From Parcubacteria group bacterium (GTDB lineage: Bacteria > Patescibacteriota > Minisyncoccia > Phycocordibacterales > Zambryskibacteraceae): 41,179 nucleotides of DNA. Numbering within the stretch: the stretch's first letter is position 1; each line of letters opens with the position of its first letter. Location: contig JBKJKY010000068.1 of assembly GCA_046597175.1 (NCBI GenBank), positions 1-41,179 on the forward strand. The letters run 5' to 3'. Both the position numbers and the translations under genes were made by a program. The notes beneath the pieces were generated by a model. It was not told the DNA's origin. It was given only the letters and a program-made list of their open reading frames with translations, and ran no database searches. This document shows positions 1-41,179 of this stretch, piece after piece.

Positions 1-117
1 CCGGCGACAAAGCAAACCACCGGATTCAAGACTCGTGAGGAGATCAAAAAAGCTTATGACAGCGGATGGATTACTGAAAAGCAGGGCATTGATGAGATTC
101 AGAGCTTAAAAAAAAAG
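1..117. repeat. Terminal direct repeat, left copy (identical to 41063..41179)
   Basis: Compared base by base. ccggcgacaaagcaaacc...agagcttaaaaaaaaag occurs at both ends. This indicates a circular assembly overlap or terminal redundancy. Confidence 0.95.
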
Positions 118-552
118 CCAGCCCCTCAAGCCATGAATGATTTACCTCCAGCGCTGGTTGATTTTGTAAAGGATCAAGAAGGTTTCGCTCCGAAGGCGTT
201 TGGTGACTACAAGCAAAACTCTATTGGCTACGGAACAAGAGCGCGGTCTAATGGCGAAACACTCACGAAACAGGAAGCTGATATACGGCTACGTGAAGAG
301 TTGGGCACGCATTACCAGCGCATTCAACAGGCTGCGGCCAAGGCTAAGCTTGAACTTTCTGAAGGCCAGATTGCAGCTTTGACTTCCTTTGATTTCAACA
401 CGGGCCACGGCGTGGATCTGATCACAACGTCCAAATCTTTGGATGAGATTAAAGACCGCATGGCACAATACACAAAGGCAGGCGGGAAACATCTTCCAGG
501 CCTTGCCGCACGCAGGAAGAGCGAGCTAGAACTCTTTGAAGGGATGGCATGA
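1..552 (+). CDS. 3' part of a wrap-around gene (5' part at 39479..41179): gp15-like internal virion protein with a C-terminal GH24-type lysozyme domain
   Basis: Frame 1 is open from nt 1 and in phase with the open frame that leaves the window at 41179. The C-terminal roughly 135 aa carry lysozyme motifs: DQEGF (catalytic Glu), IGYGT, ALTSFDFNTG and KAGGKHLPGLAARRKSELELF. Confidence 0.8.
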   Translation, partial: PATKQTTGFKTREEIKKAYDSGWITEKQGIDEIQSLKKKPAPQAMNDLPPALVDFVKDQEGFAPKAFGDYKQNSIGYGTRARSNGETLTKQEADIRLREELGTHYQRIQQAAAKAKLELSEGQIAALTSFDFNTGHGVDLITTSKSLDEIKDRMAQYTKAGGKHLPGLAARRKSELELFEGMA

Positions 553-3500
553 GCGATCCTTTAGAGACGCCATTGGCGCAACCTGATTTGTCACAAGCTC
601 CAGAAGTTGCGGAGTTGGAGTCGGATCGTGCATTTCTGACTGCAAAATCTCCCTCTATCGATTCAACGGAAGAGGATCGTGCTTTTCTGAATGGCAAGAC
701 TCCTGATGCGAATATCCCGATAGGCTTGGATCTCCCTCAGAGCCTTGCTGATACCGCATTCCCTCAAGCGGTAGTGAACGAACTTGGCACGCAAGGCTTG
801 GATAAAGCGGTTGAAGCGTCACATGGTGATATTGAGTGGGCCTTGCGAACCTACAATCATTTATCTGTCGATCAGGCATCAAAGGTGAAGCGCATTGCTA
901 GGGCCGGCAAGATCCCTTTCAGCCTAGTTGATTCTGATCCGAAAACTTTCGCGGAATGGGATGAAGCCAATGGGATTGCTGAGACGCTCATGGCCAAAGA
1001 TGAAAAAGGCGCGTTTAAGAATCCCGTAGCAATGAGGTGGCTTCGCGATCCTGAAAACATGTCCATCCATAAGGATAGTATTCTTGGGCTCCAGAAGATT
1101 GAGGACACGATCCGCGATAGGAAGAACGGCGATATTGGCCGCACTGAATCTTTTATCAACTCTCTTGGCCAGGGGGCGGTGACATCACTTGCTTCGCTGC
1201 CGAAGTATATTGCCACGACCGCGAAGGCTTTGGATATGTTTGGTGAGTACGGTGGTCGGGACGCAACAGATTTAGCCAGTTATCAGTTTGGCCGTTGGCT
1301 TGAAGAAACCGGAAAAGACATCTTTCCAACAAATCCAGAATACTCAAAGGAGTTTTGGAGCGGTCAGGTTCCCAGTGGAATTGGGCAGCTTGGTGGAATG
1401 GTGGTTGGAGGTGGCGCCGGCGGCGCAATGAAGTTTGCTCCATGGGCAACCTCGCTATTTATGGCGGTCGCGGGTGAATCCGCCAACGCTTATGATCAAG
1501 CGAAAGATGAAGGTGCCACTGAAGATCAGGCTTTAGATACCAGCCGGCTGACAGCGCCGGTCGGTCTTTTAGATTCAATCGTACCTGGGCACATGCTTGG
1601 GCGGCTACTGAAAGGCGTGGGGGGAAAGGCGACAAAGCTTCTTCTAAATACAGCTTTTGAAGTTGCCACGGAGGCCGGCACTGAAACGGCTCAGAGCGTA
1701 CTTGAAAACACTGTTGCGAAGAAAGTTTATAACGAAGACAAAGCCTATTGGGATGGAGCTCTTGAATCTGGAGGTGTGGGCGGCATCTCGGCTCTGGTTG
1801 CAAGTTTAGTGATCAGTGCAGCCACAGGGCAGAGAGTCCATCCAAAGACCGGATCTCAGAATGAAGCACAATCTTCAACGGTTCCCGCGAACACCGAGCA
1901 AAGCGCTGGAGAGAAACATCTTGCCGACTTAGTGAATCAAGGGTTGGCAAAGGGCCAGGAGAAGTATGAAACGATCCAGGTTTCCGAAAAGGCGATTACT
2001 GATCTGGATAATTTGAAAGCCACTGCTGAAGGATTGGCGTCGGCTAATCGCGATCCCGATGGTGTAGCGAATTTCATTGATGAGACGTTAAAGCATCATG
2101 GTGAATCAACTGAGGTGGCGGTCGATGCCAAGGCTGTCGCGCAAGTTTTCTTTCAGGACGCAAAGACTCCCGAACAACAAGCGCAGGCTCAGACAAACTT
2201 TGATGCGTTTGTGACTGAAATGGGGGGAACTCCAAGTAAGGCAAGCGAAGCTGTTCTCAATGGCGCCGACATCCTTCTCAACACGGGGCAGTTTATTGCC
2301 AAGTACCGCAATCATCCAGTTTATGAGGCTGTCCGCGAGGACATGAAGAACGGCACTGACCTCGCTAAACAGGATCTTGAGCGGCACATTCAAGACTTTC
2401 AGGAGGAGGCGAAGAAGTTCCAGAAGCAGGCTGAATTGCCTGAAACGCTCAAACTCGCACGCACACGGTTGATGACCGACAAAGAAACTGGTGGGTTGGG
2501 TTTTTCGGCCAAGGAAGCGGATAGTCAAATCGCCATTTGGCACAAAATGCTTGAGGTGACCGCACGCGACCGTGGAACAACGGTTGAGGCTCTTTTAAAA
2601 GCGCAGCCACTCCAAGTGCTTGTCGGTGCCGATGGTAAAACTTTCGTCGAGGCGCTCGCCAAGCAATCACCGTCTCCTGGCGTTGCTGATTCTGTTATCA
2701 AAGCTAAGATTGAGGCGGCAGTTGCCAAAGGCGGGCCGGTCTCAGTGGCAATCGTCGACCGTTTGGGCGTTGAGCTGCCTGACAACTATTTGAATTACGG
2801 GGCCTTTTACGCGCCGGTTAAAGCATCCAATGAAACACTTTCGACAGATGACATGTTGGCACTGGAAAAGGAAGCGCGGGCATTCGATGAGGAAATGCTG
2901 GCTTCGAGCATGGATCAACATGAAGAGTTACTAGATGCCATAAAAGCTCTAGGCGGCATACTCACGCCATCGATGGAAGCGAAGGCGTCGGACATGAAGG
3001 GCGAGGTTCAACGCATCCGAGAGGCTTATGGGAAGCGGCCAGGTCTATTCCGGAAGAATGCTCTGACCTTGGATAAACTTGCCGAAGCGCTGCGTGAGCG
3101 GGGTTTCCATTTCGAGGGGCCCACAGATCTGGCTGAAGCGCTCTACAATCGAGTCAACCAGGGAATTGAGGTTTTCAATGGATCGGCTGAGGAGACGCGG
3201 TTTCAGCCTTCATCTTCTGAGCAATCTGTTGATGATGGGTATGCAAAACTCGCGCAGGAAGCCATTATTGGAAATAGGAGCTTTACAACACCTATACCAT
3301 TGGGAGGAACCCCTGCTGTGTTGAGAGCGTTAGGTTTTAAAGCACTTCCTGTTACGATTGATCAAGACACTCTCATAAAAGCGAGTGGGCCGCTGCACAG
3401 AATTAGTGTTGAAGATTTAAAGCGCCTACCTCAACAAATTCGTGATCCTATTCTTGTTTTTGAATCGTCTAAAACCGCATCCCATCCGGGTTACAATATT

Positions 3501-6500
3501 CTTACTGAATTTAAGCATCCGACGGGCAAGTCCGTTTTTGCTGCAATTCATTTGGAAAGCAGAAAAGGCAAGTGGGTCATCAATGAAGTGGCAACCGTTT
3601 CGGAACGAGGCGACGGACAAGTTCAAGGATGGTTGGATGAGGAACTTCTGAGATATGTAGACGAAAAAAGGGCAACTGACTGGCTCGAGTCTAGAGGGCT
3701 TCAATTGCCCAAAGAGAGAACCGGTGATGTTCAGCTACCCAATAAAAGAATACTTACAAAAGCAGAGGTGGTCAAGAGCAATGGAACTCTGTTCCAAGGT
3801 GCATCCAATCCCCGCGGTGCCATTCAGTTCACAAACGACACTGCCGCGGCGGTTCACCTCTTTCAAACGGCTGACATTTCGACGTTCAGTCATGAGGCTG
3901 TTCATTATCGCTTGCGCCAGATGAAATCCCTCATTGAATCAGGTGAGGCCAGTGAACAGATTTTGAATAATTGGCAGACAATCCTTGAGTTCGCTGGATC
4001 AACCAACGGCGAGCTGACGGTTGAGCAAGAGGAGAAGGTTGCAACAGCTTGGGAAGCTTATTTGATGCGCGGCAAGGCTCCTTCCGTTGAGTTGGTTGAA
4101 CCGTTCCACAATCTGCGCAAGTGGCTCCTGGAGCTCTACAAGTCAGTTAAAGATTTTATGGTGGTGCCAGAGAATTTGAGCAACGTCTTCGACCGAATGC
4201 TTGCAAGCGAGACTGAGATCAAGGAGGCCCGCGAGTATTATGCTACCAAGACCGATATCACAAACCTCATTACAGGGGACGAAACGCAGCGCAAGCGGCT
4301 CATCAAAAGCAAAGAGAATCTTCAGCGCAGCGAGGAGGAGCGGTTGGTTCAGCGCATCCTCAATACTTATTTCCAAGCCATCGGCGGGGAGGAGGCTATC
4401 ACGCAGCGCATTATTAAGGAGATCGATGCTGAACCTTTCTACCAGGCGCTTAAAGGCGCGGAGACGGATAAGATTTCATTGGGTGCCGTGCGCGATACCT
4501 ACGGTGAAGACACGGCGGCGAAGCTTGCGGAAAAGTATCCTCACCTCTTCACTGAAGATGGCTTGCTCACCATTGAGGAGTTGGCTGCCGGCCACGGGAT
4601 GAGCTCGCCAGCTGATTTAGTTCATTCGATGATGACTGAGCCTTCGCGCACGGAAGCTATTGTCCAGCGCAAAGGGGAGGCTATTAAAGAGGAGGAGGCA
4701 CGGATTCGAAAAGATGTTCAGGCTGAATCGGCTACGGGCGCCGATGCGGAACTGCACACGGACAAATCTCTGGCTTACCTCTTATTCGAAGCGCAAGCGC
4801 TCGCCAACGAGTTGAAGATGAAGGTGGCTGGCCGAAGCGTGCGGCTTACCGAAAAGGCTTACAGGGACGCGGCCCGCGACGCCATTGGCCGCATGGAGGT
4901 TGGAACAGCTTCGCAGCATTACAACTTCGCCAGGGCTGAGCGTAAATGGGGGCGTGAGGTGGTTAAGCATCTGACTTCCGGCGATAAGAAGAAAGCTTTT
5001 GAAGCACGGCAAAAGCAGCTTCTCAACCATGCGCTCGTTCAGGAGTCAATTAAGGTGCGTGAGGAGCTGACAAAGATCCAAGCTCGGTATGCCACGCGCA
5101 AGATCACGGCGGCGCTCAAGAATGTCGAGGACGGCTTTCGCGATCCGATCCGCGAGATCCTTTCCAGATACAAGTTGTCTGACGTTCAAAACCAGCATCC
5201 CTATGCCATTGCCGATATCGAGGGGCTGGATGAGGCTCTCTTTGGTAAGGTTCCCGATTTCGTCAAGAACGGGGATAAGCGGGGGGATTACCGCAAATTA
5301 CTGACGATGGATGAGCTGCGCCAGGTGGATGACGCGGTGAAGTCCCTATTGGCCTATGGAAGCAATGAGCTCGCTTCGCTGAAAGCGGCTGACATTCAAA
5401 CCATTGAGGACGCGGTTTCCAAGCTTGGGCAGACAATGGGAACCTTGACGGATAAGAAGACCCCACAGAAAGGCTCCTGGCTCATTCCCATCTACAAGCT
5501 GCGCGAGCTCAATGCCAAATCGTCCCTAATGCAGTTCGTCTCAAATGCGATTGATGGGTTCTCTCTTCAGGCCGAAAAAAAGGTGGGCTTGATGCGCAAA
5601 CTCTTCCAGGGCGTGGTGACTGCTGAAGCGCAGAAGGATAAGCGCTTGGGTGAGGTTATGGAGAAACTCGCGCCTCACATGAAGCAATTGGAGGTTGCGG
5701 TCGCAAGAATCAAGAAACAGTTCGGCAAATACATTCCTGAGTCGGCGCTCGGCCTGCCTCTCAATCCGGAATATGCGAAGAGCGGCGATCAGCAGTGGAC
5801 GGCGGAAAAGCTTCTGGCGGTGATGTTGAACACTGGCAACGATGACAACCTGACCAAGCTTTCCAAGGGGCATGGCTGGGAAATGTCCCATATCGAGAAG
5901 GTTGCCAAGCTTTTTACAGCTGATGAACTGAAAGCGATTCAAGGCGTTTGGGATACGATCCACTCGCTCTATCCTGATCTAGCGCAAGTGCACTTCGATA
6001 TTTACAACACGAAGATGGGGAACATTGAAGCCAAACCGATCACTTTTCTTTCAAAGGATGGCCAGCATGTAACGCTGCCAGGCGGATATTATCCAATCTC
6101 ATACGATCCAATCATTGACAACAAGGCTGCAGCCCAGAAGGAAGAGGATGCGCTGCGGCGGGCCGCGGTGCTGCGGAGCAAGACTCCTCAGAACAGCATG
6201 ACAAAGGGCCGTGTGGCGGGCGTGGTGCGGCCTATTCGTCTGGATCTGAATGTTCTCACCTCCCATCTGGATGACACGGTGAAGGTGATTACACACACGA
6301 AGGTGGTCCGCGATCTAAATCGAATCATCAAGCATCCACTTTTCAAGGGTGGTGTGACCAGCAAGTTTGGGAATGAAATGTATGAGAGTGTGACCAAGTG
6401 GGTGGCTGACATGGCAAATCCTGATCCCAACGTCGCCGAGCACCATGATTTCATGGACAAGATCGCCGACAAGCTGAAAACGATCGTCACCTACAAGCTG

Positions 6501-7505
6501 CTGGGGTTCAACCTGCCTTTGTCGGTGGCGCAGGTGTCGGGGGTGGTGAACGGCTTTGAGCGCATTGGGTCGCGGTGGATGCTCCAGGGCTTTAAGACGA
6601 TTGGTTTCCCTGGCTCTGTTGATGTCTTCCTTGGCAAAGGAGCCCAGTTTGAAGAGATCAAGAAGCTTTCAAAGGTGATTCCTCTCCGTGAAAAATCCTT
6701 GCAGAAGGAAATGAATGACGAGTTTTCGAAGCTGCGCACTGATGGCAAGAGTGGCAAGCTGGCTGAGTTCGCCTTCTGGACACAACAGGCTTTTGACCGG
6801 TTCCATATTATTCCTTTCTGGTCGGGAGCGTTCCAGCAACATCTTGAAACGCTGGCTGATTCTTCCAAGTCGCATGATGAGCAAATTGCTGATGCGGTTG
6901 AGTACGCCGATGCTTTGCTCCTGGAGGTTCAGCCAAGCGGAATGAAGGCCACGCAATCCGAATATCAGAGGGCGCGAACGGGGTTCTATCGACATTTCAA
7001 TATGTTCCAGAGTTTCTTTGCCATGCTTGGAAACAATATCACCTCACGCTCAAGGGCTGTTTATGAAGGGAAGATTCCAAAGAAGGATCTGGTGAAGTAT
7101 ATTGCAGCAATGTGGTTGGCGCAGGTGTTGGAGCAAGCGATGAAGGATCTGCTCAAAGGTAAGATGCCAACGTGGATGGATTCCGTGCTCATCAATCCTC
7201 TTCAGGGCTTTCTGGGGTGGTTCCCTGTGCTCAAAGAAGCCTCAAAGACAATCATTTCAAAGAAAGAGGGTGGTTTTCGATTCGATCTAGCGCGGCTTGT
7301 TCCTCCTGCATTATCGGTACCAGCTAAAGGAGCGGAGAAGATTGCTGGCGCCGTGACTGGCGATAAGGATGCTGGGCCTGCGATATGGGAGGCATCTCAG
7401 TTGGTGAGCTCAGCCTACGGCTTGCCTGTTCAAAACGTCGCGAAGTGGCTTTTCCAGTTACACGACAACTCGCAAGACGAAGACACGTTCGACGGCTACA
7501 AGTAG
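549..7505 (+). CDS. Giant internal virion / ejection protein (T7 gp16 position) with polyvalent-protein-like central modules
   Basis: 2318-aa ORF with an ATGA overlap onto the upstream gene. It follows the gp13/14/15-like genes. The N-terminal 430 aa contain Gly-rich hydrophobic segments. Nt 3325-3700 resemble a MuF-C-terminal-type domain (ISVEDLKRLPQQIRDPILVFES...AAIHLE). An HEAVH zincin motif lies at 3891-3905, followed by an AWEAYLMRGKAPS...LRKWLLELYK block. Confidence 0.75.
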   Translation: MSDPLETPLAQPDLSQAPEVAELESDRAFLTAKSPSIDSTEEDRAFLNGKTPDANIPIGLDLPQSLADTAFPQAVVNELGTQGLDKAVEASHGDIEWALRTYNHLSVDQASKVKRIARAGKIPFSLVDSDPKTFAEWDEANGIAETLMAKDEKGAFKNPVAMRWLRDPENMSIHKDSILGLQKIEDTIRDRKNGDIGRTESFINSLGQGAVTSLASLPKYIATTAKALDMFGEYGGRDATDLASYQFGRWLEETGKDIFPTNPEYSKEFWSGQVPSGIGQLGGMVVGGGAGGAMKFAPWATSLFMAVAGESANAYDQAKDEGATEDQALDTSRLTAPVGLLDSIVPGHMLGRLLKGVGGKATKLLLNTAFEVATEAGTETAQSVLENTVAKKVYNEDKAYWDGALESGGVGGISALVASLVISAATGQRVHPKTGSQNEAQSSTVPANTEQSAGEKHLADLVNQGLAKGQEKYETIQVSEKAITDLDNLKATAEGLASANRDPDGVANFIDETLKHHGESTEVAVDAKAVAQVFFQDAKTPEQQAQAQTNFDAFVTEMGGTPSKASEAVLNGADILLNTGQFIAKYRNHPVYEAVREDMKNGTDLAKQDLERHIQDFQEEAKKFQKQAELPETLKLARTRLMTDKETGGLGFSAKEADSQIAIWHKMLEVTARDRGTTVEALLKAQPLQVLVGADGKTFVEALAKQSPSPGVADSVIKAKIEAAVAKGGPVSVAIVDRLGVELPDNYLNYGAFYAPVKASNETLSTDDMLALEKEARAFDEEMLASSMDQHEELLDAIKALGGILTPSMEAKASDMKGEVQRIREAYGKRPGLFRKNALTLDKLAEALRERGFHFEGPTDLAEALYNRVNQGIEVFNGSAEETRFQPSSSEQSVDDGYAKLAQEAIIGNRSFTTPIPLGGTPAVLRALGFKALPVTIDQDTLIKASGPLHRISVEDLKRLPQQIRDPILVFESSKTASHPGYNILTEFKHPTGKSVFAAIHLESRKGKWVINEVATVSERGDGQVQGWLDEELLRYVDEKRATDWLESRGLQLPKERTGDVQLPNKRILTKAEVVKSNGTLFQGASNPRGAIQFTNDTAAAVHLFQTADISTFSHEAVHYRLRQMKSLIESGEASEQILNNWQTILEFAGSTNGELTVEQEEKVATAWEAYLMRGKAPSVELVEPFHNLRKWLLELYKSVKDFMVVPENLSNVFDRMLASETEIKEAREYYATKTDITNLITGDETQRKRLIKSKENLQRSEEERLVQRILNTYFQAIGGEEAITQRIIKEIDAEPFYQALKGAETDKISLGAVRDTYGEDTAAKLAEKYPHLFTEDGLLTIEELAAGHGMSSPADLVHSMMTEPSRTEAIVQRKGEAIKEEEARIRKDVQAESATGADAELHTDKSLAYLLFEAQALANELKMKVAGRSVRLTEKAYRDAARDAIGRMEVGTASQHYNFARAERKWGREVVKHLTSGDKKKAFEARQKQLLNHALVQESIKVREELTKIQARYATRKITAALKNVEDGFRDPIREILSRYKLSDVQNQHPYAIADIEGLDEALFGKVPDFVKNGDKRGDYRKLLTMDELRQVDDAVKSLLAYGSNELASLKAADIQTIEDAVSKLGQTMGTLTDKKTPQKGSWLIPIYKLRELNAKSSLMQFVSNAIDGFSLQAEKKVGLMRKLFQGVVTAEAQKDKRLGEVMEKLAPHMKQLEVAVARIKKQFGKYIPESALGLPLNPEYAKSGDQQWTAEKLLAVMLNTGNDDNLTKLSKGHGWEMSHIEKVAKLFTADELKAIQGVWDTIHSLYPDLAQVHFDIYNTKMGNIEAKPITFLSKDGQHVTLPGGYYPISYDPIIDNKAAAQKEEDALRRAAVLRSKTPQNSMTKGRVAGVVRPIRLDLNVLTSHLDDTVKVITHTKVVRDLNRIIKHPLFKGGVTSKFGNEMYESVTKWVADMANPDPNVAEHHDFMDKIADKLKTIVTYKLLGFNLPLSVAQVSGVVNGFERIGSRWMLQGFKTIGFPGSVDVFLGKGAQFEEIKKLSKVIPLREKSLQKEMNDEFSKLRTDGKSGKLAEFAFWTQQAFDRFHIIPFWSGAFQQHLETLADSSKSHDEQIADAVEYADALLLEVQPSGMKATQSEYQRARTGFYRHFNMFQSFFAMLGNNITSRSRAVYEGKIPKKDLVKYIAAMWLAQVLEQAMKDLLKGKMPTWMDSVLINPLQGFLGWFPVLKEASKTIISKKEGGFRFDLARLVPPALSVPAKGAEKIAGAVTGDKDAGPAIWEASQLVSSAYGLPVQNVAKWLFQLHDNSQDEDTFDGYK

Positions 7506-7524
7506 TCTGTTTCAGCTCGTGGTT

Positions 7525-7556
7525 GGGGTCATATACAAGCCGATCTTTTTTGATAG
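7525..7556 (+). promoter_or_regulatory. Conserved late-gene motif, copy A (GGGGTCATATACAAG core plus extension shared with copy C)
   Basis: The 15-nt core is identical to 30506..30520 and 32846..32860. The core ends 35 nt upstream of the tail fibre ATG. Confidence 0.5.
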
Positions 7557-7564
7557 GCTTTTTT
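7537..7564 (+). terminator. Candidate intrinsic terminator after the giant gene
   Basis: AAGCCGATC-TTTTTT-GATAGGCTT hairpin (8 bp with one mismatch) followed by TTTT. It overlaps the motif A extension. Confidence 0.4.
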
Positions 7565-7573
7565 CAACCGCTC

Positions 7574-8905
7574 ATGATTGAATCCGCTCAACCACGCTCT
7601 GACTATACTGGCAACGGCGTAGCCACGACCTTTGCTTATACGTTCCCCGTAACGAGCAAGAACAACGTCTTAGTCACGAAGACTTTAATTTCTTCAGGTG
7701 CCTCTACCACTTCTGTGGTGGACGTAGACTACACAGTCAATGGTGTCAGCAACGCATCGTCTGCAGCGTGGACGATTACAATGCCGATCTCGGGTGCTGC
7801 AATTTCTTCGCTTTATAGAATCACGATCACACCTAATTTAAGTTTAAAACAGCTCACAGATTTTGAAAATCAGGGCGGCTTCAATGCCGACACGCACGAG
7901 TCGTCTTTTGATTATCTCACGATAGTCGCTCAACAAATCCAAGAGCAAGTTGATCGGGCTGTCAAACTTGGCATTGGTAGCACGGACAGTGCTGATGCTA
8001 TTTTAACGAGTATCGACGCTTCAAAGGCATCCTGCACGGCGTCAGCCTCTGCTGCGGCGACAAGTGCAACTGCGGCGGCAACGTCAGCCACAGCGGCAGC
8101 TACTTCTGCAACGGCTTCCGCTACTTCTGCAACGGCATCGGCGGCAAGCGCGGCCTCGGCAAGCGCGATTGCGGCTGGTGTACTTACCACGAAGGGCGAC
8201 ACAGTTGGATTTAGCACGGTCGTTGCTCGGCTTGCGGTTGGCACTAACAACCAAGTTTTGACGGCTGACAGCGCTCAAACTTTAGGTGTCAAATGGGCCA
8301 CCCCAACAACACCGACTTTCGATAGCCTTGCTCCTACCACAACGGAAGGCGATTTAATCTATCGCAGCGCCACGGTCAATACTCGCCTGGCTAAAGGTAC
8401 GACGCTTCAGCAATTGCGTATGAATGCAGGTGCTACCGCTCCTGAATGGTTTACGGGTTCGACGGGTGGTGGCGACGTCATTATTGTTTCTGACGTTAAA
8501 GCGTCTGGCACGGCGGGTGGCACGGCGACAACTGGCTCCTTCCAGACTCGTACCATCCAAACGGAGGATGCTGACACGGGCAACAACTGCACTATTGCAG
8601 CAAATCAAATTACATTACTAGCAGGGACTTATCGTTGCGTTATCCAAATCCCTTTTTATTCTACGGCTGAAACAATCACGCGGCTTAGAAATATTACGGA
8701 TTCAACAACCACCGTCAATGGGTCTTCCCTCTTTCATTCGGCTTTTGGTCATTCTTTCATTGTGGGGCGCTTCACGATTGCGGCTTCAAAAACTTTCGAG
8801 ATCCAATACTGGGCTACCTCGGGCGGCGGCGGCACGAACGGCCTCGGTTATGTCACAAGTTTAGGCTCGGAAGTTTATACGCGAGCAATTTTCTGGAAGG
8901 AATAA
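7574..8905 (+). CDS. Tail fibre protein
   Basis: The first ATG after the intergenic motif gives MIESAQPRSDYTGNGVATTFAYTFPV, an N-terminus typical of podovirus fibres. It has an Ala/Ser/Thr heptad tract (AAATSAT x3 and variants, about nt 8040-8170) and sits after the gp16-like gene. Confidence 0.7.
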   Translation: MIESAQPRSDYTGNGVATTFAYTFPVTSKNNVLVTKTLISSGASTTSVVDVDYTVNGVSNASSAAWTITMPISGAAISSLYRITITPNLSLKQLTDFENQGGFNADTHESSFDYLTIVAQQIQEQVDRAVKLGIGSTDSADAILTSIDASKASCTASASAAATSATAAATSATAAATSATASATSATASAASAASASAIAAGVLTTKGDTVGFSTVVARLAVGTNNQVLTADSAQTLGVKWATPTTPTFDSLAPTTTEGDLIYRSATVNTRLAKGTTLQQLRMNAGATAPEWFTGSTGGGDVIIVSDVKASGTAGGTATTGSFQTRTIQTEDADTGNNCTIAANQITLLAGTYRCVIQIPFYSTAETITRLRNITDSTTTVNGSSLFHSAFGHSFIVGRFTIAASKTFEIQYWATSGGGGTNGLGYVTSLGSEVYTRAIFWKE

Positions 8906-8907
8906 TT

Positions 8908-9237
8908 ATGGAACTATCCCGAATTATGGCGGTCTTGAACCCTGGTGAGAATGTAGCTCCAGATCTGTCGTCATATGACGCGATGGTCGCTAAATGGCGC
9001 GGCACTGGCGCGGCTCCTACTCGCCAAGTAGTTGAAGGGAAATGGGCTGAGATCAAAGCGGCTCAAGATGCCGTGGCCTACAAAGTCCAACGTGAGGAGG
9101 CTTACGTCGAACAGGGCGCCACTGTCGAAGCACTTGTTTACGCGCTGTGGGAAATGATCGTCGAAAATGATTTCACTGCCGCTAATGAAATCCAAGCGAA
9201 ACGTGTCGCCATTAAAGCTCAATTTCCAAAATCCTAA
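8908..9237 (+). CDS. Hypothetical protein (possible fibre-associated or assembly protein)
   Basis: 109-aa ORF packed tightly after the tail fibre gene. No motif recognised. Confidence 0.5.
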   Translation: MELSRIMAVLNPGENVAPDLSSYDAMVAKWRGTGAAPTRQVVEGKWAEIKAAQDAVAYKVQREEAYVEQGATVEALVYALWEMIVENDFTAANEIQAKRVAIKAQFPKS

Positions 9238-9242
9238 CTACC

Positions 9243-9698
9243 ATGAAAAAACTCATTCTATCATTCGTCGCCCTCCTTATCCTTTCAGTCAGCGCCCTGG
9301 CTGATCTGGATATCAAACGCGCTGCCGCGGTTGTTACAACCGGGTACGTGACCTCCTCGGCGATCACTTGCGACGATCATCAGATTACTCTAGAGGTTCG
9401 TGTCAGTGGCACGCCTGAGGCCGTGACATGCTCCCTCAAACCTCAGTGGTCGACCGATAACGTGAATTGGGTTGATGAGCCTGTCAGTATCACAGGAACA
9501 GCGACGGCCACGGAGCAACCTTACACTCGGCTTTCGAAGAGGTTCGATTTCTCTCTGAATGCTTCGGGCATCGTCTTCTCGGAGACGTTCAATCGGTGGG
9601 GAAATAATCGTTACTTCCGCGTCACCCTCAAAGGCGGATCTGCCACGACAACGGCACTCGTTGAAGTCGGACTCGGTGTGTCGAAAATTGCAAGGTAA
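9243..9698 (+). CDS. Hypothetical protein with an N-terminal Sec-type signal peptide
   Basis: MKKLILSFVALLILSVSALA/DL has a positive N-terminus, a hydrophobic core and an AxA site. Confidence 0.55.
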   Translation: MKKLILSFVALLILSVSALADLDIKRAAAVVTTGYVTSSAITCDDHQITLEVRVSGTPEAVTCSLKPQWSTDNVNWVDEPVSITGTATATEQPYTRLSKRFDFSLNASGIVFSETFNRWGNNRYFRVTLKGGSATTTALVEVGLGVSKIAR

Positions 9699-9703
9699 AA
9701 TCT

Positions 9704-10975
9704 ATGCGTTTAAAATTCATCGCTGCATTTCTATGCCTGACAGCTGCGGCTTTCGGGCAAAGCGTTTCCACCCCGTTTAATGCGGGTGGGCAAACCTCTT
9801 ACATCGTTCCTGCCGCCTCTGGTGGTGGATCCGGTGAAGTGAACACCGCGAGCAACCTGGGCGCTGGATACGGTTGGTACTATTCTAAATCAACTTTTGA
9901 TTTACAGTTTCGCAGTCTCCTTGTGACGGCACCTGTTACCGTAGCGACCAACGCAACGACGATCACGTTATCCATGCCTATTGCTACAGGCTCGGCAGAT
10001 GGGTACTTGGCGCAAGCGGACTGGACTACCTTCAACAATAAGGTGGGTACTACTCGATCAATCTCGACCACCGCTCCAATCACGGGCGGGGGAGACTTGT
10101 CGGCAAACCGTACTTTCGCAATGGCGGCGGCAACTACTTCGGTAGACGGATATCTCACGGCAGTTGATTGGACCACGTTTAACGCCAAGGCAGGGCTTGG
10201 CCTTAACAACACTTTCACGGGGAATAATACTTTTACGGGATTCACTCAAACAATCTCATCAAATCTCTTTCTCACCGCGCAAAGCAACGGCACGACCAAC
10301 TCTGTTTTCCGAATCGGAACGACAATGCCAAGCCCCGGTGGTAATTCGCTTATCGGCCTGTCGGTAACAAACGGATGGACAGGTGAATACATTGACATCT
10401 ATCGGAACAACTCGATCGTCTTTTACATCAGCCAAACTGGAGCAGTTAATTCATCGGGAGGTATGACAGCGACCTCATTTTCTGTTGGCAGCGCATCTAT
10501 CAATGCTATCTCCTGTAGCTTAGCCTCCTCCGGTGGGGAGGCTTACGTTCAGAACAACTCATCTGGCTCCAACTCTCGCCTTGGTATCTACGGTGGTGCC
10601 AACGCCAATAGTAGTGTTGGTATTTATGGATATAGTGGTGGAACGATTCCAGAGGTAAAAGTCACAGCCACCACCACCACCATTGGAACCAACGGCACGG
10701 CATTCACGGCAATCCGATGGGCGTCGGCTTCATTAACTTTCGCCACAGACCTAGTCCAAGGCACGTCCCAAGCGAATACAATCACCGTCGCCAACTGTGT
10801 CACCAACGACATGGTTATCACGGGATGGCCTACCGGAATGTCGGCCTATGGGGCCAACTCCACATGGAAAGCGTATGTCATTTCAAATGGATTTGTGAAC
10901 GTGGAGAGAACAGGAGTTGCTGCGGATACAACGGATATCACAGCCCAGTTCACTGTCGGCGTTGTTAGCCCTTAA
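9704..10975 (+). CDS. Tail-fibre-like or receptor-binding-like protein with a signal-peptide-like N-terminus
   Basis: 423 aa. The N-terminus is MRLKFIAAFLCLTAAAFG/QS. It carries the duplicated motif DGYLAQADWTTFNNK / DGYLTAVDWTTFNAK, typical of phage fibre repeats, and a Gly/Ser/Thr/Asn-rich body. Confidence 0.6.
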   Translation: MRLKFIAAFLCLTAAAFGQSVSTPFNAGGQTSYIVPAASGGGSGEVNTASNLGAGYGWYYSKSTFDLQFRSLLVTAPVTVATNATTITLSMPIATGSADGYLAQADWTTFNNKVGTTRSISTTAPITGGGDLSANRTFAMAAATTSVDGYLTAVDWTTFNAKAGLGLNNTFTGNNTFTGFTQTISSNLFLTAQSNGTTNSVFRIGTTMPSPGGNSLIGLSVTNGWTGEYIDIYRNNSIVFYISQTGAVNSSGGMTATSFSVGSASINAISCSLASSGGEAYVQNNSSGSNSRLGIYGGANANSSVGIYGYSGGTIPEVKVTATTTTIGTNGTAFTAIRWASASLTFATDLVQGTSQANTITVANCVTNDMVITGWPTGMSAYGANSTWKAYVISNGFVNVERTGVAADTTDITAQFTVGVVSP

Positions 10976-10978
10976 TTT

Positions 10979-11389
10979 ATGAAATACCTAATTGCTCTCA
11001 TTTTGTCAGTTGCATCCATCTCGCGCGGAGTTGAAGTCACTGTCGACGACACGACCCGAGTCGTGGTTGACGGAAGGCCCGTCGGCTCAGTCCACGATGC
11101 AAAGGAGAACCATAAGAGTCTCGCCTCGGCCATCGACGAGGCTTTGGTTGCCAAGCTGAAGGAATGCGCGAAAGAAAATCCAGCGTGCGCCAAGCAGCTT
11201 CTCGACCTCACGCTTTCCGAAAAGATCAAAGTTGACGAAGATCTTGAGGTGAAAATCACCGATGCATTCAACGAAGAGAAAGCCAAGCGTCTCACTGAAA
11301 TGCAAAAAGAAGCTGATGAACGGGCGGAAATTGCGGCAACCACTAAAGCTAAAAACGATGCGGTACAAGTTAACGCTGAAAATCCTTAA
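10979..11389 (+). CDS. Hypothetical protein with a signal-peptide-like N-terminus and a charged helical C-terminus
   Basis: The N-terminus is MKYLIALILSVASISRG. The rest is Lys/Glu/Ala-rich. Confidence 0.5.
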   Translation: MKYLIALILSVASISRGVEVTVDDTTRVVVDGRPVGSVHDAKENHKSLASAIDEALVAKLKECAKENPACAKQLLDLTLSEKIKVDEDLEVKITDAFNEEKAKRLTEMQKEADERAEIAATTKAKNDAVQVNAENP

Positions 11390-11448
11390 TCATATGGCCG
11401 ACCAGCAAAACCAACTCGGCAGGATCCCGAGGTAAGATTGAGATTACT

Positions 11449-11772
11449 ATGGCGACACACCAACACCGTAGATTTGATGACGAAGACGAAATTCCCCCGA
11501 AGAAAATAGAATCGGAGTTTTTTAAATTCAACCTTGCCCACATTGTCATCGTTGGTACGTGGCTCATTACGTTTGCCTATGGGTATGGCTCACTGAACAC
11601 TCGAGTATCGGCAAACGAAATCGTCCTCGCAAAACTCCAGGTAGACCGTACAGCTATTATCGAAAGGGCGAGCGAAGATCAAAAACGAATAGCCACGGAA
11701 ATGGCGACTCTCAACTCCAAGCTTTCCACCATCGGCAACGATGTTGAATGGCTCAAGAAAAACACAAAATAA
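11449..11772 (+). CDS. Membrane-anchored coiled-coil protein (lysis-cassette candidate, i-spanin-like topology)
   Basis: It has one TM segment (LAHIVIVGTWLITFAYGYG) followed by a predicted helical region, and sits upstream of the holin-like and endolysin genes. Confidence 0.45.
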   Translation: MATHQHRRFDDEDEIPPKKIESEFFKFNLAHIVIVGTWLITFAYGYGSLNTRVSANEIVLAKLQVDRTAIIERASEDQKRIATEMATLNSKLSTIGNDVEWLKKNTK

Positions 11773-11773
11773 T

Positions 11774-11962
11774 ATGTCTCTCATTACCCTAATCGCTACC
11801 CTTGTTGTTGTCGGCCTCATTCTTTGGGCGGTAAACACATACATCCCAATGGATGGCAAAATAAAGCAGATCCTCAATATCGTGGTCATCATTGTTGTGA
11901 TTCTGTGGCTCTTACAGGTGTTTGGGCTACTCCACTCTCTTGATAATGTTCGCATCCACTAA
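11774..11962 (+). CDS. Small two-TM membrane protein (holin candidate)
   Basis: The ATG at 11774 gives MSLITLIATLVVVGLILWAVN...IVVIIVVILWLLQVFGLL (62 aa, two hydrophobic helices). Confidence 0.5.
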   Translation: MSLITLIATLVVVGLILWAVNTYIPMDGKIKQILNIVVIIVVILWLLQVFGLLHSLDNVRIH

Positions 11963-11968
11963 CACCAA

Positions 11969-12640
11969 ATGAATAAACGCGCATGGCTACGCGGTCTCGA
12001 ATCAGCGGCAATCCTCGGCATCACCGATCCCACGGTGAACTTGCTTACCGACCCAACGAAGCTTGAGAATATAGAGACATGGAAGCACACGGCTTTGCTC
12101 GCGCTCGCGGGCCTTCTGGTGCGCGTGGCAATATTCGTGCGTACCAATCCAACGCCCGAGGATGATGTGCCTGCCGACAAGTTCACGCCTAAATTTCCTG
12201 TCAGCGCATTAGTGTTCGCCATGGGCTTGGCTTGCTTCACGGGATGCGCTACAACGCAGCAAGACGTCCATGACAGCCTTCCCATCATCACGAGTGCAAC
12301 GGAGATTGCCAGCGGTGTGGTGCTACAATTTGCGGTTAAGGACACGGCCACTCGCCAAGAGATTGCGGCTCAAATGTACGGCGTTGCCTCTGCGGTGCGC
12401 ACGCTATCAGGTGGTGCCGTTCCATCGGTGGAGCAGTTCAAAGCTACGATCCTTTCCTTCACCCCGAAATATCCACATTGGGTTGATTTGAGCGCGTCCT
12501 TGTCGAGCGTCTACGCAACCTACTTCGTGCAAATTAAAGGCGATCCAAAGCTAGCTCTCGAAGTGCTGGAAGCCATTGCACGGGGTGTGGAAAATGGAGC
12601 GGCGCGGATGGCTCCGCAGCCTCAACCCGTGGCTCCCTAA
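11969..12640 (+). CDS. Membrane protein, function unknown
   Basis: 223 aa with hydrophobic segments (ALLALAGLLVRVAIFV and VSALVFAMGLACFTGC, which contains an internal lipobox-like LACFTGC). Its stop overlaps the next start (TAATG). Confidence 0.5.
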   Translation: MNKRAWLRGLESAAILGITDPTVNLLTDPTKLENIETWKHTALLALAGLLVRVAIFVRTNPTPEDDVPADKFTPKFPVSALVFAMGLACFTGCATTQQDVHDSLPIITSATEIASGVVLQFAVKDTATRQEIAAQMYGVASAVRTLSGGAVPSVEQFKATILSFTPKYPHWVDLSASLSSVYATYFVQIKGDPKLALEVLEAIARGVENGAARMAPQPQPVAP

Positions 12641-12843
12641 TGGGTATCCTCGAATCCATCTCGGCAGGACTGAAGGCATTTGCGGCGTATTTCGGATGGG
12701 CTAAGGCGAGATCCGACCTTAACAACACGCCCGAGATGAAGGCGGCTGAAACAGCAAAAAAGGAATTGAAAGATGACGACGAAATATCTGAACAAGTGCG
12801 TGATGGGTCTGATGCTGATTGCAGGAACGATATTGCTCCTTAG
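12640..12843 (+). CDS. Small hypothetical protein; its 3' end overlaps the lipoprotein gene out of frame
   Basis: 67-aa ORF. It overlaps 12773..13234 by 71 nt, an arrangement reminiscent of overlapping spanin genes. Confidence 0.4.
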   Translation: MGILESISAGLKAFAAYFGWAKARSDLNNTPEMKAAETAKKELKDDDEISEQVRDGSDADCRNDIAP

Positions 12844-13234
12844 CGGTTGCGGTACGGTTTCCACGGTAACGCCTGACATCGAAATGCACGACCGCATTGC
12901 ACCTCCTGATTCCACGGCGCCGCAGCCATACGAAGGATGGTTACTGTATTCTTTATGGGACGATCAAGGTCGGAGGACGCACGCGATCATCTCAACGCAG
13001 GCGGCAGACAGGTATTGCGCCCTGGTTGACGATTACCAGCTACAGTATTACGCGAGGTATAAGGAGCGCGTCAGTCATTCCGATCTCACTTCATACATCA
13101 CCGTGGACGGGCATGAGGCTTTTAAGATGGACGCGCAGCACTTCGAGGCGTTCATTCGGCTGTCGCGCTGGAACAAGGCGCACAGGGAAACCGATTCAAT
13201 GTGGATGAAAATTAAGGACACTCTCACGTTATGA
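12773..13234 (+). CDS. Lipoprotein (o-spanin-like position, but unusually large)
   Basis: MTTKYLNKCVMGLMLIAGTILLLSGC has a lipobox (LSGC). Its stop overlaps the endolysin start. Confidence 0.6.
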   Translation: MTTKYLNKCVMGLMLIAGTILLLSGCGTVSTVTPDIEMHDRIAPPDSTAPQPYEGWLLYSLWDDQGRRTHAIISTQAADRYCALVDDYQLQYYARYKERVSHSDLTSYITVDGHEAFKMDAQHFEAFIRLSRWNKAHRETDSMWMKIKDTLTL

Positions 13235-13671
13235 TCACACTCTCTCATGCTGCAGCCATCACCAAATCCAAAATTGCCACGCTCAAGCCTGACTTTCAAA
13301 AAAAGGCTCACGACTGGTTTGAGGCTTGCGTCCAGGCGGGGCTTTTACCGTATGTTTACGAGGGGCTTCGCTCAAGGGAGCGTCAGAACGAACTTTACGC
13401 CCAAGGCCGAACAGCTCCAGGCAAGATTGTTACAAACGCGCAAGGCGGGCAAAGTTTCCATAATTACGGCTACGCTCTCGACTGGGTGCCACTCAAGCGG
13501 GTCGATAAGGCGGCGGATATGTACGAGGCAATGTGGGACGACGAAGCCTCATATGACAAGGGCAACGCTATTGCGCACGGATTAGGAATGCGGTCGCTTA
13601 GCTGGGAGACACCTCATCTTGAGGAGGCGAGCTTTGCTACTTGGCGTGAATTGAGTGAGGCGACAGCTTAG
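13231..13671 (+). CDS. Endolysin, peptidase M15 (VanY / L-Ala-D-Glu peptidase-like)
   Basis: Carries the motifs RSRERQNELYAQGR, VTNAQGGQSFHNYGYALD (H-x6-D) and a C-terminal His. Confidence 0.8.
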   Translation: MITLSHAAAITKSKIATLKPDFQKKAHDWFEACVQAGLLPYVYEGLRSRERQNELYAQGRTAPGKIVTNAQGGQSFHNYGYALDWVPLKRVDKAADMYEAMWDDEASYDKGNAIAHGLGMRSLSWETPHLEEASFATWRELSEATA

Positions 13672-13832
13672 GCTTGATATCTCTTGCGCTTCGTGCTTTC
13701 CTTTTTCTTCTCATCGATAGGGAACTTAGCCCATGTTAGGAAGTTGCCAAAATTAAAGCATGGTAACTGCGAGATCCTGTTCCACTGGTTCAGCTCATAG
13801 TGGATTGCTTCGATGAAATTTTGCTTATTCAC
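13668..13832 (-). CDS. Small hypothetical protein (54 aa, GTG start), not in the ORF track
   Basis: Hand-translated as VNKQNFIEAIHYELNQWNRISQLPCFNFGNFLTWAKFPIDEKKKESTKRKRYQA. The GTG overlaps the upstream stop (CTGTGA). The stop overlaps the endolysin stop on the other strand. Confidence 0.35.
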   Translation of the reverse strand: MNKQNFIEAIHYELNQWNRISQLPCFNFGNFLTWAKFPIDEKKKESTKRKRYQA

Positions 13833-14110
13833 AGCTTCCCCTTCAGCATATCGAACAACTGCATCGTCTTGCCGTTGTTGAGTAGATTCATCATGGACTG
13901 GATTTCGACGTGGGTGAAGGTGACCACGGTCATGGAGTCTTCAAGGTCTGAAATGTGAATGGCCTTTTCTTTTTTTGGATTGTCGCAACGCAAATCAGCC
14001 TCTTCCTTCGTGTAACGTCCCGCCTGCTTGACTTCCCCGGTATAGCCGCAACTGTTCGGCATCCACCACGCTTTGTGCTCTAACGACCAAATTAGATAAT
14101 CCTTGCTCAT
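13829..14110 (-). CDS. Hypothetical early protein
   Basis: 93-aa ORF coupled to the upstream gene by a 4-nt overlap. Confidence 0.55.
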   Translation of the reverse strand: MSKDYLIWSLEHKAWWMPNSCGYTGEVKQAGRYTKEEADLRCDNPKKEKAIHISDLEDSMTVVTFTHVEIQSMMNLLNNGKTMQLFDMLKGKL

Positions 14111-14526
14111 ACCTTCCCCTCCTCTGTGCGAAGCGGGGGCGGTTCAGTGGCGGGTTGCTGAATGGGTGAGAGGGCGATTTTGTCCGTTGCAAATCCATGT
14201 AGATGCAGGAGTTGCGTGGCCTCACTCCATTCCAGCTCAGGAATGTCGAACGCGTTAGCGAAAGTCCTAAGCGTATACAGAAGTCCTAAGCTTAGCTTCA
14301 GAGCCTCATCCTTCCTTACGCTATCTGCGCGTAGCAGGGTGAGTTCTTGGGAGTCGTGGCGGGTGTTCCAGTTGGTCTGTACGTCCTCTTGTAGAGATAC
14401 GGGGCCGCTTGCGTGGCAATTCACACAACGGCTTTGGAAGTAGCTCGTCTCTGGAAGGCTGTCGATTACCACTTTTAAGTATCCGCAAAACGGACACAGC
14501 TTCAGTTCATTGCTTGGTGTTGTCAT
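14107..14526 (-). CDS. Lar-like zinc-ribbon protein (restriction alleviation family) with a C-terminal extension
   Basis: Contains LKLCPFCG...RCVNCHASGP...NWNTR, the CxxC...CxxC plus WN.R pattern typical of the Lar family. Confidence 0.55.
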   Translation of the reverse strand: MTTPSNELKLCPFCGYLKVVIDSLPETSYFQSRCVNCHASGPVSLQEDVQTNWNTRHDSQELTLLRADSVRKDEALKLSLGLLYTLRTFANAFDIPELEWSEATQLLHLHGFATDKIALSPIQQPATEPPPLRTEEGKV

Positions 14527-14570
14527 AAATTATTTGAGCGGTTAACGAGACGCTCACTCGATTTTATTAT

Positions 14571-14714
14571 TTAGCAACCGGAACCGTAACCAGAACCGTA
14601 ACCGTAACCGTAACCGTCACCGGAACCGGCACCGTAACCGTCACCGGAACCGTTTCCTATGGAAGAAAAATTTTGCGAATCTTCCCCGATATTCACTAAC
14701 ATTTCGCGCTCCAT
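14571..14714 (-). CDS. Untracked 47-aa peptide with a C-terminal (Gly-X)x14 repeat
   Basis: Hand-translated as MEREMLVNIGEDSQNFSSIGNGSGDGYGAGSGDGYGYGYGSGYGSGC. The frame opens after a TGA at 14721-14723. ATGs lie at 14714 and 14702. It overlaps the 3' end of the upstream gene. It is encoded by 14 NNNACC hexamers (14574..14657). Confidence 0.5.
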   Translation of the reverse strand: MEREMLVNIGEDSQNFSSIGNGSGDGYGAGSGDGYGYGYGSGYGSGC

Positions 14715-15016
14715 TTCTCCTCATTCACGTCAATCATGCAGATGACTCCGTTTTCGTGGAAGCGAACCGTTCCAGCGTTATCCAGAACCGTATTTTTGGT
14801 AGGACCCTCAACTAATTCTCCAAGTCCTTTGGTCGTTCCCCACTGACGAATGCAGCTTGCGTTTTCCAGGGTGCATTTATCACCTTGTTGTGCGAATCGT
14901 CCCACAAAAACCCATCCACGTTGCAGGATGACGATTTTGATTGGACTGTTGCAATTTGAAGATCCTTTGAGCTTCTTCATTTCTACGTCGGACACTTCAA
15001 TTTCAATTTTAGGCAT
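14696..15016 (-). CDS. Conserved-looking hypothetical phage protein
   Basis: 106 aa. The block IVILQRGWVFVG...IRQWGTTKGLGEL resembles a widespread phage family of unknown function (from memory only). Confidence 0.6.
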   Translation of the reverse strand: MPKIEIEVSDVEMKKLKGSSNCNSPIKIVILQRGWVFVGRFAQQGDKCTLENASCIRQWGTTKGLGELVEGPTKNTVLDNAGTVRFHENGVICMIDVNEEKWSAKC

Positions 15017-15053
15017 ATTGTGTTTTGTTTATTCCGTCGTAATTGACGGGAAA

Positions 15054-15416
15054 TTATTTGAGTCCTTGGCCTTCTGTGAACGATACGCAGATGCAAGCTA
15101 TCCTGCTTTTATGGGCGACCACATCAGCAGAATGCTTCGAGTCATGCATAATACAGGAGGTGAGATCGCCCTTTAAGTCGCATAGATAAACATTCACCCA
15201 AAACCGATGCACCTTCCCCTTGGCCTTCGGCTTACTTGGGCGCGTGGCGGGGACAGGGCGGCGGATGCGCCAGCCAAGCCTTAGATTTAAGGCGATATCA
15301 TCACCGACGCTGTTGACAGCAGGACGCCATTCTCTACCAGCTCCGAATGGCATAACAAAATCCCCACGCTTAACCTTCCCTGTCTTCGGATAAATCCATT
15401 TAATTTTCGTGGTCAT
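15054..15416 (-). CDS. Hypothetical protein
   Basis: Starts at MTTKIKW (ATG 15416), overlapping the upstream stop (ATGA). The longer 156-aa track ORF is Arg-rich and unlikely to be real. Confidence 0.5.
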   Translation of the reverse strand: MTTKIKWIYPKTGKVKRGDFVMPFGAGREWRPAVNSVGDDIALNLRLGWRIRRPVPATRPSKPKAKGKVHRFWVNVYLCDLKGDLTSCIMHDSKHSADVVAHKSRIACICVSFTEGQGLK

Positions 15417-15613
15417 TTGGCGTCCTTCTGCTCGGCGGCGTTGATTGTTTCGATAGCAGCGCGTGCGATGCGTGCGGCGTGAGGTTCGTCGAAACGAGAT
15501 GTTACCTCTGAGCCTTCGCCCCATGCAGCAATGGTGCTCAATGCGTTAATACCTAATTGCAGCTTCTTGAGAGCGTCGGATACATCACGCTTGTCGGTGT
15601 TAGGGGTGGTCAT
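15413..15613 (-). CDS. Hypothetical protein
   Basis: 66-aa ORF within the operon. Confidence 0.5.
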   Translation of the reverse strand: MTTPNTDKRDVSDALKKLQLGINALSTIAAWGEGSEVTSRFDEPHAARIARAAIETINAAEQKDAK

Positions 15614-15665
15614 AATTGTTTCTCCGTTGGTACGACTCCGACTAATGGTTTGTATTTTTTGGGGT

Positions 15666-16400
15666 TCATTTGGATTCCTTAAATTCCTCTTCGCAAAGGT
15701 GCAACCACTTACAACCAGGGCTTTTCAACTCAATAAGACATTCCAGACAGATATCTGCCATGAGTGTTAATACTTCATCGATGGCGTTGGCGTTGGCGTT
15801 GGCGTAGGCGATGGCGATGGCGTTGGCGTTGGCGTAGGCGTTGGCGTTGGCGTAGTCGTTGGCGATGGCGATGGCGATGGCGTTGGCGTAGGCGATGGCG
15901 CAGGCGTAGTCGTTGGCGTTGGCGATGGCGATGGCGTAGTCGTTGGCGTTTTTTAATTGTTTATGAGCTGCAAGGAAGTCCGTCGCCGTCTCGCATATCA
16001 CCGCCGCCTTTTCTATTAAGAGATTTTCCTCATCCTTTTTTGTGAAATCCTTCATCTTGCGGAATAGGACGGGCATCATTTTTTGCATAGTTTTCAATAC
16101 CAGAAGTTCACGGAAAGTTTTCTGGTCGAGTTCATCACTTCCGAGTTGGGCAATGGCGATCTTCCTCAACCCTTTGGCTCGCGCAGCATCGCTGGACCAA
16201 TCGCAATCGTTGAGGTTGATTTTAAACCTTCTAACGTCTGACCCCACGCATTTAGGTTCATCACCATGAGGTAGTCCAAGCGCGAAACAAACAGCGGCCT
16301 CAACGCACATCTTGCCTGGCTCAGGCTCTCCCACTCCTTTAACTAACCCGTGATCTAGTAGACGGTTGATTTTAGTGACTAGTTTTTTTGTTATTTTCAT
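15666..16400 (-). CDS. Hypothetical protein with a Cys-containing N-terminal domain and an (Ala-X)x28 repeat
   Basis: ATG at 16400 (the track start at 16403 is TTG). The N-terminus carries the GKMCVEAAVCFALGLPHGDEPKCV motif. Nt 15780..15947 are 28 hexamers encoding 12 AN, 9 AI, 3 AY, 3 DY and 1 AC. Confidence 0.7.
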   Translation of the reverse strand: MKITKKLVTKINRLLDHGLVKGVGEPEPGKMCVEAAVCFALGLPHGDEPKCVGSDVRRFKINLNDCDWSSDAARAKGLRKIAIAQLGSDELDQKTFRELLVLKTMQKMMPVLFRKMKDFTKKDEENLLIEKAAVICETATDFLAAHKQLKNANDYAIAIANANDYACAIAYANAIAIAIANDYANANAYANANAIAIAYANANANAIDEVLTLMADICLECLIELKSPGCKWLHLCEEEFKESK

Positions 16401-16573
16401 CAATTATTCTCCTCCATAATTTCAATCTGCTCCATCAAATCCGCAATCGCGTCGGCTTCGGTCGCTCCTGAGCCGTGCAATTTTCCGTCCATGTCGTTGT
16501 CCGTGTCCACGGCGATCCAGTCCCAGCCACGGGGATGGATAGGCTTGGGGTCGTAGGTTGTTTTGATGTTCAT
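16400..16573 (-). CDS. Small hypothetical protein (57 aa), not in the track
   Basis: Hand-translated as MNIKTTYDPKPIHPRGWDWIAVDTDNDMDGKLHGSGATEADAIADLMEQIEIMEENN. Both its start and its stop overlap neighbouring genes. Confidence 0.5.
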   Translation of the reverse strand: MNIKTTYDPKPIHPRGWDWIAVDTDNDMDGKLHGSGATEADAIADLMEQIEIMEENN

Positions 16574-16701
16574 GATTTCCTCCGTCCGTGATGCTTTCTA
16601 AGCCAATCGAAAAACGTCATTCCCGTGTCTGATTTAAGATAATTCCGATATCGTTGCTGGCTACGCGTTGGTTTCGGGTCGTAGGTTGTTTTAATGTTCA
16701 T
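16570..16701 (-). CDS. Small ORF (43 aa) sharing its first 11 codons with the next gene; possible truncated paralogue
   Basis: Hand-translated as MNIKTTYDPKPTRSQQRYRNYLKSDTGMTFFDWLRKHHGRRKS. A 27-nt direct repeat with 2 mismatches links 16675-16701 to 16547-16573. Confidence 0.3.
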   Translation of the reverse strand: MNIKTTYDPKPTRSQQRYRNYLKSDTGMTFFDWLRKHHGRRKS

Positions 16702-16713
16702 TTACTTTATATA

Positions 16714-18474
16714 TTAACTTTGCACCATCGGCTGATATTCGTCGCCTCTCATACCAAACGTGGATGCGACCGCATTATGCGCCGTTAACGCCTGAGGTTC
16801 ACCCATACCGCCTTCTGGAAGCATCGGACGCAACTCAGGATGCACGCGAATAAAATAATCCTTGAAATGGCCGTCAGGTTCAGGCGTTGAATTAACTACC
16901 TTAACCATCATCAACGGTTCATCACCCTGGATCTCTTTACGGTACAGCGTACCCCAATCATCGTGGTTGATTTCTTTGGCTCCAGAATCCATTAGGTAAC
17001 GTGCCTGACCGTAACGCTCGATCATTACTCGCCGTACTTCTGCATTTTTCTCCTCCTCGATTTTTCCCACTGTAATACTTTTAGGCTGTTCGATAATCCA
17101 CATCGGCACGCGGACTCCGTGCACTGCGTACAATGCTGAACCGTCGCGCCATTGACAGCATGGTCCGTCTTCGCAATGAGGTCTGTTTTGATCATCAACT
17201 TTTAACACTTTTGGCCGATCTGATATCATGCAAAAATCTTCGTGCATAACACGTGGCCCGCCATGAATTGCAGCTGTTTCCCAATGTTGATATTTTTCGT
17301 ATTCCTTCAAGTCTAGCTTGGCTACGGTTTTGAAAAAACTCAAGAAACCAGCCCATGCACTCCATTGGTTACCACCTTGCCACATGTTGTAGGTGTTTTG
17401 CGTGCATTTCATAAGGAAACTAGGATTCTGTTGATGCAAGATTTTGCTTAGTTGGTTGAGTTTCATTAAGTCCCCGCAATAAAACCAATTTTTCATACTG
17501 CCGTCTATCGCAACTTGTGTTGCATCAACTGTTGCATAGCGGGTTGCCTCGTATGTTGCCTCGAGTGTTGCAGCGTGTGTCGCAGCGTATGTGGCATCGT
17601 ATGTGGCAGCGTGTGTTGCCTCGTCTGTTGCCTCGTATGTTGCCTCGTCTGTTGCCTCGTATGTTGCAGCGCGTGTTGCCTCGTCTGTTGCAGCGTCTGT
17701 TGCATCGCGTGTTGCCTCGTCTGTTGCCTCGAGTGTTGCCTCGAGTGTTGCAGCTTCTGTTGCCTCGGCTGTTGCAGCGGCTGTGGCATCGTATGTTGCA
17801 TCGTATGTCGCAGCGTCAGTTGCATCGCGGGTTGCAGCGCGTGTTGCCTCGGCTGTTGCAGCGCGTGTTGCAGCTTCTGTTGCCTCGTATGTTGCAGCGT
17901 GTGTTGCATCGGATGTGGCATCGCGGGTTGCCTCGTATGTTGAAGCGTCTGTTGCAGCGTCTGTTGCAGCGGCTGTTGCAGCGGCTGTGGCAGCGGCTGT
18001 GGCATCGCGTGTTGCAGCGCGGGTTGCCTCGTATGTTGCAGCATCTATTGCAGCGGCTGTTGCCTCGTATGTTGCAGCGTGTGTTGCATCGTCAGTTGCA
18101 TCGCGTGTTGCAGCGTCTGTTGCAGCGTGTGTTGCAGCGCGGGTTGCAGCTTCTGTTGCATAGCGTGTTGCAGCGTCTGTTGCAGCGGCTGTTGCAGCGG
18201 CTGTGGCATCGCGCTTGGACCTATCACCTTTTCTCGACTGCAGAATACCAGCCGCAAAACCACCCGCGAATCGCAGCACGAACGGAGACGGAACAAATAC
18301 AATATTCTTTGGAGACTTCAAGCCTGCTGCCGCATATAATCCGTTGACGGCTTCCACCATTTTAGTTTTATCCTCGGCGTCCATCGCTTTTGTTGACATT
18401 GCATTAGCAGTCCACTTGTCAGCCCATGGTTTTAGCTCTGCCCTGTGTGCGTCTGTGAGTGTATATTTTTTCAT
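16714..18474 (-). CDS. Repeat protein: N-terminal domain, (Thr-x-x-Ala)x58 tract, and a C-terminal domain resembling the uncharacterised DUF6745-type family
   Basis: 586-aa ORF. Nt 17509..18216 are 59 consecutive 12-mers. The C-terminus (QWRDGSALYAVHGVRVP...NAEVRRVMIERYG...STPEPDG...TAHNAVASTFG) matches my memory of a conserved bacterial/phage domain of unknown function. Confidence 0.8.
   Translation of the reverse strand: MKKYTLTDAHRAELKPWADKWTANAMSTKAMDAEDKTKMVEAVNGLYAAAGLKSPKNIVFVPSPFVLRFAGGFAAGILQSRKGDRSKRDATAAATAAATDAATRYATEAATRAATHAATDAATRDATDDATHAATYEATAAAIDAATYEATRAATRDATAAATAAATAAATDAATDASTYEATRDATSDATHAATYEATEAATRAATAEATRAATRDATDAATYDATYDATAAATAEATEAATLEATLEATDEATRDATDAATDEATRAATYEATDEATYEATDEATHAATYDATYAATHAATLEATYEATRYATVDATQVAIDGSMKNWFYCGDLMKLNQLSKILHQQNPSFLMKCTQNTYNMWQGGNQWSAWAGFLSFFKTVAKLDLKEYEKYQHWETAAIHGGPRVMHEDFCMISDRPKVLKVDDQNRPHCEDGPCCQWRDGSALYAVHGVRVPMWIIEQPKSITVGKIEEEKNAEVRRVMIERYGQARYLMDSGAKEINHDDWGTLYRKEIQGDEPLMMVKVVNSTPEPDGHFKDYFIRVHPELRPMLPEGGMGEPQALTAHNAVASTFGMRGDEYQPMVQS
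17509..18216 (-). repeat. 59 x 12-nt in-frame tandem repeat (coding-strand consensus ACA NNC GMK GCA)
   Basis: All 59 units were enumerated by hand. Variation is confined almost entirely to 4 of the 12 positions. Confidence 0.95.
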
Positions 18475-18484
18475 GTGTTTTTCC

Positions 18485-18802
18485 TCAGTCTAAAACATTG
18501 CGAATAGCCTCAGGCGCATATTCTTTTTGCTGCACCTTCTCATAGATGCCTTCAGGAATATCGATGGTCCCATGTTCCTGATGTGTAATCTGCGCAGGCT
18601 CCGTCGTAGTGAAGAAAATAGAATTGTCCATTTCTAGCACTTTCACCGGAGCATCTACTTCCAACACATGGCTGTGACCTGTTACCTCACCAAGTGCAAG
18701 CGTGAGATTTTTCTGATTTTTAGCTGTTCCTTTTGGCATAGCTTCGATGGATTTAACCAGCACGTCACCCTGCCGAATCATTATTGTTTTTTTAGTTTTC
18801 AT
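18485..18802 (-). CDS. Hypothetical protein
   Basis: 105 aa. The IRQGDVLV...GEVTGHSHVL pattern recurs in phage proteins of unknown function (from memory only). Confidence 0.55.
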   Translation of the reverse strand: MKTKKTIMIRQGDVLVKSIEAMPKGTAKNQKNLTLALGEVTGHSHVLEVDAPVKVLEMDNSIFFTTTEPAQITHQEHGTIDIPEGIYEKVQQKEYAPEAIRNVLD

Positions 18803-18826
18803 TTGATTATTTATTTACTGCGATTT

Positions 18827-18967
18827 TTATTTTGATGTTCTTTTGCGAACATCCGTCGTGTACCCATCCGACTCATGCTGGACGGGGTGTTGTGGTTGTT
18901 TCGGCGCGTGCTTGTACGGCCAGCAAAGCGCGGTGAGTAAAAGTAGGGCGATGATGAGCAGGATCAT
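18827..18967 (-). CDS. Small membrane peptide (46 aa), not in the track
   Basis: Hand-translated as MILLIIALLLLTALCWPYKHAPKQPQHPVQHESDGYTTDVRKRTSK. Its ATG overlaps the upstream stop. Confidence 0.4.
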   Translation of the reverse strand: MILLIIALLLLTALCWPYKHAPKQPQHPVQHESDGYTTDVRKRTSK

Positions 18968-19239
18968 GATTTCCTCCCCGCGATTACCCACAAAAAATCC
19001 ATCTCCTCATCCGTAGCTTCGGGAGCATGGCATCGAATCCAAAGCCCTCCATAGCTGACCCACAGATAACCATGCTGCACCATGTCAGGCTCGCGGTAGC
19101 TCCATACGATATGGGATGGGATCACGATGGGTGGAGGTGGGCGCGTGTAGGATGCTCGGAGTGTGCCGCGAAGCGTGGCGTCGTCGGCCTGGGCGGCGGC
19201 GCATAAGATCAAGGCCGCTGCGATAATGGATTTGATCAT
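18964..19239 (-). CDS. Small secreted or periplasmic protein
   Basis: Starts at MIKSIIAAALILCAAAQA/DD (signal-peptide-like). The ATG overlaps the upstream stop. Confidence 0.5.
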   Translation of the reverse strand: MIKSIIAAALILCAAAQADDATLRGTLRASYTRPPPPIVIPSHIVWSYREPDMVQHGYLWVSYGGLWIRCHAPEATDEEMDFLWVIAGRKS

Positions 19240-19427
19240 AAGCCCATCTCCTGTTGATCTCGAAAGTTTGAGAGCGAGTAAAAGGCGCACAAGCCAAGAT
19301 CGCGCTCGCAACACTCGTCCAGGGTGACGGCGTTATCCGCAACCAACCCGCGATCTTGCAGGAAGTTCATAAGGTCAATTTCGTTCATTTTGTTTTTTGA
19401 CGCCCATGCTAGGAGTTTTGCTTTCAT
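19236..19427 (-). CDS. Hypothetical protein
   Basis: Starts at MKAKLLAWASKNK (ATG 19427), overlapping the VRR-NUC stop. Confidence 0.5.
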   Translation of the reverse strand: MKAKLLAWASKNKMNEIDLMNFLQDRGLVADNAVTLDECCERDLGLCAFYSLSNFRDQQEMGL

Positions 19428-19807
19428 CGGTCTAAAATCTCCTTCACTTGTTGCAGGCTGTTGACCACCCAACAACGCCAGCCATTTTCTGTCATTTGCT
19501 TCATGGCTCGAGCCTGTTCATCAGTCGGCAACTTCCCTGGCAACTTCACTTCGAATGCGTAGGCGATGCCACCTTCAACGAACAAGATGTCAGGACAACC
19601 AACCTTCACGTTACTTTTCTTATCCATGCGCTGCCGCACAACCAGCACCTCACGCAAGGTTAAGAAAGCCTCGATCTGTTGTTGTAACTCCTTTTCGCTC
19701 TTGGCCTCGAATCGAAGTAAAGCTTCCTCTGCGGTCATTTGCTTCGGATAGCTGGCGCGGTCGGCGGTGGACATACGCTTTAGGATGTTGTCGGGAATGA
19801 TGCTCAT
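19424..19807 (-). CDS. VRR-NUC domain nuclease
   Basis: Carries a PD-(D/E)xK-type motif: GCPDILFVEGGIAYAFEVKLPGKLPTDEQ. Confidence 0.7.
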   Translation of the reverse strand: MSIIPDNILKRMSTADRASYPKQMTAEEALLRFEAKSEKELQQQIEAFLTLREVLVVRQRMDKKSNVKVGCPDILFVEGGIAYAFEVKLPGKLPTDEQARAMKQMTENGWRCWVVNSLQQVKEILDR

Positions 19808-20127
19808 TGGTTTAACTCCTTTTCAAGCGCACGCTGAATCGGTGTTTTGCTGAGATAACTAACGAGCTTCGACCGTAGCGGCTCACGAACCCACGTTTGC
19901 CCGACAAGCCAGTCCAAGTCTCGGAGGCAAATTTCTGAAAAGGTGGTGTTGTAAAACTTGCCCCCTGGCTTGCCATAGCAAACTTTGGTTTCTGAGAGGT
20001 CGCCGATATCATCGGAACCCAGTTTCGCTTGCGGCGTAGCCTCCGCTTTTTCGCGCTGCATCCGTTGCCACTCGTCGAAGGGAATCTTGATTGAGTCGTC
20101 ATTTGTGCCTGCAATTTCTGAGGTCAT
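19804..20127 (-). CDS. Hypothetical protein
   Basis: 107-aa ORF with 4-nt overlaps at both ends. Confidence 0.5.
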   Translation of the reverse strand: MTSEIAGTNDDSIKIPFDEWQRMQREKAEATPQAKLGSDDIGDLSETKVCYGKPGGKFYNTTFSEICLRDLDWLVGQTWVREPLRSKLVSYLSKTPIQRALEKELNQ

Positions 20128-20441
20128 TTGAATTTCACGCTTACGGTTGTTTGATCGTCGGTCAGAGGCATCTCTGTTTGGCGAGGATCTCGAATCACCG
20201 TTTCCCGTTCATCCTTGTGACGCTCCGCGAAGGCGATGCGAGTGACGACTTTCGGACGGTTTCCGCTGTGATCAATCTCGACTGCAAACGAGACGACCAC
20301 CTTGCGGTTGTCGCTATCGCGCAGTATCGAATACAGGCGGGGCCAGCTTTGTGTTGTAAGGTCTGATACGGCTATGCCGATTTCCTTGATGATTTCAGTC
20401 TCTAGCTCGTTCAGTTCTGCGTTAAGGTGTGCTGTTCTCAT
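20124..20441 (-). CDS. Hypothetical protein
   Basis: 105-aa ORF within the operon. Confidence 0.5.
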   Translation of the reverse strand: MRTAHLNAELNELETEIIKEIGIAVSDLTTQSWPRLYSILRDSDNRKVVVSFAVEIDHSGNRPKVVTRIAFAERHKDERETVIRDPRQTEMPLTDDQTTVSVKFK

Positions 20442-20467
20442 GGTGTGTTTTTGTTATGTGATGATGG

Positions 20468-20806
20468 TTAAACTTGAAAAAGATTGAGCTGCGGCTGCAT
20501 TGCAGCTTCCTGAGCGCGTCTAATCCGTGCGGCGCGTTCCCACACGGCCAAGGCGCGAACGATGCGGACGGTCTTCTGCGTGAGCGCGTCCTTTTGGTCG
20601 CCGCATTGCTCAACCCATAGATCGTCAATCAGATTCGTGATGCGCGGGCGGACAGCGTTTGGCTCGTTGTAACCAAGGGCGGTCATGATCTGACGATCCG
20701 TCATCCTCGCGCCCATGTGCAGCGCGCCCAGGATCTCTTTCTCGCGTCGGTTGAGTTGGTCTTGCGACTCGGTGAATGCTTTGAGTGAGTTTTGATGAAT
20801 GCTCAT
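20468..20806 (-). CDS. Winged-helix DNA-binding protein (MarR-like)
   Basis: Starts at MSIHQNSLKAF. The REKEILGAL...MTDRQIMTALGYNEPNAVRPRITNLIDD pattern is typical of a wHTH. Confidence 0.5.
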   Translation of the reverse strand: MSIHQNSLKAFTESQDQLNRREKEILGALHMGARMTDRQIMTALGYNEPNAVRPRITNLIDDLWVEQCGDQKDALTQKTVRIVRALAVWERAARIRRAQEAAMQPQLNLFQV

Positions 20807-20810
20807 AAAT

Positions 20811-21410
20811 TTACGCTTTGATGATTTCGCAAAATTCCACGATGCGCCGAACGATGGCCGCGCCGTCATCCGCTCCAAACCTCGCCAGCAATCCATCCTT
20901 TCCGTAGTTGGTCGTTATCAGCGTGGGCAGCATGTTGGCCGATCGTGCTTCCAAGACGCTGTAGAAAGCCTCCTTGTGGCGTGCCGTGGGGGCAGCTTTG
21001 CCAAGGTCGTCGATAAAAAGGACTGACACTCGGGAAAGGCGATCGATCCAATCCTCGGCAGTTCCATTCCCGAGACGCTTCGAGTATTCCACCGAGAAAA
21101 GGGTGTCGTTGATGGCGCGAACAGGTACGCCCTCAACGCAAAGCAACCGCTGGATGAGCAGCCACATGCAACGGGTCTTTCCCTTTCCAGATTCGCCAAC
21201 GATCATCAAACCGCGATTCAATGCCCGTTTGAATGCCATCGTATTCGCGAGCATTAGGCCATCTAAGCGACTTTTATCCGTGTCCCGATACAAGGGAGGG
21301 CAGATTTCACAAAACCGCTCACGCATGGCTCTCTGATGCAATTCGACCTGAAAGTTAATTGAAGGCGTCATTCCGGTGGGGGCTGGCGGGAGGTTGATTT
21401 GGGTGTTCAT
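20811..21410 (-). CDS. DnaC/IstB-like AAA+ ATPase (helicase loader)
   Basis: Walker A is GESGKGKT and Walker B is VLFIDDLGK. It lies downstream of the replication organiser gene. Confidence 0.7.
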   Translation of the reverse strand: MNTQINLPPAPTGMTPSINFQVELHQRAMRERFCEICPPLYRDTDKSRLDGLMLANTMAFKRALNRGLMIVGESGKGKTRCMWLLIQRLLCVEGVPVRAINDTLFSVEYSKRLGNGTAEDWIDRLSRVSVLFIDDLGKAAPTARHKEAFYSVLEARSANMLPTLITTNYGKDGLLARFGADDGAAIVRRIVEFCEIIKA

Positions 21411-21415
21411 GGGAG

Positions 21416-22132
21416 TTACCAGGTATTAGCGGCTGCGCCTGGGGTTTGTGGCGGCAGGCGGTGGTCGCAACGGTTGAGCCAGTTCACGATGAAACGGCGG
21501 GTTTTCTGCTTGCTGGGGCGGGTTAAAAGCCAAGCGTCCATTCGGGCCAGCTCGCGGTCGATGTCTATGCCCGCATAACCTTGATTCAACTTTAGGGCGG
21601 CAAAAAATTCCTCATCCGAAACCTTCTTTGATTCCTTTTTCGGCTTGGCTGCGGCCCCGACAGGGCTACTCTTCTCTTCTGTATCTGTATCTGTATCTGT
21701 ATCTGTATGGGATGACTGTGGCTTACTGTGATTATTTTGATTACACGTGATTACGCAATGATTACGCGACTTTTCCCGAAAACGTCTTTGAGCCTCCCTC
21801 AACTGCTCTTTCCTTTCTTCTTCATCTCTGACATCACGGTACTTTTTATGGTTCAAAAGCCTCCATCCACCTTCGATCTCTTCAATGCGTCGGCCTTCAT
21901 TGTCTGGTGTTCGTGAAAAAGCATCTGGCGAGAGGAATTTTTCAAGCGAATCTTGAGCTTCTTCCAAAGTGATACGGGCGCGGTGAGCTAACCCAGGAAT
22001 TGAGGCGAGGATTTCTCCGTGTTGGTCTGACATAGCAAGCATCGTTACCCAGCAAATCCGAACGTGATTAGGCTCCGACCAGATGGTCGAATCTGTAATC
22101 GTTGTGAAAAGCTTTGTGTAGAAGAGTGTCAT
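21416..22132 (-). CDS. Replication initiation / replisome organiser-like protein
   Basis: The N-terminal region resembles phage replisome organiser domains (from memory), and it lies upstream of the DnaC-like gene. It contains a (Thr-Asp)x4 tract within HTDTDTDTDTEE, encoded by (tctgta)x5 at about 21679-21708. Confidence 0.5.
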   Translation of the reverse strand: MTLFYTKLFTTITDSTIWSEPNHVRICWVTMLAMSDQHGEILASIPGLAHRARITLEEAQDSLEKFLSPDAFSRTPDNEGRRIEEIEGGWRLLNHKKYRDVRDEEERKEQLREAQRRFREKSRNHCVITCNQNNHSKPQSSHTDTDTDTDTEEKSSPVGAAAKPKKESKKVSDEEFFAALKLNQGYAGIDIDRELARMDAWLLTRPSKQKTRRFIVNWLNRCDHRLPPQTPGAAANTW

Positions 22133-22210
22133 AAAAATTGGTGTCAGGCTTAACGCACCCGACGTGAGGAGGCACTTTGGCCCCAGCGGTAGGCGTGGAA
22201 CGCCAAAGGG

Positions 22211-22681
22211 TTAGAACGGGATATCGTCATTCTCCAACGCAGGCGCGGCAGATGGCTTAGATGCCGTGGAGGGTGGCCTTGACGCCGATGCGGCGGGCGC
22301 GGCTTTAGGGTCGGCCAGATAGTCGGAGATTTTATTCTTCGGCTGATATTGGCCTGTCGGATCTGTTTCAATTCCAACCTTGCAGCGGCCAGTCTTACCG
22401 ACGCATTCGTCGGATCCGAGAGTTCCAGCCTCGTATTCTTGCATTTGGTTTGTGGCCGCGCAGAAGTGACGCACTTTGAATGCCATGCCTTCAGTCAGGT
22501 AATCCGTTAGTATTCGATCCGCGCCATCGTCGGGAAAGATTTTGACGGTGAGCTGGATCATGGGGCGGCCAGTGTTCTTGGAAGGTTTTTCTTCGGCCTT
22601 GATAACCTCGAAGTTGTAGTCTCCTTTCTTAATAAGCCCTTCGAGCGCAATCTGTTCTTCGGTCTGTGGTGTGAATTTCAT
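22211..22681 (-). CDS. Single-stranded DNA-binding protein (atypical fold, canonical acidic tip)
   Basis: The C-terminus ...ALENDDIPF matches the SSB protein-interaction tail. It is paired with a Sak4-like ATPase. Confidence 0.55.
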   Translation of the reverse strand: MKFTPQTEEQIALEGLIKKGDYNFEVIKAEEKPSKNTGRPMIQLTVKIFPDDGADRILTDYLTEGMAFKVRHFCAATNQMQEYEAGTLGSDECVGKTGRCKVGIETDPTGQYQPKNKISDYLADPKAAPAASASRPPSTASKPSAAPALENDDIPF

Positions 22682-22704
22682 TGGTATATTTGGTTTATGT
22701 GAAG

Positions 22705-23610
22705 TTACTTAGTGAGCTTGGATTTCAAAAACGCTTCGATCTTCGCGATGGTTGCTGAGTCCATTTCATCGAAAGCGGTGACGCCCGCCTTGGTCATCCA
22801 CTTCGCAATGTCATCCTCTGGAATCTTAATGACTTCCAAGAGGCGTTTGACCTCCGCGACTTCTTCGGTGGTGGCGAGAGCGATTTTGTTAGACTTGGCC
22901 TCGATTACATCCTTGCCGTAGCGCGTGGCGAACTCGGTGTAAGACCATTCAAACGATGAGGCGTCAGGGAAGCCGGTGAGTCTCGACTTCTTCACTGTGG
23001 CCATGCGTGCAGGCCCGCGCTTCTGGATGTTCAAACAAAGGTGCAACTCGTACTCAAGTTTGTCCCAGCAATCGAAAGTGACGCCGATTTCAGAGCGATC
23101 ACCTTTTGAATCCATTCCCCACTGAGCCTTTTCATGGGCAATCAAGATGACGTTCATATCCAACCGGCAGAGCCAATTAACAAGCTGGCGCATCATTGCG
23201 ATGGCGGGCTTCTTATCCGCTCCGAAGGCGTTCTTATCTCCCAACCGTTCACCCTCACGGGCAACCTCGGCGTTGAAAAGCTTTGTGATGGAGTCGATGA
23301 TCAGCGTTTTGTAAGCGTGGTCTTCCGTGGCCAACGCTTTGACCTGATCAAGCACGGTGGAGAATACGAGTGAGCCATCAGATTGGCCCATGTACACGCC
23401 GCCCGATTTCTCAAGCTTGTCCGTGTAATGCGCGAGGTTCGCGCCATCCTCAGTGTCGATATAGTAGCAGCTTGGGAAGTCTAAGCTCGTCCAAGTTTTG
23501 CCAACTCCAGGCTTACCGTAGATAAGAATCTTCGGCTTGGATGGCTCGGCGGCTTTCGGTGATTTAGCAAGAAGCTTGCTTTTTACTGCGGTTTTGGTAG
23601 CTGTTGTCAT
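22705..23610 (-). CDS. Sak4-like RecA-fold ATPase (AAA_24 type)
   Basis: Walker A is IYGKPGVGKT and Walker B-like is TLIIDSITK. This is the typical recombination module partner of an SSB. Confidence 0.65.
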   Translation of the reverse strand: MTTATKTAVKSKLLAKSPKAAEPSKPKILIYGKPGVGKTWTSLDFPSCYYIDTEDGANLAHYTDKLEKSGGVYMGQSDGSLVFSTVLDQVKALATEDHAYKTLIIDSITKLFNAEVAREGERLGDKNAFGADKKPAIAMMRQLVNWLCRLDMNVILIAHEKAQWGMDSKGDRSEIGVTFDCWDKLEYELHLCLNIQKRGPARMATVKKSRLTGFPDASSFEWSYTEFATRYGKDVIEAKSNKIALATTEEVAEVKRLLEVIKIPEDDIAKWMTKAGVTAFDEMDSATIAKIEAFLKSKLTK

Positions 23611-23640
23611 AAGTCAGTCAGTGTGGTTGTTATTGTTGAG

Positions 23641-23674
23641 CGGGTCGCTGTGATGAGCGGCCCGTTCTTTTTTT
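23641..23674 (+). terminator. Intrinsic-terminator-like hairpin plus T-run, oriented against the surrounding genes
   Basis: CGGGTCGCT-GTGATG-AGCGGCCCG (9 bp including one G-U pair) followed by TTCTTTTTTT on the + strand. Both flanking genes are on the - strand. Confidence 0.4.
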
Positions 23675-23679
23675 GTTGG

Positions 23680-23898
23680 TTAGCAGCGGATGCTGTCTAA
23701 AAATTGGTCGAGAACGTCGGCTTCATCCAAATCACCCGTGAAAGCCGTGCCGTCATCGAGCGTGGCCTTGAGAATCTCAAACTCGTCGCCGTCATCCTGG
23801 GTGGACTTTGCGGCGTAGTAATCCGCAGCGATATGGAGCGTGATCGAATCCTGCGTGTCGGTCTCAGGTGTCTCGTAAATGAATTGGGCGCGACTCAT
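23680..23898 (-). CDS. Small, highly acidic protein
   Basis: 72 aa, rich in Asp/Glu (e.g. DDGDEFEILKATLDDGTAFTGDLDEADVLDQFLD). The ORF is early in the operon. Confidence 0.5.
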   Translation of the reverse strand: MSRAQFIYETPETDTQDSITLHIAADYYAAKSTQDDGDEFEILKATLDDGTAFTGDLDEADVLDQFLDSIRC

Positions 23899-23989
23899 AG
23901 ATTTCAGAGCAGGAATGAGAAACAGGCGTCAGCGATCAGCAGCGCAATGGTCACGGCGTAGATGCCGAAAAGGTCGAGGTCGTGGGTGG

Positions 23990-24202
23990 TCATAGGGTGG
24001 CTTCGTGTTTAAGGGTGGCGTCGATGAGTTGGGAGTTGGCGCACTGAGAACAGATGCAGTATTGTTCGCCAGCGATGTTCACCGTGCGCACGATTGGGTA
24101 TTTGTGAGACTCTAAGTCGGGACAGGTGAAACATTGCCGGCGGTCGCCCATGGGCTTCGGCGTTGTCCGGTAAACAATGGCGGCTGCGTCGAGGAGGGTC
24201 AT
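23990..24202 (-). CDS. Small Cys-rich (zinc-ribbon-like) protein
   Basis: Contains CFTC...CICSQC pairs. The 70-aa ORF overlaps the upstream gene by 4 nt. Confidence 0.5.
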   Translation of the reverse strand: MTLLDAAAIVYRTTPKPMGDRRQCFTCPDLESHKYPIVRTVNIAGEQYCICSQCANSQLIDATLKHEATL

Positions 24203-24417
24203 ACTGCCTTTCCTTTCCCGTAAGCTGTGGCTTTGATGGTGTTGTGACTGTGGAATTGATCAGCATCCTCACGGGTGATGCGAATACGGCCGCGAGGCCC
24301 GTTGCGTGAGTAGGTGACCTTGCCGCGCTTGATGATGAACCGATCAACTGTGTTGCGGTGCAGGCCGGTTTCCTGGCAAAACTCGGGGAGGGTTAAAATT
24401 GGCTTATCGAATCTCAT
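24199..24417 (-). CDS. Excisionase/AlpA-type HTH DNA-binding protein (first gene of the leftward operon; Cro/Xis-like role possible)
   Basis: Starts at MRFDKPILTLPEFCQETGLHRNTVDRFI. This is the MerR-superfamily HTH_17-like pattern. Confidence 0.55.
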   Translation of the reverse strand: MRFDKPILTLPEFCQETGLHRNTVDRFIIKRGKVTYSRNGPRGRIRITREDADQFHSHNTIKATAYGKGKAV

Positions 24418-24469
24418 GTGTGTAATTGTGTTAAGTTGTGTTTGCTTTTGCGGATTTATGTGGTATGCT

Positions 24470-24649
24470 GCCACTTGTTCGCTTGAGTGCCCGAGAAGTG
24501 GCGAGCGAACGCCGACCTGCCGAGAAATAGGTCCAAAACCAATTTATGAGTTGAACGCCTCAACGCCCGAGAAAGGGTGAGATGAAAAGGCACTGACGTG
24601 CCGTGACAACCCAACGCTAAGGCGTTCAACTCATTTATTATGTTTTGTT
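24470..24649 (+). ncRNA. Candidate structured regulatory RNA or leader (strand uncertain)
   Basis: Mutually exclusive 7-bp helices: GCCACTT 24470-76 pairs with AAGTGGC 24496-502, and GTTCGCT 24477-83 pairs with AGCGAAC 24504-10. A 15-bp stem joins 24546-60 to 24620-34, enclosing a GGCAC-TGAC-GTGCC hairpin, and is followed by a U-rich tail. A sigma70-like TTTGCT-17-TATGCT lies at 24441-24469. Confidence 0.35.
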
Positions 24650-24738
24650 CCGTGATCATCTTTTTAAGAGGTTTCTCGTCCTCCGTTCGCCCTCACCGTT
24701 TACGGTATGGGGTGAACACCTACTTGTGTAGTGAGAAG

Positions 24739-24760
24739 TTTATAGTGATGCAACTATAAA
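24739..24760. promoter_or_regulatory. Palindromic operator candidate (TTTATAGT-N6-ACTATAAA)
   Basis: Perfect 8-bp inverted arms. AAGTTTATA also occurs as a direct repeat at 24737-45 and 24759-67. It lies between the divergent early and repressor-side genes, and each arm contains a TATAGT -10-like hexamer. Confidence 0.5.
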
Positions 24761-24848
24761 GTTTATACAATCCGCTTTTAACTCTTTTCCTTATAGGTAA
24801 AAGCCAACTATTGTTTTTTTGAAAGAAGTGCAGCCATTTACTAAAAAG

Positions 24849-25190
24849 ATGAAAGAGCTTTCAAAAAACGGCATGAAAAATGCCGAAATGGTGCGCCGTA
24901 TCCCACGCGCTACATATGGCAATGTTGGGAGTTGGTTAAAAGGGACTGTCCCAGATGAGGCGCGGTGTCGTGAGATTTTGGAGGCGCTTACCGGTGAGGC
25001 TCAACAGAAACAATCCTGTGCGTTCCTCGACGGCATTTTAGCCAAGCGTGCCTCTCTAAAAAGCGCGGACGAGCGCAAGCATTTTGACTACATGATCCAC
25101 CATTACTGGCCAGAGCTTAATGACCTTTATAAGAAAAAGATCATCCCAAAACATGGTGGCGCAAAGGGCCAAACGGAGATCGCAGCTTAG
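24849..25190 (+). CDS. Repressor candidate (a TTG start at 24819 is also possible)
   Basis: Divergent from the early operon across the operator-like palindrome. No confident HTH call. Confidence 0.4.
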   Translation: MKELSKNGMKNAEMVRRIPRATYGNVGSWLKGTVPDEARCREILEALTGEAQQKQSCAFLDGILAKRASLKSADERKHFDYMIHHYWPELNDLYKKKIIPKHGGAKGQTEIAA

Positions 25191-25216
25191 GTGGAAAGAT
25201 CATTTATCCTGATCAA

Positions 25217-25432
25217 ATGATGTTCAACTTCACGCAGATGCCAATAGAGGTCATGAACTGCGAATACTGGGAGGAGATCAAGCGGCAATGGTGGGCTGGC
25301 GAGCTGGATAAGGATTGTTTACGGGCTGCGCTTGATGGTTTGCCATTGGGACACAAGGTGATGGCGTGGATTGAAAGACCTATAACGCAAGGTGCGCACA
25401 ATGTTTTGACGATGGAGAAATTTGATCAATAA
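25217..25432 (+). CDS. Hypothetical protein (lysogeny-side moron candidate)
   Basis: 71-aa ORF downstream of the repressor candidate. Confidence 0.45.
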   Translation: MMFNFTQMPIEVMNCEYWEEIKRQWWAGELDKDCLRAALDGLPLGHKVMAWIERPITQGAHNVLTMEKFDQ

Positions 25433-25443
25433 GAAAAATAAAC

Positions 25444-25860
25444 ATGAAAATCTTTGCCATCTTGATAAATATCGCCCTTTTCATCATCAGCTTGTCGGTT
25501 TGTGGAAACACCGATTTTGAAAACCAGGGAGGAATCGCCGCGGTGCTTATGGTGCCTCCGGTTTTTTGTTTGTTTGTGTTGACCATTGTTTACGTTTGGC
25601 CAGGCCGTGATTTCGCGAACTGGCTGGCATTATTGTGGGTACGTAAATACGGGGAAGAGGTCTCACTCGGGAGCGCTCGCCTCAGTGAGAAGCTCAAGGA
25701 GATGATCGAAATGAAGCGGCAACAAGAATCAAACTTTGATGATACGGATGCTAACTCGATTGGGGAGTCTCTTAGAGATCTTGGAATCAGTTCGACTGCT
25801 GTGAGTTCGATAGTTGATGGTATCCGTGCAGGGCAGCACAGAGTTCAACCTAAGGCTTGA
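25444..25860 (+). CDS. Two-TM membrane protein with a cytoplasmic tail (superinfection-exclusion candidate)
   Basis: TM segments are IFAILINIALFIISLSV and AAVLMVPPVFCLFVLTIVYV. It converges on the integrase gene with an 11-nt overlap. Confidence 0.5.
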   Translation: MKIFAILINIALFIISLSVCGNTDFENQGGIAAVLMVPPVFCLFVLTIVYVWPGRDFANWLALLWVRKYGEEVSLGSARLSEKLKEMIEMKRQQESNFDDTDANSIGESLRDLGISSTAVSSIVDGIRAGQHRVQPKA

Positions 25861-27079
25861 TCAGTTCCCAAAACGCCAATCCATCCTTCTGAGGAATAGG
25901 GCGGCGGTAGTGCTTCCTTAAAACCTTAACGTCGTGGCCCGCCATGTGGGCGGTAAGCGCCTCGTTCTGGAATGCAGCCAGGTGGTAAGAGCAGTAGGTG
26001 TGTCGCATTACGTCATGAGGCCATTCTGCACGATCCGCGGCGAGTGCCGCCTCGTCTGCGTAGAACACCTGCTTGCCGTCGACTCGCTTTTTCCTGACCA
26101 ACCAAACCTTATACCCGAGCTGAACGCGGAGAGCGTCCCATCGGTTTCGAAAGTTCGGCTGGATCAAGGGGCCCGACCATTTTTCCTCTCCAGGCATCTT
26201 GGCGGTGAGCAGCTTCTCAACGCCCGTTTCCATTTTAACGTACCTAAAGCGGCCCGTCTTGCCGGCATGGACGCGGACAGATCCGTTGTCCTGGATGTCG
26301 CCGCGGCTCGCCTTTTCGGCCTCAGACGGGCGCAACCCAACAAATAGGCACAAGACCACATAGCGTCGGATATCCGCGTTAGAAGCCATTGCAGCTTCAA
26401 AGAGAGCCTTTGCTGCGGGGACAGTGAGGATGCTCACTTCCTTCTCCTGGTACACTTCCTTGAATTTGATGCACGAGCATGGGTTGACCGTAATCCATTC
26501 GTTAGGGAAGATGCACCATTCGAACATTTCTGAAGCGGTTTTCTTGTAGTCCTGCTTCGCCAGGACGGACAAAGGTAGGGCGTGAATCCAATCGTGCATT
26601 TTTTTGAAGGTAATCTCATGCAGCTTGGTGGCGCCTTCCTGGTCGAGCAGGGAGGTGATGCGAGTATTGAGGTTGCTGCGAGTCTGCTTTCTCATGCCTG
26701 TGCCGTCCTTGGTCTTCAACCAATCCTCGGCCACTTTAGCCAGGGTCATATTGGCTTTAGATTTCGCCTTCAAGTGGTCGGCATAGAACTCGCACGCTTT
26801 GAGCAGGGATGCGTTGTGAATGCGTAGGAGCTCAGTGGCTCGGAGTGCGTCCAAAGTCTCGGCAGGGCTCAAGCTCGGCCCAACAATGGCGGGCTGGAAT
26901 ACCTCATTGAACACGGCCTCAGCTCGACCTTGCGCCTCAGCCTTTGTTTTAAAGCGTTCCTTTCGGCCCGTCCTGACCTCGCCATTGTCTTGCTTGTAAA
27001 CGTGATAGCGGCCGTCCATAATCCAAGCTTTTGAACCATGCTCCGAGACCTCAAACACATGTGGAATTTTACGTTTCAT
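25850..27079 (-). CDS. int: Tyrosine integrase
   Basis: 409 aa. The C-terminal catalytic pattern is HDVMRHTYCSY (HxxR) ... GHDVKVLRKHY (catalytic Tyr), with a SAM-like N-terminal region. It is adjacent to attP-like repeats. Confidence 0.85.
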   Translation of the reverse strand: MKRKIPHVFEVSEHGSKAWIMDGRYHVYKQDNGEVRTGRKERFKTKAEAQGRAEAVFNEVFQPAIVGPSLSPAETLDALRATELLRIHNASLLKACEFYADHLKAKSKANMTLAKVAEDWLKTKDGTGMRKQTRSNLNTRITSLLDQEGATKLHEITFKKMHDWIHALPLSVLAKQDYKKTASEMFEWCIFPNEWITVNPCSCIKFKEVYQEKEVSILTVPAAKALFEAAMASNADIRRYVVLCLFVGLRPSEAEKASRGDIQDNGSVRVHAGKTGRFRYVKMETGVEKLLTAKMPGEEKWSGPLIQPNFRNRWDALRVQLGYKVWLVRKKRVDGKQVFYADEAALAADRAEWPHDVMRHTYCSYHLAAFQNEALTAHMAGHDVKVLRKHYRRPIPQKDGLAFWELIKP

Positions 27080-27400
27080 TTAGTCAGAATTAGTCTGGAT
27101 AGTCTGAAATAGTATGAGTTCAATGAAATTTCAAAAGTTTCCGTGCTCTACCAAATGGCGTTGCTCTACCGTGAAAAAAGTCCGTTTTTTAGTCTGAAAG
27201 TGAAGTTTTTGGTTCAAATTAAGGAGTGTCAAGGTGATGCTCTACCACTGAGCTAACAGCGCGATTTCCAAGTTTTTGAACCAAGAAAAGTCATTCCTCA
27301 TAGGAGAAAGTGAGTTTTAAGGTTTGTTCCATGGGGAACTATAATACTCACTCTTCAACACAAAGAAACAGTATTAAATGTTAAATTAGTCTGAAATAGT
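27080..27400. other. attP-like region: arm-type repeats flanking a tRNA-derived core
   Basis: TAGTCTGAAATAGT occurs exactly at 27099-112 and 27387-400. Variants lie at 27080-89, 27090-99 and 27189-200. TGCTCTACC occurs three times (27143, 27161, 27237). A 10-bp inverted repeat, TTGGTTCAAA/TTTGAACCAA, lies at 27208-17 and 27274-83. Confidence 0.6.
27225..27261 (-). other. tRNA-Val(GAC) 5'-half-like fragment (probable attP/attB identity block); not an intact tRNA
   Basis: The minus strand reads GCGCTGT-TA-GCTC-AGTGGTA-GAGC-A-TCACC-TTGACAC: acceptor 5' strand, D-arm, anticodon stem 5' strand and a loop with GAC. No complementary 3' half follows. Confidence 0.5.
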
Positions 27401-27408
27401 CCGAATGA

Positions 27409-27669
27409 TTGACAATAGGAAAGCGGTCGGTGCATATCTTCAAACCCGTGACATCACCCACGGTTTTCCTTATAGCCTTTTCAATTGTCGTTACCCTTGC
27501 ACTTGCGTTGATAGGTGCGGCGGTCGTCTCCCTCATCTGGCAGCACTTCCATCGAACTCGCTCGGATGAATCTCCTCCCGTTCCCGCCAAGCCTCCCGCG
27601 GTTCTCGAAGAAGAGGTCGAAGAATCCTTCGAGGTGTGGAATGAGCGGCGCAAGTGGGGGCGATCATAG
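27409..27669 (+). CDS. Small single-TM protein (start uncertain; the track start TTG is part of a TTGACA hexamer)
   Basis: TM segment is TVFLIAFSIVVTLALALIGAAVVSLIW. Alternative GTG starts lie at about 27430 and 27448. Confidence 0.35.
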   Translation: MTIGKRSVHIFKPVTSPTVFLIAFSIVVTLALALIGAAVVSLIWQHFHRTRSDESPPVPAKPPAVLEEEVEESFEVWNERRKWGRS

Positions 27670-28049
27670 TGCATCATCATCGTGATCTTGGAAGGTCTGC
27701 CCCGTTCCCTCCCGATTCTGCCGGTGCATCTGACCCGCTCTCCCACTCTCCCGACATTGAGCGCAATCATTTGGTTCTCGTTCTCAAGGTCATTCATTGC
27801 GCCATCGAAGACATGCACGCAGGAAACGCGAACTCAAAGGCGAAGGAACGATATCGCGCAAAGGCCACGCGCAGGCTCAAGCGCATTGCTGATGATGCCA
27901 AGCGATTTTTGTATACCAAAGACTTGGAGGTGTACCTGAACATTTCAGGCATGAGCAAGTTTTCAACGGCAAATCACATGCGCAAGCTGGCTGAGAATCC
28001 TCCAGAAGATCAGCACATTTTAACGGCCTGGCTGATCAACGAAGAATAA
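27654..28049 (+). CDS. Hypothetical protein (start uncertain: GTG at 27654; the first in-frame ATG is about 50 codons in, at IEDMHAG)
   Basis: Open frame preceding the packaging genes. The C-terminal half is Lys/Arg-rich and helical. Confidence 0.4.
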   Translation: MGAIIVHHHRDLGRSAPFPPDSAGASDPLSHSPDIERNHLVLVLKVIHCAIEDMHAGNANSKAKERYRAKATRRLKRIADDAKRFLYTKDLEVYLNISGMSKFSTANHMRKLAENPPEDQHILTAWLINEE

Positions 28050-28053
28050 CCCT

Positions 28054-28245
28054 ATGGATTTATTTACGTTAATTCTCGTCTTTTCCCTCGGCGTCATCTT
28101 CTGCCGCTGCATGGATTGGATTTGCAGCCATGCACCGAGCACGAATTATGCGGACTATGATGTTCCTGCTCCAGCACCTGTGGTTCTCGTAGATAAAGAA
28201 ACCTACGTCTGTGAACACTATTGGAAGGCAACCCGAAAAGGGTAG
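28054..28245 (+). CDS. Small membrane protein
   Basis: The N-terminus is a TM segment, MDLFTLILVFSLGVIFC. 63 aa. Confidence 0.4.
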   Translation: MDLFTLILVFSLGVIFCRCMDWICSHAPSTNYADYDVPAPAPVVLVDKETYVCEHYWKATRKG

Positions 28246-28275
28246 CTCTGCCGATTCTAAAACCTCGAATTTATA

Positions 28276-28755
28276 TTGTCTATGGACGAAGCGAAAAAAG
28301 TTAAAAAAAAGCCTGATTGGCGGAAGATTAAGGCTGCGTATCAAAGGGGTGATGGGACTCAAAGGGATTTGGCGGTCAAATTTGGCGTTCCTGAGAGCAC
28401 ACTCATGGGTAGGGCTATGCGGGAGAAATGGAGTCTTCAGAAGAAGCAGATTGAAAGTAAAGTTGAAGCAAAAGTGGTTGATGCCCTGGCAATGGGTGCG
28501 CTTTCATGGGTTGCTGCCACTCTTACGCGAGCTCAAAAGGCCCGTGGGATTATCGATGCAAGCGTTGAGCAGTTTGCAGTTGATGAGCAAGGGCGCCCAC
28601 TCATCGACCTATTGAACGTCAACACTATGCTTCAAGCTGAGTCGAAGATTGATGACTTGGCCAGGCGGTCGTTTGGTCTCTCTGACACTCCTCAGAAGGT
28701 TGAGCATTCAGGAACGATAAACGTGATTGATCCTTACGCGGAAGGTGTTGATTGA
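28276..28755 (+). CDS. terS: Terminase small subunit
   Basis: N-terminal HTH-like segment (GTQRDLAVKFGVPESTLMGRAMREKW). Its size and its position upstream of terL fit terS. Confidence 0.55.
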   Translation: MSMDEAKKVKKKPDWRKIKAAYQRGDGTQRDLAVKFGVPESTLMGRAMREKWSLQKKQIESKVEAKVVDALAMGALSWVAATLTRAQKARGIIDASVEQFAVDEQGRPLIDLLNVNTMLQAESKIDDLARRSFGLSDTPQKVEHSGTINVIDPYAEGVD

Positions 28756-29027
28756 GTCTCGCCGATAAGCATAACCATCATTTTGCGCGTGCGCTCCGAG
28801 GTTTCGCTCTTGCAGACGTGGCGTTGGTTGTCAGGGTTTGGGAGCGCTCTATTCTTGAGGCTACACCTATCACGGCAAAGTCTTTGGAATATGCCAAAGC
28901 GAATGAGTCGAAAACGTTTGATCCTGCTCTATATCGGGCAGAAGGCTTGAAAAAGTGCCTTTGCTGCGGGGTTACCTACGTAACGTCTCATGAATGTAGC
29001 GGTGTCCACCATAGGAGCCGTTCGTAA
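28752..29027 (+). CDS. Hypothetical protein with no ATG or Met anywhere in the frame (TTG start overlapping the terS stop)
   Basis: 91-codon open frame. The C-terminal Cys/His cluster is CLCCGVTYVTSHECSGVHH. Confidence 0.35.
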   Translation: MSLADKHNHHFARALRGFALADVALVVRVWERSILEATPITAKSLEYAKANESKTFDPALYRAEGLKKCLCCGVTYVTSHECSGVHHRSRS

Positions 29028-29030
29028 AGC

Positions 29031-30329
29031 ATGAACATCAAACTTTCGTATGTTCCGCGGCCTCATCAAAGGGCGGCTCATAATGCGTTGAAACGGTTCT
29101 CTGTGCTGGTCTGGCATCGCCGGGCTGGGAAAACGATTTTTGCGGTCATGGAGCTTCTTTTGGGAGCGATGAAGTGTAAGAAGTCTGCGGCACGGTTCGC
29201 CTACGTCGCGCCATTTTACGGCCAAGCCAAGTCAGTTTGCTGGGAGATATTGAAGAAGTTCGCGCGTGAAATACCTGACGCCGTTATCAAGGAGGGGGAA
29301 CTGACTGTGATGCTGAATAACGGGAATACCGTGCGCCTCTTCGGTGCTGACAATCCTGACACTCTCCGCGGTTTATACTTCGATGGAATCGTTCTCGATG
29401 AGGTAGCTGACATGAAAGCGCCGATCTGGGGCGAAATTGTTCGTCCTGCTCTCACTGACCGTCAAGGCTGGGCAATTTTCATCGGCACCCCAAAGGGGCT
29501 GAATCTATTCTCAGAACTCTACAATCACGCGCTGAAAGATCCTGAATGGTTTGCCGATCTGAAACGAGTCTCTGATACGCAAGCGATTCCTGCGGCTGAA
29601 GTGGAACAGGCACGCAAGGAGATGGCTCCTCCTACATTTGCTCAAGAGTTTGAATGCGACTTTGCGGCGGCAGCGGTGAATGCGTTCATCCCGTTGGATT
29701 TGGTCATTGCTGCCTGCAACCGGACACTGGTGCGGAATGATTACCATTATGCTCCTCGAGTGATGGGCGTGGATGTGGCTAGGCATGGAGACGATCGAAG
29801 CGTGCTATTCATGCGGCAAGGGCATCAAGCTTTCAAACCGTACATCTTCCGAAACCTTGATACTCAACAACTTGCCGATCAGGTCGTTCACTACATGCTA
29901 GCAGAAAAAATAGACATGGTATTTATCGATGATAATGGCGTTGGTGGCGGCGTTACGGATCGGATTCGCGCTCTCGGGTTTTCAAACCTGATTCCCGTTA
30001 TATCGGGAGCGAAGGCAGTAAATCCTAAGTATTCGAATATGCGGGCGCAAATGTGGGACTACCTGCGGTTGTGGCTCAAAGAAGGTGGTTGCCTCCCTCA
30101 AGAGCAAGGGCTCGAGAATGATCTATGCGCTCCGATGTACTGGTTCAGCGCGGGCGATAAGCTGTGCATCGAAAGCGGGCCTGACATGAAGTCGCGAGGC
30201 TTGCCGTCTCCTGATTTAGCTGCGGGATTGTACCTGACCTTCGCTTATCCTGTGCAGAAGCTTTCCGACCAAGGGCAGCATTCGAGGAACTCTGGCAAGT
30301 GTATCAGCGATTACGACGTCTTGGCTTAA
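29031..30329 (+). CDS. terL: Terminase large subunit
   Basis: Walker A is VWHRRAGKT and Walker B-like is GIVLDEVA. The C-terminal half is nuclease-like (VMGVDVARHGDD). It lies upstream of the portal gene. Confidence 0.85.
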   Translation: MNIKLSYVPRPHQRAAHNALKRFSVLVWHRRAGKTIFAVMELLLGAMKCKKSAARFAYVAPFYGQAKSVCWEILKKFAREIPDAVIKEGELTVMLNNGNTVRLFGADNPDTLRGLYFDGIVLDEVADMKAPIWGEIVRPALTDRQGWAIFIGTPKGLNLFSELYNHALKDPEWFADLKRVSDTQAIPAAEVEQARKEMAPPTFAQEFECDFAAAAVNAFIPLDLVIAACNRTLVRNDYHYAPRVMGVDVARHGDDRSVLFMRQGHQAFKPYIFRNLDTQQLADQVVHYMLAEKIDMVFIDDNGVGGGVTDRIRALGFSNLIPVISGAKAVNPKYSNMRAQMWDYLRLWLKEGGCLPQEQGLENDLCAPMYWFSAGDKLCIESGPDMKSRGLPSPDLAAGLYLTFAYPVQKLSDQGQHSRNSGKCISDYDVLA

Positions 30330-30387
30330 AGTTTCGTGTGCTTCCAAGTCTCAATTGCGAACGTGTACTTGCGCTTCGCCCCACTCC

Positions 30388-30480
30388 TCACCACTCCAGT
30401 TTGTTGAGCTGACGTCGCAACTCTTTGAGGTGTTTATAGGTTTCCTTGATGCGTTTGATTAGGTCGTCTTGCTCACTCAT
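30388..30480 (-). CDS. Isolated 30-aa helical ORF, on the opposite strand to the late operon
   Basis: MSEQDDLIKRIKETYKHLKELRRQLNKLEW, taken from the internal ATG of the 86-aa track ORF. The upstream part of that ORF is low-complexity Gly/Arg. Confidence 0.25.
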   Translation of the reverse strand: MSEQDDLIKRIKETYKHLKELRRQLNKLEW

Positions 30481-30505
30481 ATGCCTGCACTCCATACCTG
30501 AACCT

Positions 30506-30520
30506 GGGGTCATATACAAG
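30506..30520 (+). promoter_or_regulatory. Conserved late-gene motif, copy B (GGGGTCATATACAAG)
   Basis: Exact 15-mer. It ends 43 nt upstream of the ATG at 30563. Confidence 0.5.
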
Positions 30521-30562
30521 GCACAACAAAAATGGAATAATGGCGGCAACCTTCTTTTATTT

Positions 30563-30793
30563 ATGTGTCTTTTCGGCGGCTCAAAATCTCCTCCTCCCCT
30601 TCCTGCTCCGGTCACTCCTCCTCCTCTGATTGATCCGACAAAGGACAATGTGAGGTCGACGCAGGCGCGATCCGATGAACAGAAGCGTGCGTCTCTCGCT
30701 CAGGGAAATAAGTCTTTGATATCCAGTTCTCCTCTCGGGGTGCAGGATCCTGCGGTAACCAAGAAGGCGTCGCTCCTGGGCGAGACGGCTTAA
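30563..30793 (+). CDS. Small Pro/Ser-rich protein upstream of the portal gene
   Basis: The internal ATG gives MCLFGGSKSPPPLPAPVTPPPLIDPTKDN... (76 aa). Proteins with a similar xLFGG N-terminus precede portal genes in other podoviruses (from memory only). Confidence 0.5.
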   Translation: MCLFGGSKSPPPLPAPVTPPPLIDPTKDNVRSTQARSDEQKRASLAQGNKSLISSSPLGVQDPAVTKKASLLGETA

Positions 30794-30800
30794 TTTCTCC

Positions 30801-32543
30801 ATGTCCCACGAATCAATCGAGGGTTCGAAAACTGGATGCTACCGGAAGCGGTACGCTAAGCTGCGCAATGAGCAAGCTGACTATCGGCCACACTGGCAGG
30901 ATATCGCTGAACATCTAGTTCCTCGGCGTGGTCGCAACTTGATGGGTGAACAGACTGACAATTTCATTCAACAGGGCCAGCAAAAGCACCAGAAGATCAT
31001 CAATGGATCTGCGGTTCAAGCTCTCAAAACTTTAGCAGGTGGATTGCAAGGTGGTCTGACTTCTCCCTCGCGTCCTTGGTTCATGCTCACCGTTGCCGAT
31101 GAGGATCTTGCAGAGTATTCGCCCGTGCGTGAATGGCTCCATGCCGTTCAAACTTTGATGCTTGGGATCTTTCAGCGCTCCAATTTCTACGGGGCAATCC
31201 ATTATCTCTATTGGGAACTCGGTGCGTTCGGTACGGCTGCCATGTTCATTGAGGAGGATCTCGACACGGTTATCCGATGCCGGCCCATGACGATCGGAGA
31301 GTACTGCCTGGCGCTTGATTCTCGTTACAGGCCGAACGCCATGTATCGGCAGTTCTCCATGACGGCGGCTCAAATGCGCGAGAAGTTCGGCAAAGGCGAG
31401 AAGCGGCTCGAAGGATTACCAAAGAACGTGATCCAAGCTCTTAACTCGGGTCAACTTGATACACGTTTTGAAGTTCAGCATGTCGTGGAGAAAAACGAGG
31501 ACGTCGATAAAGACCGCGCTGACTATCGCGGCAAAGAATTTAAGTCAATTTACTATCCACTTTCGGGCGACGGCGAAGATCTCGTCTTGAAAGAATCTGG
31601 TTACGGCTCAATCCCTTTCATTGCTCCCCGTTGGGAAGTCACAGGTGTTGATACCTACGGAAGTTCTCCTGCCATGGATGCTCTCGGTGACGTTAAAATG
31701 CTTCAGAAGATGGAAGAGAAAAAGCTGATGGCTTTGGATAAGTTGGTGAACCCTCCAATGAACGGGCCATCCTCGCTCAGGAATCAAGGTGCAACCACAG
31801 TCGCAGGTGGCGTCAATTGGGTGGACGTAGCGCAAGGCGGGCAAAGCTTTTCTCCTGCATACCTAGTCAATCCGAACCTTCAGCAAATGGGTTTCGAGAT
31901 TGAACGAGTTGAGCGCCGTATTCGTGGCTTCTTTTTCAACGATCTATTCATGTCGGTGATTCAGGCCGACAAGTCTATGACGGCTTTCGAGGTGGCCAAA
32001 CGGCACGAGGAAAAGCTGATGATGCTCGGGCCGATCATTGAGCGTCAACAATCCGAGTCCATGGATCTGATTGTCGACCGTCTCTTTAACATCATGACGG
32101 ATCTGCAGCTACTACCTCCTATTCCTCCAGAGCTGCAAAGCGGGATGCCTCTCAAGGTTCAGTATATCTCTCTCCTGGCGCAAGCGCAGAAGATGGTTGC
32201 TACAGCGCCCATTGAGCAACTCGTCGGATTTGTTGGTCAAGCTGCTCAAGCCAAGATGGCGGCTGAACAGTCTGGCATCATGAAGATTGATTTCGACGAG
32301 TCCATTGATCAATACGCTTCGGCGCTCGGGGTCGCTCCTAAAGTTGTCCGGTCTGACGATGTTGTTGGTCAAATGATGGAGAAAAAACAAAAAGATGCTC
32401 AAGCGCAAATGCTAGCGGCGAATGCTGAGACAATTTCAAAGTCTGTAAAGAACGCTTCTGAGACTCCCGTGGGCGATCAAGGTAAAACCGCCCTTGATGC
32501 TCTACTCGGCGGTATTGGTGGGGCTGCTGCTCCTCGTCGCTAA
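30801..32543 (+). CDS. Portal (head-tail connector) protein
   Basis: 580 aa, between terL and the scaffold/capsid genes. The YRPHWQDIAEHLVPRRGR and SPSRPWFML blocks resemble podovirus connector proteins. Confidence 0.8.
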   Translation: MSHESIEGSKTGCYRKRYAKLRNEQADYRPHWQDIAEHLVPRRGRNLMGEQTDNFIQQGQQKHQKIINGSAVQALKTLAGGLQGGLTSPSRPWFMLTVADEDLAEYSPVREWLHAVQTLMLGIFQRSNFYGAIHYLYWELGAFGTAAMFIEEDLDTVIRCRPMTIGEYCLALDSRYRPNAMYRQFSMTAAQMREKFGKGEKRLEGLPKNVIQALNSGQLDTRFEVQHVVEKNEDVDKDRADYRGKEFKSIYYPLSGDGEDLVLKESGYGSIPFIAPRWEVTGVDTYGSSPAMDALGDVKMLQKMEEKKLMALDKLVNPPMNGPSSLRNQGATTVAGGVNWVDVAQGGQSFSPAYLVNPNLQQMGFEIERVERRIRGFFFNDLFMSVIQADKSMTAFEVAKRHEEKLMMLGPIIERQQSESMDLIVDRLFNIMTDLQLLPPIPPELQSGMPLKVQYISLLAQAQKMVATAPIEQLVGFVGQAAQAKMAAEQSGIMKIDFDESIDQYASALGVAPKVVRSDDVVGQMMEKKQKDAQAQMLAANAETISKSVKNASETPVGDQGKTALDALLGGIGGAAAPRR

Positions 32544-32546
32544 TTT

Positions 32547-32840
32547 ATGGAGCAAAATAAAAATCGTGTTGTCACGGAGGATGACGATCAAGTCCTTCAT
32601 CAAGATCTCCAAGACAAGCGCCGTGAGCGGGAATTAGAAGATATCAAAGCCATTCTCTCAACTCCTGAAGGCGTGCGCTTTTTTAAGCGGCTTCTGGATG
32701 AAGGCAAGATGTTCACGACTGCGATGACTGGCAATTCCTTCACGTTCCACAATGAGGGTAAACGAGATTTCGTTCTCTTATTTTTCAATGACGTAGCTCT
32801 TGTGTGCCCTGAAAAGATTCCTGAACTCATCCTGCGATAA
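32547..32840 (+). CDS. Small conserved head-module protein
   Basis: 97 aa. The GVRFFKRLLDEGKMF...FHNEGKRDF pattern resembles small proteins that follow the portal gene in BPP-1-like phages (from memory only). Confidence 0.5.
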   Translation: MEQNKNRVVTEDDDQVLHQDLQDKRRERELEDIKAILSTPEGVRFFKRLLDEGKMFTTAMTGNSFTFHNEGKRDFVLLFFNDVALVCPEKIPELILR

Positions 32841-32845
32841 GTGGC

Positions 32846-32877
32846 GGGGTCATATACAAGCGAATCTTTTTTGATAG
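32846..32877 (+). promoter_or_regulatory. Conserved late-gene motif, copy C (core plus extension shared with copy A)
   Basis: GGGGTCATATACAAGCGAATCTTTTTTGATAG differs from copy A at 2 of 32 positions. The core ends 39 nt upstream of the scaffold ATG. Confidence 0.5.
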
Positions 32878-32898
32878 AACTGAAAGCAAACCAATTTT

Positions 32899-33612
32899 AT
32901 GGCCGACCAAGTTGCAACACAAAATAACACTGATGCTGGAACGACTACGGACGTAAACGCTAGCGAGACTCTTCTCGTTGCTGAACCTCAAGCGAATCAA
33001 GACAATGCTCAAAAATCTACTGATGCAACTAAAGCTGCTGATGGGATTGAAGCCAAACCTACCACCGCCACTACCGCTGATGCCGATGCTGAAAAGCAGA
33101 AAGCCGCAGGGGAAAAGGCGAAAGAAGGCAAAGCGGAAGGCGCTCCTGAAAAGTATGAGTTCAAAGCTGCCGAAGGCGTAACGCTAGATGCGGATCTCGT
33201 CACAGAACTCTCAACCGTCGCGAAAGAACTGAACCTGCCACAAGAGCAAGCTCAGAAATTCGCTGACCTTGGGGGCAAGCTTGTCGAGAAGACCGCAAAA
33301 GGGATTCAAGAGGCTCAAACCAAGTCCTGGGCGGAAGCTCGGACTAAGTGGGTCACAGAAATCAAAACCGATAAGGAGCTTGGCGGTTCCAATTTCTCGC
33401 AATCGCGGGAGATGGCTTTAAGGGCCGTTCGGTTTGCAGGTGTTCCAGAACTCAAGCAGGTGTTTGACAGCGGTTGGGGTGATCACCCCGCGCTTTTCAA
33501 AGCATTTGTGAAATTCGGAAAGGCTCTCGGCGAAGATCGAATGATCGATGCCGATGTCAACGCTGGCTCAAAGAGCGCGGCGCAAGTCCTCTATCCGTCT
33601 CAAAATCAGTAA
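32899..33612 (+). CDS. Scaffolding protein
   Basis: 237 aa, Ala/Glu/Lys-rich and helical, between the portal and major capsid genes. Confidence 0.6.
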   Translation: MADQVATQNNTDAGTTTDVNASETLLVAEPQANQDNAQKSTDATKAADGIEAKPTTATTADADAEKQKAAGEKAKEGKAEGAPEKYEFKAAEGVTLDADLVTELSTVAKELNLPQEQAQKFADLGGKLVEKTAKGIQEAQTKSWAEARTKWVTEIKTDKELGGSNFSQSREMALRAVRFAGVPELKQVFDSGWGDHPALFKAFVKFGKALGEDRMIDADVNAGSKSAAQVLYPSQNQ

Positions 33613-33631
33613 CAATCAAAAATAAAACTAT

Positions 33632-34627
33632 ATGGCTACAATCGGCACAACTCGGGCCACCCTCGTCGACGTTGCGAAACGTACGGACGGAGATGGCAAA
33701 ATCTCAAAGATCGTCGAGATCCTCAGTGAGAACAATGAAATCCTCGAAGACATGCAATGGTCTGAAGGCAATCTGCCTACAGGTCACAGAACCACGATCC
33801 GCTCTGGTCTGCCTTCTCCGACCTGGCGCTTGCTGAACTACGGCGTTCAGCCTACCAAGAGCCGTACGGTTCAGGTGACTGACAGCTGCGGTATGCTCGA
33901 AGCTTACTCGGAAGTTGATAAAGCTCTTGCTGACCTTAACGGGAACAGCGCTGAGTTTCGTCTCTCTGAAGATCGCGGTCACATCGAGGGGATGAACATC
34001 TCCTTCGCGTCGACCTTGTTCTACGGCAACACGGCTACCAACCCCGAGCGCTTCATGGGGCTCGCTTCTCGGTACAACAGCTTGGCTGCTGAGAATGCTT
34101 CAAACATCATCCCTGGCGGCGGCGCTGCTTCTGACAATACCTCCATCTGGCTGGTATGTTGGGGCGACAACACGATCCACGGCATCTATCCCAAAGGATC
34201 GAAAGCCGGTCTCTCTGTGACTGACAAAGGTCAGGTTACCATTGAGAACGCTGACGGAGCATCTGGCCGCATGGAAGGTTATCGCACTCACTTCAAGTGG
34301 GATTGCGGTCTAACTCTACGCGACTGGCGTTATGTCGTTCGTATCGCGAACATCAAAGGATCAACCCTGACCAAGAACGCTGCTACCGGTGGCGACTTGA
34401 TCGACTTGATGAGCCAGGCTGTTGAAATCATGCCTTCGCTCTCCATGGGCAAAGCGGTGTTTTATTGCAATCGTACGGTCAAGAGTTTCTTGCGCCGCCA
34501 GATTGCTAACCGCGTAGCAAGCAACCTCAACCTTGATACTGTCTCGGGCAAACCCGTGATGTCGTTCGACGGCATCCCTGTGAAGCGTTGCGACGGTCTC
34601 CTCAACACTGAGGCCACTGTTTCCTAA
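33632..34627 (+). CDS. Major capsid protein
   Basis: 331 aa. Its position and the blocks LPSPTWRLLNYGV, GMLEAYSEVD and FMGLASRYN are typical of an HK97-fold podovirus MCP family. Confidence 0.8.
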   Translation: MATIGTTRATLVDVAKRTDGDGKISKIVEILSENNEILEDMQWSEGNLPTGHRTTIRSGLPSPTWRLLNYGVQPTKSRTVQVTDSCGMLEAYSEVDKALADLNGNSAEFRLSEDRGHIEGMNISFASTLFYGNTATNPERFMGLASRYNSLAAENASNIIPGGGAASDNTSIWLVCWGDNTIHGIYPKGSKAGLSVTDKGQVTIENADGASGRMEGYRTHFKWDCGLTLRDWRYVVRIANIKGSTLTKNAATGGDLIDLMSQAVEIMPSLSMGKAVFYCNRTVKSFLRRQIANRVASNLNLDTVSGKPVMSFDGIPVKRCDGLLNTEATVS

Positions 34628-34662
34628 TTGGAAAGTAACTCTCTAACAAGAAATCAAATTAT

Positions 34663-35067
34663 ATGATTATCGATGCACAAGCACAATTCAGTTCTGCTCA
34701 AGCCATCACGGCTAGTGCAGCTTCCACCAATGTCTATGATACTGGTGCGGCTGCTGATGTAGGCAATGGTGAAGCACTGCGATTCTATTGCAGCCTCACC
34801 GAAGCCTTTAACACCCTCACATCCTTGGATTTCATTCTGCAATCCTCGACGGACAACTCGACGTTTGTTGATCACTACAAAGTGAACAAGCTCTTGGCAG
34901 CGCTGGTGATCAATGCCGACATTGATTTGCCTCCCGCTCCTACGGGTCTGAATCGTTATGTTCGGTTGTACTACACTGTGAACGGAACGAATCCTACCAC
35001 TGGCAAAATCAGCTCTGGTATTGTTCTGAATCGTCACAAAAACGTAGCAACGACTGACTTCGCTTAG
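34663..35067 (+). CDS. Capsid cement/decoration protein (Bbp16-like)
   Basis: The N-terminus MIIDAQAQFSSAQAITASAASTNVYDTG matches my memory of the Bbp16 cement protein family. It lies directly after the MCP gene. Confidence 0.55.
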   Translation: MIIDAQAQFSSAQAITASAASTNVYDTGAAADVGNGEALRFYCSLTEAFNTLTSLDFILQSSTDNSTFVDHYKVNKLLAALVINADIDLPPAPTGLNRYVRLYYTVNGTNPTTGKISSGIVLNRHKNVATTDFA

Positions 35068-35076
35068 TCCTGACGA

Positions 35077-35331
35077 ATGAAATGCTTCTGCAAAGTAGCA
35101 TGTTTCGACAGTAATGGTCGGCTTTGGTCTCCTGGGGAAACTCAGGAGATCAAAGCAGGGGCCAAGATTCCCGATCACTTCGAAGCTTCGGCTCCAGAGA
35201 AGATCGAGGAAGCTCCTGAAATCAGGGCGTTCAGTCAAATGAATACCTCGGGGCCAGTTGAAGACGGCTCAAAGGGGCCTGTAGCTATCAGTCAACTTGG
35301 CAAGCCTTTGAAGGGTGCCAAAAACAAGTAG
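35077..35331 (+). CDS. Hypothetical protein
   Basis: 84-aa ORF in the head-tail module. Confidence 0.45.
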   Translation: MKCFCKVACFDSNGRLWSPGETQEIKAGAKIPDHFEASAPEKIEEAPEIRAFSQMNTSGPVEDGSKGPVAISQLGKPLKGAKNK

Positions 35332-35354
35332 CGGTTTAACGGCGGTTTGTTCTT

Positions 35355-35945
35355 ATGGCGAACCAAGTGGAAATTTGCAATCTAGCGCTGCGCCAGGTCA
35401 AGGGCGGGCGAATTGAAAGTATCACTGAGAGTTCCACGGAAGCGGAAACTCTTCGGGATATTTACGAAATTTGCCGAGACTCGGCTTTAACTGATATCTC
35501 TCCACGCTGGGCTCGCAAGCAAGCTGCACTTGCTCTCCTTACGGAGACGGTGAGCGGGTTTGATTACGTCTACCAATATCCCGCGGATTGTCTTCGGGCA
35601 GATAAAATTTACAACTCTGCCAGCGATTCAGAAGAGGATCGGTTGCCATTCGAGATTGGAACTAATGCTGCTGGAACGGCTCCAGTGATCATGACCATGA
35701 TCGAAGAAGCCGAACTGATTTACGTTGCCAAGATTACAACCACAGCGGCTTATGATTTCCTTTTCGTTGAAGCTCTGGCTTGGAAATTGGCAATGTATTT
35801 AGCCATGCCTTTGAAGGGCGATGACAAGCTTCAGGCTCAAGCGGCTCGCGCTTATGCAGGTGCGGTCGGCATGGCAAAGTCGAATACCAGGAATGAAGGG
35901 CATGTAGCTCCTGAAGTCACAAGCTCGTTTGTGAGGGCGCGCTGA
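35355..35945 (+). CDS. Tail tubular protein A / adaptor (T7 gp11-like)
   Basis: 196 aa, the same length as T7 gp11. The N-terminus ICNLALRQVKGGRIESITESSTEAE is typical of the family. Confidence 0.65.
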   Translation: MANQVEICNLALRQVKGGRIESITESSTEAETLRDIYEICRDSALTDISPRWARKQAALALLTETVSGFDYVYQYPADCLRADKIYNSASDSEEDRLPFEIGTNAAGTAPVIMTMIEEAELIYVAKITTTAAYDFLFVEALAWKLAMYLAMPLKGDDKLQAQAARAYAGAVGMAKSNTRNEGHVAPEVTSSFVRAR

Positions 35946-38449
35946 TGCCCGTCTCCATCTCTCAACGGTCCTTCACGGGGGGGTGCTGGTCGCCTTCCCT
36001 TGATCCTCGCACCGATCTAGCCAAGTACGCAACCGCGGTCAAAACCATGCGGAATATGTATCCGCATGTGCACGGCGGCGCTTCCAATCGCGGCGGCACG
36101 GATTATGTCGTTGAACTCAAAGACTCGACCAAAGTAGGTCGGCTCGTGCCCTTTCAATTTTCCACAGTTCAGTCTTACATTCTCGACTTTGAAGATCAGG
36201 TAATTCGATTCGTTAAAGACGGCGGCGTGATCACGGAGGCGGCGCAAGTCATCTCTGGAATTACTCAAGCCAATCCTGCGGTGGTGACCTATGTCGGCGC
36301 CGATACCTACGCAAACGGTGACAGGGTTATCATCTCGGGCGTGCTTGGCATGGTTCAGGTCAACAATCGGGAGTTTACCGTTGCCAATGTGAATGTTGGT
36401 GCCAATACATTTGAACTCTCGGGAATTAATAGCACCGCGTACACGGCATATGCTTCAGGTGGGACGGCCTCGGAAATATATCAGGTCACGACTCCTTATC
36501 TGGAAGCGGATTTGCCTCTGCTCAAATTCAGACAATCGGCTGACACAATCTTCATCACGCATCCTAGCTATGCTCGCCGTAAGCTTACGCGCACCGCACA
36601 CACGTCTTGGACGTTAAGTCTCGTCACGGCAGGATCAACCATTGCGGCCCCTACAGGCCTAGCTACAACGTCAGCAGGGGCCATCTCCTATGCGGTGACA
36701 GGAAAGACAAGTGCGGGTGTCGAATCGGCTCCATCAACTTCGGTGGCGAGCACCAACACGGGAACCCTTTCATGGACGGCGGCAACTGGGGCTGACTCCT
36801 ATTCGGTGTATCAGTCTGTCAACGGCATCTACCAATGGCTGGGTGATGCGGTGGGACTGTCCTTTGTCCTGACGGCGGCTTTGGTGGCTGATGTCGATTC
36901 TTCAGCTCCTCAAGCAACCGACCCTTTTGGTTCAGCGGGAAACTATCCTGGATGCGCGGCCTTCTTCAAGCAGAGGCTCCTTTTTGCTCGTACAAACAAT
37001 GAACCGCAAACCTTTTGGGGCTCTCGTGTGGGTGACTTCCAAAATAATAATATCTCGACTCCCGTGCAGGACGATGACGCTTACAAGCGAAGCGTAGACT
37101 CCGATCAGGTGAATGAAATCCGATGGATGGAACGGCTCCGCGATTTGATCATTGGAACGTCTGGCGGTGAATTTAAGCTTGCTCCTGGCGAGAACACACC
37201 GACTTCTTTAAAGCTGGAAGATCAAAGCTCCTGGGGAGTGTCTGATATCCAGCCTATCAAGATCGGAACAACGTTGCTCTTTGTCGACGGCTCCAATAAG
37301 CGTGTGCGCGATCTTCTATTCTCATTTGCCACCGATGGATATGAGGGATCTGATTTAACGATTCTTGCCCAGCATCTCTTTGAGACTTACGAGATCAGCC
37401 AATGGTGCTACGCGAGGCAGCCCGATTCCCTCGTGTGGACTGTGAGATCTGACGGAGATGCTCCCGTTTTAGCCTACAACAAGGAACATCAAGTTAATGG
37501 ATGGTGTGTCATGGATACGGACGGAACATTTGAGAGCGCTGCTTCCATCCAGACAACTGATGGAACCAATGATGTTTACTTCATCGTTAAAAGGACGATC
37601 AATAGCGTAACCAAGCGGTATATTGAGAAGTTGCACCCTCGCACTTTCATCGATATTGAGGACGCTTATTTTGTCGACTGCGGATTGACCTATGACGGAT
37701 CGCGGGCGGTTACGCTCACTCCTGGAACTGGCGCACTCACTCAAGGCACAACGGCGGTAGTCTTCACGGCTGGTTCGGCCACGTTCGCGGCGACCGATGT
37801 CGGGCGTTACATTCATTACAGGTACGCCACGGGCGCATTGGATGACAATGGAATCCCCCTTTACCTGACGGCGCGGGCTCTCATTACGGCCTACACTTCG
37901 ACCACAGTAGTACGAGCCACGATCATAAATATCTTCCCATCCTTAACGGCTATTGCTTCTGGTGCATGGCGCATGAGCACAACGTCGATCAGCGGCTTGT
38001 ACCATCTCGAGGGGAAAACTCTTGTCGCGTTTGCTGACGGCAACGTCATGACGGATTTACTGGTGACAGGTGGCGCAATCACGCTTCCTGCGGCTGCAAG
38101 TAAACTTCATATTGGTATCGCCTACACCTCAGACCTTTACACTCTCGGCTTTGATTATCCCACGCAGGCGGGGTCAGTGCAGGATAAGATCAAAGACATC
38201 GCGAGCGTTACTGTTTACCTGCGCAATACTCGCGAGCTTTGGATTGGCCCTGATGAAGATCATCTTGTTGAGGCTAAATTCAGGACGGACGAAGATTATG
38301 GCGATCCGATTCGGCTCTATACTGGGCCAAAGATTGTCTCAATTCCCCCAGGGGATCTGACTGAGGCTCGGGTTTTCATGCAAGTGCGTAGCCCTGTTCC
38401 CTTTACAATTGGCGCGGTCATTCCTCAAATATCCAATGGCCGCTTCTAA
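35945..38449 (+). CDS. Tail tubular protein B / nozzle (T7 gp12-like) with an FN3-like insertion
   Basis: 834 aa. The N-terminus QRSFTGG...DLAKYATAV...FQFSTVQSYILDF is nozzle-like. Nt 36645-36845 encode TLSWTAATGADSYSVYQSVNG (FN3-like). Confidence 0.65.
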   Translation: MPVSISQRSFTGGCWSPSLDPRTDLAKYATAVKTMRNMYPHVHGGASNRGGTDYVVELKDSTKVGRLVPFQFSTVQSYILDFEDQVIRFVKDGGVITEAAQVISGITQANPAVVTYVGADTYANGDRVIISGVLGMVQVNNREFTVANVNVGANTFELSGINSTAYTAYASGGTASEIYQVTTPYLEADLPLLKFRQSADTIFITHPSYARRKLTRTAHTSWTLSLVTAGSTIAAPTGLATTSAGAISYAVTGKTSAGVESAPSTSVASTNTGTLSWTAATGADSYSVYQSVNGIYQWLGDAVGLSFVLTAALVADVDSSAPQATDPFGSAGNYPGCAAFFKQRLLFARTNNEPQTFWGSRVGDFQNNNISTPVQDDDAYKRSVDSDQVNEIRWMERLRDLIIGTSGGEFKLAPGENTPTSLKLEDQSSWGVSDIQPIKIGTTLLFVDGSNKRVRDLLFSFATDGYEGSDLTILAQHLFETYEISQWCYARQPDSLVWTVRSDGDAPVLAYNKEHQVNGWCVMDTDGTFESAASIQTTDGTNDVYFIVKRTINSVTKRYIEKLHPRTFIDIEDAYFVDCGLTYDGSRAVTLTPGTGALTQGTTAVVFTAGSATFAATDVGRYIHYRYATGALDDNGIPLYLTARALITAYTSTTVVRATIINIFPSLTAIASGAWRMSTTSISGLYHLEGKTLVAFADGNVMTDLLVTGGAITLPAAASKLHIGIAYTSDLYTLGFDYPTQAGSVQDKIKDIASVTVYLRNTRELWIGPDEDHLVEAKFRTDEDYGDPIRLYTGPKIVSIPPGDLTEARVFMQVRSPVPFTIGAVIPQISNGRF

Positions 38450-38897
38450 ATATGGGCATGAAGTCACAACCTTGGAGCATGTCGAATCCTTGGCTTTAAG
38501 GTTGAGGGATTCTGATTTACGGGAGATCGAAGCTTCTACCGGACGAGATCCAACGGAAGCAATGAGGCTCAGCTTTCAGCATTCCGTCATGTGCTGGACG
38601 GCGTTCAAGGATGAGGTGCCTTTCTGCGTCTTTGGGGCGGCTTCACCTTGCGTGATGTCGGATACGGGCGTGCCGTGGATGATGGGCTCAAAGGAGCTTA
38701 ATTATGCGGGTATAGAAATCGTCAAATCTTCAAGGTACTATCTACAGGAAATGAGGCGGAGCTTTCCCATCTTGGCAAATTACATCGACGCGCGACAGCT
38801 GCGGTCAATTCGTTGGCTCAAGTGGCTTGGCTTCAAGCTAGAGAAACCAGAACCCTACGGCGTCCTTAGATTGCCGTTCCATCGGTTTTCAATTTAA
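38436..38897 (+). CDS. Internal virion protein A (T7 gp13-like)
   Basis: The ATG at 38436 gives MAASKYGHE. 153 aa. The C-terminal IRWLKWLGFK pattern and the position after the nozzle gene fit gp13. Confidence 0.5.
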   Translation: MAASKYGHEVTTLEHVESLALRLRDSDLREIEASTGRDPTEAMRLSFQHSVMCWTAFKDEVPFCVFGAASPCVMSDTGVPWMMGSKELNYAGIEIVKSSRYYLQEMRRSFPILANYIDARQLRSIRWLKWLGFKLEKPEPYGVLRLPFHRFSI

Positions 38898-38900
38898 TTT

Positions 38901-39476
38901 ATGTGTGAAGCAGCTTCAGCTATAGCAATCGCTGGTTTAGCTTTAACGGCGGCAGCTACGGCTACGTCGGTTTATTCCGCTTACGAACAAAACGAGTCTC
39001 AGAATAAAGCGAACGATTACAACGCGGCGGTGATGAACCGCAACGCGGAGAACTCCAATGCTCAAGCCACCCGAGTTGAAGAGCAAGGTGCAATCGACGA
39101 AAAGGTGCACCGTCAAAAGGTTCAGCAAATGATCGGCACGCAAAGGGCTGGCTTTGCCAATACCGGCTTACTCGTCGACGATGGCACATCGCTCGATGTC
39201 ACAAAAGACACGGCGGGCTTTGGCGATCTGGATGCTCAGACGATCCGCAACAATGCTGCGGTTCAAGCATGGGGCGTGCGTAATCAATCGGCTGATTACA
39301 GAGCGGGAGCCAATCTTGCAACAATGCGGAACAGTAGTGGAATGCTCCAAGCGGGCGGATCTCTCCTAGCTGGTGGCTCTCAACTTGTCGGTCAATATAG
39401 CTCTGCAAAACAAGCGGGTGCATTTTCTGGTTCTGGACGTCCTGCAAGCATTAAGGCCCAACAAGTTTACATGTAA
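38901..39476 (+). CDS. Internal virion protein B (T7 gp14-like)
   Basis: 191 aa with an N-terminal hydrophobic helix (AIAIAGLALTAAATA). The position matches gp14 (196 aa in T7). Confidence 0.55.
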   Translation: MCEAASAIAIAGLALTAAATATSVYSAYEQNESQNKANDYNAAVMNRNAENSNAQATRVEEQGAIDEKVHRQKVQQMIGTQRAGFANTGLLVDDGTSLDVTKDTAGFGDLDAQTIRNNAAVQAWGVRNQSADYRAGANLATMRNSSGMLQAGGSLLAGGSQLVGQYSSAKQAGAFSGSGRPASIKAQQVYM

Positions 39477-39478
39477 TC

Positions 39479-41179
39479 ATGCCAACCATCCCGCAATATA
39501 ATGTCGGGCAGGTGCGCAATGCCGATCTGCCAGCCAATGCGATGTCTGCCAATGCATCGGCGGCATCATTCGGTGGTAATGAAGCAGAAGGACTTTCAGC
39601 TCTCAGTCAAGGCTTAGGCCGTGCAGGATACACGGCTGGCAATATCGCGGTGAACATTCAGGAGCGGGATAACGAGGATGTTGTTCGTGGCCAGATGAAC
39701 ACGGCGCGAGCCGAAATGAATCAGTTCGCGCAAGAGCAATACTCTCTGAAAGGCAGTGATGCCTTTGGCGCTAGCACGCGCATCAAGGAGCACGCTGAAA
39801 AGGTTCAAGCGAAGTACGAGCAGAGCCTTGGGAATGATGTCCAGAAGCGCACATTCTCGAATGTGTTTGGATCGTACGCAGGAGAGCATTTGCTCCGGTC
39901 TCAGAACTTCGAGCGCGATCAGATGGATGCCTATCATCAGCAGACTCTCAATCAGTCCGTGGATAGATCGGTTGAAGAGATTCAGATGCACATGAATGAT
40001 CCTGATTTTGTGACGGGGCGACTCGGTGAGATCGCTGCTGACACTCGGCGGCTGAACTCTGGCCGTGGGGATATCGATGAGAAGGTGAAGTTGGCGATTC
40101 AAGGCACGCTTCTGAAAGCCATCTCGGAGAAATCCGCTACTGATCCAGTGGGTGCGCTCACATTTCTTGAAACGCATATCGGCAACCTTGGGAAAGGTGA
40201 GCATATCATCACTTTGCAGAAACGACTTCAGGGACAAGTCAAAGATTTGAGGAATGCCGATATCATCATGCGTGAGACTGCCGCGCCTGGCGCAACTCTT
40301 GAAACGGTGATTGCCTCGATCGACAAGCAGAACCTTCCTCCCGATGAGAAGGAAAAGGCTCTTGCGGGTGCGCGGGCTCAAATGTCGATCCGCACCGAAG
40401 CGCAAGCTCAGTCGGAGCGCAAAGCCACTGAAGGCGGCTGGAATCAATTTTACACAGCGCCCAGCGCGGCGACGATTGCTACTTTACCTATTTCTCCTGA
40501 AGAAAAGCAGAAAATGACGGAAAAGCTTACGGTGATGACCAAGATTAAAACCGATGCCGAGTACGCTGGCAAGTATGGCGAAGTCTTGCGCATGTCGAAG
40601 AAAGATTTCCTCGAGAAAAATCTCTTTGAGATCCGCTATGACGTTTCGCCACAACAATACCAGAATCTTGTTAAGGATCAGGATGAGCTAAGGAAGACGG
40701 GTAAGGAAAAGACTCCTGGATTTGCGGCGGCGATTAAGGATGCAACTACTGAGGCTGGGAAGCTTGAACCTTTCCACATTGGAGAAACAGATTCTCAAGA
40801 AGTGATTGTTAAAAAGCAGGACGCATTGAATCAATTTGTATCGGCTTATTCATCTAGGCTTGAGGCTATTCCTGACGCTCAGCGCAACGATTGGAAAGTT
40901 AAGCAAGACATTCGAAATGAACTCCTGAAGGAAGTGGTCATTAATCATCGAAGCCCGTTGTCTTGGCTGAACGGAGCGATTGATGGCGTTCCTTTCGGAT
41001 CGGATGAGAAGGCTGCTCGGTATGAAATAGAAAGCGGTGCCAAGGCGGGTGCTCCTGTGGTACCGGCGACAAAGCAAACCACCGGATTCAAGACTCGTGA
41101 GGAGATCAAAAAAGCTTATGACAGCGGATGGATTACTGAAAAGCAGGGCATTGATGAGATTCAGAGCTTAAAAAAAAAG
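39479..41179 (+). CDS. 5' part of the wrap-around gene (continues at 1..552; 711 aa in total): internal virion protein C (gp15-like)
   Basis: Absent from the ORF track because it has no stop codon inside the window. Hand translation from the ATG at 39479 is open to 41179 and in phase with frame 1 at nt 1. Confidence 0.8.
   Translation, partial: MPTIPQYNVGQVRNADLPANAMSANASAASFGGNEAEGLSALSQGLGRAGYTAGNIAVNIQERDNEDVVRGQMNTARAEMNQFAQEQYSLKGSDAFGASTRIKEHAEKVQAKYEQSLGNDVQKRTFSNVFGSYAGEHLLRSQNFERDQMDAYHQQTLNQSVDRSVEEIQMHMNDPDFVTGRLGEIAADTRRLNSGRGDIDEKVKLAIQGTLLKAISEKSATDPVGALTFLETHIGNLGKGEHIITLQKRLQGQVKDLRNADIIMRETAAPGATLETVIASIDKQNLPPDEKEKALAGARAQMSIRTEAQAQSERKATEGGWNQFYTAPSAATIATLPISPEEKQKMTEKLTVMTKIKTDAEYAGKYGEVLRMSKKDFLEKNLFEIRYDVSPQQYQNLVKDQDELRKTGKEKTPGFAAAIKDATTEAGKLEPFHIGETDSQEVIVKKQDALNQFVSAYSSRLEAIPDAQRNDWKVKQDIRNELLKEVVINHRSPLSWLNGAIDGVPFGSDEKAARYEIESGAKAGAPVVPATKQTTGFKTREEIKKAYDSGWITEKQGIDEIQSLKKK
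41063..41179. repeat. Terminal direct repeat, right copy (identical to 1..117)
   Basis: Exact 117-nt match to the window start. Confidence 0.95.

Follow-up and report, generated by a model that had tools for sequence, protein, structure and literature searches.

Why should a small phage gene carry 28 consecutive Ala-X dipeptide units, and does the tract belong to a protein family, to a system shared with neighbouring genes, or to this lineage alone? The question was raised by a gene in the window (the whole stretch of 41,179 nucleotides analysed here, contig JBKJKY010000068.1 of assembly GCA_046597175.1), which an original prediction had regarded as a possible partner of a Thr-x-x-Ala repeat gene upstream. 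Our reading, to which we assign a probability of roughly 0.6, is that the product is a cytoplasmic accessory protein of temperate phages and that its tract is an in-frame coding microsatellite (VNTR) lying between a conserved N-terminal domain and C-terminal helices.

The target gene and its Ala-X tract

The target gene occupies 15666..16400 on the minus strand (stop codon 15666-15668) and encodes 244 aa from an ATG at 16400. The length of 245 aa given previously is obtained from a TTG at 16403, which is available; the ATG is the likelier start, as it overlaps the upstream stop codon as TGATG. The Cys-containing N-terminal motif GKMCVEAAVCFALGLPHGDEPKCV and the tail ICLECLIELKSPGCKWLHLC, both described from the sequence, were found in this ORF. 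From alignments (A1 and A2) and AlphaFold modelling, an N-terminal all-alpha domain was delimited at residues 1-151 (15948..16400, minus strand), followed by the Ala-X tract as a hypervariable insert of 28 GCC-WWC hexamer units at residues 152-207 (15780..15947, minus strand). A C-terminal tail with the aligned consensus L..A.I.LE.LIELKSPGC.WL.LC follows at residues 208-244 (15669..15779, minus strand).

Parsing of the minus-strand ORF reproduced the 28 units as they had been counted (12 AN, 9 AI, 3 AY, 3 DY and 1 AC), the underlying codons being GCC (25), AAC (12), ATC (9), TAC (6), GAC (3) and TGC (1), such that a fixed GCC is followed by a variable AAC, ATC, TAC or TGC. All 56 codons of the tract (100%) end in C, versus 22% in the remainder of the gene. 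Tandem Repeats Finder (TRF) reported period 6 with 28.2 copies at 15782-15950 (score 205) and a higher-order period of 30 with 5.7 copies (score 232). A 21-nt unit pattern, allowing up to 3 mismatches, matched 20 times in the window, always within 15777-15947, and had zero matches in 100 dinucleotide-preserving shuffles.

The figure of 28 units is the number as assembled, unitigs of the source run ending at 15808 and restarting at 15841, inside the array. The tract itself is not an assembly artefact, since homologues with a tract are carried by finished isolate genomes (Caulobacter phage Cr30, gp001, and the Devosia algicola G20-9 chromosome). A second sequencing run that shared words with the tract had no match to any other part of the stretch.

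Family membership and sequence conservation

Homologues of the target protein numbered 660 at E≤1e-3, with a Pfam domain in none, and the N-domain alone matched 1,437 clusters at 50% identity; at ~1,400 such clusters, the family is among the larger ones found here that are wholly without annotation. The target protein matched no family in Pfam, NCBIfam, PHROGs or PADLOC, a nucleotide search of GenBank phages with the region returned no match, and the literature yielded nothing relevant on DUF6745, DUF7666 or repeat and phage topics. Members are spread over phages and prophages of many bacterial phyla, the sole cultured phage being Caulobacter phage Cr30.

Family members consist of a conserved N-domain of ~150 aa, a variable region and a conserved C-tail of ~35 aa. 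The N-domain contains a Gly-rich loop and the invariant or near-invariant residues C32, E34, H45, D47, C51, K60, N64, D65, W68, R74, Q85 and S88; the first part of the family signature reads G-x3-G-x-G-x4-G-x-M-C-V-E-A-A-V ... P-H-x-D-x-P-x-C-V, then F-K-I-x-L-N-D-x2-W ... A-Q-L-G-S. Every invariant column of both alignments is present in the window protein, which is 43-73% identical to its homologues and whose residues 208-244 align, after the variable middle, to the family C-tail L..A.I.L..LIELKSPGC.WL.LC. In A1 and A2, conservation is complete or at least 90% at C32, H45, D47, C51 and E34, and C38 and the cysteines of the tail vary. Metal binding by the Cys residues was a suggestion of the original prediction; as a speculation, the Gly-rich loop and the C32/E34/H45/D47/C51 cluster may form a metal or small-ligand site.

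Two known families were considered and rejected. The window protein had no match to Imm5/Imm-5-like (PF14423), and the one match among 121 members, at E 0.006, is about the chance level for 121 scans. Pentapeptide repeat proteins (A[D/N]LXX) repeat every five residues around a central Leu or Phe; the period here is 2 and there was no match to the Pfam Pentapeptide families.

Variation and turnover of the tract

The variable region takes the form of an Ala-rich micro-repeat in almost all close homologues and in roughly half of the more distant. Of the 120 closest homologues, 117 carry the tract by a simple low-complexity criterion; of the other three, P0036 has an N/Y repeat and P0100 a GF/DV repeat, neither of them Ala-based. 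Among diverse full-length representatives a clear repeat was found in 42 of 85, and distant members without repeats have ordinary sequence of 25-120 aa at the tract position. A one-off expansion in this lineage with repeat-free homologues, which the original prediction had named as its own counter-case, is ruled out, as the homologues carry tracts.

Across the family the tract runs from ~20 to 160 residues with a period of 2, 3, 4, 6 or 7 residues, composition alone being retained. Unit number also differs between near-identical alleles, as defines a coding VNTR, in relatives of the window gene. With flanks 100% identical, tracts measured 44, 48, 52 and 67 residues in P0084, P0085, P0088 and P0030, 56 and 88 residues in P0016 and L010, and 58 and 90 residues in L013 and L019-23, although such copy-number differences between metagenome assemblies may partly be assembly collapse. 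Over the 3.6 kb upstream, L013 matches L019 at 99.97% identity with 0 mismatches, yet a 99-nt indel separates their tracts. Elsewhere, five independent assemblies share one 87-aa tract, which speaks for accuracy there.

Over 57 distinct tracts, the commonest Ala codon accounted for 82% of Ala codons on average, and the dominant codon was GCC, GCA, GCT or GCG according to lineage. The Ala fraction of the tract (mean 0.56) was alike in the loci of lowest (0.41-0.44) and highest (0.66-0.68) GC; three loci have a GC content under 0.45, and two of these use GCT or GCA. Tyr was the commonest non-Ala residue, though two mutational steps from Ala. The use of essentially one Ala codon per lineage, differing between lineages, together with the varying unit numbers, points to renewal by slippage or unequal exchange, with Ala-richness kept at the level of the protein. 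The array might instead act as DNA or RNA, by binding proteins, as a hot spot of recombination or by sensing tRNA supply during translation, and its protein sequence would then be incidental. Such a function would account for the extreme codon monotony (6 codons in 56 positions) and for the presence of three arrays in one operon. It is scarcely credible, as the nucleotides are not conserved between lineages whereas the amino-acid character is, the Ala-X frame is held throughout, nearly all periods are multiples of 3 so that the C-tail stays in frame, and a scan for promoters and terminators gave counts at chance level.

Deviations between units fell on codon positions 1, 2 and 3 at 0.21, 0.27 and 0.17 overall and as 7, 14 and 1 in the window, the reverse of what purifying selection on sequence would give; the excess at positions 1 and 2 is modest (2.9:1 versus a neutral 2:1), and duplicated unit variants are non-independent events. 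A phase-variable on/off locus was considered and rejected, since the period is 6 in the target gene and, in nearly all relatives, some multiple of 3, so that a change in copy number leaves the frame intact. In P0242 and P0266 the tract is read in a shifted frame, which is either real or a sequencing error.

The same data bear on a more modest reading, in which the loop between N-domain and C-tail merely accepts helix-compatible inserts, arrays arise and decay neutrally, the tract has no function, and its Ala-richness reflects only what leaves the fold unbroken. Non-repetitive sequence at the tract position in about half of the diverse representatives fits this reading, as do lengths of ~20-160 residues with no conserved period, inter-unit variation near the neutral expectation, and the gradation between perfect arrays and degenerate Ala-rich sequence. 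Set against it are the recurrence of a composition of Ala with Tyr, Asp, Ser and Asn under four different Ala codons and in loci of 0.41-0.68 GC, the enrichment of Tyr despite its mutational distance, the presence of a tract in almost every one of the 120 closest homologues, and similar arrays in at least three other unrelated accessory families of the same kinds of phages. We regard neutral tolerance as a real though lesser possibility.

Predicted structure

Prediction of the N-domain structure, proposed as a check in the original prediction, gave a confident all-alpha domain. The AlphaFold model of the window protein had an overall pLDDT of 85.6 and a pTM of 0.85, with pLDDT 93-98 at residues 1-100 and 83-93 at residues 101-140; the C-tail was modelled at pLDDT 95-98 (residues 211-230) within one model with the N-domain, and the tract was modelled as helices of low confidence (pLDDT 54-74). 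For a short-tract member (P0083, pLDDT 93.3), a loop of low confidence stands in place of the tract and joins helices 124-146 and 157-176, and the C-tail is likewise confident in the same model as the N-domain.

Foldseek found no fold match in the PDB, the best E values being 0.59 for the full model and 0.84 for the P0083 short-tract model (pLDDT 93), and a profile search against PDB sequences returned chance-level matches only (best, telomerase p45 at E 0.026). Against predicted viral structures, Foldseek returned only one relative at 38% identity and weak matches. A single match to a predicted viral structure labelled 'Imm-5-like' (probability 0.60, TM-score 0.31) is recorded as a lead only.

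These models also bear on whether the tract self-assembles. Strictly alternating small and large residues (AN/AI/AY here, GV/GF/AS/AY elsewhere) might form silk- or amyloid-like beta sheets or Tyr-driven condensates, and the tract could in this way concentrate or polymerise the protein: a dipeptide period favours beta strands with one face of Ala or Gly, some tracts in the family, namely (GV/GF)n, (AS/AY)n and (N/Y)n, resemble silk or prion-like sequences, and Tyr is the dominant 'sticker' residue. Most tracts of the family are, however, non-alternating (AAAY, AAD, AAS or heptad-like) with more than 50% Ala, which favours helices; helices are also what AlphaFold predicts, and the globular part, modelled with confidence, anchors the tract at its two ends. 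Self-assembly is accordingly judged very unlikely.

Genomic context and neighbouring repeat genes

The target gene lies on the minus strand, as do the Sak4, DnaD-like and DnaC-like genes, downstream of which it is found, and it shares this strand with a Lar-family restriction-alleviation-like gene; on the basis of position, the label 'early gene' that it had been given is reasonable. Loci of the family are always found among early or accessory genes of temperate phages, with neighbours including Erf, YqaJ, NinB, RusA, a Dam-like methyltransferase and Cro. Across 85 family loci there was no conserved neighbour gene, the largest neighbour cluster spanning 7 loci. No tRNA genes were found.

The Thr-x-x-Ala gene (16714..18474, minus strand) encodes 586 aa comprising an N-region, a repeat array and a C-terminal DUF6745 domain. 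The array has ~57 A-T-x-x units (~17518-18207, minus strand; unit GCA-ACA-NNC-G[CA][TG]; TRF period 12, 55.8 copies), and the domain (residues 385-585, ~16720-17322, minus strand) matched Pfam PF20530 at E 8.7e-46 with 156.2 bits against a gathering cutoff of 27. The gene had been placed two genes upstream of the target gene; it is indeed upstream, though two small ORFs (16400-16573 and 16570-16701) lie between. A third repeat ORF of 47 aa (14571..14714, minus strand) consists of GGT-NNC repeated 13 times (TRF period 6, 13 copies) and codes for GS, GD, GY, GA and GC through GGT followed by TCC, GAC, TAC, GCC or TGC. The design of a fixed small residue with a variable NNC codon, noted earlier for the target and DUF6745 genes, is thus shared by three genes of the window phage. 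Another locus (L022) has a homologue of window positions 14696-15016 and, next after it, a (GY/GD)n protein of 141 aa, an arrangement related to that of the 14571-14714 ORF.

Variable NNC codons are also a mark of diversity-generating retroelements (DGRs), in which they would arise by adenine mutagenesis of AAC as a template repeat is copied by a reverse transcriptase. The variable positions of the target gene are the two A's of the consensus GCC-AAC, and the capsid gene of the window phage is related, at 63% aa identity, to the one in Bordetella phage BPP-1, the prototype among DGR phages. Nevertheless, no reverse transcriptase (RVT) domain was found in any large ORF scanned against Pfam and no template repeat was found, a second copy of the tract being nowhere in the window, on which grounds the tract is not a DGR product. 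Further, the DUF6745 array keeps the A's of GCA (48 of 58) and ACA (50 of 58) and its variable codon is never AAC, three target units show GCC>GAC, a change at C, and the arrays are tandem, unlike DGR variable regions. We give this mechanism almost no credence.

The remaining claim, that the Ala-X and DUF6745 genes are functionally linked parts of one system, draws on their position on one strand three ORFs apart, on their common design of a fixed residue plus NNC, and on one further phage (L056) with the same synteny, in which a DUF6745 gene with an (NNL[RWG]) array of 18.7 copies is followed by a target-family gene. Co-occurrence was assessed in both directions. A DUF6745 profile HMM matched 1 of 112 other target-family loci (L056 itself), and a target-family HMM matched 0 of 80 DUF6745 viral loci; each family is mostly found alone. 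The globular domains of the two proteins are unrelated (hhalign probability 0.3%, the target not being a DUF6745 member), no neighbour is conserved, and an x-[AD]-A-T register is conserved in the arrays across much of the DUF6745 family. Linkage is therefore highly improbable and is largely refuted by the absent co-occurrence.

Proposed explanation and significance

Under the preferred reading of a phage accessory protein with a coding microsatellite, the array would be continually rebuilt by replication slippage or unequal recombination, combined with point changes within NNC codons (GCC, GAC, TAC, TCC, AAC, ATC and others). Selection on the protein would keep the insert Ala-rich and decorated mainly with Tyr, Asp, Ser and Asn, and would leave its length and exact sequence free. 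More speculatively, the insert might form an Ala-rich helical arm or hairpin that juts out from the domain and, early in infection or in the lysogen, takes part in an interaction with a host or defence factor; its variable side chains would then offer a fast-evolving surface, or its length a spacer. Our best guess is a candidate early accessory protein that acts on the host and bears a variable helical arm. The occurrence of periods of 2, 3, 4, 6 and 7, and of a few (GV/GF)n or (N/Y)n tracts, indicates that no single structural register is required. With about half of the diverse representatives lacking a clear repeat, the repeat is not essential to the core function of the family and may be merely tolerated.

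A broader proposal, which we consider rather unlikely, is that temperate phages diversify early accessory proteins without a reverse transcriptase, by means of self-renewing in-frame microsatellites of the 'fixed small residue(s) + hypervariable NNC' type. Such microsatellites would have been inserted independently in at least four unrelated families (the target family, DUF6745 long forms, DUF7666 and the Gly-Tyr/Asp family). Slippage or recombination, possibly aided by phage single-strand annealing proteins, would vary the length and sequence of a binding surface in which Tyr, Asp, Ser, Asn, Arg and Trp abound, and this surface would co-evolve with host defence or target proteins. If true, this would constitute a tandem-repeat analogue of DGR or antibody-like diversification.

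The hallmark of the family is a tract that changes faster than its surroundings while its chemical character is retained. Should it be an interaction surface that evolves fast under selection, the family members would be good candidates for new host-takeover or anti-defence factors, and phages would have a second, simpler route to targeted protein diversification. Arrays of this kind break short-read assemblies (many DUF6745 contigs end within the array), and genes carrying them are consequently under-represented and mis-sized in viral catalogues.

Comparison with known systems

The nearest comparison within the window is with DUF6745 long forms, which are likewise accessory proteins of phages or prophages in which a conserved domain adjoins a hypervariable in-frame array of short period; they differ from the target family in their unrelated globular domain, in the conserved x-[AD]-A-T register, and in having no general co-occurrence with it. 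DGR variable regions (e.g., Mtd of BPP-1) resemble the tract in placing NNC variable codons beside invariant scaffold codons, and the structural genes of the window phage are related to those of BPP-1. A DGR variable region is, however, single and located at the end of a C-type lectin fold, whereas the window array is tandem and without adenine specificity.

TALE proteins, with their repeat-variable diresidues, and PUF/PPR proteins are built from near-identical tandem units of 33-36 residues, whose fold has been solved and whose recognition code is known. As in the tract, their units differ at 1-2 residues and are homogenised yet diverse at the variable position; the window units are only 2 residues long (4 in DUF6745), and the target family has no conserved register. 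EBNA1 of Epstein-Barr virus contains an internal Gly-Ala repeat of isolate-variable length, which is dispensable for core activity, acts through bulk physical properties, and limits proteasomal processing and the protein's own translation. It is like the window protein in being virus-encoded with an internal tract of small residues, and differs in belonging to a eukaryotic virus and in using Gly and Ala only, whereas tracts of the window family carry many Tyr, Asp, Asn and Ile residues.

Region R of the staphylococcal ClfA/Sdr proteins is a long run of Ser-Asp dipeptides. Its short in-frame DNA unit varies in copy number between strains by slippage or recombination, and the region serves as a spacer or stalk between conserved parts and is no sequence-specific element. 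The window gene shares with it a dipeptide repeat made from a short in-frame unit of variable copy number. The ClfA/Sdr proteins are secreted, wall-anchored adhesins with a fixed SD repeat, whereas the window protein is a cytoplasmic phage protein in which the second residue varies, the tract is anchored in the globular part at both ends, and the repeat sequence changes from lineage to lineage.

The Ala-X tract and its gene

Within the ORF 15666-16403, the Ala-X tract (15780-15947, minus strand) forms an in-frame coding microsatellite, and it occupies the region that varies across a large family of accessory proteins. Tandem Repeats Finder returned a period of 6 with 28.2 copies, together with a higher-order period of 30, and translation and parsing reproduced the 28 units of the original prediction (12 AN, 9 AI, 3 AY, 3 DY and 1 AC), with GCC used 25 times, AAC 12, ATC 9, TAC 6, GAC 3 and TGC once. 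The Cys-containing motifs claimed for the N- and C-termini of the protein were likewise present. All 56 tract codons end in C, compared with 22% in the remainder of the gene, and a 21-nt unit pattern allowing up to 3 mismatches gave 20 matches, every one within the tract, and zero in shuffled sequence. The likely start codon, an ATG at 16400 overlapping the stop codon of a small upstream ORF, gives a protein of 244 aa. The source is a soil metagenome run in the form of short unitigs at ~15-18x, and the unit number rests on such an assembly; unitigs of this run break within all three arrays of the operon. A minor variant contig in the same run (depth 4.7 vs 12.7) carried substitutions at 15269, 15299 and 15323, just downstream of the target gene, and suggests that the sample contains two strains of this phage.

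Extent and architecture of the protein family

Protein searches recovered 660 homologues at E<=1e-3 (190-330 aa), all annotated "hypothetical" and none with a Pfam domain, and an exhaustive search with the N-domain alone gave 1,437 clusters at 50% identity, 1,192 of them at E<=1e-10. The target itself had no match in Pfam, PHROGs, PADLOC or NCBIfam, and the family is new to these four libraries. Its sole member from a cultured phage is gp001 of Caulobacter phage Cr30; relatives are encoded by 260 IMG/VR stretches and, among species-representative genomes, by 27 loci from many phyla, one of which is the finished Devosia algicola chromosome.

Family alignments divide the protein into a conserved N-domain of ~150 aa, a variable region and a conserved C-tail of ~35 aa (consensus L..A.I.L..LIELKSPGC.WL.LC). 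The N-domain contains a Gly-rich loop and the invariant or near-invariant residues C32, E34, H45, D47, C51, K60, N64, D65, W68, R74, Q85 and S88. AlphaFold (121 sequences) modeled the target as wholly helical (mean pLDDT 85.6, pTM 0.85), with the N-domain and C-tail mostly at pLDDT 83-98 and the tract at 54-74. P0083, a natural homologue with a short tract, was modeled at pLDDT 93.3 and pTM 0.88; in its model a loop of low confidence, joining helices 124-146 and 157-176, takes the place of the tract. Foldseek searches of the PDB with both models found no relative (best E 0.59 for the target and 0.84 for P0083), and the family profile found nothing among PDB sequences. For the globular part, then, the prediction is a confident all-alpha model that lacks any recognized relative.

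Variation of the tract across the family

Repeat tracts proved common among homologues. Of the 120 closest, 117 carry one at the corresponding position when scored with a simple low-complexity criterion; the exceptions are P0036 (N/Y repeat), P0100 (GF/DV repeat) and P0106 (no repeat). Overall, tract residues rank A >> Y > D > S > R, V, K, N. Tracts of the form (GV/GF)n occur at a few viral loci. Repeat periods are 2 residues (AY, AS, AN), 3 (AAS, AAY, AAD), 4 (AAAY, AAAD) or longer, so that the family keeps composition and not a structural register. A clear low-complexity window was present in 42 of 85 full-length, more diverse representatives, the others having 25-120 aa of degenerate Ala-rich or ordinary sequence at the same position; the repeat is therefore a frequent, non-obligatory state of the variable region. 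In two homologues, P0242 and P0266, the tract reads PPTPPTPP... and the C-tail is missing; these arrays look frameshifted and could be real off-variants or sequencing errors.

Arrays are homogenized within lineages and divergent between them. In 57 distinct tracts from the DNA loci, the commonest Ala codon made up 82% of Ala codons on average and often 95-100%, which indicates that individual arrays are young and uniform in DNA sequence; most lineages favor GCC, some GCA, and others GCT or GCG. The Ala fraction of the tract (mean 0.56) differed little between loci at the two extremes of GC content (lowest 0.41-0.44, highest 0.66-0.68). The Ala-rich composition is kept at the protein level, and its attainment through differing codons and base compositions indicates that the protein itself is selected, or at the least filtered. 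Mutational accessibility accounts for part of the tract composition, since GCC (Ala), GAC (Asp), TAC (Tyr) and TCC (Ser), which encode the main residues, form a closed square of single-base neighbors. Codons ending in C are enriched in tracts: shares inside vs outside tracts were 59% vs 29% for GCC among Ala codons, 51% vs 13% for TCC among Ser codons and 88% vs 52% for AAC among Asn codons. Tyr is the commonest non-Ala tract residue despite being two steps from Ala.

With units stacked, and with duplicated unit variants not being independent events, departures from the unit consensus at codon positions 1/2/3 were 0.21/0.27/0.17 for the full set of tracts and 7/14/1 for the window tract. Units differ from one another chiefly by non-synonymous changes, the opposite of what purifying selection on sequence would produce, and these exceed the neutral expectation by a modest margin. 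Tract length is polymorphic between near-identical genomes: homologues P0084, P0085, P0088 and P0030 have tracts of 44, 48, 52 and 67 residues between flanking domains that are 100% identical, further pairs with 100% identical flanking domains have 56 vs 88 and 58 vs 90 residues, and two viral contigs with 99.97% identity across 3.6 kb upstream are distinguished by a 99-nt indel within the tract, the longer form being common to five independent assemblies. These differences are VNTR behavior, with collapse in short-read assembly possible in single cases.

Relationship to the Thr-x-x-Ala gene

The Thr-x-x-Ala gene (16714-18474, minus strand) encodes ~57 A-T-x-x units ahead of a DUF6745 domain. 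The repeat unit reads GCA-ACA-NNC-G[CA][TG], with CGC, GAC, TAC, GCC, CAC, CTC or TCC as the third codon, and the codon patterns agree with the original prediction that this gene and the Ala-X gene share one design. A third gene has it too, a 47-aa repeat ORF (14571-14714, minus strand) with GGT-NNC x13 (GS/GD/GY/GA/GC).

The proposal that the two genes are functionally linked failed each test run. A DUF6745 domain was found by tblastn and a DUF6745 profile HMM in 1 of 112 other target loci, L056, and the target-family HMM matched none of 80 DUF6745 viral loci. Clustering of all neighbors within 5 kb at 85 loci gave no conserved partner gene, the largest cluster covering 7 loci that are partly redundant, and profile-profile comparison of the target family with DUF6745 gave a probability of 0.3%. 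L056 is the single syntenic case, with a DUF6745 gene bearing (NNL[RWG]) x18.7, a 61-aa ORF (8891-9076) that looks like a tract and C-tail without an N-domain, and a full-length target-family member ~1 kb beyond it.

Long forms of DUF6745 proteins conserve the tetrapeptide x-[AD]-A-T in many homologues, with clear arrays in 33 of the top 120, and keep its register, whereas target-family tracts keep composition only. At most of the listed DUF6745 viral loci (L113-L192), period-12 arrays adjoin the domain; their units are mostly AATx or DATx and also xSVx, xQVx, NATx and NNLx, and L129 has at least 98 copies. Many DUF6745 contigs end within the array, so short-read assemblies break there and catalogues probably truncate or under-count DUF6745 genes. 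Literature searches on DUF6745, on DUF7666 and on repeats in phages turned up no relevant paper.

Phage context and other repeat genes

The window is a temperate podovirus-like phage or prophage. Its minus strand encodes an integrase, a Sak4-like annealing protein, and DnaD-like and DnaC-like loaders; further genes encode a T7-type portal, a large terminase subunit, a GP7-type major capsid protein, a T7 gp14-like protein and a VanY/M15 endolysin, as well as a 2,318-aa MuF polyvalent protein (549-7505, plus strand) bearing MuF_C and LPD22 domains. Downstream of the replication genes, and on their strand, the target sits amid tightly packed small genes, a position that makes "early or accessory gene" a reasonable tentative label. 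The same operon holds a Lar-family restriction-alleviation-like ORF (14107-14526, minus strand; TIGR03655 at E 1e-9 and 38.5 bits, below the cutoff of 39.6; PHROG 599 at E 1e-6). Owing to a 32-nt direct repeat (16542-16573 and 16670-16701, 91% identical), a pair of neighboring small ORFs (57 and 43 aa) start with the same 11 codons, MNIKTTYDPKP.

The capsid protein (33632-34627, plus strand) shares 63-65% identity with its counterparts in Burkholderia phages KL4 and BcepC6B and in Bordetella phage BPP-1. This kinship with BPP-1, a diversity-generating retroelement (DGR) phage, and the variable NNC codons invite the reading of the tract as a DGR-type variable region. Against it, no reverse transcriptase domain was found in the large ORFs of the window and no second tract copy (template repeat) in the window; the fixed GCA and ACA codons of the DUF6745 array retain their adenines, its variable codon is never AAC, and three target units show a C-to-A change. 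The DGR reading was rejected on these grounds.

The 47-aa repeat ORF comes after a 106-aa ORF (14696-15016), and in L013 and L020-L023 a homologue of the latter is followed by a 141-aa (GY/GD)n protein (6484-6909 in L022); the two ORFs may form a small conserved pair. Other Ala-rich repeat proteins occur in the same phage regions (L093 276-1049, L081 ~8700-9440, L058 8365-9003, and also L045 and L061), two with a DUF7666 domain and (RDAAWAAA)n-like arrays and one, unnamed and of ~205 aa, with (AA[GRW][AD])n. In L081 this last array is close in composition (A, G, W, R, E) to the target-family tract that the phage also carries. Period-15 arrays near target-family or DUF6745 genes (L059 10948-11250, L078 8404-8612, L120 7608-7739, L136 11623-11772) have translations resembling pentapeptide repeats (A[D/N]LxG-like). 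A repeat-based diversification strategy common to several unrelated families of phage accessory proteins strikes us as quite improbable.

Proposed role and comparison with known systems

For the microsatellite, we infer that slippage or unequal recombination creates and renews the arrays, with point changes within the NNC codons. The insert would probably be a helical, alanine-packed arm or spacer, because both tract ends are anchored in the confidently modeled globular part, such varied periods at >50% Ala are tolerated only by helices, and AlphaFold predicts helices. More speculatively, this arm may act as a fast-evolving surface or length-tuned spacer against a host or defense factor, a role that would fit the setting among recombination, nin-type and anti-restriction genes. 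The main rival, in which the repeats are simply tolerated by a permissive loop, appears rather unlikely to us. The tract is alike in behavior to the Gly-Ala repeat of EBNA1 and to the dipeptide-coding VNTRs of staphylococcal Clf/Sdr proteins, and alike in logic to arrays with hypervariable residues in a fixed scaffold; DGR variable regions resemble it in codon pattern, but it fails the tests that define them.

Follow-up and report, generated by a model that had tools for sequence, protein, structure and literature searches.

A codon-locked tetrapeptide array of variable length in a family of DUF6745 proteins

The window analysed here, a contig of 41,179 nucleotides, contains a minus-strand gene (16,714–18,474) for a 586-residue protein in which 58 tetrapeptides of the form Thr-x1-x2-Ala, in perfect register, lie between a conserved N-terminal domain and a DUF6745 domain. 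The array is a real and family-wide feature, which differs between relatives with identical flanking domains, is locked in its codon usage, carries an excess of nonsynonymous variation, and is predicted to be helical. By analogy with protein gp54 of phage Tweety, the explanation favoured with moderate confidence is that the array provides a length- and surface-variable helical module for a host-interaction, probably counter-defence, phage protein, and may behave as a contingency locus.

The tetrapeptide array of the window

The organization of the protein was determined by enumeration of the 12-mers on the coding strand, and it bears out the first-pass annotation, which had described an N-terminal domain, an array with an invariant scaffold and two hypervariable positions, and a C-terminal domain. 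The N-terminal domain comprises residues 1–86 (18,217–18,474, minus strand), delimited by AlphaFold2 prediction and invariant residues, and its last helix continues directly into the array. On the N-terminal side the array is preceded by a degenerate leading unit, Lys-Arg-Asp-Ala (18,205–18,216, minus strand). The 58 units of 12 nucleotides, with the previously proposed consensus ACA NNC GMK GCA, encode residues 91–322 (17,509–18,204, minus strand), and a degenerate trailing unit, Ile-Asp-Gly-Ser (17,497–17,508, minus strand), is positioned on the C-terminal side. The earlier count of 58–59 units holds for the 58 in register; the 59th is the Lys-Arg-Asp-Ala unit. Tandem Repeats Finder reported a period of 12 with 55.8 copies (score 491, 17,543–18,211), and the same spacing was recovered by an independent repeat search of the window.

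The residue counts of the first-pass annotation were reproduced exactly. The scaffold threonine is present in 57 of the 58 units (one Ile) and the scaffold alanine also in 57 (one Ser). Position x1 is occupied by 12 Asp, 12 Arg, 11 Tyr, 9 Ala, 5 His, 3 Glu, 3 Leu, and single Ser, Val, and Gln residues, and position x2 by 28 Ala, 16 Glu, 11 Asp, 2 Tyr, and 1 Val. The resulting 17 di-residue types (given before as about 17) follow one another with no higher-order periodicity at lags 1–15 in a shuffle test, in agreement with the annotation. The tract is acidic, with 42 Asp or Glu residues against 12 Arg and a net charge of −30.

Positions 1, 2, 7, 10, and 11 of the 12-nucleotide unit are essentially fixed. 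Alanine is encoded by GCC at x1, by GCT at x2, and by GCA in the scaffold. Comparison of pairs of units gave 1414 nonsynonymous versus 11 synonymous differences at x1 and 1099 versus 0 at x2. Because the longest exact repeat inside the array is 43 nucleotides and no 55-mer recurs, the array should be resolvable by short reads. The contig closes on itself through a 117-nucleotide terminal overlap. Open reading frames on the plus strand within the array, such as 17,517–18,347, were rejected as stop-free artefacts of the repeat, since a comparison of homologues shows amino acids retained despite codon changes in the minus-strand frame alone.

Flanking domains and predicted structure

The conserved C-terminal globular region spans residues ~325–586 and contains DUF6745 (residues 385–585; 16,720–17,322, minus strand), which the first-pass annotation had named. 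Pfam profile PF20530 matches with 156.2 bits and an E-value of 8.7e-46 over 187 of 206 profile positions, above its gathering score of 27 bits. The PF20530 model describes the C-terminal domain only and has no function assigned; the N-terminal domain, the array, and the partner gene lie outside its description. Residues Y4, H10, W17, W21, N24, T28, S63, P64, and W78 of the N-terminal domain are nearly invariant, as F414, P421, and H433 of the C-terminal region are invariant.

In the AlphaFold2 model, the N-terminal domain has pLDDT values of 84–98, with a helix of residues 64–138 that extends into the tract, and the C-terminal globular region has values above 90. The tract itself is predicted to be alpha-helical, mostly as four long helices, with pLDDT values of 45–86 and of only 45–57 in the middle. 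The earlier statement that a period of four fits no fold is therefore not upheld. Since the period is four residues, successive x1 residues on a helix are i/i+4 neighbours, and their charges alternate beyond shuffled controls (z = −5.3). A single alpha-helix (SAH) domain is a stable monomeric helix with i/i+4 salt bridges; the tract displays this charge alternation and a helix predicted at low pLDDT, and its composition is not of the ER/K type. Among 96 homologues, the helical phase between the N- and C-terminal anchors has no preferred value (Rayleigh p 0.34–0.72), which argues against one fixed rigid-ruler geometry.

Of the structural checks suggested previously, AlphaFold2 thus provided a helix for the tract, and the Foldseek search yielded only relatives: the matches in BFVD are solely other DUF6745 proteins, and the full model has no usable fold match in the PDB (best E-value 1.5). 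The sequence-profile matches in the PDB, all to low-complexity look-alikes of the tract (designed helical repeats, circumsporozoite protein, KHDC3), were not taken as homologues. The NCBIfam and PADLOC libraries contain no match for the array protein, its partner, or its neighbours. No paper in the literature searched names DUF6745, and no description of the arrays of this family was found there.

The array in the DUF6745 family

The array protein has 942 homologues, and a wider search at E ≤ 1e-3 returned 8,380 representative clusters. DUF6745 is present in all 120 matches listed of the 942, and nearly all of these 120 have an xxAT array of 5–68 units directly after residue ~85–95. Most of 257 homologues share the layout of an ~88-residue N-terminal domain, a period-four array with two fixed residues, and DUF6745; their unit counts reach 74, and their scaffolds include AT, xSAT, xQAT, AV, QV, and others. 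Across relatives the number of units ranges from 5 to about 150. The scaffolds of other lineages are QL, AV, SV, or QV in place of AT, and in the Mycobacterium prophage prophiGD102-1 the DUF6745 protein gp38 carries 45 xxQL units. Ala-rich period-four tracts, which the first-pass annotation mentioned for bacterial homologues, were found in prophages of, for example, Phyllobacterium, Hansschlegelia, and a Sphingomonadales metagenome-assembled genome. The phages and prophages that carry the family are assigned to Proteobacteria, Planctomycetota, Verrucomicrobia, Actinobacteria, and other phyla, mostly as metagenome-assembled genomes. In some members a degenerate tract or a short linker without repeats takes the place of the array, which the fold therefore does not require.

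The chemistry of the tract differs within the family. In 143 arrays the net charge per unit spans −0.91 to +0.56, with a median of −0.27, and therefore acidity is not a family property. Arginine is the commonest x1 residue (25%). The third base of the x1 codon is fixed within an array and determines the x1 alphabet: NNC/T gives R, D, Y, H, and S, whereas NNG gives R, W, E, and G.

Codon-locked variation and turnover of units

The codons of the scaffold vary among homologues (GCC-ACG, GCG-ACC, GCA-ACG, GCC-ACT, and GCA-ACA) and are ~100% uniform inside each array. Homologues keep Ala-Thr while the codons change, which indicates that the constraint acts on the protein. The mean entropies of the 12 nucleotides in 45 arrays are 1.27, 0.77, and 0.10 for x1; 0.28, 1.07, and 0.16 for x2; and 0.01, 0.01, 0.08 and 0.03, 0.05, 0.07 for the two scaffold codons. 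The variation is thus concentrated in three nucleotides, positions 1 and 2 of the x1 codon and position 2 of the x2 codon, with 0.8–1.3 bits versus ~0.1 bit at third positions. Codon variants in family arrays are nonsynonymous in 515 cases and synonymous in 43.

The comparison of homologues, advised in the first-pass annotation, revealed that the number and order of units vary while the scaffold amino acids are retained within the family arrays, although much of the difference between relatives was seen in metagenomes assembled from short reads, where units may be mis-ordered. The tracts of six relatives, P0011, P0038, P0040, P0065, P0037, and P0062, are 172, 87, 83, 47, 43, and 23 residues long, respectively, while their N- and C-terminal domains are 99.6–100% identical in nearly every pair; the one exception is the N-terminal domain of the P0037/P0062 pair, with 92.9% identity. 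Loci L145 and L146 carry 24 and 27 units, respectively, next to 2,767 nucleotides of upstream DNA without a mismatch. Approximately 34 of 80 related viral loci begin inside the array, and long exact repeats are present in the arrays of some relatives. Because the arrays often break short-read phage assemblies, their diversity is under-counted.

Gene neighbourhood

The array gene is positioned in an early leftward block with Sak4-like, SSB, DnaD/DnaC-like, and resolvase genes. The early operon proposed earlier is thus retained, whereas the Lar-like gene of that proposal (14,107–14,526, minus strand) is a weak match, with a PHROG E-value of 1e-6 and a Pfam E-value of 4e-5 that is below the gathering score. 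A partner gene (18,485–18,802, minus strand; phrog_27831) ends 10 nucleotides upstream of the array gene and encodes a His-rich all-beta protein of 105 residues. It is adjacent to the array gene and on the same strand in 39 of the 72 loci in which both flanks are visible. Residues G38, H43, H45, H74, E76, H77, E94, and D105 of the partner are invariant, and its AlphaFold2 model (pLDDT 88) has ten strands and no fold match in the PDB according to Foldseek (best E-value 0.65).

The next gene downstream of the array gene (15,666–16,403) is gp54-like, has a variable array of its own, and is probably a distant homologue of Tweety gp54. Scans of the window for Rfam families and tRNAs returned no hits, and megablast of the 16–24 kb region found no match among INPHARED phages.

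Comparison with known repeat proteins

Tweety gp54 contains an (Ala-Ala-x-x)48 array encoded by 12-bp units, each with two fixed and two variable residues and with no variation at third codon positions, and the number of repeats and their alphabet differ between its close relatives Che8 gp57 and PMC gp51 (PMC2884959). A 2022 review describes Tweety mutants that escape the defence by Phrann gp29/gp30 and have an altered number of repeats (PMC9262239). Both gp54 and the array protein of the window are early-region phage proteins in which conserved N- and C-terminal parts flank tens of in-frame 12-bp units, and in both gp54 and the DUF6745 arrays the third codon positions are fixed and the repeat number varies between close relatives. 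The scaffolds differ, being Ala-Ala-x-x in gp54 and x-x-Ala-Thr in the array protein. The C-terminal part of gp54 is a tail of ~40 residues, whereas that of the array protein is a 264-residue DUF6745 region, often accompanied by the partner gene. gp54 is found in actinobacteriophages and the DUF6745 array family in many bacterial phyla. Homology of the two was judged from the flanking N- and C-terminal domains, with an invariant C..PxC..ND motif in the N-terminal domain of the gp54 family, and was rejected, as hhalign of the families gave an E-value of 0.3 and a probability of 0.2%, and gp54 has no Pfam match, DUF6745 included. Judged by sequence comparison, the DUF6745 array protein is an analogue and not a homologue of Tweety gp54, and function can therefore be transferred from gp54 by architecture only. 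The anti-defence role put forward in the first-pass annotation is plausible by this analogy.

The array protein also resembles ER/K SAH spacers and type I antifreeze rods in its predicted long exposed helix. Further shared features are an abundance of alanine, regularly spaced threonine, and a ridge on which residues at i/i+4 carry opposite charges more often than expected. However, the tract is dominated by Ala and Thr, whereas ER/K SAH are dominated by Glu, Arg, and Lys; its period is exactly 4, in contrast to 11 in type I antifreeze proteins; and, unlike either, this predicted helix is translated from homogenised DNA repeats. Hypervariable positions on an invariant repeated scaffold are common to the array protein, TALE, pentapeptide-repeat proteins, and the variable proteins of diversity-generating retroelements (DGRs). 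Nevertheless, its unit has 4 residues, versus 33–35 in the DNA-binding TALE repeats (with the variable di-residue at positions 12/13) and 5 in pentapeptide repeats, and the pentapeptide repeat PF00805 forms an A(D/N)LXX beta-helix, whereas the tract has a period of 4 and is predicted to be helical. A further difference is that the order of units is not conserved in DUF6745 arrays.

Alternative explanations

The first-pass annotation compared the tract to an acidic nucleic-acid mimic or to TALE repeats; under a code of the TALE type, successive di-residues would each read one element of a target. Two variable residues per unit on a fixed scaffold, the strong acidity of the window tract, and the nearby weak Lar-like gene are in line with such a periodic rod, and phage DNA mimics such as Ocr and ArdA have an elongated, acidic shape. 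Such mimics have a consistently strong negative surface charge that imitates the DNA backbone; a general acidic mimic is not supported, given the range of net charge in the family, with arginine as its commonest x1 residue, and no sequence or fold match to Ocr- or ArdA-like anti-restriction proteins was found in Pfam or by Foldseek against the PDB. The TALE-like logic is not supported either, because the order and number of units change freely on 100% identical flanks, with no periodicity of order in the window, and because the x1 alphabet follows the fixed third base; in addition, the unit is too short, and the Pfam scan found no TAL-effector or pentapeptide repeat. Both forms of this explanation are improbable. 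Also unlikely is a reading of the tract as a passive linker of low complexity, generated neutrally by DNA slippage and with variable residues of no consequence. The non-repeat linkers or degenerate tracts of some homologues, the wide spread of unit number, and the lack of a preferred helical phase fit such a linker, but neutral drift predicts at least as much synonymous variation at third positions, opposite to the excess of nonsynonymous variants observed, and the Ala-Thr scaffold is retained through different codons across lineages.

An assembly artefact, affecting the array or the number and order of its units, is very unlikely. The contigs of relatives that start within the array and the long exact repeats in some of them speak for it; against it, the array is in frame and connects two conserved domains, the module recurs in hundreds of independent assemblies, among them the genome assemblies of bacteria in culture, and in a Mycobacterium prophage record in the databases, and the exact repeats of the window array do not exceed 43 nucleotides, in a contig that closes on itself. 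Least probable is a function of the repeat as DNA, in the form of replication iterons or a site of recombination, or its diversification by machinery dedicated to mutagenesis, of which DGRs are an example. Replication genes are close to the array gene, and the NNC codon of x1 resembles the stop-free AAC-to-NNC logic of DGRs. However, Ala-Thr is kept while codons change among homologues, no reverse transcriptase is present among the ORFs scanned, and the window contains no second copy of the array that could be a template repeat. Moreover, mutagenesis specific to adenines would have altered those of the ACA and GCA scaffold codons, which do not vary.

A putative variable helical module of temperate phages

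In the preferred explanation, that of a variable helical module, the tract, translated in frame from tandem DNA units of 12 bp, most likely forms a long Ala-rich alpha-helical rod joining the N-terminal domain to DUF6745, in a widespread early accessory protein of temperate phages. In this view, the array evolves by gain, loss, and reordering of whole units, as near-identical 12-mers recombine or slip, always with preservation of the frame. Substitutions that change amino acids build up only at positions 1 and 2 of the x1 codon and position 2 of the x2 codon, while the remaining positions, including synonymous third positions, stay uniform within an array. The outcome would be a helix variable in length and surface chemistry, with the x1 residues forming one continuous ridge. 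As in the analogy with Tweety gp54, a phage population may carry array variants, and selection may favour those whose length and surface fit the protein to a target in the host or a prophage that itself varies rapidly and is probably a defence system. It is possible that the array protein acts together with the adjacent small His-rich beta-protein.

A broader proposal, more doubtful than the module itself, is that the DUF6745 arrays and the adjacent gp54-like arrays together form a general means by which temperate phages generate diversity independently of retroelements. It would consist of a codon-locked 12-bp cassette with three mutable nucleotides and an NNC (stop-free) or NNG alphabet at x1, giving a combinatorial, recombination-shuffled helical recognition ridge in direct contact with fast-evolving host or prophage defence proteins. 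If true, phages would possess an adaptive binding repertoire of their own, spread over thousands of protein clusters and many bacterial phyla.

Tweety gp54 is the sole tetrapeptide-array phage protein known to have been tied to a function, a mutationally tunable counter-defence, and it has been regarded as a mycobacteriophage curiosity. The window extends the same design principle to an unrelated and far larger family, with the signature of conserved scaffold amino acids, arrays homogenised at the DNA level, and variation nearly all nonsynonymous at three nucleotides. Should the analogy hold, temperate phages would use the arrays as contingency loci to keep pace with variable defences, and the ridge of x1 and x2 residues would be a natural, minimal, and evolvable binding scaffold.

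Tetrapeptide array of a DUF6745 protein

The minus strand of the window encodes a 586-aa protein (ORF 16714..18474) with an array of 58 T-x1-x2-A units in perfect register (17509-18204, aa 91-322), in which x1 and x2 are variable residues. Read as 12-mers on the coding strand, the array is bordered on its upstream side by a degenerate KRDA unit (18205-18216) and on its downstream side by a degenerate IDGS unit (17497-17508). Tandem Repeats Finder reports a period of 12, 55.8 copies, and a score of 491. The array described in the first-pass annotation is confirmed, and a recount reproduced exactly its residue numbers at x1 (12 D, 12 R, 11 Y, 9 A, 5 H, 3 E, 3 L, and one each of S, V, and Q) and x2 (28 A, 16 E, 11 D, 2 Y, and 1 V), the 17 di-residue types, the single Ile-for-Thr and Ser-for-Ala substitutions, and the 42 Asp/Glu against 12 Arg residues. 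As had been noted, the order of the units is free of higher-order periodicity; the longest exact repeat is 43 nt, and no 55-mer is repeated. The C-terminal domain, previously described as DUF6745-type, matches PF20530 (aa 385-585, E 8.7e-46).

The array tract is a family-wide module. A word-indexed search identified 942 homologues of the array protein, and PF20530 is present in all 120 of those listed, which are 344-844 aa long. With an exhaustive search, the number of representative clusters was 8,380 at E<=1e-3 and fell to 1,406 at E<=1e-30. An xxAT array of 5-68 units directly follows aa ~85-95 in almost all of the first 120 homologues, and approximately 187 of 257 homologues contain at least five units (maximum 74). 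In a minority of family members, a short non-repeat linker or a degenerate remnant stands in place of the array. The scaffold variants among the 257 homologues include xSAT, xQAT, xxAV, and xxQV. Small or polar residues (A, S, Q) occupy the first scaffold position and beta-branched or hydrophobic ones (T, V, L) the second, which suggests that the scaffold is structural and not a site of modification. The taxonomic assignments of the 57 genome loci, most of them in metagenome-assembled genomes, cover many phyla, and the module also occurs in assemblies of cultured bacteria, e.g., Phyllobacterium sp. LjRoot231 and Hansschlegelia zhihuaiae. One homologue (P0249, 847 aa) has three tandem DUF6745 cores and no array; therefore, the C-terminal core can be used alone as a repeated module.

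Sequence variation and turnover of the array

The coding frame was taken from 80 viral-contig loci. The scaffold codons differ among homologues (GCC-ACG, GCG-ACC, GCA-ACG, and GCC-ACT; GCA-ACA in the window) but are essentially 100% uniform inside any one array. Therefore, the Ala-Thr scaffold is selected at the protein level, and the array DNA is homogenised or recently expanded. In 45 arrays, the mean entropies of the unit nucleotides, codon by codon, are 1.27, 0.77, and 0.10; 0.28, 1.07, and 0.16; 0.01, 0.01, and 0.08; and 0.03, 0.05, and 0.07 bits. The fixed third base sets the alphabet of x1: arrays with NNC/T codons encode R, D, Y, H, and S, and those with NNG codons R, W, E, and G. Residue frequencies across 2,898 units include R 25%, D 18%, Y 13%, S 7%, E 6%, and W 6% at x1, and A 53% and D 26% at x2. 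The Ala codon in the window array is always GCC at x1, always GCT at x2, and mostly GCA in the scaffold.

Under neutral slippage combined with purifying selection, synonymous sites should vary at least as much as others. Synonymous variants are far scarcer: relative to each array's own consensus, the 45 arrays contain 515 nonsynonymous and 43 synonymous codon variants. The nonsynonymous-to-synonymous differences between unit pairs of the window are 1414:11 at x1 and 1099:0 at x2. The pattern of variation instead needs either selection for amino-acid diversity at x1 and x2 or a targeted mutational process.

The comparison of homologues proposed in the first-pass annotation showed that unit number varies between near-identical flanks and that the Ala-Thr scaffold is kept. 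Among the compared relatives, almost all pairs share 99.6-100% identity in the N- and C-terminal domains (one pair has 92.9% in the N domain). The tracts of P0011, P0038, P0040, P0065, P0037, and P0062 are 172, 87, 83, 47, 43, and 23 aa long, and P0102, P0103, and P0105 have 24, 27, and 23 units. Loci L145 and L146, from different metagenomes, match over 2,767 nt of upstream DNA without a single mismatch, yet their unit numbers and their first ~10 units are different. Approximately 34 of the 80 related viral loci (L003-L082) start inside the array, and these are short-read assemblies, so some of the turnover differences could be artefacts. The arrays break short-read assemblies systematically, so that their diversity is probably under-sampled and sometimes mis-assembled.

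Predicted structure of the array protein

In an alpha-helix, a period of four places equivalent positions at i and i+4, forming four ridges that advance by +40° per unit and complete one turn in nine units. The AlphaFold2 model of the array protein (119-sequence alignment, pTM 0.63) has pLDDT values above 90 for aa 1-88 and ~330-586. The tract is predicted to form helices at residues 64-138, 151-171, 180-253, and 275-318, with pLDDT values of 45-86 that are highest at both ends. According to standard helix geometry, 232 residues in one uninterrupted helix would span ~35 nm; the tract may form a monomeric rod, a hairpin, or an oligomeric coiled coil. Successive x1 residues are opposite in charge more often than after shuffling of the units inside each array (observed -107, shuffle mean +24.5, z = -5.3, with related units being non-independent), and this alternation is compatible with i/i+4 salt bridges. 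For the globular parts, Foldseek gave no relative in the PDB (best E 1.5) and matched only other DUF6745 proteins in the BFVD.

Phage genome and neighbouring genes

Because its termini share an exact 117-nt direct repeat (bases 1-117 and 41063-41179), the window is a complete, circularly closed phage genome of ~41.06 kb. The annotation points to a temperate phage, with an integrase gene at 25850-27079, plus-strand terminase, portal, and major head genes, and a minus-strand replication/recombination block with Sak4-like, SSB, DnaD/DnaC-like, and resolvase genes that includes the array gene. We infer from synteny that this block is early. The 2,318-aa product of 549-7505 (+) matches MuF_C (E 3e-19) and LPD22 (E 1.6e-4, under the Pfam cut-off), which suggests a large polyvalent protein. 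The Lar-like gene reported nearby is present ~2.2 kb downstream of the array gene (14107-14526, minus strand), with a weak match (PHROG E 1e-6; Pfam E 4e-5, below the gathering score).

The 3' end of a gene for a ~105-aa partner protein (phrog_27831; 18485-18802, minus strand) lies 10 nt upstream of the array gene. Where both flanks are visible, relatives of the partner occur within 4.5 kb of the array gene in 47 of 72 loci, and in 39 they are adjacent on the same strand (18 upstream, 21 downstream). The partner is predicted to be all-beta (pLDDT 88), has invariant residues G38, H43, H45, H74, E76, H77, E94, and D105, and matched no Pfam family or PDB fold; the idea of a cupin-like metal site is speculative.

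Immediately downstream of the array gene, a gene at 15666-16403 (minus strand) encodes an N-terminal domain of ~150 aa, a variable (Ala-x)n dipeptide array (15782-15950; 6-bp repeat, ~28 copies), and a conserved tail of ~40 aa. Array length and alphabet vary among its 560 homologues. A putative 47-aa ORF (14571-14714, minus strand) with a Gly-Tyr/Gly-Ser dipeptide repeat (6-bp tandem repeat, 13 copies, 14576-14653) is the third repeat-bearing ORF in the operon.

Relation to known repeat systems

The closest precedent is gp54 of mycobacteriophage Tweety, which has the architecture and evolutionary signature of the DUF6745 array protein. In gp54, unique N- and C-terminal regions surround 48 Ala-Ala-x-x units encoded by a 12-bp repeat with invariant third codon positions, and the versions in Che8 and PMC have other repeat numbers and alphabets (PMC2884959). 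Mutants escaping the Phrann gp29/gp30 defence gain or lose gp54 repeats, a change interpreted as tuning how the end domains are juxtaposed (PMC9262239). Homology of the array protein to gp54 is ruled out by the hhalign comparison of the two families (E 0.3) and by gp54 having no Pfam match. The 15666-16403 product, adjoining the array gene, is probably a distant gp54 relative: hhalign of the two family profiles gives E 4e-4 (probability 35%) and superposes invariant C..PxC..ND residues with equal spacing, and weaker comparisons give E 0.043 against the Tweety sequence alone and a BLASTP E of 0.11. Gp38 of Mycobacterium prophage prophiGD102-1 (L002:4161-5606), deposited as 'hypothetical protein', belongs to the DUF6745 proteins (E 6e-29) and has 45 xxQL units with the alphabets G/R/W and D/G; therefore, mycobacteriophages carry both gp54-type and DUF6745-type array proteins.

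Membership among TALE repeats, pentapeptide repeats, or diversity-generating retroelements fails in each case on defining features. The first-pass interpretation is supported in part: the TALE-like code proposed there is not supported, and nucleic-acid mimicry as a general reading is weakened by net charges of -0.91 to +0.56 per unit across family arrays; the suggested anti-defence role is plausible. We consider it moderately probable that the array is prone to recombination, under positive selection, and probably helical, and that it renders a conserved phage accessory protein of two domains tunable in length and surface. By analogy with gp54, this tuning would most likely serve counter-defence.
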